DNA of 64,000 bases, from NCBI GenBank assembly GCA_965204745.1, contig OZ242010.1, positions 3,360,001-3,424,000 of the forward strand, written 5' to 3'. The stretch comes from Candidatus Latescibacterota bacterium. Its GTDB lineage: Bacteria; Latescibacterota; UBA2968. Positions within the stretch are counted from its first letter, which is position 1. Every line of letters begins with the position of its first letter. The position numbers and the translations under genes are program-made. A model generated the notes under the pieces. That model was not told the DNA's origin, ran no database searches, and was given only the letters and a program-made list of their open reading frames with translations. Shown piece by piece: positions 1 to 64,000 of the stretch.

Positions 1-1
1 G

Positions 2-1129
2 GATGACGCCGCATCCTCGGCGCCGCGGACCACCAAAAAGCGCGCGGCGAAGAAGCCGACCAAAAAGGCGACCAAGAAGCCGGTGAAGAAACAGCGGGCG
101 GATCAAACGACCGACGAAGCTCCCGCGACATCCCCTGCACAGAGCACAGCGAAAAAGCGCACGACGAAGAAGCCCGCCAAGAAAGTCAAGAAGCCTGCAA
201 AAAAGGCCAAAAAGCCCGCCGCAACAGAAGCGCGTGCAGAGACGCCGCCCAAACCGAGCGCGGAGCAGGTCGAGACAACCGCGGTCGGGGATCGGGGTCA
301 GCAAAAAGCCGAGACAACGGCTCCTGCTGATCGGGCACAACAGCAGGTCGAGACAACCGCGGTCAGGGATCGGGGTCAGCAAAAAGCCGAGACAACGGCT
401 CCTGCTGATCAGGCACAACAAAAGGTCGAAACACCGCCAGCCACGGATCAAGCGCGAAAAGCAGAGCCGGCCGGGCAAACGCCTGAAGCCGAAGAAATGC
501 AGTGGGGACGGCGGACCAAGCGGTCGGGGCCTATCGGTTGGGAAGGTCGCGTTGGCGCCAGTCCACCCGTTCAACCCACGCGGCGCCCGGACGCGCAGGC
601 AGACGCGCCAGCCGTTGAAACACCCGCTGAACCAGAGCCAAAACCACCACCGCCGCCTCCTCGCGCGGCCCAACGCAACGATCAAAACGACCGGAAGACA
701 CAACGGCCTTCGAGCAATCGCAACAGGAATGAGAAGAAGCCCGACGGGGCTTCGCGCAAACTCGCGGAAATTTTGGCGCAATCGTGGACAGAAGACAAAA
801 CCCGTCGCTTTCTCGGCGAGGGCTTTCTGAGCAGTTTGTCCGCCGATTTGGTCGATACTGGCAAAGGGGCATCCCTCCCAGACGCCGAGGCACTCAAAAA
901 ACCCATGGAGATGATCCGCAAGGTTCTGGCCGATGAGTGCATGGTTGCAGATGATGTGTCGGATTTGCTGTTGCTCGACTTGGTGATGAATGCCCTGTCC
1001 GACCGCATTGACGTGTGCCGGTTGCAGGCCGAATCAAATTCGCTGGCAGATATCGACGTGATTTTGGAATTGCGCCACAAGGCGGATCGGCGATTGATCG
1101 AAGCCGTGAATGCCCTGAAGAATGCGTGA
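2..1129 (+). CDS. Hypothetical protein, 5'-partial; Lys/Ala/Pro-rich low-complexity N-terminus and helical C-terminal domain
   Basis: Frame of ORF 83..1129 is open back to position 2; KKPAKK repeats; 78-bp tandem duplication at ~265-420; followed by a terminator. Confidence 0.7.
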   Translation, partial: DDAASSAPRTTKKRAAKKPTKKATKKPVKKQRADQTTDEAPATSPAQSTAKKRTTKKPAKKVKKPAKKAKKPAATEARAETPPKPSAEQVETTAVGDRGQQKAETTAPADRAQQQVETTAVRDRGQQKAETTAPADQAQQKVETPPATDQARKAEPAGQTPEAEEMQWGRRTKRSGPIGWEGRVGASPPVQPTRRPDAQADAPAVETPAEPEPKPPPPPPRAAQRNDQNDRKTQRPSSNRNRNEKKPDGASRKLAEILAQSWTEDKTRRFLGEGFLSSLSADLVDTGKGASLPDAEALKKPMEMIRKVLADECMVADDVSDLLLLDLVMNALSDRIDVCRLQAESNSLADIDVILELRHKADRRLIEAVNALKNA

Positions 1130-1151
1130 GAAGGTCGTTTTTTAACCACGT

Positions 1152-1190
1152 AAAAGCCCCGCCTGATTTTTGTCAGACGGGGCTTTTTTT
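1152..1190. terminator. Bidirectional Rho-independent terminator
   Basis: aaaagccccgcctga-ttttt-gtcagacggggctttttt stem with A/T tails on both sides, between convergent genes. Confidence 0.8.
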
Positions 1191-1239
1191 AACTTGATTT
1201 TTTTTAGGACTAAAGTGATGCGATATACTGATAGCAAGC

Positions 1240-1560
1240 CATCCATCCCCTTGACGTTCCGCAGTCATTCAGAGAAGCCATCGCAAAAGACCATCGCAAA
1301 AGACCATCAGCTAAAGCCATCATGCACAGCGCGCAAGGCCGTCTCGCAACCAATGTCCATTATGCCAACCCACTTTGCAGGCTAGCGCATGTCGTGCTGT
1401 TACAAAAGTGCTTTGCGCTGTGCAAGCCCCTCGGCGTTTGAGAGCGGCATTTTTTGCCTACTTTTTTTTGCTGTTGAAAAAAAGTAGGTCGCCGAAGGCA
1501 TCGAAAGCAACAAACGATGCGATAGGGCCAAACGTTTTAGATGAGCAACGCATGATTTGT
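1240..1560 (+). repeat. Partial inverted copy of the internal part of the MITE at 53108-53608
   Basis: gcacagcgcgcaaggccgtctcgcaaccaatgtccat...gagagcggcattttttgc...gtcgccgaaggcatcg is the reverse complement of ~53160-53460. Confidence 0.8.
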
Positions 1561-1609
1561 ACGGAATATCTGTTCCACAGTCATCCCCGATGCTTCAGCG
1601 CGGGGTTCT

Positions 1610-3580
1610 TCACGCCCAACCATGCACGCCGTGACCGCCGCCGGGAAACCAGATCAGATCCACGATGAACGAGACGAGCACGCCCGTGGCCCTGCCGGCG
1701 ATGATGCCAAAAAAGAGCGGGCGATATTTTTGGTAGAGCGACACGCCGCCCACCCGAATGACGATGGCTTTGAACAGATAGACGATGATGAGTGAGGTGA
1801 TTTCGTGGAGAATGCTCGTCGTGGTAATGATGAAGCCCACGGGGTGAACCGGCCACCAGGGCAGGCGATAGCGCAGGGCAGTGAGGATGGCAAAAACCAT
1901 GCCCCCAAACGCGAACAACACCATCCGTTCCCAAGACGCCGGTTCGGGCGATTTGATTTTGGTGACGATGGCGTCGTACAGGCGGGGCGCGTACCGGGTA
2001 AAGGGATATTCCGTAAAATTGTACGCCCCGTGCGCGTACCCCAAGTAGAGCACCATCGAGATGTTGACCACGAGCGCGCCGCCCAAGCCCAAGAGCATCA
2101 CCCAAAAGAGCGTGCGTTTGTGGCCCGGCACTTGGTCGAAAATTTTGGCATTCTGCGACAGTGCGGGCATGAACAGCATCCAGCGCAAGGCGTGGGCGGT
2201 CGATCCCACGGCAATGGTCTTGGGATCGATGGTAACCGTGCCGATGAGTTGAAAGCCCATATCGAGCGGCGTTGTGGGAATGCCCAAGTACAGGGTGCCG
2301 GATTCGCACACAAAGCGCGCCAGGGCGATGTAGATGACCAGGGCGGCCGGCACCGTGATCGCCAAAAGACTCGGCGCGACCCCGGCTTTGAGCAGCCAAG
2401 CGATGATGTAGATGAGGCCGAGTATCAAGCCGATCACAGCCGTGCGGTAAGACAGGAGTTCGTCCGCGTCCTCCACATCGGGATCGTTTGTCCACGCTTT
2501 CCGGAAGACCGCCTTCAGGTGTCGCCGCGCGGTCCAAAGCCCCCAGGCGACGAACACGAACAGCGCGCCCAGGCATTGCCACTGCACCAGGGGATCGCCC
2601 CATCCCCCGCCTTTTTGGTGCATGCGCCCAAACTGAAAGCCGGTTTTTCGGATCAGCGCGATTTCGCCCATCAGCAAGAAGTGGAAGAACCAGATCGAAA
2701 ACAGGATTTCGAGGTTGACAAAATACCCAAAGCCAATGGTGTACGTGTTGATGTGCGTCAACAAGGGCGGGAAGAGGCGCGCAAAATAAAAAAGCCCGGC
2801 ATTGGGGCTCATGCTGATGCGGGGCACGGTGGTGTAAAAATAGGTGATGATGTTCCAGCCGATGATGCCAAATGCCAGGCCAAAGCCTATCCAAAAGAGG
2901 TAGCCCAGGGTCGGCCAGCCATTTTGCGCCGAGGACTCGCGCCCGACCATTTCGAGCACAGGCGCGAGCAGGGGATAGTCCAAGCGTTCGCTTTCGACCC
3001 ATTGCTTGCGAAGGATGACCACGATGCAAAAGCACACGCCAAAACCGGCCAGAATCAACGTGACCCACCAAAAAATCGGTCCGATCCAACCTTCCCAAGG
3101 GATGGGGACGCCAGAGGGCAGGCCCTCGTAGAGAAACGTGGTTTGGCGGTGGTCATTGGCCGGAAAGAGATAGGGCGAGAGATGGGGTTGGACATTGTCG
3201 ATCCACCCGTTTTCCGGGGTTGCCAAATAATAGGGCGCAGCCATCAGGCCCAGCCAGATGCCGGTGAGGCCGCGTGCGGGGATGATTGCGCCGATCAGGC
3301 CCATGGCGAAGATGACGGCCAATTCTCGGTTCTCGAGCCCCTGTCTGCCAAATCGAATTTTCAGGAGGGTATTGACCGCAAAAACGCAGAGGAAGATGGC
3401 GAAGATGGCGACGGGCAGGTGGGTGATGTTGACCGCGGACGTATTGGCAGCCGTGCGCGAATACGTCACCCACGCGCTCGCCAGACACGAGATCACCAGC
3501 CCGAAGACAATGCTGCGAGGCGTGATGCGCGCCGCTTTGCGATCCGCAACGGTGGCAGATGGGGTTTGGAGAAGGGCCAT
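1610..3580 (-). CDS. DUF6785/DUF6784-family polytopic membrane protein (putative peptide/oligosaccharide transporter)
   Basis: 656 aa, many TM segments, motifs LRKQWVESERLDYPL and WWPVHPVGF. Confidence 0.8.
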   Translation of the reverse strand: MALLQTPSATVADRKAARITPRSIVFGLVISCLASAWVTYSRTAANTSAVNITHLPVAIFAIFLCVFAVNTLLKIRFGRQGLENRELAVIFAMGLIGAIIPARGLTGIWLGLMAAPYYLATPENGWIDNVQPHLSPYLFPANDHRQTTFLYEGLPSGVPIPWEGWIGPIFWWVTLILAGFGVCFCIVVILRKQWVESERLDYPLLAPVLEMVGRESSAQNGWPTLGYLFWIGFGLAFGIIGWNIITYFYTTVPRISMSPNAGLFYFARLFPPLLTHINTYTIGFGYFVNLEILFSIWFFHFLLMGEIALIRKTGFQFGRMHQKGGGWGDPLVQWQCLGALFVFVAWGLWTARRHLKAVFRKAWTNDPDVEDADELLSYRTAVIGLILGLIYIIAWLLKAGVAPSLLAITVPAALVIYIALARFVCESGTLYLGIPTTPLDMGFQLIGTVTIDPKTIAVGSTAHALRWMLFMPALSQNAKIFDQVPGHKRTLFWVMLLGLGGALVVNISMVLYLGYAHGAYNFTEYPFTRYAPRLYDAIVTKIKSPEPASWERMVLFAFGGMVFAILTALRYRLPWWPVHPVGFIITTTSILHEITSLIIVYLFKAIVIRVGGVSLYQKYRPLFFGIIAGRATGVLVSFIVDLIWFPGGGHGVHGWA

Positions 3581-3692
3581 GGCGTTTTGTTCGTCAATTT
3601 TTCATTTGAAGCGAGCCAGATTTGTTTTGCGTTTTGAAATTGCACGGCCTTAATATATAGGTATATCAAAGTAATAATACCAATTTGATTTT

Positions 3693-4119
3693 TAGGTTGT
3701 GTTGACATTTCATTTTTTTGACGTTACGCACAGATTAGCAAATGTGTTGCTTCTTGCTCATTTAAGGCGTTTGGTCCTTTGATGGCTTAGGTTGCTCTGA
3801 TGGCTTGACCGAGGGGACCTATCCCCCGGCCCCTTTCCTACGAGGAAAGGGGAGTAAAGCTCCTTTGATGGCTTATAGCTCTGGTTGCTCTGATGGCGTT
3901 TTGCGAGGGCATAAAGCGATTAAATATCCCTCATCCATACCCTCGCAAAACCGCTCACAGTTCCCCCCTTCCTCGCAGGAAGGGGGGTTAGGGGGGTAGG
4001 TCCCGATAAGGCGCGACCATTTCAGTTTCTCAAACCGAGGGCATATTCTGCGATAGGGCTTGATTTTTTTTTACACCGCCCCATCCAGTTGCTTTGCTCG
4101 TAAATGTCAACACAGCCTA
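3693..4119. mobile_element. MITE-like non-autonomous element, copy 1
   Basis: Terminal inverted repeats taggttgtgttgacattt / aaatgtcaacacagccta; both ends shared with 53108-53608; centre replaced by a CCCCCGGCCCCCTTTCC hairpin module. Confidence 0.75.
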
Positions 4120-4267
4120 AATTGATTTGGTATTGTCCGTATCCTGCCTCCCATCCGAGATGAATGAGAAACAGATGTTCCGTAGGGATCAGGCGGTGCT
4201 TGTCTAAAGCGTTGTTTTTTGCGGTTGCGTTTCGCCTTGATTCGCCTATTCGCCCGAGGTCGCCATC

Positions 4268-5752
4268 ATGCGTTTTGTCATCGGATTCTTGCTCGTATTC
4301 AGCGCGAGGTCCGCGCTGGCCCAATCGCCACCCGTGCTGGCCGATTACAATGCCGAGGTGCGAGGGGCCGATGGCCGAGTGGATGTGCCCGTGTTGGTGC
4401 GCCGCTTGTCTGAACTGCGCGTCAACACCTACTTTTTTTTGATCTGGCACAGGGCGACCGATTGGGACGATCTCAAGCGGTTTTTGCCCGCAGCGCGCGA
4501 CGCGGGGATCGACGCCTGGGTTTATCTGGTGCCGCCATCGGAAAGCCCGCCGATTTACGGGACGCGGTATTCCGAGCCGTTTCGCTTGGACTACCCGCGC
4601 TGGGCAGAAGAGATCGCGCGGTTGTCCCTCGCGCATGCCAATTTGAAGGCATTTGTGATCGACGACTTTTGGGCGAATCGCAAGGTGTACACCCCGGCTT
4701 ATGTGGGGGACATGCGCCAGCGGGCACGGGCCGTCAATCCGGATCTCGAGTTTTGGCCCCTGATGTATTACCGCGAGTTGAACAGGGAATTTATCGAGGG
4801 CTACGGCGAGGCCATTGACGGCGTGGTGGCGGCCTATCCAAAGACCGAGCAGAGCGTGCAACGCGCTTGGCTGTTGTTAAATGACCGCTTGGACATGCCC
4901 GCACGGTGGCAATTTTCCTACCCCTCGTACACGCGGTCCGCGGTGGGCGATTACGCCAGCATCCAACGCGGGTTTCGCGTGCTGCCCGGCGCGGCGCGCT
5001 ACACCCTGCGCTTGGCGCAACAAGACAGCTATGAGGGGCCGACCGCGGGCTACCACTTCAAGCAAGTGCTCATCGATGACCAAGTGGCGTGGGAAGAAGA
5101 CGTGGCCGGCGGCGAGCGGATATGGCAAACAGTCGATTTGCCCCTCGCGTCTTGGGCAAAAGAAAAATCCCATGTCGCCCTGACCCTTCGGGTTTATGAC
5201 CGCAAGCGCGTGTCCAATTTCCCGGTCACTGTGGAGATCCAAGAACCCGTCGTAGAGGGCTTGGTCGCAGAGGGGGAATGGCAGAGCGCAACGCGAGGTC
5301 GCTGGCGTGTGAATTTCGCGCCGGCCTATCATAGCGCGGGCGAGTATCGCATTCCCCTGGTGGTGATGATCGCGGCGAACCAACCGCAGTTCGTCAAGCG
5401 CAACGGCGAACCTGCCACGCCTGACCGCATCCGCGACAAGGTGAAGATGGCACTGGTGCAACGGCGTCGGGGTTTTTGCGAGGGCGTGGTGACTTACGCG
5501 CTGCCCAAAGCCCCGGATGACGCGATTTTCAAATCCATCAGACGGCTTTTTTTGAAAGCGAGCACATCCCGCAGTGCGGATTTTGATGGCAACGGACTCG
5601 TGGGGTTTGAAGATTTTCTCCTGTTCGCCAATGCGTTCGGGAAGGTGGTGGGCGAATACGCGACTGTGTTCGCCCGTTTTGATTTGGATTTGGACGGGCG
5701 AGTGGGCATGGGCGATTTTCTGCTTTTCGCACAGGCGTATGGCGAGACGTGA
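4268..5752 (+). CDS. Secreted protein with a possible glycoside-hydrolase-like N-terminal barrel and C-terminal double EF-hand/dockerin-like motif
   Basis: Signal peptide ending SALA; ADFDGNGLVGFEDFLLFANAFG...RFDLDLDGRVGMGDFLLFAQAYG. Confidence 0.7.
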   Translation: MRFVIGFLLVFSARSALAQSPPVLADYNAEVRGADGRVDVPVLVRRLSELRVNTYFFLIWHRATDWDDLKRFLPAARDAGIDAWVYLVPPSESPPIYGTRYSEPFRLDYPRWAEEIARLSLAHANLKAFVIDDFWANRKVYTPAYVGDMRQRARAVNPDLEFWPLMYYRELNREFIEGYGEAIDGVVAAYPKTEQSVQRAWLLLNDRLDMPARWQFSYPSYTRSAVGDYASIQRGFRVLPGAARYTLRLAQQDSYEGPTAGYHFKQVLIDDQVAWEEDVAGGERIWQTVDLPLASWAKEKSHVALTLRVYDRKRVSNFPVTVEIQEPVVEGLVAEGEWQSATRGRWRVNFAPAYHSAGEYRIPLVVMIAANQPQFVKRNGEPATPDRIRDKVKMALVQRRRGFCEGVVTYALPKAPDDAIFKSIRRLFLKASTSRSADFDGNGLVGFEDFLLFANAFGKVVGEYATVFARFDLDLDGRVGMGDFLLFAQAYGET

Positions 5753-5796
5753 GAGGCGAGAGGCAAGAGGTGAAAGGCGGATTGTAGGTTTTGGCT

Positions 5797-6204
5797 ATGA
5801 AGATATACCTCGACATGTGTACCATACAATGTCCGTTCGACACCAAAACACAACTGCGTATTGTCGTTGAAACAGAGGCGGTTATGGGGATTATCGCGCT
5901 TTGTGAATCTGGACAAATCAACTTGATGGCCTCAGACGCGCTGGTGTTTGAGACAAATCGAAATCCACACCTCTTGCGGAAAAGACATGCGATAGAAGTC
6001 CTCGCAAAAGCAACGCAGTTCATTCAGACAGATCGTCGCGTGGCTGAGCGTGCCCGCGCATACCATGCCTTGGGCATCAAGCCATTGGACGCCCTGCATT
6101 TGGCCTCAGCGGTCGAAGCGCGGGCAGATTACTTATGCACCTGCGACGACAGGTTTCTGAAGCGAGCGCGAACAGCGGATACCTTGCAGACCAAAATTGC
6201 TTGA
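5797..6204 (+). CDS. PIN-domain (VapC-like) toxin
   Basis: MKIYLDMC...KPLDALHLASA...YLCTCDDRFLK acidic PIN motifs. Confidence 0.85.
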   Translation: MKIYLDMCTIQCPFDTKTQLRIVVETEAVMGIIALCESGQINLMASDALVFETNRNPHLLRKRHAIEVLAKATQFIQTDRRVAERARAYHALGIKPLDALHLASAVEARADYLCTCDDRFLKRARTADTLQTKIA

Positions 6205-6225
6205 ACTCATCGCGGAGGTCGCGCA

Positions 6226-6453
6226 ATGAACGTACAGACAAAACCGCTCAATGACATCACCCAGCAGGCCCTTGCTTTATTGACCAAAGAACTCGGGATT
6301 GCGAACACCATGCGTTTTCTCAACCAGTTTTCACCCGGGTATGGGGACTATACTGTGGAACGGGACGTGCTGTTTGCAGATTTGACCCTCGACGAAATTC
6401 TCGCGGCTATCAAAAATCATAAAGCAACCACAGGTGAAAGGCGGGAGAGGTGA
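6226..6453 (+). CDS. Small putative antitoxin downstream of the PIN gene
   Basis: 75 aa, LTKELGIANTMRFLNQFSPGYGDYTVER motif typical of partners of this PIN family. Confidence 0.7.
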   Translation: MNVQTKPLNDITQQALALLTKELGIANTMRFLNQFSPGYGDYTVERDVLFADLTLDEILAAIKNHKATTGERRER

Positions 6454-6790
6454 GAGGCGAGAGGCGAGAGGTGAGAGGCGAGAGGCGAGAGGTGAGAGGC
6501 GAGAGGTGAGAGGCGAGAGGCAAGATGGGATTTTAGCCACGAGCGGGGTACAACTGGCGACAGCCAGTTCAAAGGCACAAAAGGGCGAGATGGGAGGGAG
6601 AGAACATAAGGGCGTAGGCACTGTGCTCACTTGAAGATACAAGGACAGGCACCGGGGCCTGTCCCTACGGATGTGGTAGGGTGTGCGAAGGATATAGCGG
6701 GGGAAAGGCAAAAGCGGCGGTAGGGCGGTGTGGGGTAATCCGCGTAATCTGCGTAATCCGTTTAATCCGCGATCCAGACACGGCGGAATG
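6434..6790. repeat. Composite intergenic repeat cluster: (GAGAGGY)n heptamers, 38-bp hairpin unit, GTAG-type REP, AATCCGCGT nonamers
   Basis: Heptamers 6434-6520; unit 6538-6576; ggacaggcaccggggcctgtccctac 6642-6668; nonamers 6737-6780; modules recur at 27278-27415. Confidence 0.85.
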
Positions 6791-6841
6791 GGCACGCACG
6801 GGCAGCGGGGCGGATGAGGGGATTCAATAGGAGGAATCGCA

Positions 6842-9835
6842 ATGGCAAAGCAATGTTGTGTACTCTATACACGCGACGAGATGGGCCATGCGCGGCGGAA
6901 TATCGCGCGCTACGATTGGGCAAAGGCCGAGCGCGATGCGGTGATCGAGCGTTGCGAGCCGTGGATGGCGCGGAGTGATGAGGACATTTGGCAACTCGTC
7001 ACCGGGCAGTCCATTCCCCGAGGGATTCACGTCAATTCGGACCTCGGCTGTCCAGCGTGTGGGCGAGATGTCTATGCGTTTGGGAATTACCCATGGAACG
7101 TGTCGCTGGCGCGGCCGTGGAAACTCGAATGCCCGTCTTGTGGGGAGGTCTGGCCGAAGAATGATTTTGAGGCATTTTACGAGAGCGGTCTGGGACCCGG
7201 TGGCGTCTTTGACCGCGGTCTGGCCGATGAGTCCCTGTTGTTCAATGCGGAACACGCGGATCCCGACGATCCGCTGCGGGGCTTTGCGGTGGATGACGGC
7301 ATGGGGTGGATCGACGACGCGGGCAACCGCTGGTGGTTCATCGCCTATTACAGCCATTATTGCACCTGGGCCGAGTTGCCCGAAGCGGCATTGGCACTCG
7401 GCAAGGCGTATTTGTACACGGGCGACGCGGCGTATGCCCACAAGGGCGCCGTGATTTTAGACCGCATTGCAGACGTGTATCCGGAGATGGATCTGACGCC
7501 CTATTCGGATCTGGGGATTTACAATTCGGATGGGAGCACCGGGCTTGGGCGCATCAAGGGTTGTATCTGGGAAAACGGGATGGCAGAGACCCTGTCGCTG
7601 GCCTACGATATGGTCTATGAGGGGATGGCAGGCGACGCGGCGTTGGTGCGGTTTTTGTCCGCGAAAGCCGCGACTTGGAAAATTGCGCGGCCCAAGCACA
7701 GCATTGCCCAGATCCGCGAGAACATCGAACGTGGGTTGCTCAGGGAGTTTATGCTTTCGTGCCGGGACAGGCGCATCCGCGGCAACGAGGGGATGACGCA
7801 AACCGCGATGGCAACCGCAGCGGCGGTGTTGGACGATCCCGAAGAGACGCCCGCGGCACTGGATTGGCTTTTTGAACCGGGAGAGTCCCGCGGCACGGGC
7901 GGGGGACATATTCCCGCGACTTTGATCGGCGAGGTGGATCGAGACGGGGTCGGCAATGAGGCCGCGCCGGGGTATTGTTTCGGCTGGATGACCGCTTATG
8001 CGCGCTGTGCGTGGGTGTTGGATCGGTGTCGCAAGTATCGGGACCGCGATCTGTACCGGGATTATCCCCGGCTCGAGCGCATGTTCGGCGTGCCCTATCG
8101 CCTCACCGCGTTGGATCGCTATACCCCCCACATCGGAGACACGGGCAACACGGGTGGCGAGGGCATGGTGAATGTGGACCTCCAAACCGTGCTCCACGCT
8201 TTTGCGCGGTTTGGAGACCCGGATCTCGCTCGGTTGGCGTACAAATTGAATGGCAACAGCGCGGATGGATTGCACACGTCCATTTTTGACGCGGAGCCAG
8301 AGGCGATTCAAACCGCGGTGCTCGAGCGCGTCGACCAGCGCGGGGAATTGCACCTCACGAGCGAAAATCTGAATGGGTATGGGCTGACCGTATTTCGGCA
8401 AGGCACAGGGGATGATCGGCGAGCCGCGTGGCTGTATTACGGGCGCAACGGGGGGCACGGTCATAAGGACAGGTTGAATTTTGGGATGTATTACCGGGGT
8501 ATGGATGTGTTGCCGGATTTGGGGTACCCGGAATACGCGGACGGCAAATGGCCCAAGCGCGCGGGTTGGACCACGAATACCATTTCGCACAATACGGTTG
8601 TGGTCAACCGAAAGTCGCAAGAGGTGAACTGGATTGGGCATTGCCAGCTTTTTGCCGCGGCTGAGGGCGTGGGCGTTGTGGAAGTCGCTTCCCCAGAGGT
8701 CTATCCCGAGGTGCGCGATTATCGGCGGACACTCGCTATGGTGGAGGTGTCGCGGACCGGGTCTTATTTGGTCGATTTTTTTCGCGTGGCCGGCGGGGAC
8801 GACCATGTGATGAGTTTCCACGCAGGCGAAGGCGACGCGAGCACAGAGGGCATCGACCCGACCCGGCGGGAAAAGGGGACGTACGCGGGCGAGGACATTG
8901 CCTTTGGCACGCACTACGACGGCCCCAATGACGGACGCTATCGGGGAAGCGGGTTTGCCTATCTCTACGGGGTCAGCCGCGCCGAGAATCCCGCGCCCGG
9001 CTGGTGGGCAGACTGGCGGTTGACGGATACCTGGCAGACGCAGCTCGGCGCGACCCCGTTGCACCTGCGCTATCGCGTCTTGTCCAATGTGGAAGATGCC
9101 GCGCTGGCATGGGGGGACCCGCCGCAAAACAAGCCGGGCAATCCCAGGCGGATACGCTATGTGCTCTTGCACAATTCCGGGTCAGACCGCAAGAGCTTGT
9201 TTGCGTCAATCGCAGAGCCGTATCCCGAAGGGCAACCGCACCTGACAGACGCGGCCCGCATCGACCTGGGATTGGCCGAGGACGATTTGACGGCTGCGGC
9301 TGTACGGGTGACGACGCGCACGGGCCGGGAGGATCGCATTTTGTCATCGGATGATCCGGACCGCGTGTTTGACTTGGGAGATGGCATCGCCATTGCCGCG
9401 CGCTTTGCCCTGGTCTCGCAGGAGGAAAATGGACCCATCACCATTTTTCTCATCGGGGGAACGCAGGTGACGACCCGGTTCGGAACCCTGCGGTTGAACG
9501 ATCCGGTGTATCGCGGCGCGGTAACGGACTTTCACCGAGGGGAAACCGGCACGGCTTGGGTTGAGGTGGAAGGCAATCTGCCGCCGGACGAGCGGCTGAT
9601 CGGTTCGCAACTCCGAATCCTGAATGACGGGGTTCGGGATGCGTGTTATACCGTGTCCGCCATTTCGCCCGCGGGCAATGGCGCGGTGCGCGTGGAAGTG
9701 GGCGATACGTCCTTTATCCGAGGGCTTCAATCGCGCGAGGATTACGAAAGGGGATTTGTGTACAATTTTTCTCTCGGCGACCCATGCGAGATCCAAAACG
9801 CGATTCACCTTCGCATTGCCAAGGGCGAGAGGTGA
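6842..9835 (+). CDS. Heparinase II/III-family polysaccharide lyase-like protein
   Basis: 997 aa; GHGHKDRLNFGMY, DLGYPEY, NTISHNTVVVN motifs; N-terminal CPACG/CPSCG; RBS aggagg. Confidence 0.8.
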   Translation: MAKQCCVLYTRDEMGHARRNIARYDWAKAERDAVIERCEPWMARSDEDIWQLVTGQSIPRGIHVNSDLGCPACGRDVYAFGNYPWNVSLARPWKLECPSCGEVWPKNDFEAFYESGLGPGGVFDRGLADESLLFNAEHADPDDPLRGFAVDDGMGWIDDAGNRWWFIAYYSHYCTWAELPEAALALGKAYLYTGDAAYAHKGAVILDRIADVYPEMDLTPYSDLGIYNSDGSTGLGRIKGCIWENGMAETLSLAYDMVYEGMAGDAALVRFLSAKAATWKIARPKHSIAQIRENIERGLLREFMLSCRDRRIRGNEGMTQTAMATAAAVLDDPEETPAALDWLFEPGESRGTGGGHIPATLIGEVDRDGVGNEAAPGYCFGWMTAYARCAWVLDRCRKYRDRDLYRDYPRLERMFGVPYRLTALDRYTPHIGDTGNTGGEGMVNVDLQTVLHAFARFGDPDLARLAYKLNGNSADGLHTSIFDAEPEAIQTAVLERVDQRGELHLTSENLNGYGLTVFRQGTGDDRRAAWLYYGRNGGHGHKDRLNFGMYYRGMDVLPDLGYPEYADGKWPKRAGWTTNTISHNTVVVNRKSQEVNWIGHCQLFAAAEGVGVVEVASPEVYPEVRDYRRTLAMVEVSRTGSYLVDFFRVAGGDDHVMSFHAGEGDASTEGIDPTRREKGTYAGEDIAFGTHYDGPNDGRYRGSGFAYLYGVSRAENPAPGWWADWRLTDTWQTQLGATPLHLRYRVLSNVEDAALAWGDPPQNKPGNPRRIRYVLLHNSGSDRKSLFASIAEPYPEGQPHLTDAARIDLGLAEDDLTAAAVRVTTRTGREDRILSSDDPDRVFDLGDGIAIAARFALVSQEENGPITIFLIGGTQVTTRFGTLRLNDPVYRGAVTDFHRGETGTAWVEVEGNLPPDERLIGSQLRILNDGVRDACYTVSAISPAGNGAVRVEVGDTSFIRGLQSREDYERGFVYNFSLGDPCEIQNAIHLRIAKGER

Positions 9836-10358
9836 GAGGCGAGAGGTGAGAGGTGAGAGGCGAGAGGGCATGGAAGGACATAGCGGCGAAGAATTGGGAC
9901 CTACCCCCTAACCCCCTTCCTAAGAGGAAGGGGGAATAGCGAGAGGGTTTGCGAGGGATTGCGCGAGGGGGGTTTGGGTTTCTATGGCGTGATCCATTCG
10001 CCCAAAGCCATCGAAACAGCTAGGGAGACAAACCGTCAAAAAGCCATGCGCTCCCCCTTCCTTGTAGGCACAGGCGTAGCCTACAATGAGCGAAGCGAAT
10101 AACGGGGGCCGGGGGATAGGGTATGGCGACAGGGCATGGAAGGATATAGCGGCGGGGAAACGATGAAGCGGCGGTAGGGCGGGGGGGCGGTCTCACCTCT
10201 TACTTCTCGCCTCTTACTTCTCGCCTCTTCACCTCTTACTTCTCGCCTCTTACTTCTCGCCTCTTACTTCTCGCCTCTTACTTCTCGCCTCTTACTTCTC
10301 GCCTCTTACTTCTCGCCTCTTACTTCTTGCCTCTCACCTCTTCCTCACCTCTCACCTT
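9824..10358. repeat. Intergenic repeat cluster: heptamers, paired CCCCCTTCC/GGAAGGGGG hairpins, (TTCTCGCCTCTTAC)n 14-mer array
   Basis: Visible tandem arrays at 9824-9866 and 10190-10358; hairpins at 9896-9935 and 10050-10120. Confidence 0.85.
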
Positions 10359-10386
10359 ACAAGAACACCGATGAAAGGAGCCAAAC

Positions 10387-11283
10387 ATGGCAACCAAACG
10401 CATCAACCGATGTATCGAACTGCTCGAGCAGGGCGACTACCTCTATTACACGGGGGCAGGCCCGCTCACGTACGAGAACGGCAAGCAACAGGCCAAGACG
10501 TGGGCGGATTTTTTGATGGTGGATTACGAACACAATCCGTTTGACGTGGTCGGCCTTCGCACGTTTATGCGCGGGTTGGTCGATGGCGGCCCCACCAAGT
10601 CCGGGCATCGCACCCCGACCGTGATCGCCACGTTGCCATCCAACTGCCGCACCGTGGCGGAAGTGCGCGCCAATGCGTGGCAGATCAGGCACGTCTTGAG
10701 CGCGGGCGCGCACGGCATTTTGCACACGCATGCGCGGCAAGCCGATGCGGTCAGGGCCTTTGTCGAAGAGTGCCGCTATCCCTTCCAAACCCTGGGGCTG
10801 GATAGCGGCCTGGTTCAGGGACAACGCGGCGCAGGCGGTCAGGGCTACGCCGCCGAGATCTGGGGACTCAGCGGGCCGGAGTACACGCAGAAAGCCGATC
10901 CCTGGCCCCTCAATCCGGATGGCGAACTGATGCTCGGCCTGAAAATCGAAGACCGCGAGTGCGTTGCCAATGCCGAATTTATTTGCAAAGTGCCGGGCTT
11001 GGCATTCGCCGAATGGGGGCCTGGGGACATGGGCATGTCCTACGGATTCGCCGATGCCCACGACCCGCCGTATCCGGAGGTGATGGAACGGGCCCGAACC
11101 ACTGTGAAGGCCGAATGCGATGCCAATGGGATTCATTTTTTGTGCTCGTGGAAAGACCCCTCGAAAACCACCGAAGAGAACATTCGGTTTCTCATGGATT
11201 GGGGCGTGCGAATTATCTCGGGCGGCGGAGAGGAACACGCCCGAATCGGACGTGCGATTTCGGGCAGGCAAATGCCCGTGTGA
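10387..11283 (+). CDS. HpcH/HpaI aldolase/citrate lyase family protein
   Basis: LMVDYEH, LGLKIED, AEWGPGDMGMS motifs; RBS aaggag. Confidence 0.85.
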   Translation: MATKRINRCIELLEQGDYLYYTGAGPLTYENGKQQAKTWADFLMVDYEHNPFDVVGLRTFMRGLVDGGPTKSGHRTPTVIATLPSNCRTVAEVRANAWQIRHVLSAGAHGILHTHARQADAVRAFVEECRYPFQTLGLDSGLVQGQRGAGGQGYAAEIWGLSGPEYTQKADPWPLNPDGELMLGLKIEDRECVANAEFICKVPGLAFAEWGPGDMGMSYGFADAHDPPYPEVMERARTTVKAECDANGIHFLCSWKDPSKTTEENIRFLMDWGVRIISGGGEEHARIGRAISGRQMPV

Positions 11284-11309
11284 GCGCGTCAAACACAAAG
11301 GAGTTGGCG

Positions 11310-13094
11310 ATGGTCAAAATGTTGTTGCGCGATGTCGCGATGTCGGACCTCGCGGAAATTTACGAGCGAAATGCAGATCGATCCCCTGCGCCGTATCTCG
11401 AAGACGCAACGGCGATTGAACGGGCGAGGGGGTTGGCGAAAAAGAACGGGGTGTGGGATGACCTGAGCGAGAATTTGCATCCCACGCGAGAGATTCCGGT
11501 GTTGAAGCGGTCCGCGTTCCGCAATTACCAGCGCGTTGGTGACCGCAACTTGCCGCAGACCGTCGCGGGCAATCGCAGGCGCGAGTTGGAGCGGGCCGCG
11601 CTGGCCCTGTGGCTTTCGCATCCCAAGGCGGAGGTGGATTATTTGCAGGATTTGCTCTGGGCGTATTGCGACGATCACACTTGGGTCATGGCGGCCCACG
11701 AAGGGCGGGCCATCGATTTGGGGTCCGCTGGATTGGGCGCCGCGTTTGCGGAAATTTTGCATGTGTTGGGCGACCAACTCGAAGCCGAGGTGGTGCAGCG
11801 CGTTTCGCAAAAAATCGAGGAACGCATTTTTGAACCGTTTTGGAATTACGAACACTTGGATTTTTGGAAGACCGCGCGGATGAATTGGAACCATGTTTGC
11901 AATGGCGAGATCATCCGCACGGCGCTTTACCAGATTCAAGACCCCACGGTGTTGGCGCACATGACGCACGCGGCAATCGTCAATTTGACGTACGCGCTGG
12001 ACGGGTTCACAAACGACGGCGGGTGCGAAGAAGGGCCGGGGTATTGGGAGTACGGCTTTGGGCATTTCTTGTCCGTTGCCCACGCGCTTTATTTGAAGAC
12101 CGATGGCGAGTTGAATTTGATGGCGGATGAGACCGGCAAAATCCAGCGAATATGCCGGTACCCGCTCGCCGCGCACATTCACGGCGCGTTGCGCTCGACC
12201 TTTGCCGATTCGAGTCACGGGTACACCGGCGCGCGCTCCGCCCTGATCATCAATGCGTTTTTTGACCTGCCCGAACTCTACGCCCTGTGCGACACGCATC
12301 CGGACAACACCTTGAAGGTGCGCGATATGCACGGCTTGGCGATGTATGACGGGTTCGCGGTGACAGCAGAAGCAGATGATCGGGATTACGTCTTGCCAGA
12401 CTTGGGGCAGGCCAAGTTGCGGGGCGCGCCTGGGGACGATCAGTTGACCCTGATGTGTTTGGCCGGCAACAACGGCGTGCCGCACAACCACAACGACATC
12501 GGCAGTTTTATCGTGCATCGCGGGGACGCGCTGTGGTTGACGGATCCCGGCGGCCCTGTGTACAGCCAGAAAACCTTTGGCCCCAATCGCTACGACATTT
12601 TGTTTTGCAACGCGCTCGGGCATTCCGTGCCCATCATCGACGGGCAGTTGCAACAGGAGGGCAGCGAGTATTTCGGCACGTTGAGCGTTGAAAATTTGAA
12701 TGGCGAGAAGCGGGCGGTCATAGATATGACGAGGGCCTATCCCACGGGCACGGTGAAAAGCCTGACGCGCACGTTCGCGCTTCAGGCCAATGTGCTGACG
12801 CTGACGGATCACTACGTGTTTGACCACCCGCCGCAAACGGTCGAAGAGGGATTTATCACATTTGAATCCGCAACGATCAGCGCGGATGGCGATACCGTAC
12901 AGATCGGGCCGAAGAACGCGGGCATCGCGCTTTCGGCTGTGTTGACACCCGGGGCATTCTCCATCCAGCGATTCGAGGAGGAATCCAAAGAAGGGCGCAC
13001 GGACGAGGTGGTCACGCGCATCATTTTCACGCCCGAGCACCTGTCGCGGGATTTCCGGTTGCAATTTGCAATGGTGTCAGACACCCCGCGCTAA
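11310..13094 (+). CDS. Heparinase II/III-family protein
   Basis: NWNHVC, DGGCEEGPGYWEYG, PHNHNDIGSF, GHSVPIIDG motifs; ATG 11310 after aaggag; last codons and stop lie in the IS right end. Confidence 0.8.
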   Translation: MVKMLLRDVAMSDLAEIYERNADRSPAPYLEDATAIERARGLAKKNGVWDDLSENLHPTREIPVLKRSAFRNYQRVGDRNLPQTVAGNRRRELERAALALWLSHPKAEVDYLQDLLWAYCDDHTWVMAAHEGRAIDLGSAGLGAAFAEILHVLGDQLEAEVVQRVSQKIEERIFEPFWNYEHLDFWKTARMNWNHVCNGEIIRTALYQIQDPTVLAHMTHAAIVNLTYALDGFTNDGGCEEGPGYWEYGFGHFLSVAHALYLKTDGELNLMADETGKIQRICRYPLAAHIHGALRSTFADSSHGYTGARSALIINAFFDLPELYALCDTHPDNTLKVRDMHGLAMYDGFAVTAEADDRDYVLPDLGQAKLRGAPGDDQLTLMCLAGNNGVPHNHNDIGSFIVHRGDALWLTDPGGPVYSQKTFGPNRYDILFCNALGHSVPIIDGQLQQEGSEYFGTLSVENLNGEKRAVIDMTRAYPTGTVKSLTRTFALQANVLTLTDHYVFDHPPQTVEEGFITFESATISADGDTVQIGPKNAGIALSAVLTPGAFSIQRFEEESKEGRTDEVVTRIIFTPEHLSRDFRLQFAMVSDTPR

Positions 13095-14005
13095 AGCATC
13101 GGGGCTTGACCTTGCCCGTCTCCGCTAGTTGGCAGATAGGGCGAGTCTTTAGGCTTTCTGACGTAGCCCATTTGGGATTTAGGCGAATTGCAGTACCGCA
13201 CGTTGTCGGATATTCCGGGCGGCGTTGATGTCCGCATTCGCTTGATGCCCACGCTGGAGAGAAGCGCGGTGTTTGGCGTAGCGTTGTCGGACAACTTCAA
13301 CATCTTCACCAGACCATTGCGTGCCGTCGTCCGTGGTGGCGATAGGCGCCACGCCCAAGTCCACGCCGAGAAAGTCTTGGACATCTTGCATATCGCCATC
13401 GGGAATTTCAATGGCGATATGGAGAAACCACTTGCCATCCTTTCTCAACACCAAATCCGCCTGCTTCTTAGTGTGGTGCCACCGGTTCTGCTGATAGTCG
13501 CCATAGATGCACGGAACGACAACGCGACCTTGCAAAGTGGATAGCGAAACCTTATCCGCCCCCTTGATCGAATACAACCGCTTGTCGTAGGGCACAGACG
13601 AAAACGGACGGAACGTCGGCGCGGTTTTGTGCTTCTTCTTCAGCGCAGATTTCACCGCAACAACGACGAGACCAAACACCTTGACCGCATGTTGGGCCGA
13701 CAAGCCAAAGCGTTTGCGAATGTCGTAGTAATACAACTTCTGAAGTGCAAAATTGTCGGTCAATCGGCGTTCAAAAGCAAGCGGAGAGACATAGTTGCAA
13801 GCCGCATTGAAGCGTTGCATCGTCTCGCGCATCTTGTCCGCGCTAACCGCGTCAGGCAACAGCCGTATCTGAAGTACCACTTTCATAGCACACCCTCCTT
13901 GTGAATAGTATAGTCACAAAAGAGGAACAGGTCAAACGATTTATGTGCTGAAGCAACACCAACTTCAAAGCCCTTACCTCCCGCCGTGAACGGACGGGGC
14001 TTCAT
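13076..14005 (-). mobile_element. IS200/IS605-family non-autonomous (tnpB-only) element
   Basis: Left-end hairpin aagccccgtccgttcacggcggg (~13980-14002) and right-end hairpin aagccccgatgctttagcgcgggg followed by tgtctgac (~13076-13108) on the minus strand; no tnpA. Confidence 0.75.
13179..13886 (-). pseudogene. tnpB: TnpB with in-frame internal deletion (RuvC-II and zinc ribbon missing)
   Basis: QIRLLPD N-terminus, FLGVDLG (RuvC-I), ANADINAARNI (RuvC-III); only 235 aa, with ASLQR joined directly to GHQANAD. Confidence 0.8.
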
Positions 14006-14097
14006 GGGCTCGATATGCTATTTCCCTTGACCCCAACGCCCGCCTGCGCGATTATTGTGCAACCGTGTTACCCACTTCATGATTTCAGGAGTCTGCA

Positions 14098-15000
14098 ATG
14101 GCAAGCGTTCTCAAAGAAGCCACCGCACGCATCGCAGAAAGCGACGTGGCTTTTTACCGCGAAAACGGATATCTCGTCATTCCCGATGCGCTCACCCAAG
14201 AAGAAGTTGAAACCCTGCGCGCTGAAACCGCGGCCTTGTGTCGGGGCGAGCGCGGCGCGGTGAGTCAGTTGCCCGAGGTGTCCTCCGGCGATACCGATGA
14301 CGAGGTGCTCAACCGCATTCTGTGCATCCACCACGTACACAGAACCTCGCCCATGATGTACGACGCGCTCTCCCATCCCGTGCTCGTCGAAGCCCTCACC
14401 CGCGTCATTGGCCCCAATGTCAAATGCATGCAATCCATGCTCTTTATCAAAAGTGCCGGCAAGCCCGGGCAAGCGTGGCACCAAGATGAAATCTACATCC
14501 CCACCCGCGACCGCTCCCTCACTGGCGGCTGGTTTGCCCTCGACGATGCCACCGCGCAAAACGGCTGTTTGTGGGTCATTCCCGGCTCGCACAAGCGCGG
14601 GATTTTGTGGCCGCAGCGCGTGCAACACGACGCCCGTTTTGACTGCGCCCATGAGACCTTCCGCTTTCCGTACACCGATGACGACGCCATCCCCGTGGAA
14701 GTTCACACCGGCGCGCTCGTCCTCTTTCACGGCTACTTGCTCCACCGCTCATTGCCCAACCGCGCCAAATCCGGTTTTCGCCGCGTGCTCGTCAACCACT
14801 ACATGAGCGCGGAATCCCTCTTGCCGTGGCACAGCCTCAAACCCGGCGAGCGCGTGGCAACCGCCGACTTTCGAGAAATCATCATGATCGCAGGCGAAGA
14901 CCCTTACGCGTACAAAGGCACGCAAATGTCCGGACGCCCCCATGTGCGATCTGCCGGCGAAGGTGGGTGCGGCGATGGCCGGCAGAATGTGCGGTCATGA
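14098..15000 (+). CDS. Phytanoyl-CoA dioxygenase (PhyH) family Fe(II)/2OG dioxygenase
   Basis: WHQD, NGCLWVIPGSH, LLHRSLPN...RR motifs. Confidence 0.9.
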   Translation: MASVLKEATARIAESDVAFYRENGYLVIPDALTQEEVETLRAETAALCRGERGAVSQLPEVSSGDTDDEVLNRILCIHHVHRTSPMMYDALSHPVLVEALTRVIGPNVKCMQSMLFIKSAGKPGQAWHQDEIYIPTRDRSLTGGWFALDDATAQNGCLWVIPGSHKRGILWPQRVQHDARFDCAHETFRFPYTDDDAIPVEVHTGALVLFHGYLLHRSLPNRAKSGFRRVLVNHYMSAESLLPWHSLKPGERVATADFREIIMIAGEDPYAYKGTQMSGRPHVRSAGEGGCGDGRQNVRS

Positions 15001-16410
15001 GTTTTGGTACTGATCCCCCGGCGCGCGCTGGTAGGTTTTTGCAATGGCCGGATCCGTATCGGTCTCCGCGATCAATTTCAGGAGGGCGTCGTGCAACCGC
15101 CGCGCTTCTTTGGGATGGGCGGCGATGACATTGTTTTGCTGATGGGGATCGTCGGGCATGAGAAATAATTCATCCACGCGCCGCTCCGGCATGTTGCGGC
15201 AATCGTAGCGTTCGATGCGAATCGGCTTGGGGCCTTTGTACGCCAAGTCCTTGTTGGGCCAATACACCAGCGTCCAGGTGCCGTCGGTAATTGTGGCGGG
15301 CACTGTGCCCCACGAGTCATCCAAATTGCGCCCGCTGATTGCGAACTCTCGATGTAGCACGGTCTCGCCCAGCAACACATCGGCAAACGATTTTCCCTGC
15401 ACCCCATTGGGCGCGTCCAATCCCGCCAACGCGCAAAGCGTGGGAAACACATCCACGGGTTGTACCAGACTATCCACGCGCTTGCCCGCCATCGCCCTGT
15501 CCGGGTGATAGACCATAAACGGCAGGTGAACCATCGGGTCGTAAAGCTGGCCCCAGTCGCCCCAGGGCTTGCCCTGCAACCCGTGGTCGCCAAAGTAGTG
15601 ACCGTGATCAGCCATCACCAAAAACACCGTATTCTCCTTCAACCCCATCACCTCAACCGCATCCCACAACATCCCCAACCACCGATCCGTCATCGTCACT
15701 TCCCCGGCGTACAAAGCGCGCACATGCTCGCGTTCCCGATCCGTCATGTAATTGCTGAACCCATAGCACGGATAAATGAGCTCATCGCCCTCATAATCCG
15801 CGTCGTACAGATCCACATAGTACTGCGGCGGGTCCCACGGCTCGTGCGGATCCCAAGAATCGATCCATAAAAAAAAGCCATCCCGCACGTAATTCCGCTC
15901 CAACCAGTGCATCGCTTGGGTGAACACGCGCGGCCCCAAATAATCGGATTCAAACAACCGCCCGCGCTGGTTTGCCAGATAGCGAATCACCCCGGGCTTG
16001 ACCTTATCCGCACTGGCCGGCCAGTCGATTTCCTCCAAGGCGTCGCTGATCCACGGCTCTCCGCCCTGCCCGCGAATCCACTCAATCGACCCAAATCCCC
16101 GGTCGAGAAAATTCCCCTGCGTCATAAACATCGGCGTATCAAAAACCAATCCCGTGGCATATCCCGCCCGGCGAAACCCCTCGGCCAGCGTGGGCACGCC
16201 GCGTTCCATCGCATCCCAGGTGTGAAACGGATGCCCCCAGCGCCCGGTGAACAAATCGCGCCGGCACGGCAGGGTTGGAAACGACCCCGCATACGCCTTT
16301 GAAAACACCAAGGACTCGGTCGCAATGCGATCCATATTCGGGGTCTTCGCCTTGTTGCCATACACATGGTCTGCCCGCAACGAGTCCAGCATCACGCAAA
16401 TAACATTCAC
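14995..16410 (-). CDS. Sulfatase-family hydrolase
   Basis: GTG start, VMLDSLRADH, PTLPCRRDLFTGR, WDPHEPWDPP, MADHG motifs. Confidence 0.85.
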   Translation of the reverse strand: MNVICVMLDSLRADHVYGNKAKTPNMDRIATESLVFSKAYAGSFPTLPCRRDLFTGRWGHPFHTWDAMERGVPTLAEGFRRAGYATGLVFDTPMFMTQGNFLDRGFGSIEWIRGQGGEPWISDALEEIDWPASADKVKPGVIRYLANQRGRLFESDYLGPRVFTQAMHWLERNYVRDGFFLWIDSWDPHEPWDPPQYYVDLYDADYEGDELIYPCYGFSNYMTDREREHVRALYAGEVTMTDRWLGMLWDAVEVMGLKENTVFLVMADHGHYFGDHGLQGKPWGDWGQLYDPMVHLPFMVYHPDRAMAGKRVDSLVQPVDVFPTLCALAGLDAPNGVQGKSFADVLLGETVLHREFAISGRNLDDSWGTVPATITDGTWTLVYWPNKDLAYKGPKPIRIERYDCRNMPERRVDELFLMPDDPHQQNNVIAAHPKEARRLHDALLKLIAETDTDPAIAKTYQRAPGDQYQNS

Positions 16411-16420
16411 GCCAAGCCTC

Positions 16421-17410
16421 CTAATCTCGCAATCGCCCAGTGCCGCGCAACACGGTCTCTTGAACCAGCAACTCGTGCTCGTACGGGCGATCTGCCGGGC
16501 GCGCGCCGCGCATCGCATCCAAAAACGCTTCCAATTCCAACGCGTACAAATCCTGCCGCGATTGTGGGGCCACCTCGACAAATTGCACGCCTGCGTCATA
16601 TCCATCTCGCGCACGGGCCAAACACAGGCGGATATGCTCCGCAGGCTCCATCGGATCCATAATCGCGCTGCCCTGCGTGCCATACACTTCGAACCGCCGC
16701 GCAGTCGGCCGCGGTTCCATCGCCGCGATATCGACGATGGCAATGGCCCGCTCAAATTCAAAAATGCCCACTCCATTGTCGGTAAAGCCCTCGACCTCGC
16801 GCATATCGTTCCGCATAAACGGCGTCACGCGCACGGGCCTGCCCAAAAGCCACACGATTTGATCGAGTTGATGGCTGGACAGATCGTAAAATATGCCACC
16901 GCGATGCGCCGCGACCCGTTCCTTTTGCGCTTTGCCCACTGACGTGGACATGTGCGCCCGAACCGCAAACACATCGCCCAACAACCCCGAACGCACCCAC
17001 TCGGCGATTTTGCAATACCCATCGTGATACCGAAACATGTACCCCATCTGCACGAGCGAGTCCCGCTCGCGCGCCAGCGCGATGACCCGCTGCCATCCCG
17101 CCCAATTTTCGCCTGCGGGTTTGTCGTACCAAACGTGCTTGCCCGCTCGCACAATGGCCTCTGTCTGCGCCAGGCTTTCGACATTCGCGCCCTCTGACGC
17201 AATGCCCACAATGGACGCATCCCCGAGCATCTCCGCTTCGGATTCAAACCAAGACACGCCCTCATAACTGCCCGATTGCGCCGCGGCCTCGCGCTGTCGC
17301 TCATCGGGTTCAAACACGCCGACCACCTCGACTTCGGCATTTGCTCGCATCGCCCGCAATTTCCCGGCCGCGTGCCCGTGCTTTGTCCCGTATTGCGCCA
17401 TCCTGATCAT
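16421..17410 (-). CDS. Gfo/Idh/MocA oxidoreductase
   Basis: GKHVWYDKP, QMGYMFRY, GGIFYDLSSH motifs. Confidence 0.9.
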   Translation of the reverse strand: MIRMAQYGTKHGHAAGKLRAMRANAEVEVVGVFEPDERQREAAAQSGSYEGVSWFESEAEMLGDASIVGIASEGANVESLAQTEAIVRAGKHVWYDKPAGENWAGWQRVIALARERDSLVQMGYMFRYHDGYCKIAEWVRSGLLGDVFAVRAHMSTSVGKAQKERVAAHRGGIFYDLSSHQLDQIVWLLGRPVRVTPFMRNDMREVEGFTDNGVGIFEFERAIAIVDIAAMEPRPTARRFEVYGTQGSAIMDPMEPAEHIRLCLARARDGYDAGVQFVEVAPQSRQDLYALELEAFLDAMRGARPADRPYEHELLVQETVLRGTGRLRD

Positions 17411-17486
17411 CGCTCATTCCCTCCTGTGGTAATACGTAGTCGCGCCATTAGAATAACACGCCCTCCACTTGAAGTCAAACGAGATT

Positions 17487-17752
17487 TGTCAGTTGTCAGT
17501 TGTCAGTTGTCAGTTGTCAATGCGAATTAAGAGTAGAAAGCGAGTAAGAAGCAAGCCGCGGTCAATCATCCAAAGACCTGAACGAGTCATCCATTATAGA
17601 ATCGCCCTTGAATTTGTCTTAAAACGAACGATAGATGCCCCTCCTCCGGCTCTTCCCCGCAACGGAGAGATGTTATTCCCCTTGTATCTTCCTCGTAGGC
17701 ACAGGCGTAGCCTACAACGAAGCGTAGCGAGTAACGGGGCTAGTGGGTAGGT
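17487..17752. repeat. (TGTCAGT)n heptamers plus a dispersed composite repeat shared with 35923-36325
   Basis: tgcgaattaagagtagaaagcgagta...aacgatagatg and ggcacaggcgtagcctacaacgaagcgtagcgagtaacgggg occur at both sites. Confidence 0.8.
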
Positions 17753-17761
17753 TCCAATTCC

Positions 17762-17808
17762 AAAAAGTAAAGCCCGAGTTCACTGGGAACCCGGGCTTTA
17801 CTTTTTTT
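17762..17808. terminator. Bidirectional terminator
   Basis: aaaaagtaaagcccg...cgggctttacttttttt inverted repeat with A/T tails. Confidence 0.8.
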
Positions 17809-17842
17809 GTATGCGTGCCGCCCTTTCGGACCCCTTCGTCGT

Positions 17843-18034
17843 TCAGCCTGTCGAGCCAAAGTCGGCGGCGAAGATGAGGAAAAGGGATTCGATCTCTTGC
17901 TTCCGCATATAGGCCAGTGTATCCACACTCGCATCGCCAAAGGACGGTGCCACGTTCGTGTTGCTGGTGAGGAAGAAACTCAGGGTGTTCTCATCGCCAT
18001 TTTCATCTGTGGCGATCAGGGAACAGGCTTTCAT
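17843..18034 (-). pseudogene. Remnant of a surface-protein gene (Ig-like linker and EF-hand-like tail fragments)
   Basis: 63 aa with ATDENGDE...VAPSFGDASV and FAADFG pieces; ATGA overlap with the giant gene stop. Confidence 0.4.
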
Positions 18035-21000
18035 TGGAAGTGGGAGTCGGGATAGAGGCTTCGGATGTAGGGTTCAATGTCTTGAGTGGTCGTGCGCGTA
18101 GCATTTTGCTCGATGACGTTCCCTCTGACGAGGGCCTCGTTCCGGAAGAAGAGGACATATCGAATGATCAGGATTATATCCGAGAACAGCCTCACATCGC
18201 CATCGCCATCCACATCGAGAATGTTCTGATTGACCAACGTGTCGAGGTAGGGTTCAATTTCTTGAGCGGTCGTGCGCGTGGCAGTTGGCTCGATGACGTT
18301 CCCTCTGAGGAGGGCCTCTTCCCGGAAGAAGAGGACGTATCGAATGACCAGGATTATATCCGAGAACAATCTCACCCGGCCATCGCCATCCACATCCAAG
18401 TTGGCACTCGGGGTTTCGTCATCGGTCAGGGTCAGGGTCACGGGCGAGGGTGCGGTGATGCCTTGGGCGTTGTTTGCGGTTGCAGACACCGTGACCGTCT
18501 TCTCGTCTGCCTGGTCGTTGTTGTCCACGGCGGTGATCGTCACGATGTCCGTGCTCGTTGTGGTCGCCGCCGCGATGATCAGCGTGTCTGCATTCGATAG
18601 CGTGAAGTCGCTCGCAGTTGCAGGGGACACAGGTGCCGCAGAGACCGTGATCGTCGTGGTCGCGCTCGACGGATGCGACAGGGTCGCGCTCACCGTGGAA
18701 ACCCCGCCGTTTTCCGAGATGGACGAGGGCATCAGCACCAACGTCACGGTCGGCGCATCTTCATCGTCGGTCGTCGTCACTTGAACATCCTCGGAAAGGG
18801 TGTTGTAGTTGGTATCGCCGCTTGACGAGGCGAGCCGCACCGTCCAGGGGATGTCCCCGTCGTCAATGGTGTCGTCCTGTCCGGTCACGGTCACGGTTTG
18901 TGCCGTGTTATAGGCCGTCGGCGTGAAGGTCAGCATCGCAGGCTCAACCCGCCCCTCGCTCGGGTCTTGGCTCGTCACCGAAATCGTCACCGCCGCCGTG
19001 GGTTGCGTCAGTAGGGCCACCGTGAAGGTCGCCGAGGCACCGGCCTCTGTCGCCTGCCCGGTCACCGCGCTGATGTCCAAGCCGAAATCGTTATCGCGGT
19101 TGACCATATACACGCTGATATCGGTGAGCGCGTCATAGTTGGTGTCCTGCGTATCCGTCTGGTTCACCGAAAGGGTGACCGTATAGTTCTGGTTGCCATC
19201 GATGGCGGAGGGGGTATCGTCCTGTCCGGTCACGGTCACGGTTTGTGCCGTGTTCCATGTTGTCGATGAGAAGGTCAGCACCGAGGGCGATACAGTGCCT
19301 TCATCCGTGTTTGAACTGACCACCGAGAGGGCCACGTCCCCCGTCGGCTCGGTGGCGAGCGTGACCGTGAAGGTCGCTGCCCTGCCCGACTCTGTCGTCT
19401 CAAGCCTGACGGTCGTCGAGGTCACCGCCGACACGTCAATCGCCGCAATGTCGTCATCGGTGATCGTCAGCGTCACATCCTGCACGTTGCCCGCGCCGTG
19501 GTCGTTCTCCACAGCGGCGGTCTGCACCATCACCGCGTTGTCTGATGCGTCTATGTCGTTGTTCACGGCGGTGAGTGCCACCGTGTCCGCCGCGTTCGTC
19601 GTATCCCCGGCCGCGATGGTGATCGTCGAATCCGACCCCACCGTGTAGGCATTCGCCACCGGGCGCACCGTGATCGTCGTCGCCGCGCTCGATGGGTGTG
19701 TCAGCGTCGCGCTCACCGTGCTCACGCCGCCGGCCTCCGAGATGGACGCGGGCGACAGCATTAGTGTCACGTCCGGCGCGGCGTCATCGTCCTCTAGCGT
19801 CAATGCCGCCCCGGTCACACTACTCACGCCTTGGGCGTTGCCCGCCACACCGGTCACGGTCACATTCTTATTCGCCGCATCGGTCGTGTTGTCCACGGCC
19901 GTGATCTCTACTGTGTCCGACGTGTTCGCCGTACTCCCGGCCGCGATGGTGATCGTCGAATCCGACCCCACCGTGTAGGCATTCGCCACCGGACGCACTG
20001 TGATCGTCGTTGCCGCGCTCGACGAATGCGACAGTGTTGCCGTGATCGTGGAAACCCCGCCGTTTTCCAAGATGGACGAGGGCGACAGCACCAATGTCAC
20101 GGTCGGCGCCTCGTCGTCGTCCGTTAGCACCAAAGTCTCGTCGGTCACACTGCCTGCGCCTTGGTCGTTGTTCGCCACACCGGACACGGTCACACGCTTG
20201 GCAGGCGCATCGGTCATATTGTTCACTGCTGTGATCGTCACGGTGCCCGTGCTCGTTGTGGCCGTCGCCGCGATGATCAGCGTGTCTGCACCCGATAGCG
20301 TGAAGTCGCTCGCAGTCGCAGGGGACACAGGCGCCGCAGAAACCGTGATCGTCGTGACCGCGCTCGATGGATGCGACAGGGTCGCGCTCACCGTGGAAAC
20401 CTCGGCGTTTTCCGAGATGGACGAGGGCATCAGCACCAACGTCACGGTCGGTGCCTCGTCATTGTCGGTCGTCGTCACTTGAACATCCTCGGAAAGGGTG
20501 TTGTAGTTGGTATCGCCGCTTGACAGGGCGAGTCGCACCGTCCAGGTGACGTCCCCGTCGTCGATGGTGTCGTCCTGCCCGGTCACGGTCACGGTTTGTG
20601 CCGTGTTATAGCCTGACGTCGTGAAGGTCAGCACCGCAGGCTCAACCCGCCCCTCGCTCGGGTCTTGGCTCGTCACCGAAACCGTCACCGCCGCCGAGGG
20701 TTGCGTCAGCAGGGCCACCGTGAAGGTCGCCGAGGCACCGGCCTCTGTCGCCTGTCCGGTCACCGCGCTGATGTCCAAGCCGAAATCGTTATCGCGGTTG
20801 ACCATGTACACGCTGATATCGGTGAGCGCGTCATAGTTGGTGTCCTGCGTATCCGTCTGGTTCACCGAAAGGGTGACCGTATAGTTCTGGTTGCCATCGA
20901 TGGCGGAGGGGGTATCGTCCTGCCCGGTCACGGTCACGGTTTGTGCCGTGTTCCAGTTTGATGGCATGAAGGTCAGCACCGAGGGCGATACAGTGCCTTC

Positions 21001-24000
21001 CGTCGTGTCTGAACTGACCACCGAGAGGGCCACGTTCCCGGTTGGCTCGGAGGCGAGCGTGACCGTGAAGGTCTCTGCCCTGCCCGACTCTGTCGTCTGG
21101 AGCCTGACGGTCGTCGAGGTCATCGGCGACACCTCAATCGCCGCCTCGTCGTCATCGGTGATCGTCAGCGACGCAGCCTGCACGTTGCCCGCGCCGTGGT
21201 CGTTCTCCACAGCGGCGGTCTGCACCATCACCGCGTTGTCTGATGCGTCTATGTCGTTGTCCACGGCGGTGAGTGCCACCGTGTCCGTTGCGTTCGCCGT
21301 ACTCCCGGCCGCGATGATGATCGTCGAATCCGACCCCACCGTGTAGGCATTCGCCACCGGGCGCACCGTGATCGTCGTCGCCTCGCTCGATGGGTGTGTC
21401 AGCGTCGCGCTCACCGTGCTCACGCCGCCGTTCTCCGAGATGGACGAGGGCATCAGCGTCAGCGTCACGTCCGGCGCGGCGTCATCGTCTGTGATCGTCA
21501 AAGCCGTGCCGGTCACACTGCCTGCGCCTTGGTCATTGCTCACCGCAATGGACACGGTCAAGGAATTGTTCGGCGCATCGGTCGCGTTGTCCACGGCCGT
21601 GATCTCTACTGTGTCCGTCGCGTTCGCCGTGTTCCCGGCCGCGATGATGATCGTCGAATCCGAACCCACCGTGTAGGCATCCGCCACCGGGCGCACCGTG
21701 ATCGTCGTTGCCGCGCTCGACGCATGCGACAGCGTCGCCGTGATCGTCGAAACATCGCCGGTCTCTGCAATCGACGCGGGCGACAGCGTCAGGGCCACTG
21801 TCGGTGCATCCTCATCGTCGGTGATCGTCAGGGTCACATCAGCCGGGGCCGACGCCATATTGCCACCCGTCACCGTTGCAGACACGGTCACTTCCTTGTC
21901 CGGCGCATCGGTCGTATCGTTCACCGAGGTGATCGTCACGCTGCCCGTGCTCGTCGTCACATTCGCCGCGAAGGTCAGCGTGGTCGTGGTCGATAGCGTA
22001 AAATCGCCCGCAACCGCAGGCGACACAGCCATCGCTGAAACCGTGACCGTCGCCGCCGCGGTTGCGGTGCGATCCAGCGTCGCCGTGATCGTCGAAACCT
22101 GGGCATTCTCCGTAATCGACGCCGGAGTCAAAACCAACGTCACCTGCGCCACGTCGTCATCGGTAATCGTCAGTGTCGCAGCAGTGACCAATCCCACGCC
22201 CACGCTGTTGGTTAGCGTACTCGACACGGTCACCGTCTTATTCCCCGTAGCCACGTTGTTGTTCACTGTCGTGATCGTCACGGTGCCCGTGCTCGTCGAC
22301 TCGCCCGCCGCGACGGTCAGCGTGTTCGGCGTGCTTAGCGTGTAGTCGGATGATGTAGGCACGGAAACCGTGATCGTCGTCGCCGCGCTTGACGTGTGCG
22401 ATAGGGTCGCCGTCACAGTCGAAACCTCAACCGCCTCTGAAATCGACGACGGGGACACAACCATCGTCACGGTCGGCGCAGCGTCGTCGTCCGTCAGCGT
22501 TAAAGAGGCCCCGGTCACACTACCCGCGCCTTGGGCGTTGCTCATCACACCGGACACGGTCACGTCGCGAGCAGGCGCGTCTTGGGAATTGTCCACCGCT
22601 GTGATGACCACCGTGTCCGACGCGTTCGTCGTGTCCCCGGCCGCGATGGTGATCGTCGAATCCGTCGCCGACACCTCGTAAGCACCAGCCAACGGTCGCA
22701 CCGTGATCGTCGTCGCCGCGCTCGACGGACGCGATAGAGACGCCGTGATCGTCGAAACCGCGCCGTTCTCCAAAATCGACAACGGGTTCGCCGCCAGCGT
22801 CGCTATCGGTGCAGGGTCGTCGTCCTCCAGCGTCAAAGTCGCCTCGGTCACACTGCCCGCGCCTTGGGCGTTGCCCGCCACAACGGACATGTCCACGTCG
22901 CGATTAGGCGCGTCTTGGGTATTGTTCACCGCTGTGATGACCACCGTGTCCGACGCGTTCGCCGTGCTCCCGGCCGCGATGGTGATCGTCGAATCCGCCG
23001 CCACCGTGTAAGCACCCGCCACCGGACGCACCGTAATCGTCGTCGCCGCACTCAACGGGTGTGCCAGCGTCGCGGTCACGGTGCTCATCCCGCCATTTTC
23101 CGAGATCGACGAGGGCGTCAGTGCCAACGTCACTACCGCGGGTTGGAGCTTAAATTGCGCGGTGGTGTCCATGCCGGCATACTTCAAGACCGGATACTGA
23201 TTCGTCGCGCCAAAGGTCCACGGATCGTCGTTGCCGGGTTGTCCGTCGAGGTTGGCGTTCCAGTTGAAGTAGGGATCGCTACTGGTGGCACCGTAGGTGG
23301 TGGCACTTTGGAGCTCGCTGGTCGTCTTGCCCGTGCCGCCGCCGTTGCTGGTGGCCCGGTTGCTGGTTTGGGTGTCCCAAAAGCTTCGGGAGGTGCTGGC
23401 CGAGTTAAGTTTGGATCCTACTAGCCCGCTTACATTGGCTCCGCTACCGGAGACCCTGCCGATGGAATAGGTGTCTGTTACGGAGCCAGCGTGATAACCC
23501 ACCAGCCCGCCGACGCTTGAAGATCCGCTGACGGATGCAGTGGAGTAGCTCGTGGAGATGGTGCCGCTGGTGACGTAGCCTACTAATCCGCCGGTGTATT
23601 GGTTGCCGGAGACGGATCCGGTGCTGAAACAGGCGACGGCTGTGCCGCCCTCGTTGCCTCCGGCTAGGATGCCGCTACCGTGCGATCCCGTGACTTCGGC
23701 GTTGGTTACGCCGAGCGTTTCGATGCGGCCGCCGGTGCCATTGTTGCCGAACAGCCCGACGTAGCTTATGGAGCCTCGGCTGATGAACAGGTTGTTGATA
23801 ATGTGGCCGTTGCCCTTGAAAGTGGTAGCGTATGCGGAGCTTTGTGTGCCGATTGGTTGCCAGCCGTTGCCGCTGTTCCAGTAGGTGGCGTCTGCTGAGG
23901 TGATTGCGCCATCGGTGTTCTCGTCAAAGTCCAGGTCGTTGAGCAGTTCGTAGCCGGTGCATCCCGAGAGGCAACCCATGCGGGTGCTACTGCTGGTGTC

Positions 24001-26934
24001 GCGGCCGGGAAAGGCAGAGTCATAATCGGCGTGGGTAGCGTCGCCATTGCCGTTCAGGTCGTGGCGAATGGCGTTGAGTTGCGCCAGCGTGGTGATAGCG
24101 ATGAGGCCATCGCCATCGGTATCGTAATTGGTGAGGCCTGGAGCGCGCATGACCTCGACCGAGGATCCATCGCGGGCACCGGTTTTGGTGGCAATGACAC
24201 GCACTGTGTAGGTCGTTCCCGTCGTCAAGTCGGGAATCTTGTAGAGCGTATCCGTGGTGGTGGCCTCACGCGAGGCGTCATAGCTCTGCGTGCCGGATTT
24301 CCACTGCACTGTGTACCCCGTCGCACGACTCGCCGCACGCCAGCCCACGTATAAAGTGTCCGCATTGGACGTCACTGCCACAACCGGCCTGCCCGGCGGT
24401 TGCAACGTAAATTGCGCGGTGGTGTCCAGGCCGGCATACTTCAAGACCGGATACTGATTCGTCGCGCCAAAGGTCCACGGATCGTCGTTGCCCGGTTGCC
24501 CATCCAGATTTTGGTTCCAGTTGGCGTAGATGCTACCGGTATAGCCGGTGGGGCTTTGGAGGGCACTGGTGGTTTGAGCGCCAGTGGTGTTGCTGCTGGT
24601 GCCAGCGGTGGTGGTCTGCCCGGTGGTTAGGGTGTCCCAGTAGCTGTTGATCATCGGCGTGGTTGAACTACCCTGTTCTGCCGCCAAGCCGCCGGTGGCT
24701 GTGGTGCCGGTGCTGGCGTTGGAAACAGCACCGATAGCATAGACAGCACTTATCGAGTTCGCGGTATTGACGGTCACGCGGCCTATCAGACCGCCCGCTT
24801 TGACGCCGGTGCCGCTACCGGAAACGTTCCCGGTCGCGTAGCTGGCGCGCAGGTATTCGCTCGCACCGAGATCTATCTGCCCTATCAGGCCGCCTATTTT
24901 GAGGCTGAGGGCGTCGGTGGCACCGGTGCCGGTGCCATTTCCGGAAACGTTCCCAGTCGCGTAGCTGGCGAAGCTGGGGCCTTCCATTCTCCCGATCAGG
25001 CCGCCCACTCTGCCGGTGCTACTTCCGGAAACGTTCCCAGTCGCGTAGCTGACGCTGACCCGGCACTCGGCCCGACCGATCAGGCCGCCGGCGACCAGGC
25101 CGGAACCGGTGAAGGTGACCGTCCCAGTGGCGTAGGTGGTGTCGACGGTACCGAGGCTACCGGCTTCCCCTATCAGGCCGCCGAGGGCAAGCAAAAAGTT
25201 GTTCGTTCCGGTCACATTGCAGGTGGCGTAGCTATCGCGGACGGTGCCATTGGAGTAGCCCAACAGACAGCCGATATAGCCTAAACCGGTACTACTGGTG
25301 GTGTGGGTTACGGAGCCGCCGGCAACATAACTCCCATGCACCGTGCCGCCGGCATTGAGGAGCCCCGCCAAGGCACCGGTTCTACCAACATTCACACCGG
25401 TGGTAGTGCGAGTGTTGGTGACATTCACGTCCAACAAGCCCACATCTCTAATCGTGCCGCTGACATCGCCGAACAGACCGACGTAACCGCCACCGGTGGG
25501 GGTGCTGGTGTTGGAATTGATAAGCAAGTTGGAAATGGTGTTGTCATTGCCGTCAAAGATGGCGGAGAAGGCGGTTGCAGTGCCGCTGGCCGCAACACCG
25601 ATGCCCCTCCAATTGGGGTAGTCGTCGTTGGAATCTACGCTCCCACTGCCATCGGTGTCAAAGTCCAAGTTGTTGAGCAGTTCGTAGCCATTACAGCCGG
25701 TGGACGGACACCCCATGCCCGATAAGGGGGCGGGAAAGGCGGCGTTGTAGGCGGTCGTATCGCTGGTCGAGGCACTCGCGTCTATGGCCCCATCGCCGTT
25801 GAGGTCCCAGCGTATGGCATTGAGTTGCGCCAAGGAGGTGATGTCAATCAGGCGGTCGTTGTCCGTGTCGTAGTCAGTGCCCCGGCCCTGGGCGAACAGG
25901 GAATGACCGCCGTACTTCAGTACCGGGTACTCGTTGCTGGTGCCGAAGTCCCACGGATCGTCTTTGCCTTGGTTATCGCCGGTGTTGGTATTGCCATCCA
26001 AGTTCAGGTTCCAGTTGGCGTAGATGCCGGTGTAGCCGGTGGGAGTTTGGAGATTGCTGGTGCTCTGGCCGCTACCCTTAGGGACCGACCCTGTAGCTTT
26101 TGAGGAGTCCCAGTAGCTGTCGGACGCGCTACCTCCGTCTTCGTCCCCGACTAATCCGCCGGGGTTAGCACCGGTGAGGCTACCTGCGAAGTACGAATTT
26201 GTTATAGTGGCATCGCCCCATATATAGCCTGCCAAACCGCCGACTTGGCTACTGTTGGTGGAGGATGTAACGGATGCATGGGAGTAGCTAGTTGAGATAC
26301 TTCCTGTGGGAAACATGCCGACTAATCCAGAAATTCTATTTACGCCCGTTATTGTGCCGGTGGTGTAGCAGGCGACGATTGTGCCGGAATTAGAGTATAC
26401 CAGAATGCCGCCTTTTTCACTTAACGTAACATTGGCGTTGGTGAGGCCGAGGGTTTCGACGCGGGATCCGGATCCAAATTGGGAGAACAGTCCGATATTG
26501 TCGGTGGAGCTACGGTCGATGAACAGGTTGTCGATGGTGTAGCCGTTGCCTTTGAAATTGCCCGTGTAGGTACCACCTATGGGTTGCCAGCCGTCGCCAT
26601 TGTTCCAGTAGGTGGCGTCTGCTGAGGTGATATCGTCATCGTTGTTCTCGTCAAAGTCCAAGTTGTTGAGCAACTCGTAGCCGGTGCAGGTGGCAGGGCA
26701 ACCCATGCCCGAGGCGGGGTTACTGAAGGCGGTGAAGTAGTTCGTAGAGTCGGTGCTCGACACAACACCATCGCCGTTGAGATCCCAGCGAATGGCGTTG
26801 AGTTGCGCCAAGGAGGTGATGTCAATCAGGTTGTCGTTGTCCGTGTCGTAGTCGGTTTGGGCAAAAGCCGGCCCCGATGCCATCAGCATGACCAGCGTGA
26901 CCAGGGCCAACAAGCGAGCGTAGCGGGACGTCAT
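18031..26934 (-). CDS. Giant secreted surface protein/adhesin: 3 GLUG-type modules, FN3, many Calx-beta/Ig-like repeats, C-terminal duplicated dockerin-like motif
   Basis: 2967 aa; signal peptide PAFA-Q; DYDTDxDxLIxITxLAQLNAIR x3; GGL(V/I)G repeats; (V/L)SPSSISE...LTITDDD repeats; LDVDGDGxVRLFSDIIL x2; RBS ggagg. Confidence 0.85.
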   Translation of the reverse strand: MTSRYARLLALVTLVMLMASGPAFAQTDYDTDNDNLIDITSLAQLNAIRWDLNGDGVVSSTDSTNYFTAFSNPASGMGCPATCTGYELLNNLDFDENNDDDITSADATYWNNGDGWQPIGGTYTGNFKGNGYTIDNLFIDRSSTDNIGLFSQFGSGSRVETLGLTNANVTLSEKGGILVYSNSGTIVACYTTGTITGVNRISGLVGMFPTGSISTSYSHASVTSSTNSSQVGGLAGYIWGDATITNSYFAGSLTGANPGGLVGDEDGGSASDSYWDSSKATGSVPKGSGQSTSNLQTPTGYTGIYANWNLNLDGNTNTGDNQGKDDPWDFGTSNEYPVLKYGGHSLFAQGRGTDYDTDNDRLIDITSLAQLNAIRWDLNGDGAIDASASTSDTTAYNAAFPAPLSGMGCPSTGCNGYELLNNLDFDTDGSGSVDSNDDYPNWRGIGVAASGTATAFSAIFDGNDNTISNLLINSNTSTPTGGGYVGLFGDVSGTIRDVGLLDVNVTNTRTTTGVNVGRTGALAGLLNAGGTVHGSYVAGGSVTHTTSSTGLGYIGCLLGYSNGTVRDSYATCNVTGTNNFLLALGGLIGEAGSLGTVDTTYATGTVTFTGSGLVAGGLIGRAECRVSVSYATGNVSGSSTGRVGGLIGRMEGPSFASYATGNVSGNGTGTGATDALSLKIGGLIGQIDLGASEYLRASYATGNVSGSGTGVKAGGLIGRVTVNTANSISAVYAIGAVSNASTGTTATGGLAAEQGSSTTPMINSYWDTLTTGQTTTAGTSSNTTGAQTTSALQSPTGYTGSIYANWNQNLDGQPGNDDPWTFGATNQYPVLKYAGLDTTAQFTLQPPGRPVVAVTSNADTLYVGWRAASRATGYTVQWKSGTQSYDASREATTTDTLYKIPDLTTGTTYTVRVIATKTGARDGSSVEVMRAPGLTNYDTDGDGLIAITTLAQLNAIRHDLNGNGDATHADYDSAFPGRDTSSSTRMGCLSGCTGYELLNDLDFDENTDGAITSADATYWNSGNGWQPIGTQSSAYATTFKGNGHIINNLFISRGSISYVGLFGNNGTGGRIETLGVTNAEVTGSHGSGILAGGNEGGTAVACFSTGSVSGNQYTGGLVGYVTSGTISTSYSTASVSGSSSVGGLVGYHAGSVTDTYSIGRVSGSGANVSGLVGSKLNSASTSRSFWDTQTSNRATSNGGGTGKTTSELQSATTYGATSSDPYFNWNANLDGQPGNDDPWTFGATNQYPVLKYAGMDTTAQFKLQPAVVTLALTPSSISENGGMSTVTATLAHPLSAATTITVRPVAGAYTVAADSTITIAAGSTANASDTVVITAVNNTQDAPNRDVDMSVVAGNAQGAGSVTEATLTLEDDDPAPIATLAANPLSILENGAVSTITASLSRPSSAATTITVRPLAGAYEVSATDSTITIAAGDTTNASDTVVITAVDNSQDAPARDVTVSGVMSNAQGAGSVTGASLTLTDDDAAPTVTMVVSPSSISEAVEVSTVTATLSHTSSAATTITVSVPTSSDYTLSTPNTLTVAAGESTSTGTVTITTVNNNVATGNKTVTVSSTLTNSVGVGLVTAATLTITDDDVAQVTLVLTPASITENAQVSTITATLDRTATAAATVTVSAMAVSPAVAGDFTLSTTTTLTFAANVTTSTGSVTITSVNDTTDAPDKEVTVSATVTGGNMASAPADVTLTITDDEDAPTVALTLSPASIAETGDVSTITATLSHASSAATTITVRPVADAYTVGSDSTIIIAAGNTANATDTVEITAVDNATDAPNNSLTVSIAVSNDQGAGSVTGTALTITDDDAAPDVTLTLMPSSISENGGVSTVSATLTHPSSEATTITVRPVANAYTVGSDSTIIIAAGSTANATDTVALTAVDNDIDASDNAVMVQTAAVENDHGAGNVQAASLTITDDDEAAIEVSPMTSTTVRLQTTESGRAETFTVTLASEPTGNVALSVVSSDTTEGTVSPSVLTFMPSNWNTAQTVTVTGQDDTPSAIDGNQNYTVTLSVNQTDTQDTNYDALTDISVYMVNRDNDFGLDISAVTGQATEAGASATFTVALLTQPSAAVTVSVTSQDPSEGRVEPAVLTFTTSGYNTAQTVTVTGQDDTIDDGDVTWTVRLALSSGDTNYNTLSEDVQVTTTDNDEAPTVTLVLMPSSISENAEVSTVSATLSHPSSAVTTITVSAAPVSPATASDFTLSGADTLIIAATATTSTGTVTITAVNNMTDAPAKRVTVSGVANNDQGAGSVTDETLVLTDDDEAPTVTLVLSPSSILENGGVSTITATLSHSSSAATTITVRPVANAYTVGSDSTITIAAGSTANTSDTVEITAVDNTTDAANKNVTVTGVAGNAQGVSSVTGAALTLEDDDAAPDVTLMLSPASISEAGGVSTVSATLTHPSSAATTITVRPVANAYTVGSDSTITIAAGDTTNAADTVALTAVNNDIDASDNAVMVQTAAVENDHGAGNVQDVTLTITDDDIAAIDVSAVTSTTVRLETTESGRAATFTVTLATEPTGDVALSVVSSNTDEGTVSPSVLTFSSTTWNTAQTVTVTGQDDTPSAIDGNQNYTVTLSVNQTDTQDTNYDALTDISVYMVNRDNDFGLDISAVTGQATEAGASATFTVALLTQPTAAVTISVTSQDPSEGRVEPAMLTFTPTAYNTAQTVTVTGQDDTIDDGDIPWTVRLASSSGDTNYNTLSEDVQVTTTDDEDAPTVTLVLMPSSISENGGVSTVSATLSHPSSATTTITVSAAPVSPATASDFTLSNADTLIIAAATTTSTDIVTITAVDNNDQADEKTVTVSATANNAQGITAPSPVTLTLTDDETPSANLDVDGDGRVRLFSDIILVIRYVLFFREEALLRGNVIEPTATRTTAQEIEPYLDTLVNQNILDVDGDGDVRLFSDIILIIRYVLFFRNEALVRGNVIEQNATRTTTQDIEPYIRSLYPDSHFQ

Positions 26935-26951
26935 TTTGTCCTCCTCTCCGA

Positions 26952-26973
26952 GGGGGGGGGGGGGGGGGGGGGG
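26952..26973. repeat. Homopolymer G22 (C22 on the coding strand) just upstream of the giant gene RBS
   Basis: Direct reading of 26952-26973. Confidence 0.85.
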
Positions 26974-27277
26974 TACACTGTACTGATCATCTTAACGGAC
27001 TGTTTCGCAATAAAATAGAACCACACACCAAGACGGGGATGGGCGACATGAACGCCTCTTTTCGCGGAGGGAACATAGGGCAAAATGAGGTTCAAACAGC
27101 GTCTGAAAATGGCGGGAATCATCTGGAGCCTCCTTTGCAAAAGCACTGTCGCACAGACCGGGCGCGGCCTTTCCTCCGCGTTCAAAATCGCAATGGTGAA
27201 CAAAAAAAATAAAAAATCGCGCTCTTATTTGTCAAGCGAAAAAATGACGATGGGATCGGTGGTCAGTCAAGCGATAA

Positions 27278-27625
27278 GGACAGGCACAGGGTCCTGTCCC
27301 TACGACGGATGGCGGCGGGGGATGCGAGGGAGATAGCGGAGTGGAACGATGAAGCGGCGGTGGGGTGGGGTAATCCGCGCAATCCGCGTAATCCGTTTAA
27401 TCCGCGATTCAGACACGGGTGGGGTGGGGACGGGCACGCACGGGTGGCGGGATGGAGCGACGGGTGGTGGGCTAGTCTCGCCTCTTACCTCTTACTTACC
27501 TCTTACCTCTCGCCTCTTAACCTCTTGCGTCTTACCTCTTGCGTCTTACCTCTTGCGTCTTACCTCTTGCGTCTTACCTCTTGCGTCTTACCTCTTGCGT
27601 CTTACCTCTTGCGTCTTACCTCTTA
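27278..27625. repeat. Intergenic repeat cluster: GTAG-type REP, nonamers, (TTACCTCTTGCGTC)n 14-mer array
   Basis: ggacaggcacagggtcctgtccctac 27278-27303; nonamers 27371-27415; tandem array ~27475-27625. Confidence 0.85.
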
Positions 27626-27654
27626 AATGCGTGTCCCGTTGGTTTTGTGCAAAC

Positions 27655-27843
27655 TCAAAGACCGAGAATTTCGAGCAACCTCTGCAACCCTTTGTCGTAT
27701 CGCGCCGCCCGCTCAAGATCGGATAAGCCGAAGCGAGGGGCCAATTGATCCGCTGTCAGTTTCTTGCTGTATTCGGGCCAAACTCTCCGAAGTTCCCTCA
27801 TCGCGTTACCCGTAATTTTCCGATTCTCATACCCTCGGTGCAA
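27655..27843 (-). pseudogene. Probable C-terminal fragment of an RloB-like partner of the AAA ATPase
   Basis: LHRGYE...ELRRVWPEYSK...LQRLLEILGL directly after the ATPase; no credible start or N-terminal domain. Confidence 0.45.
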
Positions 27844-27856
27844 GGCGCATTATTGT

Positions 27857-29062
27857 TTAGCCGATCTTTGGGATACCACCGAGCACCCCTGCTCGATACT
27901 TGGGAGAGAGACGGACATCGCGGCGGAGACCGCGCACATCTTGGACGCCGTACACATGGGTCGCACCATCTCGATCCTTCTCGACGATGAAGATCTCCTC
28001 TTTTTCGAGATCATCGATCAGGCCGACGTTGTGAGAAGAAACAAAAAGCTGTGCATCGGAAGGATTGCTCTCTCGGGATAGGAACCAGCCGAGAATTTCG
28101 CCGGCGATATCCACATGCAGATCGCCATCGATCTCGTCGAGAACAATGGGAACGCCATCGCGGAGTGCGAGACGTATTTGGGGCAACAGATGAAACAGAC
28201 GTTTTGTTCCACTGGATTCCAAGTGCAGGGGAATCGGTGCGTCGAGACCGCGATGGTTAAATAACACCTCTCGCTTCCCAGATTGGTCAGAAATATCGAT
28301 GTCTTGAATCCCCAAGTCACTGGCTCGGATCTGCTCCGCAATCCATGCACTCACCTCGGGATCACCACCGAATAGGTCCATCACCTTTTGGGTCGGAAGT
28401 GCCCATCTTTCTCGAAAAATGACGTTGGCATTCGAAAAGACCGCTTTCATCCACTTGGCGATACGCATCGCCAAGGGCACATTGAGCAAGGCGAGTGTCG
28501 CAATCACCGAGGCGTCTGCCCGAACCGCCTTGAGGCGGTCATCCTTGGGCTTAAGACCAAATTCGCCGGAAACGTATATAGGCTCTCCCGGCTCGCCGCG
28601 CTCGAAAAGGCGACGAGGCCGGCCCTTTGGGAAATGGGACAGTGCTTCGTACAAAAAGAAGGGATCCGCAAAATCAACGCCACGGCGTCCCACCGTCAAC
28701 TCATAGCGGAACAACTGCCGGACTCCGTCCATACAATCCGCTTCAAACTCCAGGCAAACCCGCGTCGGTTTGCCTTTGGTTTGTAAAGAAAAAAAGGGGC
28801 AAAAGACCGCGAGCGGGTTGCCCTCCACAGTGGGCAATGCGTGTGCGGCGATGTAGGTGGTAGCCCCCAGCGCACTGAGTAGCGTCGATTTGCCCGATCC
28901 GTTGGGGCCTATGAGTAAGACGACTGAGGGAAGCCGGATATCCGGCGTCGCTCTACTGCGGCGAAACTCCGGCCGGTTGGGGGCAGTTCCCGGAATACGC
29001 AGATCGAGAACGACTTCGTCGTGAACCGAGTAGAAATTGGATATGGAAAATGTGTGAATCAT
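27857..29062 (-). CDS. AAA_21 (RloA/AbiEii-like) ABC-type ATPase
   Basis: ISNFYS, GPNGSGKS, ESSGTKRL, VLDEIDGDLH, QLFVSSHN, KYRAGVLGGIP. Confidence 0.85.
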   Translation of the reverse strand: MIHTFSISNFYSVHDEVVLDLRIPGTAPNRPEFRRSRATPDIRLPSVVLLIGPNGSGKSTLLSALGATTYIAAHALPTVEGNPLAVFCPFFSLQTKGKPTRVCLEFEADCMDGVRQLFRYELTVGRRGVDFADPFFLYEALSHFPKGRPRRLFERGEPGEPIYVSGEFGLKPKDDRLKAVRADASVIATLALLNVPLAMRIAKWMKAVFSNANVIFRERWALPTQKVMDLFGGDPEVSAWIAEQIRASDLGIQDIDISDQSGKREVLFNHRGLDAPIPLHLESSGTKRLFHLLPQIRLALRDGVPIVLDEIDGDLHVDIAGEILGWFLSRESNPSDAQLFVSSHNVGLIDDLEKEEIFIVEKDRDGATHVYGVQDVRGLRRDVRLSPKYRAGVLGGIPKIG

Positions 29063-29099
29063 GTGAAGCCCAAATCGATGCGTATGGGGTTAGAGGGTC

Positions 29100-30665
29100 T
29101 CATTTCCCGCGCATGACCGCCACGGGCAAAATGCACTCTTCGAGGGAAATCCCCCCGTGTTGAAAACTGTTGGCGTATTTGGCCTGGTACTCGTTGAAAT
29201 TGGTGGGGTACACAAAATAGTAATCCTCGCGGCAGAGAATGTAATTCGTGCCTTGCCCCAAACTCGGCAGGCCAAACGCTTCGGGGTCGCGGATGTGCAT
29301 GGCGTGCCGTCTGTCGCAACGCAAGTTTTTGCCGTACTTGAAGCGAATTCCCGTCGAAGTCTCTCGGTTGCCATACGCCAGAGACGCCCGGTTGCTGAGC
29401 ACGCATCCGTGATCCGTCGTCAGCACCACAGTCGAATCCGTCTCGGCCAGTTTTCGCAACATCGCAAAAAGCGAGGAATGCGAGAACCACGACCGGGTCA
29501 AAGACCGATACGCCGGCTCATTGGGCGCCATCTCTTGCAACAACTCGGATTCGGAACGCCCGTGCGTGAGCATATCCAAAAAATTGACCACCACCGCCAT
29601 CAGGGGAAATGACCGATACGAATGCACCTTTTTCGCCAGTCGGTTGCCCTCGGCGATATCCAGCACTTTCACGTAGCGCGTATCCAAGTTCAGCGCGGGA
29701 TCGATCTCGTCGAGTTGCTGGTCGAGCAACTGGTGCTCGTGCCGATTGCGGCTCAGGTCGTCCTGCTGGCCGCGCCACTCGTCCGGATACAATGCCGCGA
29801 GGTCGATGGGAAACAGACCGCTGAAAATGGCATTGCGGGAATAGGGCGTCGCCGTGGGCAAAATCGAATAGTAGTGGTGCTGCTCAATGTCGAAAATATC
29901 GGACAACAACGGCAAAATGGCGAGCCAGTGATCCAGGCGCATGCAATCGACCACCACAAAAAACACCTGCTGCCCGGCTCGCACGCACGGCGCGACAAAC
30001 TCCGAAACGATATCCACAGAGAGCAGGGGCGAATCCTCTTCGTCGTGAATCCAATGCCCGTAATTGCCCTCGACAAACTTCCCAAACGCCAAGTTGCACG
30101 CGCGGCGCAAATCGTCGTGCATGGTTCGCAACCCCGGGTCGTAAAACCGATCCAATTCCAAATCCCACTCGGACAAGCGCACGTGCAAATCGATCCAATC
30201 CCCCCATGAATCCGCCTGCACAAGGGCATCGCGCAACCGGTTGGACGTCGCGGCATAGTCCAAGCCCATGCGGTCTTTTTGAATTTGCCGCGTGTCGAGC
30301 AATTTCTTGCACGCCAGCAAAATTTGGCTCGGGTTCACGGGCTTGGTCAAATAATCGTCGATCCGTTGCCCAATGGCCTGCTCCATCAGCCGCTCTTCTT
30401 CGTTCTTCGTAATCATGATCACCGGGATATGCGGGTTGATATCCTTAATCGCAGCCAGCGTTGACAGCCCATCTCGCCCGGGCATCATCTCGTCGAGCAA
30501 CACCGCGTCAAATCCGCGCTTCTGGATCATGGCAATGGCATCGTCGCCATTGGTCACAGGCGTGACATCATAGCCCCGGTCCTTGAGAAAAATCTGATGC
30601 GGGCGCAACAAATCGATCTCGTCGTCCGCCCACAGGATTTGCTTGGGTTCTTGCGTTGGGTTCAC
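29100..30665 (-). CDS. PorX-like response regulator (REC + PglZ/alkaline-phosphatase domain)
   Basis: ILWADDEIDLL, LLDEMMPG, ILPTATPYSRNAIFSG, TTDHG, FQHGGISLEE. Confidence 0.9.
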   Translation of the reverse strand: MNPTQEPKQILWADDEIDLLRPHQIFLKDRGYDVTPVTNGDDAIAMIQKRGFDAVLLDEMMPGRDGLSTLAAIKDINPHIPVIMITKNEEERLMEQAIGQRIDDYLTKPVNPSQILLACKKLLDTRQIQKDRMGLDYAATSNRLRDALVQADSWGDWIDLHVRLSEWDLELDRFYDPGLRTMHDDLRRACNLAFGKFVEGNYGHWIHDEEDSPLLSVDIVSEFVAPCVRAGQQVFFVVVDCMRLDHWLAILPLLSDIFDIEQHHYYSILPTATPYSRNAIFSGLFPIDLAALYPDEWRGQQDDLSRNRHEHQLLDQQLDEIDPALNLDTRYVKVLDIAEGNRLAKKVHSYRSFPLMAVVVNFLDMLTHGRSESELLQEMAPNEPAYRSLTRSWFSHSSLFAMLRKLAETDSTVVLTTDHGCVLSNRASLAYGNRETSTGIRFKYGKNLRCDRRHAMHIRDPEAFGLPSLGQGTNYILCREDYYFVYPTNFNEYQAKYANSFQHGGISLEECILPVAVMRGK

Positions 30666-30674
30666 AGTTACCTC

Positions 30675-32033
30675 TCATGTGGTTTTTGGCGATGGAGACA
30701 GGGGCAATGCGATGGCAAATGTCGTGCCCTTGCCGGGCGCGTTTTCCCGGATCTGGATTTTCCCATTGTGGTATTCTTCGACAATGCGCTTCACAAATGA
30801 CAGCCCAAGCCCCCACCCGCGCTTTTTCGTGCTGACTCCGGGCAAAAAAATCTGATTGACCAAGTGCGGCGGGATACCCTTGCCCGTGTCGCGCACGTCG
30901 ATCACCACCCGATGGGCTTTGGCATCCACGCGAGACCACACATCCACGCGCCCGCCCTGCCCATCCATGGCATCAGCGGCATTTTTGAAGAGATTTTCAA
31001 ACGCCCATCCCAACAGTTCCCGGTTGAGCGGAATGGCCGGCAAATCGTCCAACGCCGCCGCAATTTGCACATTGTCGGGCAAGCGCGCCCGCAAATACTC
31101 CGCAGTCTCATCCACCACCTCGCGCACATTGCCCAACCGCAATTCCGGCGTCGAACCGATCAGGCTAAATCGGGACGCAATTTTGTTCAACCGACTCGTG
31201 TCCCGCTCCATTTCGCCCAAAATGTTTTTCAATCTCTCTCCACTCGCCACATCGCCCAGCGCGTCCGCCTCGTCCTTCAACACGGCCAACCAGCCATACA
31301 GCGACGACAAGGGCGTGCCCAACTGATGGGCCGTCTCGCGCGCCATGCCCACCCAAATCGACCGCTGCTCTCGGTTTTTCATGTACCGAAATCCCAAGTA
31401 CCCGCCACCGGTGAAAACGAGCGTCACCCCCAACGCCACAAAGGGCAGCCAGTTCAACCGCCTCTCCAGCGCGGACGCGCCCCAGTGCAACTGCCAAATC
31501 ACCGGCCTCCCCCTCACCGGTTCGCCATCCGGCCCCGTCTCCGCGCCAGGAAACTCAAAGCGCAACGGCTCATTTTCCAAATCGAGCGCGTGCGCGATAT
31601 CCATCACCTTGCCCAGGGTTTCCGGCGAGTGGTCGTCAAACGGAATGCCTATCGCCTTCCAGTATTTCGGCACGCCCTGTTCATTGGTAATCACCGCCGG
31701 GAAATTGGGATTTTCAATGGTATCAAAAATGACCTCCACGTAAAATCCCTCTTTGAGCTCAATTTTGTCCAACGTCGTCACGCTGTGCATAAAAGCGTAA
31801 ATCGAACCCATGCGCTTGGCTTCCCGCCGCATGGGTTGCACCACGTAAAGCTGCGTGTACACGAGAAATGCCGTGACGAGAATGACCCCCACCAAAAAAA
31901 AATACGCCATCAAAAACCGCTGGCTCGACAAGCGCGAATACCACGTCTTGAGCGCGTCTCCAATCCCACTTTCACTTTTTTTAGAACGCATTGCTTCTCC
32001 ATTCGCCTTGCTTCGCGTCCTTATATCTTTCAC
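30675..32033 (-). CDS. Membrane sensor histidine kinase
   Basis: Two TM segments; MARETAHQLGTPLS H-box; ENLFKNA, DTGKGI, GWGLGLS. Confidence 0.9.
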   Translation of the reverse strand: MKDIRTRSKANGEAMRSKKSESGIGDALKTWYSRLSSQRFLMAYFFLVGVILVTAFLVYTQLYVVQPMRREAKRMGSIYAFMHSVTTLDKIELKEGFYVEVIFDTIENPNFPAVITNEQGVPKYWKAIGIPFDDHSPETLGKVMDIAHALDLENEPLRFEFPGAETGPDGEPVRGRPVIWQLHWGASALERRLNWLPFVALGVTLVFTGGGYLGFRYMKNREQRSIWVGMARETAHQLGTPLSSLYGWLAVLKDEADALGDVASGERLKNILGEMERDTSRLNKIASRFSLIGSTPELRLGNVREVVDETAEYLRARLPDNVQIAAALDDLPAIPLNRELLGWAFENLFKNAADAMDGQGGRVDVWSRVDAKAHRVVIDVRDTGKGIPPHLVNQIFLPGVSTKKRGWGLGLSFVKRIVEEYHNGKIQIRENAPGKGTTFAIALPLSPSPKTT

Positions 32034-32257
32034 GGGGCATCGCCCCTACACACTGCTCACCTTTGAACTGGCTGTCGCCAGTTGTACCCCGCTCGTGCCT
32101 TTGAACTGGCTGTCGCCAGTTGTACCCCGCTCGTGCCTTTGAACTGGCTGTCGCCAGTTGTACCCCGCTCGTGCCTTTTGTGCCTTTTGTGCCTTTTGTG
32201 GCTAAAATCCCCTCTCACCTCTCGCCTCTCACCTCTCACCTCTCGCCTCTCGCCTCT
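32032..32257. repeat. REP-like cluster: GTAG-type palindrome, 3 tandem 38-bp hairpin units, 9-mers and heptamers
   Basis: ctttgaactggctgtcgccagttgtaccccgctcgtgc at 32061, 32099, 32137; ggggcatcgcccctac at ~32034. Confidence 0.9.
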
Positions 32258-32892
32258 ATCCGCTCGATCTCATCTCGGATCATCCCCGCGTCTTCGTACC
32301 GTTCTTCCTCGACGGCCTTATTCAACTCGTCTTTCAAAACCTCGAGCAACTCATTGGGATCGATATCCCGCCCTTGCGAATCCACGCCTTGGATGGGGCG
32401 CTCTATTGCTTGCGCGATATCCGAAACGTCCTCTGCCTTCACGAGACCGACGGCCGGGGGTTGCAACCGCCGGAGTTCGTACCCCTGTTCCGTGCGGTGA
32501 ATCTTGAACCCCACCTGCTGAATAATTTTGGCATCCATATAAATCGGCGCGCCGAACTTGAGTGCGAGCGCAATGCTGTCGCTAGGACGGGCGTCGAACC
32601 GCGCCTGCTTCTCTCCAACAGAGAGGACGAGTTCGGCATAAAACACCTGATTCTTCAAATCCACAATCTGCACCGCCTCGATCTCGGCATCGAAATACAG
32701 CAACACCGCTTGCAACAAGTCGTGCGTCAGCGGGCGTTGCATGGTCTCGCCGGCCAGTTCTGCACAAATGGACAAATACTCGGTCTGTCCAATTTCAATG
32801 GGCACCATCACCCTGCCCTCAACACTCCGCAGCCACAGCACGCCTTGCTTCGACTGATCCCGCTGCAAATCCTCAACGCGCATTTCTATCAT
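32236..32892 (-). CDS. Bifunctional nuclease (DUF151) with C-terminal UVR (UvrB/C) motif
   Basis: PIEIG, RPLTHDLL, FYAEL, DARPSDSIALAL; AVEEERYEDAGMIRDEI. Confidence 0.9.
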   Translation of the reverse strand: MIEMRVEDLQRDQSKQGVLWLRSVEGRVMVPIEIGQTEYLSICAELAGETMQRPLTHDLLQAVLLYFDAEIEAVQIVDLKNQVFYAELVLSVGEKQARFDARPSDSIALALKFGAPIYMDAKIIQQVGFKIHRTEQGYELRRLQPPAVGLVKAEDVSDIAQAIERPIQGVDSQGRDIDPNELLEVLKDELNKAVEEERYEDAGMIRDEIERIEARGER

Positions 32893-33056
32893 GACACGCT
32901 CCATTGCAATAGCACACAACCAACACATGGACTTGGGAAGAATAGGGAAAAATCCATGGATTGCAAACGAAATTTCCACGCTGCATTCGGGCGTTGACAG
33001 CAATGCGAAAAACCCGCATACATGTAGCGACCAACCGCTCTGATCCGGAGGCCGAT

Positions 33057-33878
33057 ATGCAACGCTCACTTTCCGTCCGCGTCGCCGAAAGTTTTCGCGA
33101 CAAACGCAACCTGACTATCGCCCTGCCCAAACTCGCGGCCATCGCCCAAAACGCGGGGTACAAAGCCCTGTGCATGCGCGCATCGGCCGCGGGCGCGCAC
33201 AGCCCGAAAGAACACATCCGCGACGTGCGACACCTGCTACAAAAACACGCCCTCGTCGTCTCGATGGCAACGGGCGATTTTGCCATCCCCGAAAACGGCC
33301 CCAATGGTCCAGACAGCTTACGCAATATTACCCCCCACCTCGACTTGGCCGATGCCCTCTCCTGCGATCTCTTGCGCGTCTGCCTCAAAACCGATGCGGA
33401 CATCGCGCCCGCCCAGCGCGCCGCCGATGAAGCCGCAGAGCGCGGGATTCGCTTGGCGCATCAATCGCACACGCAAAGCCTCTTTGAAACCGTCGCCGGA
33501 TCGCTCGATGTCTTGCAAAAAATCGACCGCCCCAATTTTGGCCTCATCTACGAACCGGCCAATTTGGCCCTGTGCGGCGAGGACTACGGCGAGGAAACCC
33601 TCAAACGCTTCGCGCCCCATCTCTTCAATGTCTATTTGCAAAATCACGTTCCCGATCCCAATGGCGACATGCCCATGACCACATGGGTGCGCGGCACAGT
33701 GCCATCCACCTTGCGCCCCCTCGACGAGCCGGGCGGGATCGATTTTCAGCGCGTCTTCGACGGCTTGCACGCCATCAATTACGCGGGCTACGTCACCTTG
33801 CACCACGCCTTTGCCGGCGACCTCCCGCCCGACCAGGCCGCCATCCGCTCCGCGAATTTTTTGGACTCTTTTTGTTAG
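33057..33878 (+). CDS. Sugar phosphate isomerase/epimerase (AP_endonuc_2 TIM barrel)
   Basis: GIRLAHQSH, NFGLIYEPANL, GGIDFQRVFDGLHAINYAGYVT; RBS ggagg. Confidence 0.85.
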   Translation: MQRSLSVRVAESFRDKRNLTIALPKLAAIAQNAGYKALCMRASAAGAHSPKEHIRDVRHLLQKHALVVSMATGDFAIPENGPNGPDSLRNITPHLDLADALSCDLLRVCLKTDADIAPAQRAADEAAERGIRLAHQSHTQSLFETVAGSLDVLQKIDRPNFGLIYEPANLALCGEDYGEETLKRFAPHLFNVYLQNHVPDPNGDMPMTTWVRGTVPSTLRPLDEPGGIDFQRVFDGLHAINYAGYVTLHHAFAGDLPPDQAAIRSANFLDSFC

Positions 33879-33886
33879 GAAAGATC

Positions 33887-35851
33887 TCATTGCGGGGAGG
33901 TGTCCCATTGATCTCCAGCTCTCTTCTTCACAAAGATCTGCTCGTGAAACACCGGCCGGCTCCAGCCCAGAAAGGCATTGTCGGCCACGTTTTCGTAGGG
34001 CACATTGCCCAAGCGCGTATTCGCCCCCCAAACGTGATACGCAGAGCCAATCGCAATAATCGGAACGTTCTCCGTGTGCAGATCGCGCACCCGAGTCATA
34101 TACACGCGGAGTTTCGCCGTATCCACCGTCGTCATCGCCAAGCGCGCGTACCGCGTGGCCTCGTACAACCAATCCGGGCCTTCGTCCCAGGCGTTTTGGT
34201 GCCAATAGGGCACGTTCTTCGCCAGCACGGCCCAGCCGATGGCATACGCCAAGGGATCGTTCGGCCCCTCCAGCCCCCAATAGTGGACATCGTATTCGCA
34301 GTTGTATCGGCGCGGCACAATAATATCGCGCAATGCCCCGTTGAGATTCACCTTAATCCCCACCTCGCGCCAGTGATCCGCGACCAATTCCGAAACCGGG
34401 TGCCCGTTGAACATGCCGCCGGGATGGACAAAATCAATCGTGAGTTCAAACCGAGACCCATCCCGAAGTTCGCGGATGCCGTCCCCATCCGCATCCACAT
34501 AGCCCTCGCGGTCGAGCAGGCGTCTGGCCTCGTCCGGGTCGTACTTTGCGTACTTCGCGTACGCCGTAGCAGAAAAGTACGGGCTAATCGGCCCAAAAGA
34601 ATAGCCCGATGGTTCGAGCAACCCGTGAAAAACGATCTCGTTAATCTCCGCCCGGTTCACCGCGTGCGACAGCGCGATGCGGACATTCTTATTCCGAAAC
34701 GCCTCCCGCAAGGCCGGCTTGGGCGCGTCCCAGTTGAGATGGTACGCCGGCCCCCTGTTAGGCCCGGTGATGCGGAGTGCGAATTTCCCCTTCTCCTCCT
34801 CGGCTTTGAGCGTGGGGAACATGTCGATGCGCGTATAACGCCCGATCAAATCGAGTTCGCCATTGATGAATTTGAGGAGAATCACCTGCTGATCCTGAAT
34901 CACATCGAAGACGATGCGATCCGCATAAGGCAGTTGATTGCCCGCGGTATCGACCTTCCAATAATACGGATTGCGTTCATAGACAATGCGTTGCCCGCGA
35001 ATCCACTCCACTGGAACCCACGCGGAGACGCGGGGCATGCCGGGCCTCATCAGCAACTGCGCGCTAGTCGTAGCCGTGCGAAAATCCCGATAAGTGGCTT
35101 TGGGATTGTATCGCGGATGCATGGGCAACAGAACGTGCCGGGGCGCGGCGACCAACTCGCGGCAGAGTTCCCGAAGCACGCGCCCCATGGGCTTGGGCGA
35201 CGAGATTTCAAGCGTGTGCGAATCGATTTTTCTGAACCGCAGGGGCTTGCCATCCACCATCCACCCCGCGGGCGGAAAGGGATTTTGGCGAGCGTCGTCG
35301 TCAAACGTCATGTCGTAATACCAAAACAGAATATCGTCAACCGTGAACGGATGCCCGTCCGACCACTTGACGCCCTTGCGAATTTTGAACACCGCGACCC
35401 TGCCACTGTCCGAGTACGCAAACGCCTCGGCCAAACTCAGTTGAATACTTCCCGGAAAAGGGCGTTCAAAGCCCATCAGATTTTCGTTGAGGGTCTTGCT
35501 GGGGCCAGGGGTTTGCACGATATCCCCGGTAAGCGCGCGCCGCAACATCCCGCCATACGTCCCGATTTCTTCAACCGGCACGATGACCAAGGGATTCTCC
35601 GGCAGGCGTTCAGCCACGGGCGGAAGTTCGCCCCGGCCGACTCGTTCCGCCACCATCGGCGCTTCCCGAAACGCGCGGTTCTGGAGAATGGCGGGATCGA
35701 TCTCGAGCGGCGCGCGCGTCACAGCCACTTCCCGCTTCTTCTGAACCCGAGACGGCGCCCCCACCTCCCGCCCATCATCCGGCGCGAGACACCCTGCCCA
35801 CACGAGAACAGCACATCGACAAAGCCAGCGCAAATGACGTTCTATATCCAT
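33887..35851 (-). CDS. ABC transporter substrate-binding lipoprotein, family 5
   Basis: Lipobox WAGC; LPPVAERLPENP, IRKGVKWSDGHPFTVDD, ERNPYYWKVD. Confidence 0.9.
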   Translation of the reverse strand: MDIERHLRWLCRCAVLVWAGCLAPDDGREVGAPSRVQKKREVAVTRAPLEIDPAILQNRAFREAPMVAERVGRGELPPVAERLPENPLVIVPVEEIGTYGGMLRRALTGDIVQTPGPSKTLNENLMGFERPFPGSIQLSLAEAFAYSDSGRVAVFKIRKGVKWSDGHPFTVDDILFWYYDMTFDDDARQNPFPPAGWMVDGKPLRFRKIDSHTLEISSPKPMGRVLRELCRELVAAPRHVLLPMHPRYNPKATYRDFRTATTSAQLLMRPGMPRVSAWVPVEWIRGQRIVYERNPYYWKVDTAGNQLPYADRIVFDVIQDQQVILLKFINGELDLIGRYTRIDMFPTLKAEEEKGKFALRITGPNRGPAYHLNWDAPKPALREAFRNKNVRIALSHAVNRAEINEIVFHGLLEPSGYSFGPISPYFSATAYAKYAKYDPDEARRLLDREGYVDADGDGIRELRDGSRFELTIDFVHPGGMFNGHPVSELVADHWREVGIKVNLNGALRDIIVPRRYNCEYDVHYWGLEGPNDPLAYAIGWAVLAKNVPYWHQNAWDEGPDWLYEATRYARLAMTTVDTAKLRVYMTRVRDLHTENVPIIAIGSAYHVWGANTRLGNVPYENVADNAFLGWSRPVFHEQIFVKKRAGDQWDTSPQ

Positions 35852-35922
35852 ATCGAACCCCCAGTACCTAGACCTAATCCCTAATTCCGTTATAGGATCG
35901 CCCCTTAGAACTTGTCTTAAAA

Positions 35923-36325
35923 TGCGAATTAAGAGTAGAAAGCGAGTAGGAAGCAAGCCGAGACCAATCGCCCAAAGACATGGACGAGTCATCCATTACC
36001 GAATCGCCTTTTAGAACTCGTCCTAAAACAAACGATAGATGTTCTTCCCCTTCCTCGTAGGACCTATCCCCCCGGCCCCCTTTCCTACAAGGAAAGGGGG
36101 AGCGCATGGCTTTTTGAAGGTTTGTCTCCCTAGCTGTTCTGATGGCTTTGAGCGAATAGATCACGCTCTGGAAACCCAAACCCCTCGCACAACCTCTCGC
36201 CATTCCCCCCTTCCTCACAGGCACAGGCGTAGCCTACAACGAAGCGTAGCGAGTAACGGGGCCAGGGGGGTAGGTCCCAATAAATGGATTCAATGCTTAA
36301 TTCGCACTGACAACTGACAACTGAC
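35923..36325. repeat. Composite dispersed repeat bounded by tgcgaattaag/cttaattcgca inverted repeats
   Basis: Shares blocks with 17520-17752, 3815-4003 and 9896-10120. Confidence 0.7.
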
Positions 36326-36330
36326 CCAAA

Positions 36331-37236
36331 ATGCCCACGATCCAACCGACAAACAAGCCCATTATGACCCGTCGCACGTACAAAGCCGACGCCCTCCTGC
36401 TCCTCATCGCGGGAATATGGGGAACGACCTTTGTGGCTCAGCGCATGGGCATGGACCACATCGGGCCTTATGCTTTTAATGCGGCCAGGTTCTCATTGGG
36501 CGCGTTGTTGCTCCTCCCTCTCGCAGCTATGCGACCGCGCATCGCGCCGGTTTGCCACACCCTCAAAGCCGGCGCCTCGCTCGGCATCATCCTCTTTGGC
36601 GCGGCGTCCTTTCAACAGATGGGCATCGTCTATACCACCGCGGGCAAAGCCGGCTTCATCACCGGGCTATACGTGATCATCGTGCCCTTTCTCGGGTATT
36701 TCACCCGCTTACACATCGACCGCTACGTTTGGACGGGCGCGCTACTCGCCACAGCCGGGCTGTATTGCCTCAGCATTCGGGAAACCTTGGCCTTTGCGCC
36801 GGGGGATTTTCTCGTCTTTGTGGGCGCGTTTTTATGGGCCGCACACCTCTTGGTGATCGGCCGCGTCGCCGCAAAACACGACGTCTTCCACCTCGCGGCC
36901 ATCCAATTCGCTGTATGCGGGCTTTGCAGTTTGATCGCCGTGCCCTTTGTCGAAACCCTCGCCCTCGCCGATCTCCAACGCGCTGCATTTCCCATTGCGT
37001 ACACCGCCCTATTTCCGATAGCACTCGGTTTTACCCTGCAAATCTACGCCCAACGCCACGCGCCAGAAACCCACGCCGCCATCATCTTGAGCTTGGAATC
37101 CGTCTTCGCCGTACTCGCGGGTTGGCTCATCCTAAACGAATCCCTCACACCGCGCGAACGCATCGGCTGCGTCCTCATGTTCGCAGGCATGATCGTCGCA
37201 CAGCTTTTCTCCCACAAACAAAGGCCATCACCATGA
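36331..37236 (+). CDS. DMT/EamA family transporter
   Basis: IWGTTFVAQ, TTAGKAGFITGLY, AAIILSLESVFA; start may be 36364. Confidence 0.9.
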   Translation: MPTIQPTNKPIMTRRTYKADALLLLIAGIWGTTFVAQRMGMDHIGPYAFNAARFSLGALLLLPLAAMRPRIAPVCHTLKAGASLGIILFGAASFQQMGIVYTTAGKAGFITGLYVIIVPFLGYFTRLHIDRYVWTGALLATAGLYCLSIRETLAFAPGDFLVFVGAFLWAAHLLVIGRVAAKHDVFHLAAIQFAVCGLCSLIAVPFVETLALADLQRAAFPIAYTALFPIALGFTLQIYAQRHAPETHAAIILSLESVFAVLAGWLILNESLTPRERIGCVLMFAGMIVAQLFSHKQRPSP

Positions 37237-38174
37237 ACATCCTCACCCGCGGAGAACGCGCCCCCGACTTTGTCCTGCCCATCGCAGACGGCCCGCAAAC
37301 GCGCTTTTACGCCCGCGCAGGAGGTCGGCCAACCCTGCTGATCTTCACGCGAGAAAACCGGATGCCAAAAAACCTGCATCCCTCCGCCGAGATCGACCTC
37401 TTCCTCATCGGCCCATCCGCTATCGAAAAGGCCGCCGCAACCGTCTTCATCGACAAAGACAATGCCGTGGGCAAAGTCTATGGCCTCAGCCGGGAGTTCG
37501 CCGGATTCGCACTTGACCCCAACCTGCGCGTCCTGTCTGCGATCCAGCACCCCAATGCCATCGCTCAACTCTACCGCACGCTCGACGATCTGCCTGATCA
37601 TCAGCCCATCGACATCGACATCCACGCGCCCGTGCTCCTCATTCCCAAGGTCCTCACGCCCGAAATATGCCGCGTTCTCATCCACGTCTGGGCCACACGA
37701 GGCCATCGGGAAACCGGCGTTGAACGCTCCCAATCCGGGGCGCGGCGCGACATCCTCGACCCAGAAAACAAAAAGCGCCGAGACCATCAGGTCGCCGACG
37801 CCAACCTCTTGAAATTGCTGACCACCACAGTGGGCCGCCGCGTCATGCCCGAAATCCAGCGCGCCTTCCACTATCGCGCCACGCGCTTCGAGGGCTTCAA
37901 AATCGCCTGTTACGACTCGGATGCCGGCGGTTTTTTTCGCGCCCACCGCGACAACCTCAGCCCCGCAACTGCCCATCGCCGCTTTGCCCTCACCCTCAAT
38001 CTCAACGCCGATTACGAAGGCGGGTACCTCGTCTTTCCCGAATTTGGCCCCCATCGCTATCGCCCCGGCGCAGGCGATGCCATCGCGTTCTCCAGTTCCT
38101 TCCTCCACGAAGTCCAACCCGTCACCCGTGGCCGCCGCTTCACCCTGCTCTCATTCCTCGACGCCCCGCGCTAA
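37233..38174 (+). CDS. Redoxin-like N-domain + 2OG-Fe(II) oxygenase
   Basis: GERAPDFVLP; FFRAHRDN, YEGGYLVFPE, LHEVQPVTRGRR; ATGA overlap with the DMT gene. Confidence 0.85.
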   Translation: MNILTRGERAPDFVLPIADGPQTRFYARAGGRPTLLIFTRENRMPKNLHPSAEIDLFLIGPSAIEKAAATVFIDKDNAVGKVYGLSREFAGFALDPNLRVLSAIQHPNAIAQLYRTLDDLPDHQPIDIDIHAPVLLIPKVLTPEICRVLIHVWATRGHRETGVERSQSGARRDILDPENKKRRDHQVADANLLKLLTTTVGRRVMPEIQRAFHYRATRFEGFKIACYDSDAGGFFRAHRDNLSPATAHRRFALTLNLNADYEGGYLVFPEFGPHRYRPGAGDAIAFSSSFLHEVQPVTRGRRFTLLSFLDAPR

Positions 38175-38179
38175 CCCAT

Positions 38180-38809
38180 CTATGGATTCGGCAAGGGAAA
38201 TTTCTCGGTGATCAGCATTAAAGGGCGTCCCCCTGCGAGAATGCGATACGTGCGGCTCAACAGCAACTCCGCAGAGAAATGCCGACCGACCTCGGAATCC
38301 CGCTCAACCCGTTCAGCACCGTACCAAAGACGCTCGCGGTGCGTCTCCAGTCGGCTACGCGCCAACACACGTCCCAGACCAGCACCGGGCCTCGCCAAAT
38401 CCGCCTGTACCTCCTCGGGCAGACGTCGCGGCAACAGGGCCGAAATCGCAAAAATATAAACCTCGCCCGTGTGATTGCCCTTCAGCAACACCTGCCGGTC
38501 GATTACGGGTTCGCCCAAACCCGCTTCCAGCCAAGGATGATCCGCAGTCAACCGCCGCTCCCGTTGGTCCAGGCGAACAACATCCACCGGCTCGCCCATA
38601 CGCGCCTCCAGCACCTGCGTCACCGTGCCATCCGTGACCAGCAACACCCGCTGAAACGGGCTCAGCCCTTCCATCTGCACCGGCTCCAGTTCCTCTGGCC
38701 TCGCGTCTTGTGCCATGAACAAGCGGTTGATCAGGGCTTCGACACCCTCTTCGGAACGCTGGTTTTTCAAAATGCAATCCTCTCGTATCTTTGGACGAGC
38801 ACGGGGCAT
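38180..38809 (-). CDS. Chorismate pyruvate-lyase-like (DUF98/UbiC fold) protein
   Basis: LLVTDGTVTQVLEA, LSRTYRI, PLMLITEKFP; true start uncertain. Confidence 0.8.
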   Translation of the reverse strand: MPRARPKIREDCILKNQRSEEGVEALINRLFMAQDARPEELEPVQMEGLSPFQRVLLVTDGTVTQVLEARMGEPVDVVRLDQRERRLTADHPWLEAGLGEPVIDRQVLLKGNHTGEVYIFAISALLPRRLPEEVQADLARPGAGLGRVLARSRLETHRERLWYGAERVERDSEVGRHFSAELLLSRTYRILAGGRPLMLITEKFPLPNP

Positions 38810-38892
38810 CGCCTCTACACACTGCTCGCCTTTGAACGGCCTGTCGCCAGTTGTACCCCGCGCGTGGCTAAACTTCCATTGGTCTCATTACG

Positions 38893-39079
38893 GGCAACGC
38901 CAGTCAAGTACCCGTCAAGTAGAATAATCATTTTGTTTTCAACAAGTTATGAAAAAAATACAATCACACGCCGGTTGCCAGTCAAGTACCCGTCAAGTAA
39001 AATAAATGTAGTATCTTCAGTAAGTTAGGAGAAATATAGGCTCACCTCATAGATCGTCAGTCAAGTACCTGTCAAGTAG
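38893..39079. repeat. Three copies of the paired repeat CAGTCAAGTACCYGTCAAGTA at 78/79-bp spacing; left boundary repeat of the island core
   Basis: Copies at 38901, 38979, 39058; 38893-38988 recurs at 52979-53074. Confidence 0.9.
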
Positions 39080-39081
39080 AT

Positions 39082-40572
39082 CTACAATACCTTCAACTCT
39101 TCTGGAGAAGCCCAGAACGGTACGTATTTCATGTGCTTGGGCGATGCCTCGGGAACATTTGCAACGATGAAACCCGCCTCCACAGCGTCGCGAATGAGGC
39201 GCGAGGCCATCGACCGATTTTTTTCCTTAATCCCGAATCGCTCGCGAATTGATGTGTTTGTCAAGTAGTCTCGCTGAATATATTTCAGACAAGCGTGCAG
39301 ATAACACGCCCGCACTCGCTCTGCCTTGTCCATATCGGACAGCGTCTTACGGGAAAACAAGACAGTGCGCGTGAACCCTTCCGGATTTTCAAAAAGCGGG
39401 GCGGGCAACTGGTGAAGTTCAACTTCAAAAACGACCTTGTCGATCCCGCTTCCTCGTTCCTCGCAAATTCGAAACCGCCTTAATAGCGAAGCCAGTTTCT
39501 CGTTGCGGGATTTCGGCGGACTATCGAGGAAGCGTTGGGTATCCACCAGCGGCTCGCCTGGATTCGTAATCTCAATGCGGTCTTTGAATATCTCTACCAT
39601 CGGCCCGGCACCAGTTGCGAAAAAGTCCTGATGGATAAGCGCGTTCGCCACCAATTCACGCACGGCTAATTTGGGAAATTCTGGGATGGTCTGGCGCAAT
39701 GCCTGCTCAATGACCTCGTGCGTAGGCAACCGGGCGTTGATATAATCTATCAGCCCCTCAAAACCAGAAGCGTAACCCCTTACGCCTTCCCGCTCGCCCA
39801 ATGCCTCAAGACGATCATTGCCGCGATACTCGATGACACGCATGGCCTTGCGCTTTAGCCTCGGAAAATCACTGAGGTTTTTAGCAAACAAAATCGCTCC
39901 CAAATTCGTGATGTTGAATCCACCCGCCTCGCAGGGCGCGATCAACCCATCCCGCTGTAGCGCATCGAGGATGGCGGCGTGACCGTCGGGTAGCGGTACA
40001 TTGAGCAACTCGAAGTACTTCGGATAGTCAAATTTGAGCAGGATGTCCCCACCACTTAGCCGTTCGGCTGCGATGCCTTCTTCAAAGCTCACCCGGTCAA
40101 ACACGCGCCAGAGCGTCCGTTCCTTTTCGGGATAATCTTTGAGTTTTCTCGTCGTGCTACTTACCCGGATATATTCAACGCCCTCGAACGCGACTGGATG
40201 GTGCGACGCACGGTCAATCTCCAGAAGCACAACGCGCTGTCCATCAGCCACAATTTCGTGAAAACGGAAATCGATGCGAGGTTGCAACAGCCGTAGCAAC
40301 CAAGTCTCGAGCGGCTCGTTGCCCTTTTTCGCAGTGGTCGGCGAGAAGGCCGTACCGGCGACGACATGCGTTCCGTTTTCGATTCCCCAAAGCAGGTATG
40401 CATGGGTCTTGCCGTGCAAAGCCGCGGCGTTGGCCAGTGCGGAGATGTACTGCCCGATGGCATGCGGTTGACGGTGGTTGACTTTGAACTCAACCCAATC
40501 GGTCTCGTGCGGTAGGTTGCACAATTCGCGCACCAAACCGAGGAGGTAATCATGGTCTCGGTTGTTGATCAT
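39082..40572 (-). CDS. Schlafen/AlbA_2 + HATPase_c_4 + wHTH protein (R-M associated)
   Basis: ETDWVEFK, ISALAN, AVRELVANALIHQDF, SRNEKLA, CEERGSGIDK, KYVPFWA. Confidence 0.9.
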   Translation of the reverse strand: MINNRDHDYLLGLVRELCNLPHETDWVEFKVNHRQPHAIGQYISALANAAALHGKTHAYLLWGIENGTHVVAGTAFSPTTAKKGNEPLETWLLRLLQPRIDFRFHEIVADGQRVVLLEIDRASHHPVAFEGVEYIRVSSTTRKLKDYPEKERTLWRVFDRVSFEEGIAAERLSGGDILLKFDYPKYFELLNVPLPDGHAAILDALQRDGLIAPCEAGGFNITNLGAILFAKNLSDFPRLKRKAMRVIEYRGNDRLEALGEREGVRGYASGFEGLIDYINARLPTHEVIEQALRQTIPEFPKLAVRELVANALIHQDFFATGAGPMVEIFKDRIEITNPGEPLVDTQRFLDSPPKSRNEKLASLLRRFRICEERGSGIDKVVFEVELHQLPAPLFENPEGFTRTVLFSRKTLSDMDKAERVRACYLHACLKYIQRDYLTNTSIRERFGIKEKNRSMASRLIRDAVEAGFIVANVPEASPKHMKYVPFWASPEELKVL

Positions 40573-40589
40573 CTTTCAGCGCACTCCGT

Positions 40590-40865
40590 TTAAGCTTGGT
40601 CGCTTTCGTCAAAACTCGGCACCTCGGCAATCGCATCGTCAAGCGACCTGATCGCTTCCCGCACATCCACTTGCCCGGTGACCACATCGGCGATCAGGCG
40701 CGTGCGGTATTCGCTCAACAATTCGATCTCCCGCTGGGCGCCGTCCATGTCGTCGTCCAGATTCCCGACGTGCTTTTCAAGCCGCCGGTCTTCGGTTTCG
40801 ATAAACACAATGCCGCTTCCGTCGCTGTTTCGCACGGCGCGGATTTCATTGATTTCATCCTGCAT
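40590..40865 (-). pseudogene. Chimeric small ORF ending in the HsdS C-terminal conserved helix (hsdS 3' stub)
   Basis: AQREIELLSEYRTRLIADVVTGQVDVREA nearly identical to the ends of both hsdS genes; unrelated N-terminal ~40 aa. Confidence 0.75.
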
Positions 40866-41166
40866 GATGAATCCCCCCGCAAAAAAGCACCGACCTGATT
40901 CCTCCGTCAGTGAAATAGGGCCCCGCGCCCAAAGCGCTCTTAATCAACCGAATCTCGTCGGCGGCAACTTCAAGCCGACGACAGCCCGAAAAGGGCCCGG
41001 TTTTCATCATGGGATATGTCGCTTTGACGCGAATCGGCACGCCCATATTGGCCCCGTTTTTATCCTTGGTCAAAACAGCATGAAACACAACAACCTCCTC
41101 GTCGGTCAACTCCGTGTACGTCTCAACCTCGTTCACGTAGTTCGACCAGCAGTTGAGAATCCACAC
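40855..41166 (-). CDS. Hypothetical protein
   Basis: 103-aa ORF overlapping the next ORF; no recognised motif. Confidence 0.35.
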   Translation of the reverse strand: MWILNCWSNYVNEVETYTELTDEEVVVFHAVLTKDKNGANMGVPIRVKATYPMMKTGPFSGCRRLEVAADEIRLIKSALGAGPYFTDGGIRSVLFCGGIHHAG

Positions 41167-41713
41167 CGCTCTTTCAAATCATAACATCTTGTCACATCTT
41201 GTCACAAATCGCACAATTTGAATAGACGCTTCATCGGGTCAGCGTCCAAGCACTTACAACCTCTTGTCCGTCTTACAACACCTCCACGTCCGTTTTTTAC
41301 TTGGTCGGGTGAGCTCTCCGGCCAAGGGAATAGTTTTTAAGTGGGACACCCACATACCATTCTCCGTCAAGGTTTTACACTGGCACGGGAATCTATCGCC
41401 TGGTGATGCGCTAGTGCGTATGGTTCTCATACACAAAACACCTTCGCCAGTAACCGCATACCTTCGCCAAATATCAAAGAACAAAAATCCGCCGATGGTT
41501 GTCAACAAAGCCCCGCTTTGCCCCCGGCGGAATGAGAAAAATACAAATAGGGCGTGGCGACTAGATACCCTGTTTGGACGACCACACAGGTCAAAAGGTT
41601 TTATTTTTTCGATTTGTTCCATTTTTTTGATTTGTTACCATTTGTTACCATTTTCGCACACTGTTAAAAGCCCCGTGTTCCTTTTTTATCTCGGTGGTCA
41701 GGCCATGGGGTGC

Positions 41714-42757
41714 TCAGAGAGGCTCTATCCAGTTTTTCTCGGCGAGCACCTCGAGGGCAATGCCGAGTTGTCGGCGGGTGAACTGGCTTTTGCGCTCATT
41801 CCACGTATATGTTCGCTCGGCGACCTCGGCAAAGGTCGATGCCCGCTCCTTGCGGACAACCCAATGGACGGTTGCCAACAATTCCAAGCCGAAGGCCGAC
41901 TCGAATCCCTCGATAAGCGCAGACACCCTGTCAATGTGGCCGGGCGTTTGGGGCGTATCCGCGAGAAAGGTGCGTGCATCCTCGAGCGCACCGGGTACCA
42001 GTTTTAATTCCTTGTGGGGGGCATCGCCTCCGTCTGCGTAGCCGAACACAAAGTGTCCTTCAATGGCATGCAAGACGTGCCGGAGGTTTTCGGCGTAAGG
42101 TCCGTAAATGCCTTTGGCGAACCGCAGTTTCAACGGCTCGCCAGCGGTCTGCATGAAGTACATGAGTTTGTGTACTTCCAGCAGGGTAATGAATGGATCC
42201 AACAGACCGCGCAGGTAGCGGTCCATTAGCCCGATAAGCGCGGCCCGTCCCGCGGTCATTTTCGGGACCTCGCGCGAACGATTGGCCCTCTTGTCCACCG
42301 GGCCTCCGCCCGGCTCAAATACGACGACCTTCACGTCGTCAAATTTCTCCAAAGCCGCCTGCACTCGCCTGCGAACTTCCGACCAGTCCAAGCCGCCCAG
42401 TCCACTGCCGAGCGGGGGAATGGCAATGGAGCGGATGCCGCGCGCTCGTATTTCCTGTGCGAGCGATGCCAAACCGGATTCGATATCCTCCATGCGGCTT
42501 TTGCCTCGCCAGTGCCGTTTGGTGGGAAAGTTGATGATGTAATGGGGATGGGTAAGTTGCCCGGTCTCGAAGACGAACACCTGTCCCGGTTGCATTTCGT
42601 CGCGCTTGCACCGGGCGGCGTAGGCTTTGAAGTTCTCGGGAAAGGCACGCTTGAATTGTAGCGCGATGCCACGCCCCATCACCCCGACGCAGTTGACGGT
42701 ATTGACCAAAGCTTCGGCATCTTCCGCGAGGATGTCGCCGGTCTTGTATTTGAGCAT
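41714..42757 (-). CDS. darG: DarG antitoxin (macrodomain DNA ADP-ribosylglycohydrolase)
   Basis: VNTVNCVGVMGRGIALQF, IINFPTKRHWR, PPLGSGLGGLDW, YGPYA, GLELLATVHW; ATG 42757. Confidence 0.92.
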   Translation of the reverse strand: MLKYKTGDILAEDAEALVNTVNCVGVMGRGIALQFKRAFPENFKAYAARCKRDEMQPGQVFVFETGQLTHPHYIINFPTKRHWRGKSRMEDIESGLASLAQEIRARGIRSIAIPPLGSGLGGLDWSEVRRRVQAALEKFDDVKVVVFEPGGGPVDKRANRSREVPKMTAGRAALIGLMDRYLRGLLDPFITLLEVHKLMYFMQTAGEPLKLRFAKGIYGPYAENLRHVLHAIEGHFVFGYADGGDAPHKELKLVPGALEDARTFLADTPQTPGHIDRVSALIEGFESAFGLELLATVHWVVRKERASTFAEVAERTYTWNERKSQFTRRQLGIALEVLAEKNWIEPL

Positions 42758-42776
42758 GGTCGCTCTCCTTTTGCGG

Positions 42777-43421
42777 TCAATAATACCAATCGGGCTTGAT
42801 TTCGACGGGTGGTTTATAGGCGGCGGTTCCAAGAGCCACCATGACCTGCTGATAAACCTGCTGCGACAAGACGCCGATGCGCGAGATCAGTGCCCAAGGA
42901 AATTGTTGCTCAATTAAAAATTCCGCCTGTTTGCCTTCCTTACACTGCCGCCAGCCGGTGGCTTGCACTGCATTCCAGTCGATCTCTCCCAACTGCGTCA
43001 AGTCGCACCGGTCCTCAAAGTAATAGGCACCGGCATTCGAAAGCGTGAACGCCCAACGCTTCCCATGTTTCTTTGCCCAATCAACGGTTTGATATAAATC
43101 CGCCTCCAGATGAACGATGGGGCTTTGCCCGCCGCGATAGGTCAATTTTGGATGATTCGCTCGGTGAATCACGTAGAGCATAATAGAACGCGGACAGAAG
43201 TAGAATGGCACACAGTCGCCTACGCGCAAGTCTGGATAACTGCTCAGGTGAGTCGTAAGGCGGCGTTTCTTGATGTTGTTCATGCCAATCGCCGTGCCGA
43301 GTGGTTGGCGTTTAAGAACCTCCGAGTCGCACCAGAGATAGTTGTCTACAATAATGGATTTGAGCCGGTCCACATGAACAATATGGTATATCCTTGGATG
43401 AGGGGGTACCCGCATAGTCAA
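42777..43421 (-). CDS. darT: DarT toxin (DUF4433 DNA ADP-ribosyltransferase)
   Basis: IYHIVH, VPFYFCPRSIMLY, SNAG, KQAEFL, WYY. Confidence 0.92.
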   Translation of the reverse strand: MTMRVPPHPRIYHIVHVDRLKSIIVDNYLWCDSEVLKRQPLGTAIGMNNIKKRRLTTHLSSYPDLRVGDCVPFYFCPRSIMLYVIHRANHPKLTYRGGQSPIVHLEADLYQTVDWAKKHGKRWAFTLSNAGAYYFEDRCDLTQLGEIDWNAVQATGWRQCKEGKQAEFLIEQQFPWALISRIGVLSQQVYQQVMVALGTAAYKPPVEIKPDWYY

Positions 43422-43424
43422 ATC

Positions 43425-44084
43425 TCAGTCAGCCGCTTCGCGCACATCCACTTGGCCGGTGACCACATCGGCGATCAGGCGCGTGCGGTATTCGCTCAAC
43501 AAGTCGATCTCGCGCTGGGCACGCGCCATAGCGGCGTCAATGGCGGCGGTCTGTTTGTCCAAATACGCGGCGATAGCGGCTTGCTCGGCGAGGGATGGGA
43601 GAGGTTGCACCATACCACCGATAAATTGCCAGTCTGCACGCGGCATCTTCGCTCCAAATGTCGAAGCGTTGATGGCATCTATAACTGGCTTTGATCGCAT
43701 CAGATACTCCAGATAACCGGGGGACAGAGTACTAGCACGAGGTCGCAATACCAAAAATTCGCCTACGCAGACACCCGGCCGATTAGGGCGTGTAACCTTC
43801 GCCAAATAAGGCCGCAACTTGCCGAACAGCACATCGCCAGCCTTGAATCGCTTAACCTGACTGTCAAAGACCACATCCGGCTCGGATTCGCTATACTTCC
43901 CCGTCCAACTTTCAACGTGTTCCATCGCAAGGTAGATTTCGCGCTTCCAGCGTTTGTGTGTTTGGTCAGCAACATTCTCTACGGAAAACTTTAACCGCCG
44001 CACATCCCAATGCGAGGGCACATCGCCGAGCCACTCCACGCCCGAGGGCTTGTAGTGGGGATAGGGTTTGAGGTCGGAGGTCAT
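43425..44084 (-). CDS. hsdS: Half-size Type I HsdS (single TRD)
   Basis: MTSDLKPYPHYKPSGVEWLGDVPSHW, one TRD, PSLAEQAAIAAYLD...VVTGQVDVRE; 219 aa. Confidence 0.85.
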   Translation of the reverse strand: MTSDLKPYPHYKPSGVEWLGDVPSHWDVRRLKFSVENVADQTHKRWKREIYLAMEHVESWTGKYSESEPDVVFDSQVKRFKAGDVLFGKLRPYLAKVTRPNRPGVCVGEFLVLRPRASTLSPGYLEYLMRSKPVIDAINASTFGAKMPRADWQFIGGMVQPLPSLAEQAAIAAYLDKQTAAIDAAMARAQREIDLLSEYRTRLIADVVTGQVDVREAAD

Positions 44085-44305
44085 GGCTTTACGAAACGAG
44101 GCTTGGGGTAATGACGCAGGCAATGCGGGCAACGCTACGGGGGAAATGATACTCAATTTTTGGCATGGTGGCAATTCTATGAGCGGTTGGGGCGTGAGGC
44201 GATTTCGAGAAATTGAGATCGCGCCTTGTCCATCAATGCAAAATGGGGTATATTACTTTTCAAGTACGCCCATTGCCAGTTGCACCAAAACATAAGGAGA
44301 GCAGA

Positions 44306-45442
44306 ATGAACAAGACGGAAGGGACGATGGAAGACCTACAAAGGATCGCAAAGGCGGGACGGGAATACTTCGATAGATACGGCGAACTCAATTTGAGGTG
44401 GTATGTAGAAAGATTTGTGATGCCAGTGTTGAAGGATGTGTTGAAAAACTTGTGCCTCGAAATCGAAGAACGTCATAAGGTTGACGAACCTGAAGACGAA
44501 AAAGACAATTTTGTCATTCACTACACGAGTATCGGTAATCTCGTTTCCATGCTTAAACGAGAAGCAAAGAACAGACAGAATGCCGCGAAGAACGAACAGA
44601 ATAAAGTGAAGGATGAACAGAATGCAACGGAGGACAAACAGGATGTAGCGAAAGACGAACAAGAATCTTCAAAAGACGAACAGAATGCAATAGGCGAACG
44701 GAATGCGTCATTGAGACTGTACGACTCCGTACATTTCAACGACCCAGACGAGGGCAATTACTTTTTTCGCAATCTGAACCTACCAAAAAAATACGCTTGG
44801 CTAGGCGACAAACAGGAATCCCACGCTTATATCGCCTCTTTTATTTTTCCTGCTACTGAAAAAAATAGCGACAATCTCGTGTTTTGGCGCACCTACGGAA
44901 AAGAAGGCGAAGGTTGTTCACTGAAGCTACGTATCCCGAGGGATCGATTACGGAAAGTTCTTTATGGTGACTGTAAGGTGAACTCTACATGGAAGGATCT
45001 GCTGACTGTATTGGATGATCTATATTCTGTGCTAGATCCGTTGTTAAACATTGATAAACAGTCACTTAAAGAAATTATCCAAAAAAATTTAGCAGAGGTC
45101 ATTTGGAAATCTTTGGCGAGACTCAGATACTTGTACAAGAGTGAAGCGTACAGGTATGAGCAAGAATGTCGTTTTGTTATTCCTGAATTAGATGCTGACA
45201 AAGACAAAATCTGCTTTGAGGATAAGGAACATGACAATTCTCCTCTACACATAAGACATTATTACGAAGACGATGCCCTCAAGGTTAAAAATATATTGAC
45301 TACTGACAGTTTAATCACGCTCGGGCCTTGTGTGCCTGATGATCCCTACAACATGAGCTATTATCTCGATAGCCTGCTGAGAAAAGCAGGATTGTTTGGC
45401 CCGGAAATCAAGATCTCCGAAATATCCTATCGAAAACCTTGA
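44306..45442 (+). CDS. DUF2971-family protein with inserted heptad repeats
   Basis: HYTS, FNDPDEG, FWRTYG, YKSEAYRYEQECR, ITLGP; RBS aaggag; AT-rich. Confidence 0.8.
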   Translation: MNKTEGTMEDLQRIAKAGREYFDRYGELNLRWYVERFVMPVLKDVLKNLCLEIEERHKVDEPEDEKDNFVIHYTSIGNLVSMLKREAKNRQNAAKNEQNKVKDEQNATEDKQDVAKDEQESSKDEQNAIGERNASLRLYDSVHFNDPDEGNYFFRNLNLPKKYAWLGDKQESHAYIASFIFPATEKNSDNLVFWRTYGKEGEGCSLKLRIPRDRLRKVLYGDCKVNSTWKDLLTVLDDLYSVLDPLLNIDKQSLKEIIQKNLAEVIWKSLARLRYLYKSEAYRYEQECRFVIPELDADKDKICFEDKEHDNSPLHIRHYYEDDALKVKNILTTDSLITLGPCVPDDPYNMSYYLDSLLRKAGLFGPEIKISEISYRKP

Positions 45443-46877
45443 TGGCATAACGCCAAATCCCGCGCCATTTGGCTTGCGGCGGCTCTGTGTGTTCTTTGAT
45501 GAGATAGGGCGGATTTTCCGCATCCCCCTGTGCGTGGCGTTGGCGGAAAGAGCAATGGGGATGGCATTCGTCATTGATGATTCGCGTCTCGGCGGTGACA
45601 AATTGGTAATCCTGTTGCCGCACCAACGGCCACCACTCCTCGGCGAGCAAGTAGCGGAGCATCAAATTCACCTCCATCCCGGCAACGCTCAAACTGAACG
45701 GAAATACATTTTGGTTGCCGATCCGTTCTTCGGGGGGCAAGTTGCTGACGTAAGACGGATCGTCCAGCGACCCGTCCAATTCCATGACCACCATGCTCGA
45801 ATTGTATTGTTTGCTACAACGCAGACATTGATGATAGGGCGTGACGAGGTGTGCGCGCCAATGCGCTGAAAACAAGCGGTCTTTGCGGCGGTCTGTTTCC
45901 ACTGCGATACCGCCATCAATAACCGGAATCAAATGCGCTTGTGCGATATAATTTAGGACGTCGCGGGCAACAGGCCGGTCGACGCAACTAAAAAGGAGAT
46001 CGCAATCCAACGCGGCCTTGTAAGCCTCGCTGTTGTGAACCGAAACCGGCAAAGCCGTTATTTGGATGTTTTCAGCGGTCGCATTGCGCCGCATCGCTCG
46101 CGTTGCCAAATCGACCTTTAATTGCCCGATGTCTCGCACTGTTCCGTAAAGCAAGCGGTCGAGATTGTGCTCCTCAACTTTATCGGGGTCGATCAGAGTA
46201 ACTTGCGCGATTCCGATTCGCGCTATGGCTTCAGCGACAATACAACCGACGCTACCGAGACCGACAATGCCGATTTTCAACCGCGAGATTGTATTCTGCG
46301 ATTCGCTTCCCCATGTATCAAAAGTGCGCCTGAGTATATCCCTCCTTAGTGGAGGCGGCGCACTGTCGTCATGAAAATAATTTTTGTAGGACTGCGGCCC
46401 GCCAACGCGGACATTCTCGCACCAACGGCGGCGCATCTGCCCGCCCTCTCTCTCCCAAAACCGCGCACTCCAGTAACCATCGGTTCCAATTGTCAACCCC
46501 ACCAACGGCAAGCCAGTCGCCCCCGCCGGATACGCCAGAACATCCCGCTCTGCTTCAACATCGGTAGCACTCATCCCCTGCCATCCATCGCTTGGATGGC
46601 TGTGCATAAACGCCAAACCCGCTTGTTTGTCCCGCGCTATTTTTATGGCCCGTGCGAGGTACGCAGGCTCGAAACTGACGTTGCCGTGCAACAGTCGCTC
46701 GCCTTTTTTCGGGAGGATGATCTCATCTATCAGCGCGGTGCGGCGCAACCGCCCCGTGGAAGGACGCCACACCGCGAAGCACAGATCTTCCTGATGTTCG
46801 TCGCGCCGATAATGCTGCAACAAATGCTCATTGGCGGTCGAATCCGCCTCGGCGGTGAGAACTGTCCCAAAACTCAT
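45408..46877 (-). CDS. JAB/MPN-like peptidase - E1 (ThiF) fusion, BubCD-like
   Basis: QEDL...MHSHP...MSATD JAB motif; GIVGLGSVG, DPDKVEEHNLDR, CVDRPVAR, CLRC; ATG 46877 overlaps the E2 stop (ATGA). Confidence 0.88.
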   Translation of the reverse strand: MSFGTVLTAEADSTANEHLLQHYRRDEHQEDLCFAVWRPSTGRLRRTALIDEIILPKKGERLLHGNVSFEPAYLARAIKIARDKQAGLAFMHSHPSDGWQGMSATDVEAERDVLAYPAGATGLPLVGLTIGTDGYWSARFWEREGGQMRRRWCENVRVGGPQSYKNYFHDDSAPPPLRRDILRRTFDTWGSESQNTISRLKIGIVGLGSVGCIVAEAIARIGIAQVTLIDPDKVEEHNLDRLLYGTVRDIGQLKVDLATRAMRRNATAENIQITALPVSVHNSEAYKAALDCDLLFSCVDRPVARDVLNYIAQAHLIPVIDGGIAVETDRRKDRLFSAHWRAHLVTPYHQCLRCSKQYNSSMVVMELDGSLDDPSYVSNLPPEERIGNQNVFPFSLSVAGMEVNLMLRYLLAEEWWPLVRQQDYQFVTAETRIINDECHPHCSFRQRHAQGDAENPPYLIKEHTEPPQAKWRGIWRYAIKVFDRIFRRS

Positions 46878-47245
46878 ACATCTTTCCAAATTCGTCGCAA
46901 GTGTTCGTTGATGTAGGCGTGCATGTGCTTTGTCGGTAGCTGATCCCATATATCCCCCGGGGGTCTGCTCATTGCGAGCCATTCGCGCCCATTGGCGTTG
47001 TATCTTTCAACCACACCACCTTTCCCGTCGTCGATTGGCGGTGTGACATGGATCCAGTGAGGGGGATAATCGGGATACCCGGTTTCTTGGAAACTGACGC
47101 CTACCGTGACCTTTTCGCCCCTGTGGGAACCGGTCTCGACCGTGTAGTCAAAAACAACCACTTTTCCGCGCGGGCTATCAGACCACGATGTTTCATATCC
47201 CAAGGCTTCCAACTCTGCCTTTATCCGGTTGATGTCGTCGGACAT
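46874..47245 (-). CDS. Prokaryotic E2/UBC-fold protein lacking Cys (BubB-like)
   Basis: GYPDYPPHW and WLAMSR motifs as in prokaryotic E2 family E; no Cys in 123 aa. Confidence 0.75.
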   Translation of the reverse strand: MSDDINRIKAELEALGYETSWSDSPRGKVVVFDYTVETGSHRGEKVTVGVSFQETGYPDYPPHWIHVTPPIDDGKGGVVERYNANGREWLAMSRPPGDIWDQLPTKHMHAYINEHLRRIWKDV

Positions 47246-47256
47246 TTTGCTGTACC

Positions 47257-47496
47257 TCAGGCTACTGGCGTGGGTTGGTTGGGAATTGTGAGGAACACAT
47301 TGTCTTCCTCCAGATCAACCCAGTTATCCCAGCCATACTCTCCTTTGCCGCCTTGCAGAAGGTAATCCTCCGGCTTACTGGGAATGGCTCCTCTCTTTTC
47401 AGCGAGTTCCAGAATATCGTGCGCGACGACTCCCACATACGGCATCGCCATTTCCATGCCGTTCACTTTGAGCGTAAAGGATTTTTGCTCAGCCAT
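47257..47496 (-). CDS. Ubiquitin-like (multi-ubiquitin-type beta-grasp) protein 2
   Basis: 79 aa FTLKVNG...DILELA...WVDL...FLT; RBS aggagg; ends PTPVA. Confidence 0.75.
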   Translation of the reverse strand: MAEQKSFTLKVNGMEMAMPYVGVVAHDILELAEKRGAIPSKPEDYLLQGGKGEYGWDNWVDLEEDNVFLTIPNQPTPVA

Positions 47497-47537
47497 TTTA
47501 TACCTCCTAATGATGCTGTCGGACATTGAAGAAAAAG

Positions 47538-47777
47538 CTACGCTACGGGCGTGGATTGATTGCGAATCGTGATGAACACATTGTCTTCCTCCAGATTGAC
47601 CCAGCTATCCCAGCCATATTGTCCTTTGTCGCCTTGCAGAAGGTAATCCTCCGGCTTACCGGGGATGGCGCCGTTCTTCTCAGCGAGTTCCAGAATATCG
47701 TGCGCGACGACTCTCGCAGTTGACATCGTCATTTCCATGCCATTCACCTTGAGCGTGAAGGATTTTTGCTCAGCCAT
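47538..47777 (-). CDS. Ubiquitin-like (multi-ubiquitin-type beta-grasp) protein 1
   Basis: 79 aa, 65/79 identical to the neighbour by manual alignment; RBS aaggagg; ends STPVA. Confidence 0.75.
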   Translation of the reverse strand: MAEQKSFTLKVNGMEMTMSTARVVAHDILELAEKNGAIPGKPEDYLLQGDKGQYGWDSWVNLEEDNVFITIRNQSTPVA

Positions 47778-47865
47778 TTTCGGCCTCCTTGAGATTGGTT
47801 ATACCAAACGAGAACACGCGGTACTGCAATATAGCAAGCACCATCTAGAGTGTCAAGATCGCAGG

Positions 47866-49977
47866 TCATTTGCCATTGGCTCCGACGATCGCTACGAGTG
47901 CCGCTTCATTCTCGCGCTCCAACGCCATGACTTCGGCGCGTATTTCGGCGCGTGAGCGCAGCGGTTGCGGCTTGTAGAAATGTCGCGTGAAGCTGATCTC
48001 GTAGCCGATCTTGACGCTTTTCGGGTCGTGCCAGGCATCCGGCGCGTAGGGCAACACCTCGCGGCGCAGAAAGCCCTCGACGCCGCCCTCGGCGAGCAGT
48101 GGCACCTGTTCGGTATCGCGCAACTCGCTGTCCGGCTCGTATTCGACCACGCATTGCCGGCCATTCACCTCCGCCTCGATCAGCCCGCGACTCGGCTCCG
48201 GCTCTGCCTTGCCCGGCCGGTGGATCTTTTTGATGACCGGCGCCGCGGCTTCGTCGCGGAACGCCAGTGCCGTTTGCAACAGTTTCTTTCGCCTAGCTGT
48301 CAGCGTAATGCCGCGTCCGATGGCATCCGCAAACAGGTTGAAATCGCGGTGCGGGCCATGGCCCATCGCGCCAGCGACTTGCTCAACGGCCTCGGCGAGC
48401 GGTCCTTCGTCCGCTTCCTCGCAGGCATCGCGGAAGCGCGAGAGATGCTCAGGCGACAACTCGACAGCGACGCGCAGGGGTCGCTCAATCGTTACGCGCC
48501 AGTACCCCAAAGCCCGATTGGGAAAAATCTTCGAGTGCTCGGTTTCCTCAAAGGCGAGAAACGCATCGCAGACGCGGCGGATGTCGTCCTCGGACAACGC
48601 GCAGTTCTTATTGCCGAGGTTTTTCCGCAGTGGACGAAACCACTCGGTGGCGTCGATGAGTTGCACCTCGCCCTGCCGATGCGCGGGCTTGCGGTTGGTC
48701 AGCACCCAGATATAGGTGGCGATGCCGGTGTTGTAGAACATGTTGAGCGGCAGGGCGACAATGGCCTCCAAATAGTCGTTTTCGATGATCCAGCGGCGGA
48801 TGTTGCTCTCGCCCTGCCCAGCGTCGCCGGTGAACAGGGAACTCCCGTTGTGGACCTCGGCAATGCGGCTGCCGAGCGCGGTGTCGCGCTTCATCTTGGA
48901 CAGCATGTTGACGAGGAACAGCATCTGCCCATCGCTGGAGCGGGTGAGCAGGGAATAGGCCGGGTCGCCGTCGTGCGCGATGATGAAGCGCGGATCAGCT
49001 ATGCCGCGCTTGCCGCCCAGGCGGTCGAGGTCGTTCTTCCAGCTCTTGCCGTAGGGCGGATTGCTGAGCATGAAGTCGAACTGGTGGGCAGGGAAAGCGT
49101 CGTTGGCGAGGGTCGAGTGTTCCGGCCCGCCGACGATGTTGTCCGCCGCGCTGCCCTCGCCCTTGAGCAACAAGTCGGCTTTGCAAATCGCGTAGGTCTC
49201 GGCGTTGATCTCTTGACCGTAGAGATGCGTGGAGACGTTCTTGCCGCGTGCTCGGGCGAGTTCTTGCAGGGTTTCCTCGGCCACGGTCAGCATGCCGCCG
49301 GTTCCGAGCGCGCCGTCGTAGAGCAAGTAGGTGCTCGACTCGATGGCGTCGGCCACCGGCAGGAAAATGAGCTTCGCCATCAACTTGACCGCGTCGCGCG
49401 GGGTCCAGTGTTCGCCGGCTTCCTCGTTGTTCTCCTCGTTGAACCGCCGCACCAACTCCTCGAAAATCGTGCCCATGGCGTGGTTGTCCAAGCCGGGATG
49501 CGTCGCCACCGGGTAGGGGCTGAGGTTGATCTCCGGCGACAGAAACTTCTCGATGAGCGCGCCGAGCACGTCCGCGTCTGACAAGCGCGGAATCTGGTTG
49601 CGAAACTCGAAGTTCTTCAAGATGTCCTGCACATTGGACGAAAACCCGTCCAAGTAGATCTCAAAGTCGGCGCGGAGTTGTTGCCGGGTCGCACGGGAAC
49701 GGAGATCGCGCAACGTGAACTGAGACGCATTGAAAAAGGCATGCCCCGCGGCCTGCTTGAGGGCCGCTTCCTGTTCGACAATGCCTTGGTCGTTGAGCCG
49801 GGCCTGCATGGCGAGAACGGCACGCTTGGTCGGTTCGAGCACCGCGTCCAGCCGCCGAATCACCGTCATCGGCAAAATGATGTCGCGGTACTTGCCGCGC
49901 ACATAGAGATCGCGCAACACATCGTCGGCAATACTCCAGATAAAGTTGGGAATGCGATTGAGTTGGTTGTTTTGCAT
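47866..49977 (-). CDS. hsdM: Type I R-M methyltransferase subunit HsdM
   Basis: FIWSIADD, EAGEHWTPRD, YGQEIN, SNPPYG, FYNTGIATY, KIGYEISFTRHFY. Confidence 0.95.
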   Translation of the reverse strand: MQNNQLNRIPNFIWSIADDVLRDLYVRGKYRDIILPMTVIRRLDAVLEPTKRAVLAMQARLNDQGIVEQEAALKQAAGHAFFNASQFTLRDLRSRATRQQLRADFEIYLDGFSSNVQDILKNFEFRNQIPRLSDADVLGALIEKFLSPEINLSPYPVATHPGLDNHAMGTIFEELVRRFNEENNEEAGEHWTPRDAVKLMAKLIFLPVADAIESSTYLLYDGALGTGGMLTVAEETLQELARARGKNVSTHLYGQEINAETYAICKADLLLKGEGSAADNIVGGPEHSTLANDAFPAHQFDFMLSNPPYGKSWKNDLDRLGGKRGIADPRFIIAHDGDPAYSLLTRSSDGQMLFLVNMLSKMKRDTALGSRIAEVHNGSSLFTGDAGQGESNIRRWIIENDYLEAIVALPLNMFYNTGIATYIWVLTNRKPAHRQGEVQLIDATEWFRPLRKNLGNKNCALSEDDIRRVCDAFLAFEETEHSKIFPNRALGYWRVTIERPLRVAVELSPEHLSRFRDACEEADEGPLAEAVEQVAGAMGHGPHRDFNLFADAIGRGITLTARRKKLLQTALAFRDEAAAPVIKKIHRPGKAEPEPSRGLIEAEVNGRQCVVEYEPDSELRDTEQVPLLAEGGVEGFLRREVLPYAPDAWHDPKSVKIGYEISFTRHFYKPQPLRSRAEIRAEVMALERENEAALVAIVGANGK

Positions 49978-49996
49978 GGGGCGTCCTTGGTGGGCG

Positions 49997-52993
49997 TTAT
50001 CGGTAGGTCAGATCAAACACTTTATCGGCCAGCCAGCGTTTGAACGCTGCGTTGTCCGAGTATTGCTTGTAGAGTTCGGTGTCGTCGGCAAGCAGATCGG
50101 TGATCGCTTTCTCCAATGCCCTGTCGTGCTCGATGCGGGTGTTCTGCGCGTCCGCGTGTTGTCGCGCATTGAGATAGGCATGGTCCGCCGCGACCCGTTG
50201 CGGCACATCCTCGGTGATCAGCCGGCGGATGCGGTCCGCATCGGTCCACGGAATATCGCCGAACAAATCGTTAAATTCCCGCAGAATGTTGGAGAGCAGG
50301 TCCATTTCCGGCTCGGGTTGGTACCCGCCGCCACTCGCGGGCACTGGCGCGATTTCGGCGTCCTCGTCGGGCAAGAGGATTTGCAGGGTCGCCTGTTTCT
50401 CGGCGCGGTAGCTGTCCATGTCGATGGCGTTCTCAATGCCCAGCGACATATCCTCGCCCGCGGGCGTCGGCAACTTGGGAATGAGAAAGGTCAGAAAAAT
50501 GGACAACTTCTCCCACTCCGCATTCTTGTATGGCAACACCTGCGCCAGGAAATTGTAGGCGCGGGTAAAGGCTTTGGCCTTGCTCTTGAAATCGACCTGC
50601 CCGTCCTCGTCCAAGTCGCGGCGATAGATGGTCACGCACCCGTCCAAAATCGGATCGAGAACAGCGCGGTCGTCGCCGTTCAAATACGCCGCCACCAGCG
50701 CATCGACTCGCTCTTCGGAATAGACCTGCTGGCCGTCTAAGGCGGCCTTGAGGTCGTGCAACTTGTCCGGGTCGGTTTCGTCCGCCAAGATGGTGGTGCG
50801 GTAGTACGCGGCAAAGGCGTCTTTGATGGCATCGGCGTCGTTGTGGAAATCGAGCACAAACGTATCGCGCTTGGCCGGGTGGGCGCGGTTGAGGCGCGAC
50901 AGGGTCTGGACGGCGCGGATATCGGACAGCACCTTATCCACGTACATCGTGTGCAACAACGGCTCGTCGTAGCCGGTTTGGAACTTGTCCGCACAGACGA
51001 GAAACCGATAGGGGTTTTGCTGAATTTTGCGGGCGATCTGCGACGACGGAAACCCGTTCAACCGCGCTTCGCTCACCTGCTCGTCGCCGTACTCGACCTC
51101 GCCGGAAAAGGCCACGATGGCTTTGTGCGGGCTGTTGCGCTCGGCGAGATAGTCGCAGATGGCGCGATAGTAAGCTACTGCCATCTCGATGCCGCCGGTG
51201 ACGACCATGGCACGCGCCTGTCCGTCGATTTTGCACGGGGCCAGCACCTGCTCGTGGAAGTGATCGACGATGATCTCGGCTTTGAGGCGGATGGCCCGGC
51301 TGTGGGTTTCCACATACCGGATGAGCTTTTTGCGCGCCTTGTTGGCGTCGAACTCCGGGTCGTCCGCGATGGTCTTGGCGAGGCGGTAGTAGCTCGTTAC
51401 CGGCGTGTAGTGCCCGAGCACGTCCAAGATGAACCCCTCTTGGATGGCCTGTTTCATCGCATAGCTGTGAAAGGGCAGGTGCCGGATCGCGCCGTCGGGC
51501 TGTGGCGCGGGTGTGCCGAACAACTCCAGCGTCTTGTTCTTGGGCGTGGCGGTGAAGGCGAAATAACTGGCGTTGGCGAGCAGGCGCCGCTGTTCGATGA
51601 TGCGGTTGATCTGATCTTCAAACGTCTCGTCCTCATCCGCGGCGCGATCCCCCAAGACATGGGCCATAGCCGATGCCGTGCGCCCGCCTTGGCTGGAGTG
51701 GGCTTCGTCGATGAGGATGGCAAAGCGGCGGCTCTGATGCTCGTTGTCGATCTCGTCCAAGATGAACGGGAACTTCTGCACGGTGGAGATGATGATTTTC
51801 TTGCCCTCGCCGATAAAGCGGCGCAAGTCCCCAGAATTTTCAGCGTGGCCCACGGTCGCGCCCACTTGCGCGAACTGCCGGATGGTGTCGTTGATCTGCC
51901 GGTCCAAGATGATGCGGTCCGTCACGACGATGATGGAATCAAAAACCGGCTTGCCACCCTGTTCCAAGCCGATGAGCCGGTGCGCCAACCACGCGATAGA
52001 GTTGGACTTGCCACTGCCGGCCGAGTGCTGGATGAGATAGCGTTGCCCAACGCCGTGCTCGGTGACCGAGGCCAACAGTTTCCGAACCACGTCCAATTGG
52101 TGATAGCGCGGCCAGATTTGCGTCTTGGTTTTGCGCCCGGTCTCGGGGGCCGTGGATTCTACCAGCAGGGCGTAGTTTTCCACGATGTCGGTCAGGCTCC
52201 GCCGGGTCAGCACGTCGCGCCACAAGTAATCGGTCTTGATGCCGTTGGGGTTGGGCGGGTTGCCCGCGCCGTCGTTGTAGCCCTTGTTGAACGGCAGGAA
52301 CCATGACGCCTTGCTGTTGAGGTGCGTGCAGAACAGCACTTCGAGGTCGTCCACGGCGAAGTGGGCCATGCAGCGACCGAGTCGGAAGAGTGCCTCTTTG
52401 GGATCGCGGTCGCGTTTGTATTGCTCGACAGCATCGGCGGCGGTCTGTTTGGTAAGGCTGTTTTTCAACTCAAAGGTCGCCACCGGCAGGCCGTTGATGA
52501 ACAGCGCGAGGTCGAGGGTCAGCCGCGGGTTGGCATTGCTGTACGACAACTGGCGCGTGACCGAAAAGCGGTTCTGCTCGTACAGGGTTGTTGCCTGCGG
52601 GTTGCCCGGCGAGGGCGTGCCATAAAAGAGCGCGAGGGCGTGCGGCCCGTGCTTGACGCCATTGCGGAGGACTTCGACGACACCGCGCTTGCCCACTTCG
52701 TTTTTCAGCCGGGCGAGAAACTTGCGGCGCGCCGGGCTATCCATATCCAAAGACAGCGCGTCGGCGAGGTGCGGTTGCGTGGCCTTGAGAAACGCGGTCA
52801 ACTGCGCCAAATCCACGCAGTGCTCGCGGTCGTACTCGTCGGAGCAACCGTTGAGCCATCCGGCTTCGTAGGTGGCCGGGCGTTCCCGTACATCAGCGGC
52901 GTCCGGCGCGTCGGCCCTGTGGGTCAGCATCGCACAGACGCGCTCCTCCAAGCCGCGTTCAGTGGTGTCGGTGGTCATGGCAACTCCAGTCAA
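49997..52993 (-). CDS. hsdR: Type I R-M restriction subunit HsdR
   Basis: DLALFINGLPVATFELK, QHSAGSGKS, IDEAHSSQ, FTATPK, KFQTGYDEP, QTLSRLNR; likely ATG at 52978. Confidence 0.95.
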   Translation of the reverse strand: MTGVAMTTDTTERGLEERVCAMLTHRADAPDAADVRERPATYEAGWLNGCSDEYDREHCVDLAQLTAFLKATQPHLADALSLDMDSPARRKFLARLKNEVGKRGVVEVLRNGVKHGPHALALFYGTPSPGNPQATTLYEQNRFSVTRQLSYSNANPRLTLDLALFINGLPVATFELKNSLTKQTAADAVEQYKRDRDPKEALFRLGRCMAHFAVDDLEVLFCTHLNSKASWFLPFNKGYNDGAGNPPNPNGIKTDYLWRDVLTRRSLTDIVENYALLVESTAPETGRKTKTQIWPRYHQLDVVRKLLASVTEHGVGQRYLIQHSAGSGKSNSIAWLAHRLIGLEQGGKPVFDSIIVVTDRIILDRQINDTIRQFAQVGATVGHAENSGDLRRFIGEGKKIIISTVQKFPFILDEIDNEHQSRRFAILIDEAHSSQGGRTASAMAHVLGDRAADEDETFEDQINRIIEQRRLLANASYFAFTATPKNKTLELFGTPAPQPDGAIRHLPFHSYAMKQAIQEGFILDVLGHYTPVTSYYRLAKTIADDPEFDANKARKKLIRYVETHSRAIRLKAEIIVDHFHEQVLAPCKIDGQARAMVVTGGIEMAVAYYRAICDYLAERNSPHKAIVAFSGEVEYGDEQVSEARLNGFPSSQIARKIQQNPYRFLVCADKFQTGYDEPLLHTMYVDKVLSDIRAVQTLSRLNRAHPAKRDTFVLDFHNDADAIKDAFAAYYRTTILADETDPDKLHDLKAALDGQQVYSEERVDALVAAYLNGDDRAVLDPILDGCVTIYRRDLDEDGQVDFKSKAKAFTRAYNFLAQVLPYKNAEWEKLSIFLTFLIPKLPTPAGEDMSLGIENAIDMDSYRAEKQATLQILLPDEDAEIAPVPASGGGYQPEPEMDLLSNILREFNDLFGDIPWTDADRIRRLITEDVPQRVAADHAYLNARQHADAQNTRIEHDRALEKAITDLLADDTELYKQYSDNAAFKRWLADKVFDLTYR

Positions 52994-53074
52994 GTACCCG
53001 TCAAGTAGAATAATCGTTTTGTTTTCAACAAGTTACGAAAAAAATACAATCACGCGCTGGTTGCCAGTCAAGTA
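52979..53074. repeat. ~96-bp direct repeat of 38893-38988
   Basis: ggcaac(t/g)ccagtcaagtacccgtcaagtagaataatc(g/a)ttttgttttcaacaagtta...ggttgccagtcaagta; offset 14086 bp. Confidence 0.9.
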
Positions 53075-53107
53075 ACGTAATTGATGCGGATTGGTGAAAT
53101 CCTTTAC

Positions 53108-53608
53108 TAGGTTGTGTTGACATTTCATTTTTTGACGTTACGCACAGAGTAGCAACTGTGTTGCTTCTTGCTCATTTAAGGCGTTTGGTCTTACAGCCTC
53201 GTTGGTTGCCTCCGATGCCTTCGGCGACTTACTTTTTTTCAACAGCAAAAAAAAGTAAGCAAAAAATGCCGCTCTCAAACGCCGAGAGGCTTGCACAGCG
53301 CAAATCGCTTTTGTAACAGCACAATATGCGCCAGCCTGCAAGGTGGGTTGCAAAATGGACATTGGTTGCGAGACGGCCTTGCGCGCTGTGCGTGATGGCT
53401 TGATCGGAGGGTGTTTTGCGAGGGCACTTGTTGTGATGCCTTCTTTGAACTGCGGAACGTCCGTGAATATGATGCAACAAAAGGCGAGAAAGTTGAAGGA
53501 GCGACTGTTTCAGTTTCTCAAACCGAGAGCATATTTTGCGATAGGGCTTGATTTTCTCGAGAAACCGCTCAAGCCAGTTGCTTTGCTCGTAAATGTCAAC
53601 AGAACCTA
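53108..53608. mobile_element. MITE-like non-autonomous element, copy 2
   Basis: TIRs taggttgtgttgacattt / aaatgtcaacagaaccta; interrupts a 3x12-bp (aRtcctttaMta) array. Confidence 0.8.
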
Positions 53609-53736
53609 AGTCCTTTACTAAATCCTTTAATAGCTCCACCGAAATGTCCAAAACCTATTAAAGAGTAAAAGTGTTGTAAAACAGAGACTTGCGGAGATTC
53701 GGCAGACGCGAACCAGTGTTTGCCATCCCCTTTCCT

Positions 53737-54039
53737 TTAATTTTCTTTATTTAATATCTCTCCCGGTTGCGCTTTCGCGGGTATCCATGCAGGTTGGGTA
53801 CGCGTACCTCGATTGACGATCTGACCGGAGCGACGCAATGCCTGCATTAAATTCTGAACCTGCCACCGCTTCTGCGCGTCCGTCAATTAGCCCGCCGGTT
53901 GATCCGCGAGGCAGGCCGAGTTCGCAAGCGCGGACAGATATTCTCCGAGTTGCTCGGGGTCATAGCGATTGCGCTTGAACTCCAACCATTCCGTCTCCGT
54001 TGGCTGACCGCGCAACTGGTCAATGCGTGCGATGTTCAT
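53737..54039 (-). pseudogene. Internally deleted second Schlafen/AlbA_2-ATPase gene (not in the ORF track)
   Basis: Manual translation: MNIARIDQLRGQPTETEWLEFKRNRYDPEQLGEYLSALANSACLADQPAG* then LTDAQKRWQVQNLMQALRRSGQIVNRGTRTQPAW (wHTH-like tail). Confidence 0.75.
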
Positions 54040-54073
54040 GTCGCGGCTACCAGACAAGCACCAGAATCTCTCG

Positions 54074-54814
54074 TTATTGAGTAGCCTCGGCTATCCGATC
54101 CGAATCTATATCAAATCCTGCATCCTTCAGCCTCTGACACAGTTTAGAAACAATCTCCTTTACGTGATGGTTATAGGTAAAGTGAATAAACCCTGAGATA
54201 TCCGAAGGCATTTCCAGATGGCCCTTTTTAATAATAGCCATCCGCTCTCGGGTGAGCGAAGAAAGAAGCATCCCTGTTTCCAGAATTACATTCTGTCGCG
54301 CCCGAGGTTCGCCGCTTTGCTCCCCATCTTTTTGGGAGTACCCGTAATCGTCCGGAGTCATCAAGACTATCCCGAAGTCCGATGTGTAATCACGCCCAAT
54401 TTGTCCTTCCAATGCCTCAATGATCGTCTTGCCACCACCACTTTTATTTATCAGGACAAAAGGATCGAGTCCGAGACGGCGTAATGCAAGCTCGAGTTGA
54501 TCTCGGGCATCCTCGTCGTGACCGTGGACGATAAAAATCTGCTTCTGGCGATCCTCGGATGCTTGGGTAGCCGGTTTGACTGGAGAAGATTCCTCCACTG
54601 CTGCATCCTCAAACACAGCTTTAAGTCTCGCTCTAGCGTCTGGCTGTCCTTGAAAATTGATAGTACCCCTTGAGGGCCACCAGTTCAGTACACCTTTTTT
54701 ATCGCTACGAAACGTATACTTCCCATTGCCGTCATCATCCCAACTCCCTGAAATTCCGGCTTGCTCTACCTTTTCTTTCAACTCGTCAATTGTTCCTTCA
54801 AATTTTTGAGCCAT
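54074..54814 (-). CDS. TIR-like nucleotide-binding protein (CAP12/DUF2321-type) with N-terminal extra domain
   Basis: IFIVHGHD, VLMTPDD, RARQNVILETG, EMPSDISG. Confidence 0.88.
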   Translation of the reverse strand: MAQKFEGTIDELKEKVEQAGISGSWDDDGNGKYTFRSDKKGVLNWWPSRGTINFQGQPDARARLKAVFEDAAVEESSPVKPATQASEDRQKQIFIVHGHDEDARDQLELALRRLGLDPFVLINKSGGGKTIIEALEGQIGRDYTSDFGIVLMTPDDYGYSQKDGEQSGEPRARQNVILETGMLLSSLTRERMAIIKKGHLEMPSDISGFIHFTYNHHVKEIVSKLCQRLKDAGFDIDSDRIAEATQ

Positions 54815-56108
54815 GGAGTTCCTCCCTAATATCTACTTGCCCGGTGACCACATCGACGATCAGGCGCATGCGGTATTCGCTCAACAATTCGATCTCCCGC
54901 TGGGCACGCGCCAGAGCGGCGTCAATGGCGGCGGTCTGTTTGTCCAAATACGCGGCGATAGCGGCTTGTTCGGCGAGGGGTGGAACGCAGACGTGAAATG
55001 AACGAAAGCGACTTTCAGCAATGGCCGGATACGCAATGCCAACCGATTCCGCTGTTACGCGGTCGGTAAATGCGTTGTCTTGGACCGCGTAACTCACGAA
55101 TTTGGGCACTGTCGCACGGCGAGGAGTAAGAACCGCAAAGCCCGTCGAGCAGATCAAGGCGTCGTTCACTTCTTTGGCGAACCAAACCGCTTTCAAGTAC
55201 GTCCTCACTGTGGAGATGATGGTATCGCCGCTTTTGACGATGCGCCTAGCCCTTGAAGGCGCATGAGCGAAACGAATGGTGGCAGGTTCCTCGACGAGTA
55301 CACCTGTGCCTACTGCGCCGATTTCCAAATAACGAAATTCAAAGTCGGGATCAGTTGTTTCGGGTAGCATCGCCTCATTTATTTTGACCCAATGCTTCAA
55401 CCGCCGCACCTCCCAATGCGCGGGTATGTCGCCGATCCATTCCACGCCAGAGGGCTTGAGGGGCACATCCGGGTCAAGTCCTTGCGTGACCATCTCGTGG
55501 ATAACGGCCTGCCGATACTCCTTGAGCAACTCGATGAGCCGTTCCCTGCTACGGAGGTAGCGGCGGATGCGCCCATCGGTGTGATCGAGATAGCGGACGA
55601 TAGCGGCTTGCTCGGCAAGGGGTGGGACAAGAAGGGGCTGAGTGCCAACATCCCCCACACTAACCGCATCATAAGTCGAGCCTGTGGAAGCCAATCGCAA
55701 ACCATGTTCAAGGACTTCGAGTTGGTAACGAGCAAAAGCCGTTTGTAAAACGCGCTTGTGCGGGAGAAGGGCGCACAGGCCGCGCCCAATGCCGTACTCT
55801 TGGTCGGCTATGTTGAGCCGTCCGACTGGGGCGCGGACGGACAGCAAGATGGCTCCCATCGGACTAACTTTCTTCGGTGCCCGACAAAATTGCACCGGAC
55901 TTGGATGCCTTTCGCCAAACTCGGCACAGCCTTGCAGGAACGGCAACCCGATAGGCTTATCGCTACACTCACTTCCCGGTGGCGATTGACCCATCATTAA
56001 GGTCACGGCTTGCTTCAACCGCCGCACCTCCCAATGCGCGGGCACATCGCCGATCCACTCCACGCCGGAGGGCTTGTAGTGGGGATAGGGTTTGAGATTG
56101 GAGGTCAT
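54798..56108 (-). CDS. hsdS: Type I HsdS specificity subunit (two TRDs)
   Basis: KPSGVEWIGD x2, PPLAEQAAI x2, VVTGQVDIRE. Confidence 0.93.
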   Translation of the reverse strand: MTSNLKPYPHYKPSGVEWIGDVPAHWEVRRLKQAVTLMMGQSPPGSECSDKPIGLPFLQGCAEFGERHPSPVQFCRAPKKVSPMGAILLSVRAPVGRLNIADQEYGIGRGLCALLPHKRVLQTAFARYQLEVLEHGLRLASTGSTYDAVSVGDVGTQPLLVPPLAEQAAIVRYLDHTDGRIRRYLRSRERLIELLKEYRQAVIHEMVTQGLDPDVPLKPSGVEWIGDIPAHWEVRRLKHWVKINEAMLPETTDPDFEFRYLEIGAVGTGVLVEEPATIRFAHAPSRARRIVKSGDTIISTVRTYLKAVWFAKEVNDALICSTGFAVLTPRRATVPKFVSYAVQDNAFTDRVTAESVGIAYPAIAESRFRSFHVCVPPLAEQAAIAAYLDKQTAAIDAALARAQREIELLSEYRMRLIVDVVTGQVDIREELHGSKI

Positions 56109-56109
56109 T

Positions 56110-58170
56110 TTAAGGTACTTTATATGTCCTGATATTATTAAGCAATGTGCGGAGTTCTGTTACCGGCTCGGATGCCTCGATAAATTTAGAGTACGCAGAG
56201 AAAGCATTGTTAATCAGTTCGGTATAGGTGAGAACTCTGATGCGAAAAGGTTTCAAAGAATCTTCATCGTCTTTTCTGGTTTTAGGATTGTTCCATCCCC
56301 TAGGAAGCCTATTGACAATGCAAAATGATTCAATAAGGAAGTGACTCTCATTAGGGTCTTTTTCTAATTCGAGTTCAACGGCATTTATATATTTTTTTAT
56401 TTGAGACTCGATGTCTGTTTTTTCCAAAGATCTTTCAGGTTTTTTTAATTCGATGATCACATGTGCGCGAGAGACCCTACGGTATCTGATATCTGTTCTC
56501 ACATATTTGTATTTTTCGGTGATTCCATCCACGACTCTTTGAAGAGTTTGTTCCATGTGTTTATACTCGGTTGTGCGTTCCCATGCAGGATCAAGAAGCC
56601 ACAAACGGTCAAATATGTACTCTTGTAATACCTTTTCTTTTTCATTCTCCGCAACTTTATCGCGGAATTGCTTGATTACATCAAGCCGTTCTTGAACGAT
56701 CTCGTGATAACGAGCCGCCTCTATAGCATCAATATCAGATAGATAGCTAAGAAATTCATCAAGATTGGACGCATCAATGGTTTCCAATTTCTCCAAAGCA
56801 TGGTTCATCTTGAGCGTTTCAAAAGCCAAAATTCCGTCGGCATACAGATTCTGCTTATACGCCTCATCAACACTTGCTTGATCGATAACGGCAAAAATTT
56901 TGCTTGCTGGTTCTTGCAGTGACCGCGGCTTTAATTCATCATACCACTTTTTGATGAAAGGATTGGAAGATATAGCAACATCTAATCCTTTCTTTTCTTT
57001 AAGCTTGTCTGTTACCGTCCGTATCTGCCGCATTTCATTATCAATAAATTTTTTCGTTGCGATATAGCGTGGGTCGTCCTCACGAAGTCTCTGGCGACTT
57101 GATGTGGCAATATCATCTTCATCGTCTTCGTCGAGAAAATCAGCGTAGATTTCTCCGTAAATGTATTTGCTTATCATTGAGCCCATGCGGAGTTCATACA
57201 AAATATCTTCCTGTGCCACTTTACCTCGTACGACAATCGTAATTTTGTTCAGATTATCGCCCTCTCCCTGGTCATCCAAATCATTGGAGTGACGTGCAAC
57301 ACCTATCCAGCCGCTCACTTCGTATTCCCCTTCTTCGGTGGCATTGCCTTCCCGATCAAAACGGCAGGGGTGTTCAAAGCACATCTCTTTTTGGGTATCG
57401 TTGTCTATGTCCAAATTTTGGCAATATTGGGTGTAATCGTGATCACCGTATTGAAAAAGAAATCGGGCTTTGTGAAAATAATCTCGGTCAGAAAATTTGA
57501 CCTTGTCACCATTGACCAAGATACGAAACTCCGGATCATCAATGATCCCAAATCTACGAGCGATTCTCTTTCTAAGACCGCTGATCGACGCTTTGGTCAA
57601 TCGCATCTTCTTCAATGCCGCAATTTTTATCACTGTTCCTTGCGTTTTGATATCAGCATCAAATTCAATTTGCTCAGGTTCGTATTCCCCCGGCGATGAC
57701 GGATCCTCATTTTGGATAACCTCTTTTATTTTCTCTGCATCCATCAAAAAGGCTTCGTCCTTACCGCCCTTTTTTCGGGTATAAACAAAAATTTTGTTTG
57801 CAATGGAAAACAAGGATAGCTTGCCAATGCCTTTTCTACCCATCGGTTTTCTGCCACCCGGAGTGCGAAAATCGGCCACCGGTTTTCTGCCACCCGGAGT
57901 GCGAAAATCGGCCACCTTTCTATCTCTCTTTTGATATCCGACGTGCAGGTACTTGTCGTTAATGTCGTTCACGTCCATTCCGTGTCCGTTATCGGTCACT
58001 GTGATCGTTTTCTGTTGGATATCGAAATCAACTTTTACCTCGGTTGCGTCGGCATCCCAAGCATTGGCAATCACCTCGGCAATCACTGCCGGCGTGTTGC
58101 TATACAGATTCAACCCCAGGTGGTTGAGCACATTCAAACTGATGCTCATTTTGTATCTGCTATTAGACAT
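56110..58170 (-). CDS. GHKL/MORC ATPase - PD-(D/E)xK nuclease, BbrUII/HgiDII-like Type II restriction enzyme
   Basis: EVIANAWDADA, DNGHGM, GRKGIGKLS; C-terminal TDIRY...IIELKKP. Confidence 0.8.
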   Translation of the reverse strand: MSNSRYKMSISLNVLNHLGLNLYSNTPAVIAEVIANAWDADATEVKVDFDIQQKTITVTDNGHGMDVNDINDKYLHVGYQKRDRKVADFRTPGGRKPVADFRTPGGRKPMGRKGIGKLSLFSIANKIFVYTRKKGGKDEAFLMDAEKIKEVIQNEDPSSPGEYEPEQIEFDADIKTQGTVIKIAALKKMRLTKASISGLRKRIARRFGIIDDPEFRILVNGDKVKFSDRDYFHKARFLFQYGDHDYTQYCQNLDIDNDTQKEMCFEHPCRFDREGNATEEGEYEVSGWIGVARHSNDLDDQGEGDNLNKITIVVRGKVAQEDILYELRMGSMISKYIYGEIYADFLDEDDEDDIATSSRQRLREDDPRYIATKKFIDNEMRQIRTVTDKLKEKKGLDVAISSNPFIKKWYDELKPRSLQEPASKIFAVIDQASVDEAYKQNLYADGILAFETLKMNHALEKLETIDASNLDEFLSYLSDIDAIEAARYHEIVQERLDVIKQFRDKVAENEKEKVLQEYIFDRLWLLDPAWERTTEYKHMEQTLQRVVDGITEKYKYVRTDIRYRRVSRAHVIIELKKPERSLEKTDIESQIKKYINAVELELEKDPNESHFLIESFCIVNRLPRGWNNPKTRKDDEDSLKPFRIRVLTYTELINNAFSAYSKFIEASEPVTELRTLLNNIRTYKVP

Positions 58171-59206
58171 TTGTAGCCTCTATAAGTGATTTGCCGATGG
58201 CTTCGGCCAGTTTAACCGGTACAGCATTGCCCACATGTCGCGCCGTTTTGGTTATGACAACGGATTGCTCAGCCTCTGCGAATTTGTAATCGCGCGGAAA
58301 GGTTTGCAACAATGCGGCTTCTCGAACGGATATTGCGCGATGTTGCTCGGGATGCCCAAAGCGTCCGGTGCTGTAATAACAAAATTGGGTGGTGATGGTC
58401 GGTGCCGGCGCGTTCCAGCGCATTCTGCCGTAGGACGATGAATAGGATGCCTTGCGATGGCAAGCGTTGACAATATCATCGTCCCAATCCTTCCACGTCC
58501 CACCCTGTTTGGATTGGCGAATCCGTTGCTTATTCTTTTTTGATAACGCCATTGAAATATGAGCAGGGTCATCGGGAGAGGATTCTCCGTCTTGAATCTC
58601 GGGCAAATCTCGGATAAAGTCGGCAACGGTCATTTTATTTTTAATAGGGCGCGGCAAAGAAACGTCACCCAATTTGGATGCCAACAAAACGAGTCGTCGT
58701 CTATTTTGCGGAACGCCATAGTCCACACAGCGCAAAATAGCATGATCGTGACAATAGCGCAGTTGATCCAGCGTTGAGAGGAACTCATCGAAAGATTCAT
58801 GCTTCATGAGACCTGGCACGTTCTCCATCGAGACCAAATCGGGATTGCATTCTTCAATCAGGCGGGCAAATTCACCAACCAATGAGCAGTCATCCGCCCG
58901 AGAAGTTTTCGTCTTTCTATTCTCATTATGCGCTGAAAAAGGCTGACAAGGCGCACAACCAACCATTACCGTAACATCCGCGTCCTTGTAATGTGGCGCA
59001 ATATGGCGGAATTGAAGATCACGAACATCGTCCAAAAAAAACTTGGAGTTACGATTATTGGCCTCGTATGCATATTGACACGCCGGATCAGTATCGAATC
59101 CTGCCTTGACGCGAATGCCTGATAAATTGAGTCCGTGCGTCAACCCACCAATACCGCAAAAGACATCCACTGCGTGAATTTTCTGTGATCCGTTTTTTGC
59201 TGGCAT
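58163..59206 (-). CDS. DNA (cytosine-5)-methyltransferase
   Basis: DVFCGIGG, GCAPCQPFS, MENVPG, YGVPQNRRR, REAALLQTFP, VGNAVP. Confidence 0.95.
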   Translation of the reverse strand: MPAKNGSQKIHAVDVFCGIGGLTHGLNLSGIRVKAGFDTDPACQYAYEANNRNSKFFLDDVRDLQFRHIAPHYKDADVTVMVGCAPCQPFSAHNENRKTKTSRADDCSLVGEFARLIEECNPDLVSMENVPGLMKHESFDEFLSTLDQLRYCHDHAILRCVDYGVPQNRRRLVLLASKLGDVSLPRPIKNKMTVADFIRDLPEIQDGESSPDDPAHISMALSKKNKQRIRQSKQGGTWKDWDDDIVNACHRKASYSSSYGRMRWNAPAPTITTQFCYYSTGRFGHPEQHRAISVREAALLQTFPRDYKFAEAEQSVVITKTARHVGNAVPVKLAEAIGKSLIEATNV

Positions 59207-59508
59207 TTTAGGTCCCTCCTTTTATCAGTTGAGCACTTTTCCGTATCATAGCCAACTTTGCTCGCATGTTCTAAGGATGCCTTTAGTATGGCGGAATGGC
59301 TACTCCCCGATAATCTTCAAGCAACCTTCCTTTTTTCCTTTCTACGGCCCAAACATCCCTAGCGTCCACATCGGCTACGACTCGTGAAACTTGGGAAATA
59401 TCCACTAGCAAGTCAACCCCAAATCACGGCACCTCGGTTCCTCGCTGGGCGAGATACTGGCTATATGCGAACAGCCGATCTCGCCTTTTGCCCGTGATCT
59501 CACGGGGG

Positions 59509-59562
59509 CCACGCCACGCCGGAGGGCTTGTAGTGGGGATAGGGTTTGAGGTCGGCTGTCAT
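59509..59562 (-). pseudogene. hsdS 5' stub (18 codons) at the island's right edge
   Basis: Reads MTADLKPYPHYKPSGVAW, matching the starts of both hsdS genes, then diverges. Confidence 0.8.
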
Positions 59563-59752
59563 TATGTTATTTGCTCCGATCCGCGTCTTTAATTGATTTG
59601 ATATTGACCTGTGGGACACTTCAGCGCATCGGCAAATCTACGAAATGGGGTACAACTAGCCGGTGAACGGCCTTGAGAAGTGGCCCGTTGTACCCCATCC
59701 TCATGCCCGTTCATCTGCGAAGTGCGTCGGGTTTTGGGGTTGTTGGGTAGGG

Positions 59753-59797
59753 ACTGACAACTGACAACTGACAACTGACAACTGACAACTGACAACT
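59753..59797. repeat. (ACTGACA)n heptamer array
   Basis: About 6 tandem copies; same family as 17487 and 36306. Confidence 0.9.
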
Positions 59798-59830
59798 TAA
59801 TTGAGATGACTCGCTACACTACATTGTAGG

Positions 59831-60898
59831 CTACGCCTGTGCGCGTTTTGTTAGCCGCGTCTGCCAACTCGCGACGATTTCGCCAAGGGTATCGTGGAGC
59901 GATTTGGTGATGTGCCAGTGGGGATAGTGCGATTTCATTTTGCGGAGGTCGCTGTAATAGCAGATGTGATCGCCCTCGCGGTGCTGATCGGAATAGGTGT
60001 GGCGCATCGTTTTGCCGGAATACCGGGCGACGATGTCAAAGGCTTCGAGGATGGAACAACTGTTGTCTTTCCCGCCGCCCAAGTTATAGACTTCGCCACA
60101 GCGCGGGGATTGGACAAACGCCCACATGAACCGGGCCACATCGCAGGCGTGAATATTGTCGCGCACTTGCTTGCCCTTGTACCCAAACACCGTGTACGTG
60201 CGGCCTTCCATGTTGCACTTGACCAGATAGCTCAAAAACCCGTGCAATGCCACGCCGCTGTGATGGGGGCCGGTGAGGCATCCGCCGCGCAAGCAACAGG
60301 TGGGCATGCCAAAATAGCGACCGTATTCCTGAACCACGACATCGGCAGCCACTTTGGACGCGCCAAAAAGCGAGTGCTTGGACTGATCGATGGTCAGGGT
60401 TTCCGGGATGCCGTGTTCGTACGCGGGGTCGTCGTAATCGTAGCGGGTGTCCAATTCCTTTAGCGCGATGCGGTTGGGCGCGTCGCCATAGACCTTGTTG
60501 GTGGACATGTGGATAAAGGGCGATTCCGGGCAGGTCTGACGCGCGGCTTCGAGCAGGTTGAGCGTGCCGACCGCGTTGATGTCAAAATCGTCAAAGGGAA
60601 TGCGAGCAGCGAGGTCGTGGGAGGGTTGTGCGGCAGTGTGGATGATCGCGGCGGGGCGAATTTGAAACAGGAGATCGCGAATGCCCTGGCGGTCGCGGAT
60701 GTCGATTTCGTGGTGGTGGAAGGACGATAAGACCGCACTCAGGCGTTTCTGATTCCAGCGCGTGTCCCCCATTGGGCCAAAAAAAACAGCGCGTTGATTG
60801 TTGTCAATGCCGTGGACAACATAGCCCTGTTTTGAAAAATAAACGCAGACTTCCGACCCGATGAGGCCAGATGAACCGGTAACGAGGAGGGTTTTCAT
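59831..60898 (-). CDS. NAD-dependent epimerase/dehydratase (CDP-paratose epimerase-like)
   Basis: [34 protein letters not shown]. Confidence 0.9.
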
Positions 60899-60958
60899 GA
60901 GGCGATATACTCTCTTAGATGAACGGCTATCGCAGTTGTATTCCGTTCCGGCGTTTCG

Positions 60959-62035
60959 CTATCCCACACAATATTCCACCCACTCGTTTTCGCCGGTCGG
61001 GCCTTTGGTGAACCACGCTTTTCGTCCCGGCGGATCGAGTACGATGCCGGCGATGGTTTGGCCGCAGGCTTTGCCGTTGTGCAGCTCGTTGTGGCGACAG
61101 ATGCCCACCGGGGCATTGACTCGGTCTGACAGCATGTCTTTTAGCGCGTCCGCATCGCATGGGGTGCGGGATGATAACAACCGGGTCGCGCGGCCCCAGC
61201 GCAAAATGCTCTGCCCGCGCTGATCCCATTGCCGCCGCTCAAAGGGCTTGAGCCGATCCGTCAAGTAGTGATTGGCATGCGCCATCGGACCATTGAAGGG
61301 GCAGATCACCTCGTATTCCCGCGCCGTGGTTTCCAAATCGTAAATCTCGCCATTTTCATCGCAGAGCACGTAATTCATGCCCGACGCGCGCGGCTTTGCC
61401 ACCACTGCATCTATGGCATCGCCGATTCGCACGGATGCCAAAACGCGCCGTATGACAAAGGGATAGAGTATGCCGCCGCCCGCATCTGATGGCACGAGAT
61501 TGTTGATGACCACGCCAATGCCCGCCGCGTTGATGCCCGCACAGCCCAATATTCCAGCGGATGTATAAAAAAGCGCGTCTGGTGCGCGGTCACTTTTGAC
61601 TTTGATCAACACCGCAGCCGCGGCATAGATCGAAGCCAAGTCGTAATTCTGCGCGATCAACGCGCCCTCGCCCGAGGTCGTCCCCGGAACCATGAGCGAC
61701 GTACAGCCCGATACGGCAAACGCTTCGGAATAATAATCGTGCAATTCCAAAAACGCATTCAGCGCGAGCAACTCATCCACAGGCACATCCGCGGCCCGAG
61801 CAATGCCTTCCAACTCTTCAAACAGATCCGGCGCGTAGTCGCGCGTGGGGCCTGCATACGTGGACACAATTTCGCCGACGCACGTTTTGGTCAGGTTGCC
61901 CCGCGTTGCCTGCGCCATATCTTCAAAACTGGCCGCGACCAAGTCCCGAATCAAATCCCGAAATGCCTCGCCGTGCGCCTGACCGCGCTGGGTCGGCGAT
62001 CCCATCACTTCGATCATGGGCAGTGTTTGCGACAT
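60959..62035 (-). CDS. Peptidase C45 / acyl-CoA:6-APA acyltransferase-like Ntn hydrolase
   Basis: RGQAHG, GCTS autocleavage site, AQNYD, GINAAGI, HANHY. Confidence 0.88.
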
Positions 62036-62113
62036 ATTTGCCTCCGTGTTTTATCTTCAGAATGGACTCGCCCTATCCAAAAACACCACGCGCCCAAAAT
62101 CCGCTGACGCACG

Positions 62114-62270
62114 GCGTCGATGTCAAAATCGTCAAAGGGAATGCGAGCAACGAGGTCGTGGGAGGGTTGTGCGGCAGTGTGGATGATCGCGGTGGGGCGA
62201 ATGGGAGATCGCGAATGCCCTGGCGGTCGCGGATGTCGATTTCGTGGTGGTGGAAGGATGATAAGACCGC
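62114..62270. repeat. ~155-bp direct duplicate of an internal part of the epimerase gene (60573-60736)
   Basis: gatgtcaaaatcgtcaaagggaatgcgagca...gataagaccgc in both places, few substitutions and one short deletion. Confidence 0.9.
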
Positions 62271-62274
62271 TTTT

Positions 62275-63246
<972 letters not shown>

Positions 63247-63251
63247 TTAGC

Positions 63252-63475
63252 CACGAGCGGGGTACAACTGGCGACAGCCAGTTCAAAGGCACAAAAGGCA
63301 CAAAAGGCACGAGCGGGGTACAACTAGCGATAGCTAGTTCAAAGGTGAACGATATGTGTAGGGGCGATGCCCCCATGCCCGCCCAAAGAGGTCAGACGGG
63401 AAATACAAGAGGGGTTGGGCGGCCCTCTTCCCTCTTCCCTCTTCCCTCTCACGTCTCCCCTTTCTCACGTCTCCC
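63252..63475. repeat. REP-like cluster (two 38-bp hairpin units, GTAG palindrome, heptamers)
   Basis: Reverse complement of the 32032-32200 cluster; another partial set at 63762-63822. Confidence 0.85.
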
Positions 63476-63722
63476 CGTACACGCTGACCTTTTTGCGCTT
63501 TTTGTCGAGGTGCTCGAATTTCACGCGGCCATCGATGAGCGAATACAATGTGTCGTCTCGACCAATGCCGACATTGTTGCCGGGATGGATTTTCGTACCG
63601 CGTTGCCGCATGATGATCGTACCAGCAGAGATGACTTGACCGCCGTAGGCTTTTACACCCAAGCGTTTTCCCTGACTGTCTCGACCATTTCTCGAACTGC
63701 CAACACCTTTTTTGTGTGCCAT
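63465..63722 (-). CDS. rpmA: 50S ribosomal protein L27
   Basis: [24 protein letters not shown]...[10 protein letters not shown]. Confidence 0.98.
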
Positions 63723-63866
63723 GGTAAATCTCCTTGGAAAAGTGAGAAGGAAGTGTAGCCAAGAGCGGGGTACAACCGGCGACAGCCCGTTCGGCGAGCC
63801 GTGTAGGGGCGATGCCCCCGTGCCTCGCCCAAAGAGCCATCTGCTGTTTGCCATCGTGCTCGCGTC

Positions 63867-64000
63867 TCACGCCTTAATTTTTTCGATCTGAAGCTCGGTA
63901 TAGGCTTGCCGATGACCTCTTTTTCGCCGGTAGTTTTTGCGGCGTTTCATCTTAAAGACGGTGATTTTGTCCGCGAGACCATGTCCTTTGACGCGGGCTT
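63867..64000 (-). CDS. rplU: 50S ribosomal protein L21 (3' part)
   Basis: Manual translation [31 protein letters not shown]; upstream of rpmA. Confidence 0.95.

Follow-up and report, generated by a model that had tools for sequence, protein, structure and literature searches.

A probable alanine-terminated branch of Bub-type ubiquitin-like operons with a convergent DUF2971 gene in a Latescibacterota defence island

Gene content and genomic setting

The locus was analysed within a window of 64,000 nt (contig OZ242010.1, Candidatus Latescibacterota bacterium). The minus strand carries four co-oriented open reading frames, Ubl1-Ubl2-E2-(JAB+E1), flanked by hsdM and hsdS, and a fifth gene of the DUF2971 family converges on them from the plus strand (Table 1). 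The four genes agree in place and order with the preliminary description of this DNA, which overlooked the fifth. The 3' ends of the DUF2971 and JAB-E1 genes overlap by 35 bp. At its other end, the JAB-E1 gene starts with an ATG that overlaps the E2 stop codon as ATGA. A start at 46982 was rejected, since the 35 extra upstream codons overlap E2 and hold stop codons in many homologous loci. The Ubl2 reading frame can be extended upstream to 47526.

Table 1 Genes of the cassette and its neighbourhood (positions in the window)
Feature	Position	Strand	Remarks
Ubl1	47538-47777	-	79 aa; beta-grasp ubiquitin-like; ends ...STPVA, then stop codon
Ubl2	47257-47496	-	79 aa from Met at 47496; ends ...PTPVA, then stop codon
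E2-like gene	46874-47245	-	123 aa; no Cys; invariant S93-R94; YPxYPPHWIH motif
JAB/JAMM peptidase-E1 fusion (BubCD homologue)	45408-46877	-	489 aa
DUF2971-family gene, probable DarT-like ADP-ribosyltransferase	44306-45442	+	378 aa; converges on JAB-E1
hsdM	47866-49977	-	Type I R-M; upstream of Ubl1; ORF calling
hsdR	49997-52993	-	Type I R-M; upstream of cassette; ORF calling
hsdS, half-size, one target-recognition half	43425-44174	-	downstream; PADLOC Specificity_I E = 4.4e-49
DarT	42777-43421	-	Pfam DarT E = 1.5e-64; PADLOC DarT E = 4.9e-68
DarG	41714-42832	-	Pfam Macro E = 5.1e-28; PADLOC DarG E = 3.4e-135

The module is embedded in a dense defence island that contains Type I restriction-modification (R-M) genes, DarTG and a Schlafen/AlbA_2 ATPase. 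The hsdS match to Specificity_I is confined to model positions 211-440 of 448 (PADLOC). DarT and DarG constitute a toxin-antitoxin defence pair close to the cassette. Among 33 related loci, hsd genes are found within 6 kb of the cassette in only six, and DarTG flanks it in two; homologous hsdM and hsdR genes lie beside it in loci L004 and L008. The Type I R-M setting is recurrent but not obligatory, and this distribution speaks against the earlier view of the operon as cargo of a Type I R-M locus. Nor do the twin Ubl genes noted earlier define the family: 27 of the 33 loci encode a single one.

The encoded proteins

Ubl1 and Ubl2 share 82% identity; of the 13 differences over their 79 positions, four fall within a hypervariable stretch (residues 17-22). 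The AF2 model of Ubl1 (pLDDT 83.1) has a beta-beta-alpha-beta-beta topology with a free tail (residues 73-79). The top Foldseek matches are Citrobacter multi-ubiquitin (9d5a), BubA (9ea8_B) and ubiquitin, with a probability of ~1.0 and E ~4e-3. The predicted structure supports the beta-grasp fold that had been proposed for these small proteins.

The JAB-E1 fusion consists of a JAB domain (approximately residues 1-165) and a ThiF/E1 adenylation domain (approximately residues 190-489). Its best solved relative is Citrobacter BubCD (9ea4, E = 1.4e-25; E = 1.3e-27 in a profile search), in line with the proposed relationship to Bub (bacterial ubiquitination-like) operons. The E1 motifs GLGSVG, NLDR, CLRC and DDPSYV are all present as described. 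Invariant in the family are the JAMM residues E30, H92, H94, S103 and D106, numbered nearly as in BubCD (E30/H92/H94/D106 versus E28/H91/H93/D104), and the adenylation residues G203/G206/G208, D230, R241 (aligned with BubCD R227), K254 and D300. The same applies to a set of four cysteines (C351xxC354, C438 and C442) and to two tyrosines, Y358 and Y376. The crossover loop carries no Cys after the CxxC motif. Its Y376 lies outside the MAFFT column of the Tyr conserved in the three aligned canonical E1s, about eight residues before it, and the loop itself is four residues shorter than theirs.

The E2-like protein is devoid of Cys and contains the WLAMSR motif, again as described. Across its family, S93-R94 is invariant and no Cys is conserved (invariant-column analysis). 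The canonical accessory residues are replaced, with Pro instead of the His of S-x-H and His63 at the position of the aligned Asp. Alignment of the family with canonical Prok-E2_E proteins by hhalign places its SR opposite that of the canonical WSRH motif, at E = 0.016 and a probability of 2.8%, and a profile search against PDB sequences gave no match. The assignment as an E2, made from sequence, is weak.

The Pfam families suggested in the preliminary description are recovered to differing degrees. ThiF matches JAB-E1 strongly (E = 8.9e-31) and Prok-JAB weakly (E = 6e-3). Prok-E2_E detects the E2-like protein at E = 1.1e-3, but its 19.1 bits are under the 25-bit cut-off, and it matches only four of the 33 family members at E <= 0.01. 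A Pfam search with the Ubl sequence gave no match to Multi_ubiq.

The DUF2971 protein bears an invariant HYT...Y/S...ExE pattern. Outside the helical part, its model matches the structures of Tpt1 and DarT; profile comparison found no similarity to DarT. In the accessible parts of two publications, Pfam DUF2971 is placed in the H-Y-E clade of ADP-ribosyltransferases, as a DarT-like family that has an ExE motif (PMC12522546, PMC11381338). The protein is probably a DarT-like ADP-ribosyltransferase with a putative activity of this kind.

The terminal alanine and its clade

Both Ubls end in TPVA as first noted, and their last Gly is G55, so the final 24 residues hold none. The proposed survey of homologues showed that this end is widely shared. 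Ala is C-terminal in 82 of 89 close Ubl homologues, and six of the remaining seven carry a tail of 3-7 residues after V/I-A. Of 115 countable relatives from a library of 1.84 billion proteins, 101 carry Ala at the terminal position, eight Ser, three Gly and three another residue. V/I-A is present in all 32 intact Ubls of the 33 related loci; 25 terminate there and seven continue into a tail or fusion. A79 is one of only three invariant columns in an alignment of 38 Ubl sequences. Natural in-frame Ubl-E2 fusions occur in L004 and P0090, with the junction right after Ala. They parallel BubAB of Bub, which is cut by BubC after Gly229 according to the available part of the report (bioRxiv 10.1101/2024.11.21.623953). 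Gly is found in all five canonical Prok-E2_E operons retrieved. Tails and E2 fusions that start exactly after the conserved Ala are what one would expect if processing and activation take place there. The sequence comparison supports Ala as the conserved exposed or processed end of the whole clade rather than a peculiarity of one genome.

A C-terminal Ala is less unprecedented than the preliminary description implied, because cGAS of CBASS is conjugated through Ala: in the accessible part of that study, the bacterial E1/E2 protein Cap2 conjugates cGAS via a C-terminal Gly or Ala (PMC10097602). A Gly-to-Ala change in E. coli CBASS lowered conjugation in the same study, which suggests by analogy that Ala may generally be less well accepted as a substrate.

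More distant relatives are found in actinobacteria, where Ubl-E2-JAB/E1 operons are located on plasmids beside ImmA/IrrE-type regulators. In all four inspected operons the Ubl ends with V-A and a stop codon; E1 identity is 34-41% and the E2 motif PPHW...SR is the same. In a quickly built tree, the E1s of the Ala type group together as one clade (SH-aLRT 97). Judged by sequence, the Ala clade is coherent, with its own E2 motif PPHW...SR and without BubE/DUF6527. The description of the operon as Bub-like holds with regard to the homology to BubCD, but it did not note that BubE/DUF6527, one of the genes that define Bub, is absent. Since the Ala clade lacks BubE, DUF2971 takes a vacant operon place.

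Proposed function and alternative readings

The mobile five-gene module is probably an undescribed branch of Bub (formerly '6E') in which the Ubl is activated at a C-terminal Ala. In tailed or E2-fused Ubls, the N-terminal JAMM peptidase of JAB-E1 would cut directly after ...T-P/Q-V-A; the two Ubls of the window already end with Ala79 as made. The E1 domain would adenylate the Ala79 carboxylate using ATP. The Ubl would probably be carried first by Tyr376, invariant in the crossover loop of the E1, and next by Ser93, invariant in the E2, which lacks Cys and would pass the Ubl to a target. The DUF2971 protein, in the place of the canonical BubE/DUF6527, would most likely be an ADP-ribosylating effector or a regulated target, and the whole unit would most likely act in phage defence or stress response. 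From the earlier proposal of conjugation via Ala, the conserved exposed or processed terminus stands; Ala adenylation, oxyester chemistry and the carrier roles of Tyr376 and Ser93 are what we infer, and the functional link of DUF2971 and the defence role are likewise putative.

The core could instead be a self-sufficient four- (or three-) gene variant of the Ala type, with DUF2971 as an independent defence gene on the same mobile island, like Aristaios. The actinobacterial sister operons encode no DUF2971, and among the 33 related loci L002 and L022 have no such gene, while L013 and L024 carry a broken or truncated one; the conjugation core can therefore do without it. In addition, a single-gene DUF2971 protein alone confers abortive-infection phage resistance in Lactococcus, as the available part of one report states (PMC11381338). 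However, DUF2971 directly adjoins the E1 gene in 31 of the 33 loci (tail-to-tail in 30), across many phyla and with varied flanks. Of the 30 convergent pairs, 24 show an overlap of 16-50 bp between the 3' ends, which in 15 pairs is exactly 35 bp. The window's genome holds only one such gene, and it fills the place left by BubE. Independence is a serious but somewhat unlikely reading.

An antiphage role of Bub had been taken as established in the preliminary description. In the accessible part of a 2026 paper, the group that named Bub states that no phage protection was demonstrated and suggests a wider stress response (PMC13373217). The module might accordingly serve a general stress or DNA-damage response, or plasmid or island maintenance, rather than phage defence. 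The plasmid location of the actinobacterial relatives beside ImmA/IrrE-type regulators would fit, as would the housekeeping genes that flank some of the sponge-type loci. This is unlikely in view of the defence island around the module, the recurring hsd and DarTG neighbours, and flanking Fic, AbiEii-like and ResIII genes at other loci. Moreover, one DUF2971 protein has an experimentally tested antiphage role according to the part of the source available (PMC11381338).

It is quite improbable that Ala takes no part in conjugation, either because the genes encode an adenylation system for a sulfur carrier or peptide modification (of the ThiF/MoeB/MccB kind) or because the Ubl is non-covalent and uses Ala for binding only. 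The sequence matches of JAB-E1 include E1-like enzymes such as MoeB, ThiF and MccB, and the E2 assignment is weak as noted. A JAMM peptidase with complete catalytic residues is nevertheless fused to the E1, and the variable tails and E2 fusions that begin exactly after Ala are consistent with processing and activation at this residue. The known sulfur carriers have Gly-Gly at their C-terminus. The closest solved relative, BubCD, is a proven conjugating E1 as far as the accessible text describes it (bioRxiv 10.1101/2024.11.21.623953).

The view that the cassette represents what is left of a Gly-type Bub operon in decay, no longer functional and with a neutral or disabling Ala, is hardly credible and already disfavoured: Gly, the S-x-H motif and BubE are all missing and the related locus L019 is frameshifted, but catalytic-type residues are invariant over 32-33 sequences at 59-93% identity, 649 E2 relatives are found at E <= 1e-3, and Ala itself is among the most conserved positions.

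Under the favoured reading as an Ala-activated Bub branch, Ala-ended tags and a probable ADP-ribosylating partner point to an undescribed branch of probable immune systems.

Relation to known systems

The following comparisons refer to the accessible parts of the cited sources. The closest known system is the Type I Bub operon, Citrobacter BubAB-BubCD-BubE (Ye, Gong, Chambers, Corbett; bioRxiv 10.1101/2024.11.21.623953). Shared features are the JAB/JAMM-E1 fusion, identical in its catalytic residues (the best PDB match), a multi-ubiquitin-kind beta-grasp Ubl in one to two domains or copies, a small Cys-less E2 with an invariant Ser, a crossover loop with an invariant Tyr and without catalytic Cys, and occasional Ubl-E2 fusion that needs JAB cleavage. 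In contrast, the conserved terminal residue is Ala here and Gly in Bub, and Ubl and E2 are normally separate genes here. The E2 has S-R-P instead of S-x-H and His instead of Asp at the aligned accessory position, and the E1 carries the four-Cys set CxxC...CxxxC. Instead of BubE/DUF6527, a convergent DUF2971 gene (sponge-type clade) or nothing (actinobacterial plasmids) is found.

Type II CBASS Cap2/Cap3 (Jenson et al., Nature 2023, PMC10097602) likewise features a bacterial E1/E2 that activates a C-terminal Gly or Ala, a JAB peptidase that reverses or processes the product, and a defence operon with an effector. There, however, the signalling enzyme cGAS/CD-NTase is itself conjugated in place of a beta-grasp Ubl, thioesters on Cys serve as intermediates, one protein combines E2 and E1, and Ala is the minority state, whereas it is near-universal in the present clade.

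Bil (bacterial ISG15-like; Chambers et al., bioRxiv 10.1101/2023.09.26.559546) has the same Ubl, E2, JAB and E1 set, and its JAB peptidase trims precursor tails. It differs in its catalytic Cys residues and the tandem adenylation domains of its E1. Bil Ala98 is a tail removed to expose the conserved Gly97, whereas in the present clade Ala itself is the conserved end and there is no Gly.

The fifth gene belongs to Pfam DUF2971, as does the single-gene defence protein Aristaios, and keeps the HYT...Y/S...ExE pattern of this DarT-like family (PMC12522546, PMC11381338). In contrast to DarT and Aristaios, its product contains large inserts of helices and a helical domain at the N-terminus, its gene lies tail-to-tail with a Ubl-conjugation operon, and the macrodomain antitoxin partner of DarTG is absent. 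ADP-ribosyltransferases and ubiquitin-type modifiers occur in one pathway in DTX3L/PARP9, the DELTEX ligases and Legionella SidE. Such cross-talk in eukaryotes and pathogens may serve as an analogy, and only as such, for the pairing described here.

Conserved C-terminal alanine of the ubiquitin-like proteins

The two small proteins of the cassette, Ubl1 and Ubl2, both end in TPVA, as stated in the preliminary description, and have their last glycine at residue 55. The alanine ending is general in the family. Among 89 Ubl homologues (43-139 aa, E <= 1e-3), 82 end in alanine, with TPVA in 51, TQVA in 22 and other endings besides. Six of the other seven carry V/I-A followed by 3-7 unconserved residues, and one is a broken sequence. 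V/I-A is likewise present in all 32 intact Ubls encoded beside the E2 gene in the 33 related loci, and the stop codon follows directly in 25 of these. Tails of 2-6 residues are found in four loci (L025, L026, L028, L033), the Ubls of L031 and L034 are two-domain proteins with an 8-residue tail, and in L004 the Ubl is in frame with the E2 (...TPVA-TIPE-MSDN...). The Ubl of the remaining locus, L019, is frameshifted. A second in-frame Ubl-E2 fusion (...TQVA-QVQID-VDSA...) was found in the database homologue P0090, one protein from a search for longer Ubl forms. P0297 and P0316, two apparent fusions among the E2 matches, look like frameshift read-throughs and were not counted.

Only three columns of a 38-sequence Ubl alignment are invariant, and A79 is among them. 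By column entropy in 90 close sequences, the T-P/Q-V-A tail ranks with the best-conserved parts of the protein, and residues 2-8, 14-23 and 72-75 are the variable ones. To cover more distant relatives, a profile search was run against 1.84 billion representative proteins, giving 154 matches at E <= 1e-3, of which 149 were analysed. Six long repeat proteins were dropped as false positives and 28 had no alignment to the profile end. At the terminal profile position, the remaining 115 have Ala (101), Ser (8), Gly (3) or another residue (3), the classes other than Ala being less certain because the terminal residue was extrapolated in rows whose alignment ends one or two positions short of the profile end. 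The protein stops at the alanine in 68 of the 101 rows, continues with a tail of 1-12 residues in 24 and has a longer extension in 9. Two-domain Ubls (18 of 115) carry V-A on the last domain only.

All five canonical Prok-E2_E operons fetched for comparison have a glycine at the corresponding point: TEG followed by the stop codon, QQG followed by RE, and three fusions joined after TEG, TEG and GEG. BubC is described to cleave the BubAB fusion at Gly229, and a conserved glycine is reported for 107 BubAB proteins (bioRxiv 10.1101/2024.11.21.623953). As judged from the alignments, the last residue is conserved and what comes after it is a stop, unconserved residues or the next enzyme, the pattern that Bub has at Gly229. 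The beta-grasp fold is retained, and the conserved end is alanine in place of the glycine exposed by BubC. By sequence comparison, the Ala-type variant is real and well supported.

Neither Ubl1 nor Ubl2 has a Pfam match even at E <= 10, and none was found in NCBIfam or PADLOC; a single Ubl sequence searched against PDB sequences gave no match at E <= 10. The AlphaFold2 model from the 38-sequence alignment (pLDDT 83.1) has the order strand-strand-helix-strand-strand-strand with a free tail at residues 73-79. The preliminary description named small proteins other than beta-grasp folds as a finding against its reading, and the model does not speak against it on this count. The best Foldseek matches of the model are all ubiquitin folds (probability ~1.0, E ~4e-3, a modest value for a small domain), led by the Citrobacter multi-ubiquitin 9d5a and by BubA in the BubCD complex (9ea8_B). 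Further matches are Bacteroides and human ubiquitin, a Bil Ubl and other multi-ubiquitin proteins; the multi-ubiquitin chain 9d5b_A superimposes with a TM-score of 0.69 and an rmsd of 1.8. Of the HMM relations proposed earlier, that of ThiF to the JAB-E1 protein was recovered, and Multi_ubiq and Prok-E2_E gave no match to the window Ubls and a match below the cut-off, respectively. Multi_ubiq (PF14452, cut-off 24.5 bits) does match the Ala-terminated relatives from Clavibacter (43.9 bits) and Rhodococcus (25.4 bits), a link between the Ala clade and the multi-ubiquitin family. A third Ala-terminated relative, P0092, reaches 24.4 bits.

Variation among the Ubls (P0001-P0089 and those at 47257-47777 of the window) is centred on residues 14-23, the second strand and the loop ahead of the helix, with STARVV, PYVGVV, REPRVV and HQKLV as recurring versions. 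The window and L003 each have one copy of the STARVV/TARVV type and one of the PY(V/L)GVV type. Since one copy of each version is kept in both loci, the twin genes look like an old, maintained pair and not a recent duplication. In two further loci the Ubl-E2 pair is duplicated whole, in tandem (Ubl-E2-Ubl-E2-JAB/E1; L006 4611-6091, L007 777-2257).

The Ala clade extends to plasmids. The nearest JAB-E1 relatives in the plasmid collection are actinobacterial (34-41% identity, E 1e-61 to 2e-75), and the rest do not exceed 30% identity. Four operons were inspected, from Rhodococcus sp. NBC_00294, Clavibacter californiensis pCCa, Mycobacterium avium pP7a and Nocardioides sp. QY071 pCHL. All four have the order Ubl-E2-JAB/E1, a Ubl ending in V-A directly before the stop codon (two of them two-domain proteins) and an E2 with PPHW and H-S-R; DUF2971 and DUF6527 are absent from all four. 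An ImmA/IrrE (CapP-like) peptidase is annotated upstream in the Rhodococcus and Nocardioides operons, and one actinobacterial operon has a convergent PIN-domain and HTH pair at the position taken by DUF2971 in the sponge-type loci, i.e., those resembling the window (L042 on the Rhodococcus plasmid, 5566-6760, and L047 on the Nocardioides plasmid, 1035-2066). Glycine stands near the Ubl end in two plasmid operons of more distant relationship, one from Bradyrhizobium, with an annotated DUF6527 gene, and one from the archaeon Halorarius. A maximum-likelihood tree computed by a quick search from 38 JAB-E1 proteins groups 29 sponge-type and four actinobacterial Ala-type sequences (SH-aLRT 97), and the Gly-type sequences lie outside; given the long outgroup branches and the quick search, the tree is supportive only. 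In RefSeq, clade members go by names such as 'multiubiquitin domain-containing protein', 'hypothetical protein' and 'ThiF family adenylyltransferase'.

Both types occur together in one Paracoccaceae MAG (G002), which has an Ala-type cassette with DUF2971 (L029) and two canonical Gly-type Bub operons (L035, L036). The latter encode a Ubl ending in ...TEG, an E2 with WSRHY, a JAB-E1 protein and, just downstream, DUF6527. An IrrE-like peptidase gene lies beside one of the two on the opposite strand. Their co-residence invites the idea that the last residue helps to keep the systems apart, and the Ala-type and Gly-type systems of this genome may be orthogonal.

The JAB-E1 fusion and the E2-like protein in relation to Bub

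The motifs reported for the E1 in the preliminary description (GLGSVG, NLDR, CLRC and DDPSYV) were all found, as were the absence of cysteine and the presence of WLAMSR in the E2. The start assigned to the JAB-E1 gene (46982) had to be corrected to a conserved methionine codon whose ATG overlaps the E2 stop codon as ATGA. The first 35 codons or so of the longer ORF were rejected as coding because they overlap the E2 gene and contain stop codons in many homologous loci.

The closest solved protein to JAB-E1 is Citrobacter BubCD, both in a search of the PDB (E = 1.4e-25, residues 73-364 of the long ORF) and with a 32-sequence profile against PDB sequences (E = 1.3e-27), followed by MoeB, eukaryotic E1s, UBA5, ThiF and MccB. 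No match was obtained in the phage collection. An alignment of 32 family members has E30, H92, H94, S103 and D106 invariant in the JAMM region; the BubCD counterparts are given as E28, H91, H93 and D104 (bioRxiv 10.1101/2024.11.21.623953). On the adenylation side, the glycines of G-x-G-x-x-G, D230, R241, K254 and D300 are invariant, and R241 aligns with BubCD R227. A set of four cysteines (C351xxC354 with C438 and C442) and the tyrosines Y358 and Y376 are also invariant in all 32 sequences. JAB-E1 is thereby a JAB/JAMM-E1 fusion with the JAMM, ATP-binding and Arg-finger residues of Type I Bub.

The crossover loop past CxxC has no cysteine and contains Y376 (DGSLDDPSY). The crossover-loop tyrosine of Citrobacter BubCD is Y370 (bioRxiv 10.1101/2024.11.21.623953). 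HMM alignments of JAB-E1 to BubCD end before this loop. In a MAFFT alignment with three canonical Bub E1s, whose loop is four residues longer than in Ala-type E1s, the 'DP' before Y376 aligns and the shared canonical tyrosine follows about eight residues later. Y376 is the probable equivalent of Y370, and only probable because the canonical tyrosine occupies a different alignment column despite the aligned 'DP'.

Two other features of Bub differ. Ubl and E2, fused in BubAB, are encoded by separate genes in the window and in 32 of the 33 loci. The Ser-His peptidase BubE (DUF6527, PF20137), reported for all 544 operons of the Bub study (bioRxiv 10.1101/2024.11.21.623953), has no match in the 5.48-Mb genome of the window, which is 97.65% complete. 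PF20137 is not found in 27 of the 31 cassette-carrying genomes, and no genome of the 31 has it close to the cassette. The other four genomes hold five matches, all away from the cassette (the nearest at ~27 kb), two of which directly follow the canonical Bub operons of G002.

Prok-E2_E matches the E2-like protein at E = 1.1e-3 (19.1 bits, under the 25-bit cut-off), and only four of 33 members are matched at E <= 0.01. No NCBIfam model and no PADLOC match was found, a single sequence gave no match to PDB sequences at E <= 10, and the profile gave one chance-level match there (E = 1.5). In a language-model atlas the protein lies at 0.93-0.94 beside unnamed clusters, and 26% of another cluster are Prok-E2_E members. 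Its relatives number 649 proteins at E <= 1e-3; no Pfam domain is recorded for any of the 120 listed. Across 33 sequences, Y57-P58..P61-P62-H63-W64.H66..P69...D73 and S93-R94.P96-G97..W100-D101 are invariant, and cysteine is conserved nowhere. An hhalign comparison with seven canonical E2 domains (E = 0.016, probability 2.8%, 83 columns) sets YPxYPPHWIHxxPP over YPxxxxDMFYVxP and W.AMSR over WQRWSR, with SR on SR, which makes a sensible alignment. If this register is right, Ser93 would occupy the position of the catalytic serine, the accessory His (+2) would be replaced by Pro and the accessory Asp by His63. The gene lies constantly between the Ubl and E1 genes, usually with the ATGA overlap to E1, and is fused to the Ubl in the two cases described. 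The sequence evidence for an E2 identity is thin, and the gene context supports it.

Genomic context and the DUF2971 gene

The cassette and the neighbouring genes of the window are listed in the table. The half-size hsdS of the window compares with hsdS genes in L002, L004 and L008 in which both halves are present. The 91-aa ORF beyond DarTG repeats the ~45 residues at the end of an hsdS, among them the near-identical REI(D/E)LLSEYRTRLIADVVTGQVDVREA. Since the hsdS end is repeated on the far side, DarTG looks as if it had inserted into the conserved C-terminal part of hsdS or recombined with it. Genes similar to the Schlafen/AlbA_2-HATPase_c_4 gene are also found after DarTG in L002 and in the flanks of L006 and L027.

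Genes of the cassette and of the surrounding defence island
Feature	Coordinates	Strand	Remarks
hsdR	49997-52993	minus	ORF
hsdM	47866-49977	minus	ORF
Ubl1	47538-47777	minus	ORF, 79 aa
Ubl2	Met at 47496	minus	ORF, 79 aa
E2-like gene	46874-47245	minus	ORF, 123 aa
JAB-E1 fusion	46877 (start) to 45408 (end)	minus	489 aa
DUF2971-like gene	44306-45442	plus	converges on the E1 gene
Half-size hsdS	43425-44174	minus	PADLOC Specificity_I, E = 4.4e-49, model positions 211-440 of 448 only
DarT and DarG	41714-43421	minus	between half-size hsdS and hsdS end-fragment
hsdS end-fragment	40590-40865	minus	91 aa, far side of DarTG
Schlafen/AlbA_2-HATPase_c_4 protein	39082-40572	minus	closes the defence island of the window

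The 33 related loci come from MAGs of Latescibacterota, Chloroflexota, Acidobacteriota, Nitrospirota, Binatota, Thermodesulfobacteriota and Pseudomonadota, and include sponge-derived taxon names. E1 identity across these loci, from at least seven phyla, is 60-88%, and the topology of the JAB-E1 tree does not agree with the taxonomy, which argues that the cassette moves horizontally. Near-identical DNA words occur in sequencing runs labelled sponge metagenome (shares up to 0.48), and the spread looks like horizontal transfer within one habitat.

The preliminary description regarded the cassette as cargo of a Type I R-M locus. The position between hsdM and hsdS does recur, in the window, L004 and L008; as an obligate host site it does not hold, with hsd genes within 6 kb of the cassette in six of the 33 loci (L002, L004, L008, L009, L024, L030) and in none of the other 27. 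DarTG lies within 6 kb in two of the 33. A scan of 117 ORFs in the flanks of the other 28 loci gave Type I specificity subunits and ResIII as the commonest families (three members each), followed by HSDR_N, Fic, AbiEii-like AAA_21, FRG and IrrE-like peptidases (two each); housekeeping genes such as those for leucyl-tRNA synthetase, LptE and adenylosuccinate synthetase are also among the flanks. Given the six loci and the varied flanks, the hsdM-hsdS gap is a recurrent but not the sole landing site.

A more constant neighbour is the DUF2971 gene. A homologue lies directly beside the E1 gene in 31 of the 33 loci; the two genes converge in 30 of them and run in the same direction in L025. The DUF2971 gene is missing in L022, and in L002 the expected position holds no more than a non-significant trace; the gene is frameshifted in L013 and truncated in L024. 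The 3' ends of the two genes overlap by 16-50 bp in 24 of the 30 convergent pairs; an overlap of exactly 35 bp is shared by 15 pairs and the window.

PF11185 (DUF2971) matches 15 of 26 family members at E <= 0.01 (best E 1.4e-6), and the window copy scores 18.3-21.0 bits, just under the 22-bit cut-off; there is no NCBIfam model. DUF2971 is described as an ADP-ribosyltransferase (ART)-like family related closely to DarT, of the H-Y-E clade and with a conserved Tyr and an ExE motif (PMC12522546). The invariant residues here are H72-Y73-T74, D146-P147.E149-G150, S178, K278, Y282, E285.E287.R289 and a C-terminal S..Y-R. The AF2 model (pLDDT 86.6) places HYT, Y175/S178 and ExE within strands or at strand ends, in the succession that an ART core should have (His on strand 1, Tyr/Ser on strand 2, ExE before strand 5). 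Structure and profile comparisons were mixed: Foldseek against the PDB gave nothing at E <= 0.001 and DarT (7omv) only at E = 2.4, hhalign of the family against three DarT sequences gave no support (probability 0.7%, 26 columns), and the profile against PDB sequences matched DnaB-like helicases only (E 0.28-0.45). The DUF2971 protein is probably an ADP-ribosyltransferase. Its residues ~85-135 (window ~44560-44710) form a low-complexity repeat insert rich in Lys, Asp, Glu, Gln and Asn (pLDDT 53-55), which separates the first strand from the remaining core and is highly variable in length and absent in several homologues.

Proposed pathway and known systems

Taken together, the five genes probably encode an Ala-type Bub pathway. 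The JAB domain would trim the Ubl after the alanine where needed, the E1 would adenylate the carboxyl end of Ala79, and the Ubl would be passed on as an oxyester of Tyr376 and then of Ser93 before conjugation to a target. We infer all of these chemical steps from conserved residues. The DUF2971 ART would be an effector or a regulated target of the module; a single-gene DUF2971 protein, Aristaios, is reported to confer phage resistance by abortive infection in Lactococcus (PMC11381338). A complex prediction of E2 and Ubl with the DUF2971 partner scored 0.12 against a mark of 0.32 and, run without controls, counts neither way.

A far more speculative and rather improbable scheme joins the ART and the Ubl machinery in one pathway. 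A DarT-like DUF2971 would ADP-ribosylate phage or host DNA or the Ubl itself, and the oxyester-based E1 and E2 would then join the Ala-Ubl to a hydroxyl of the ADP-ribose, or conversely the ART would cap the Ubl. Were it true, bacteria would have an equivalent of the ubiquitin-ADP-ribose hybrid marks of eukaryotes, and the terminal alanine with a matching E1 pocket would also insulate the pathway from a co-resident Gly-type Bub system as in G002.

The proposed Ala-type Bub pathway bears on a broader point. Activation of ubiquitin-like modifiers at a C-terminal glycine is treated as a near-rule. Here, a widespread beta-grasp clade (649 E2 relatives, ~100 Ubl clusters at 50% identity) keeps alanine and not glycine, and has its own co-varying E1 and E2. 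The clade can serve as a natural experiment in last-residue recognition by E1 adenylation pockets and JAMM peptidases, and it suggests a way to Ubl systems orthogonal to the Gly type, both types being found in one genome. The oxyester-based chemistry of Bub would be extended to a third architecture, without BubE, and the tight pairing with a probable DarT-like ART offers a concrete, testable candidate effector for this pathway family. With plasmid members in Rhodococcus, Clavibacter and Nocardioides, all culturable, the system is within reach of experiments.

In the literature searched, neither a beta-grasp Ubl family that conserves alanine at its end nor a Bub-like operon with DUF2971 is described; the 544-operon table of Ye et al. 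was outside this search and could list clade members. Two cases with a terminal alanine were found, in CBASS and Bil. The cGAS proteins of Cap2/Cap3 operons are reported to have Gly or Ala as their last residue, one that ends in Ala is conjugated, and E. coli cGAS with a Gly-to-Ala exchange still forms the thioester, with lowered downstream transfer (PMC10097602). This precedent makes an alanine terminus feasible and the surprise only moderate; interest is raised by the ART partner and the loss of BubE. In the Bil case, as described, the terminal alanine is only part of a tail to be removed (bioRxiv 10.1101/2023.09.26.559546), whereas in the Ala-type operons alanine is itself the conserved end.
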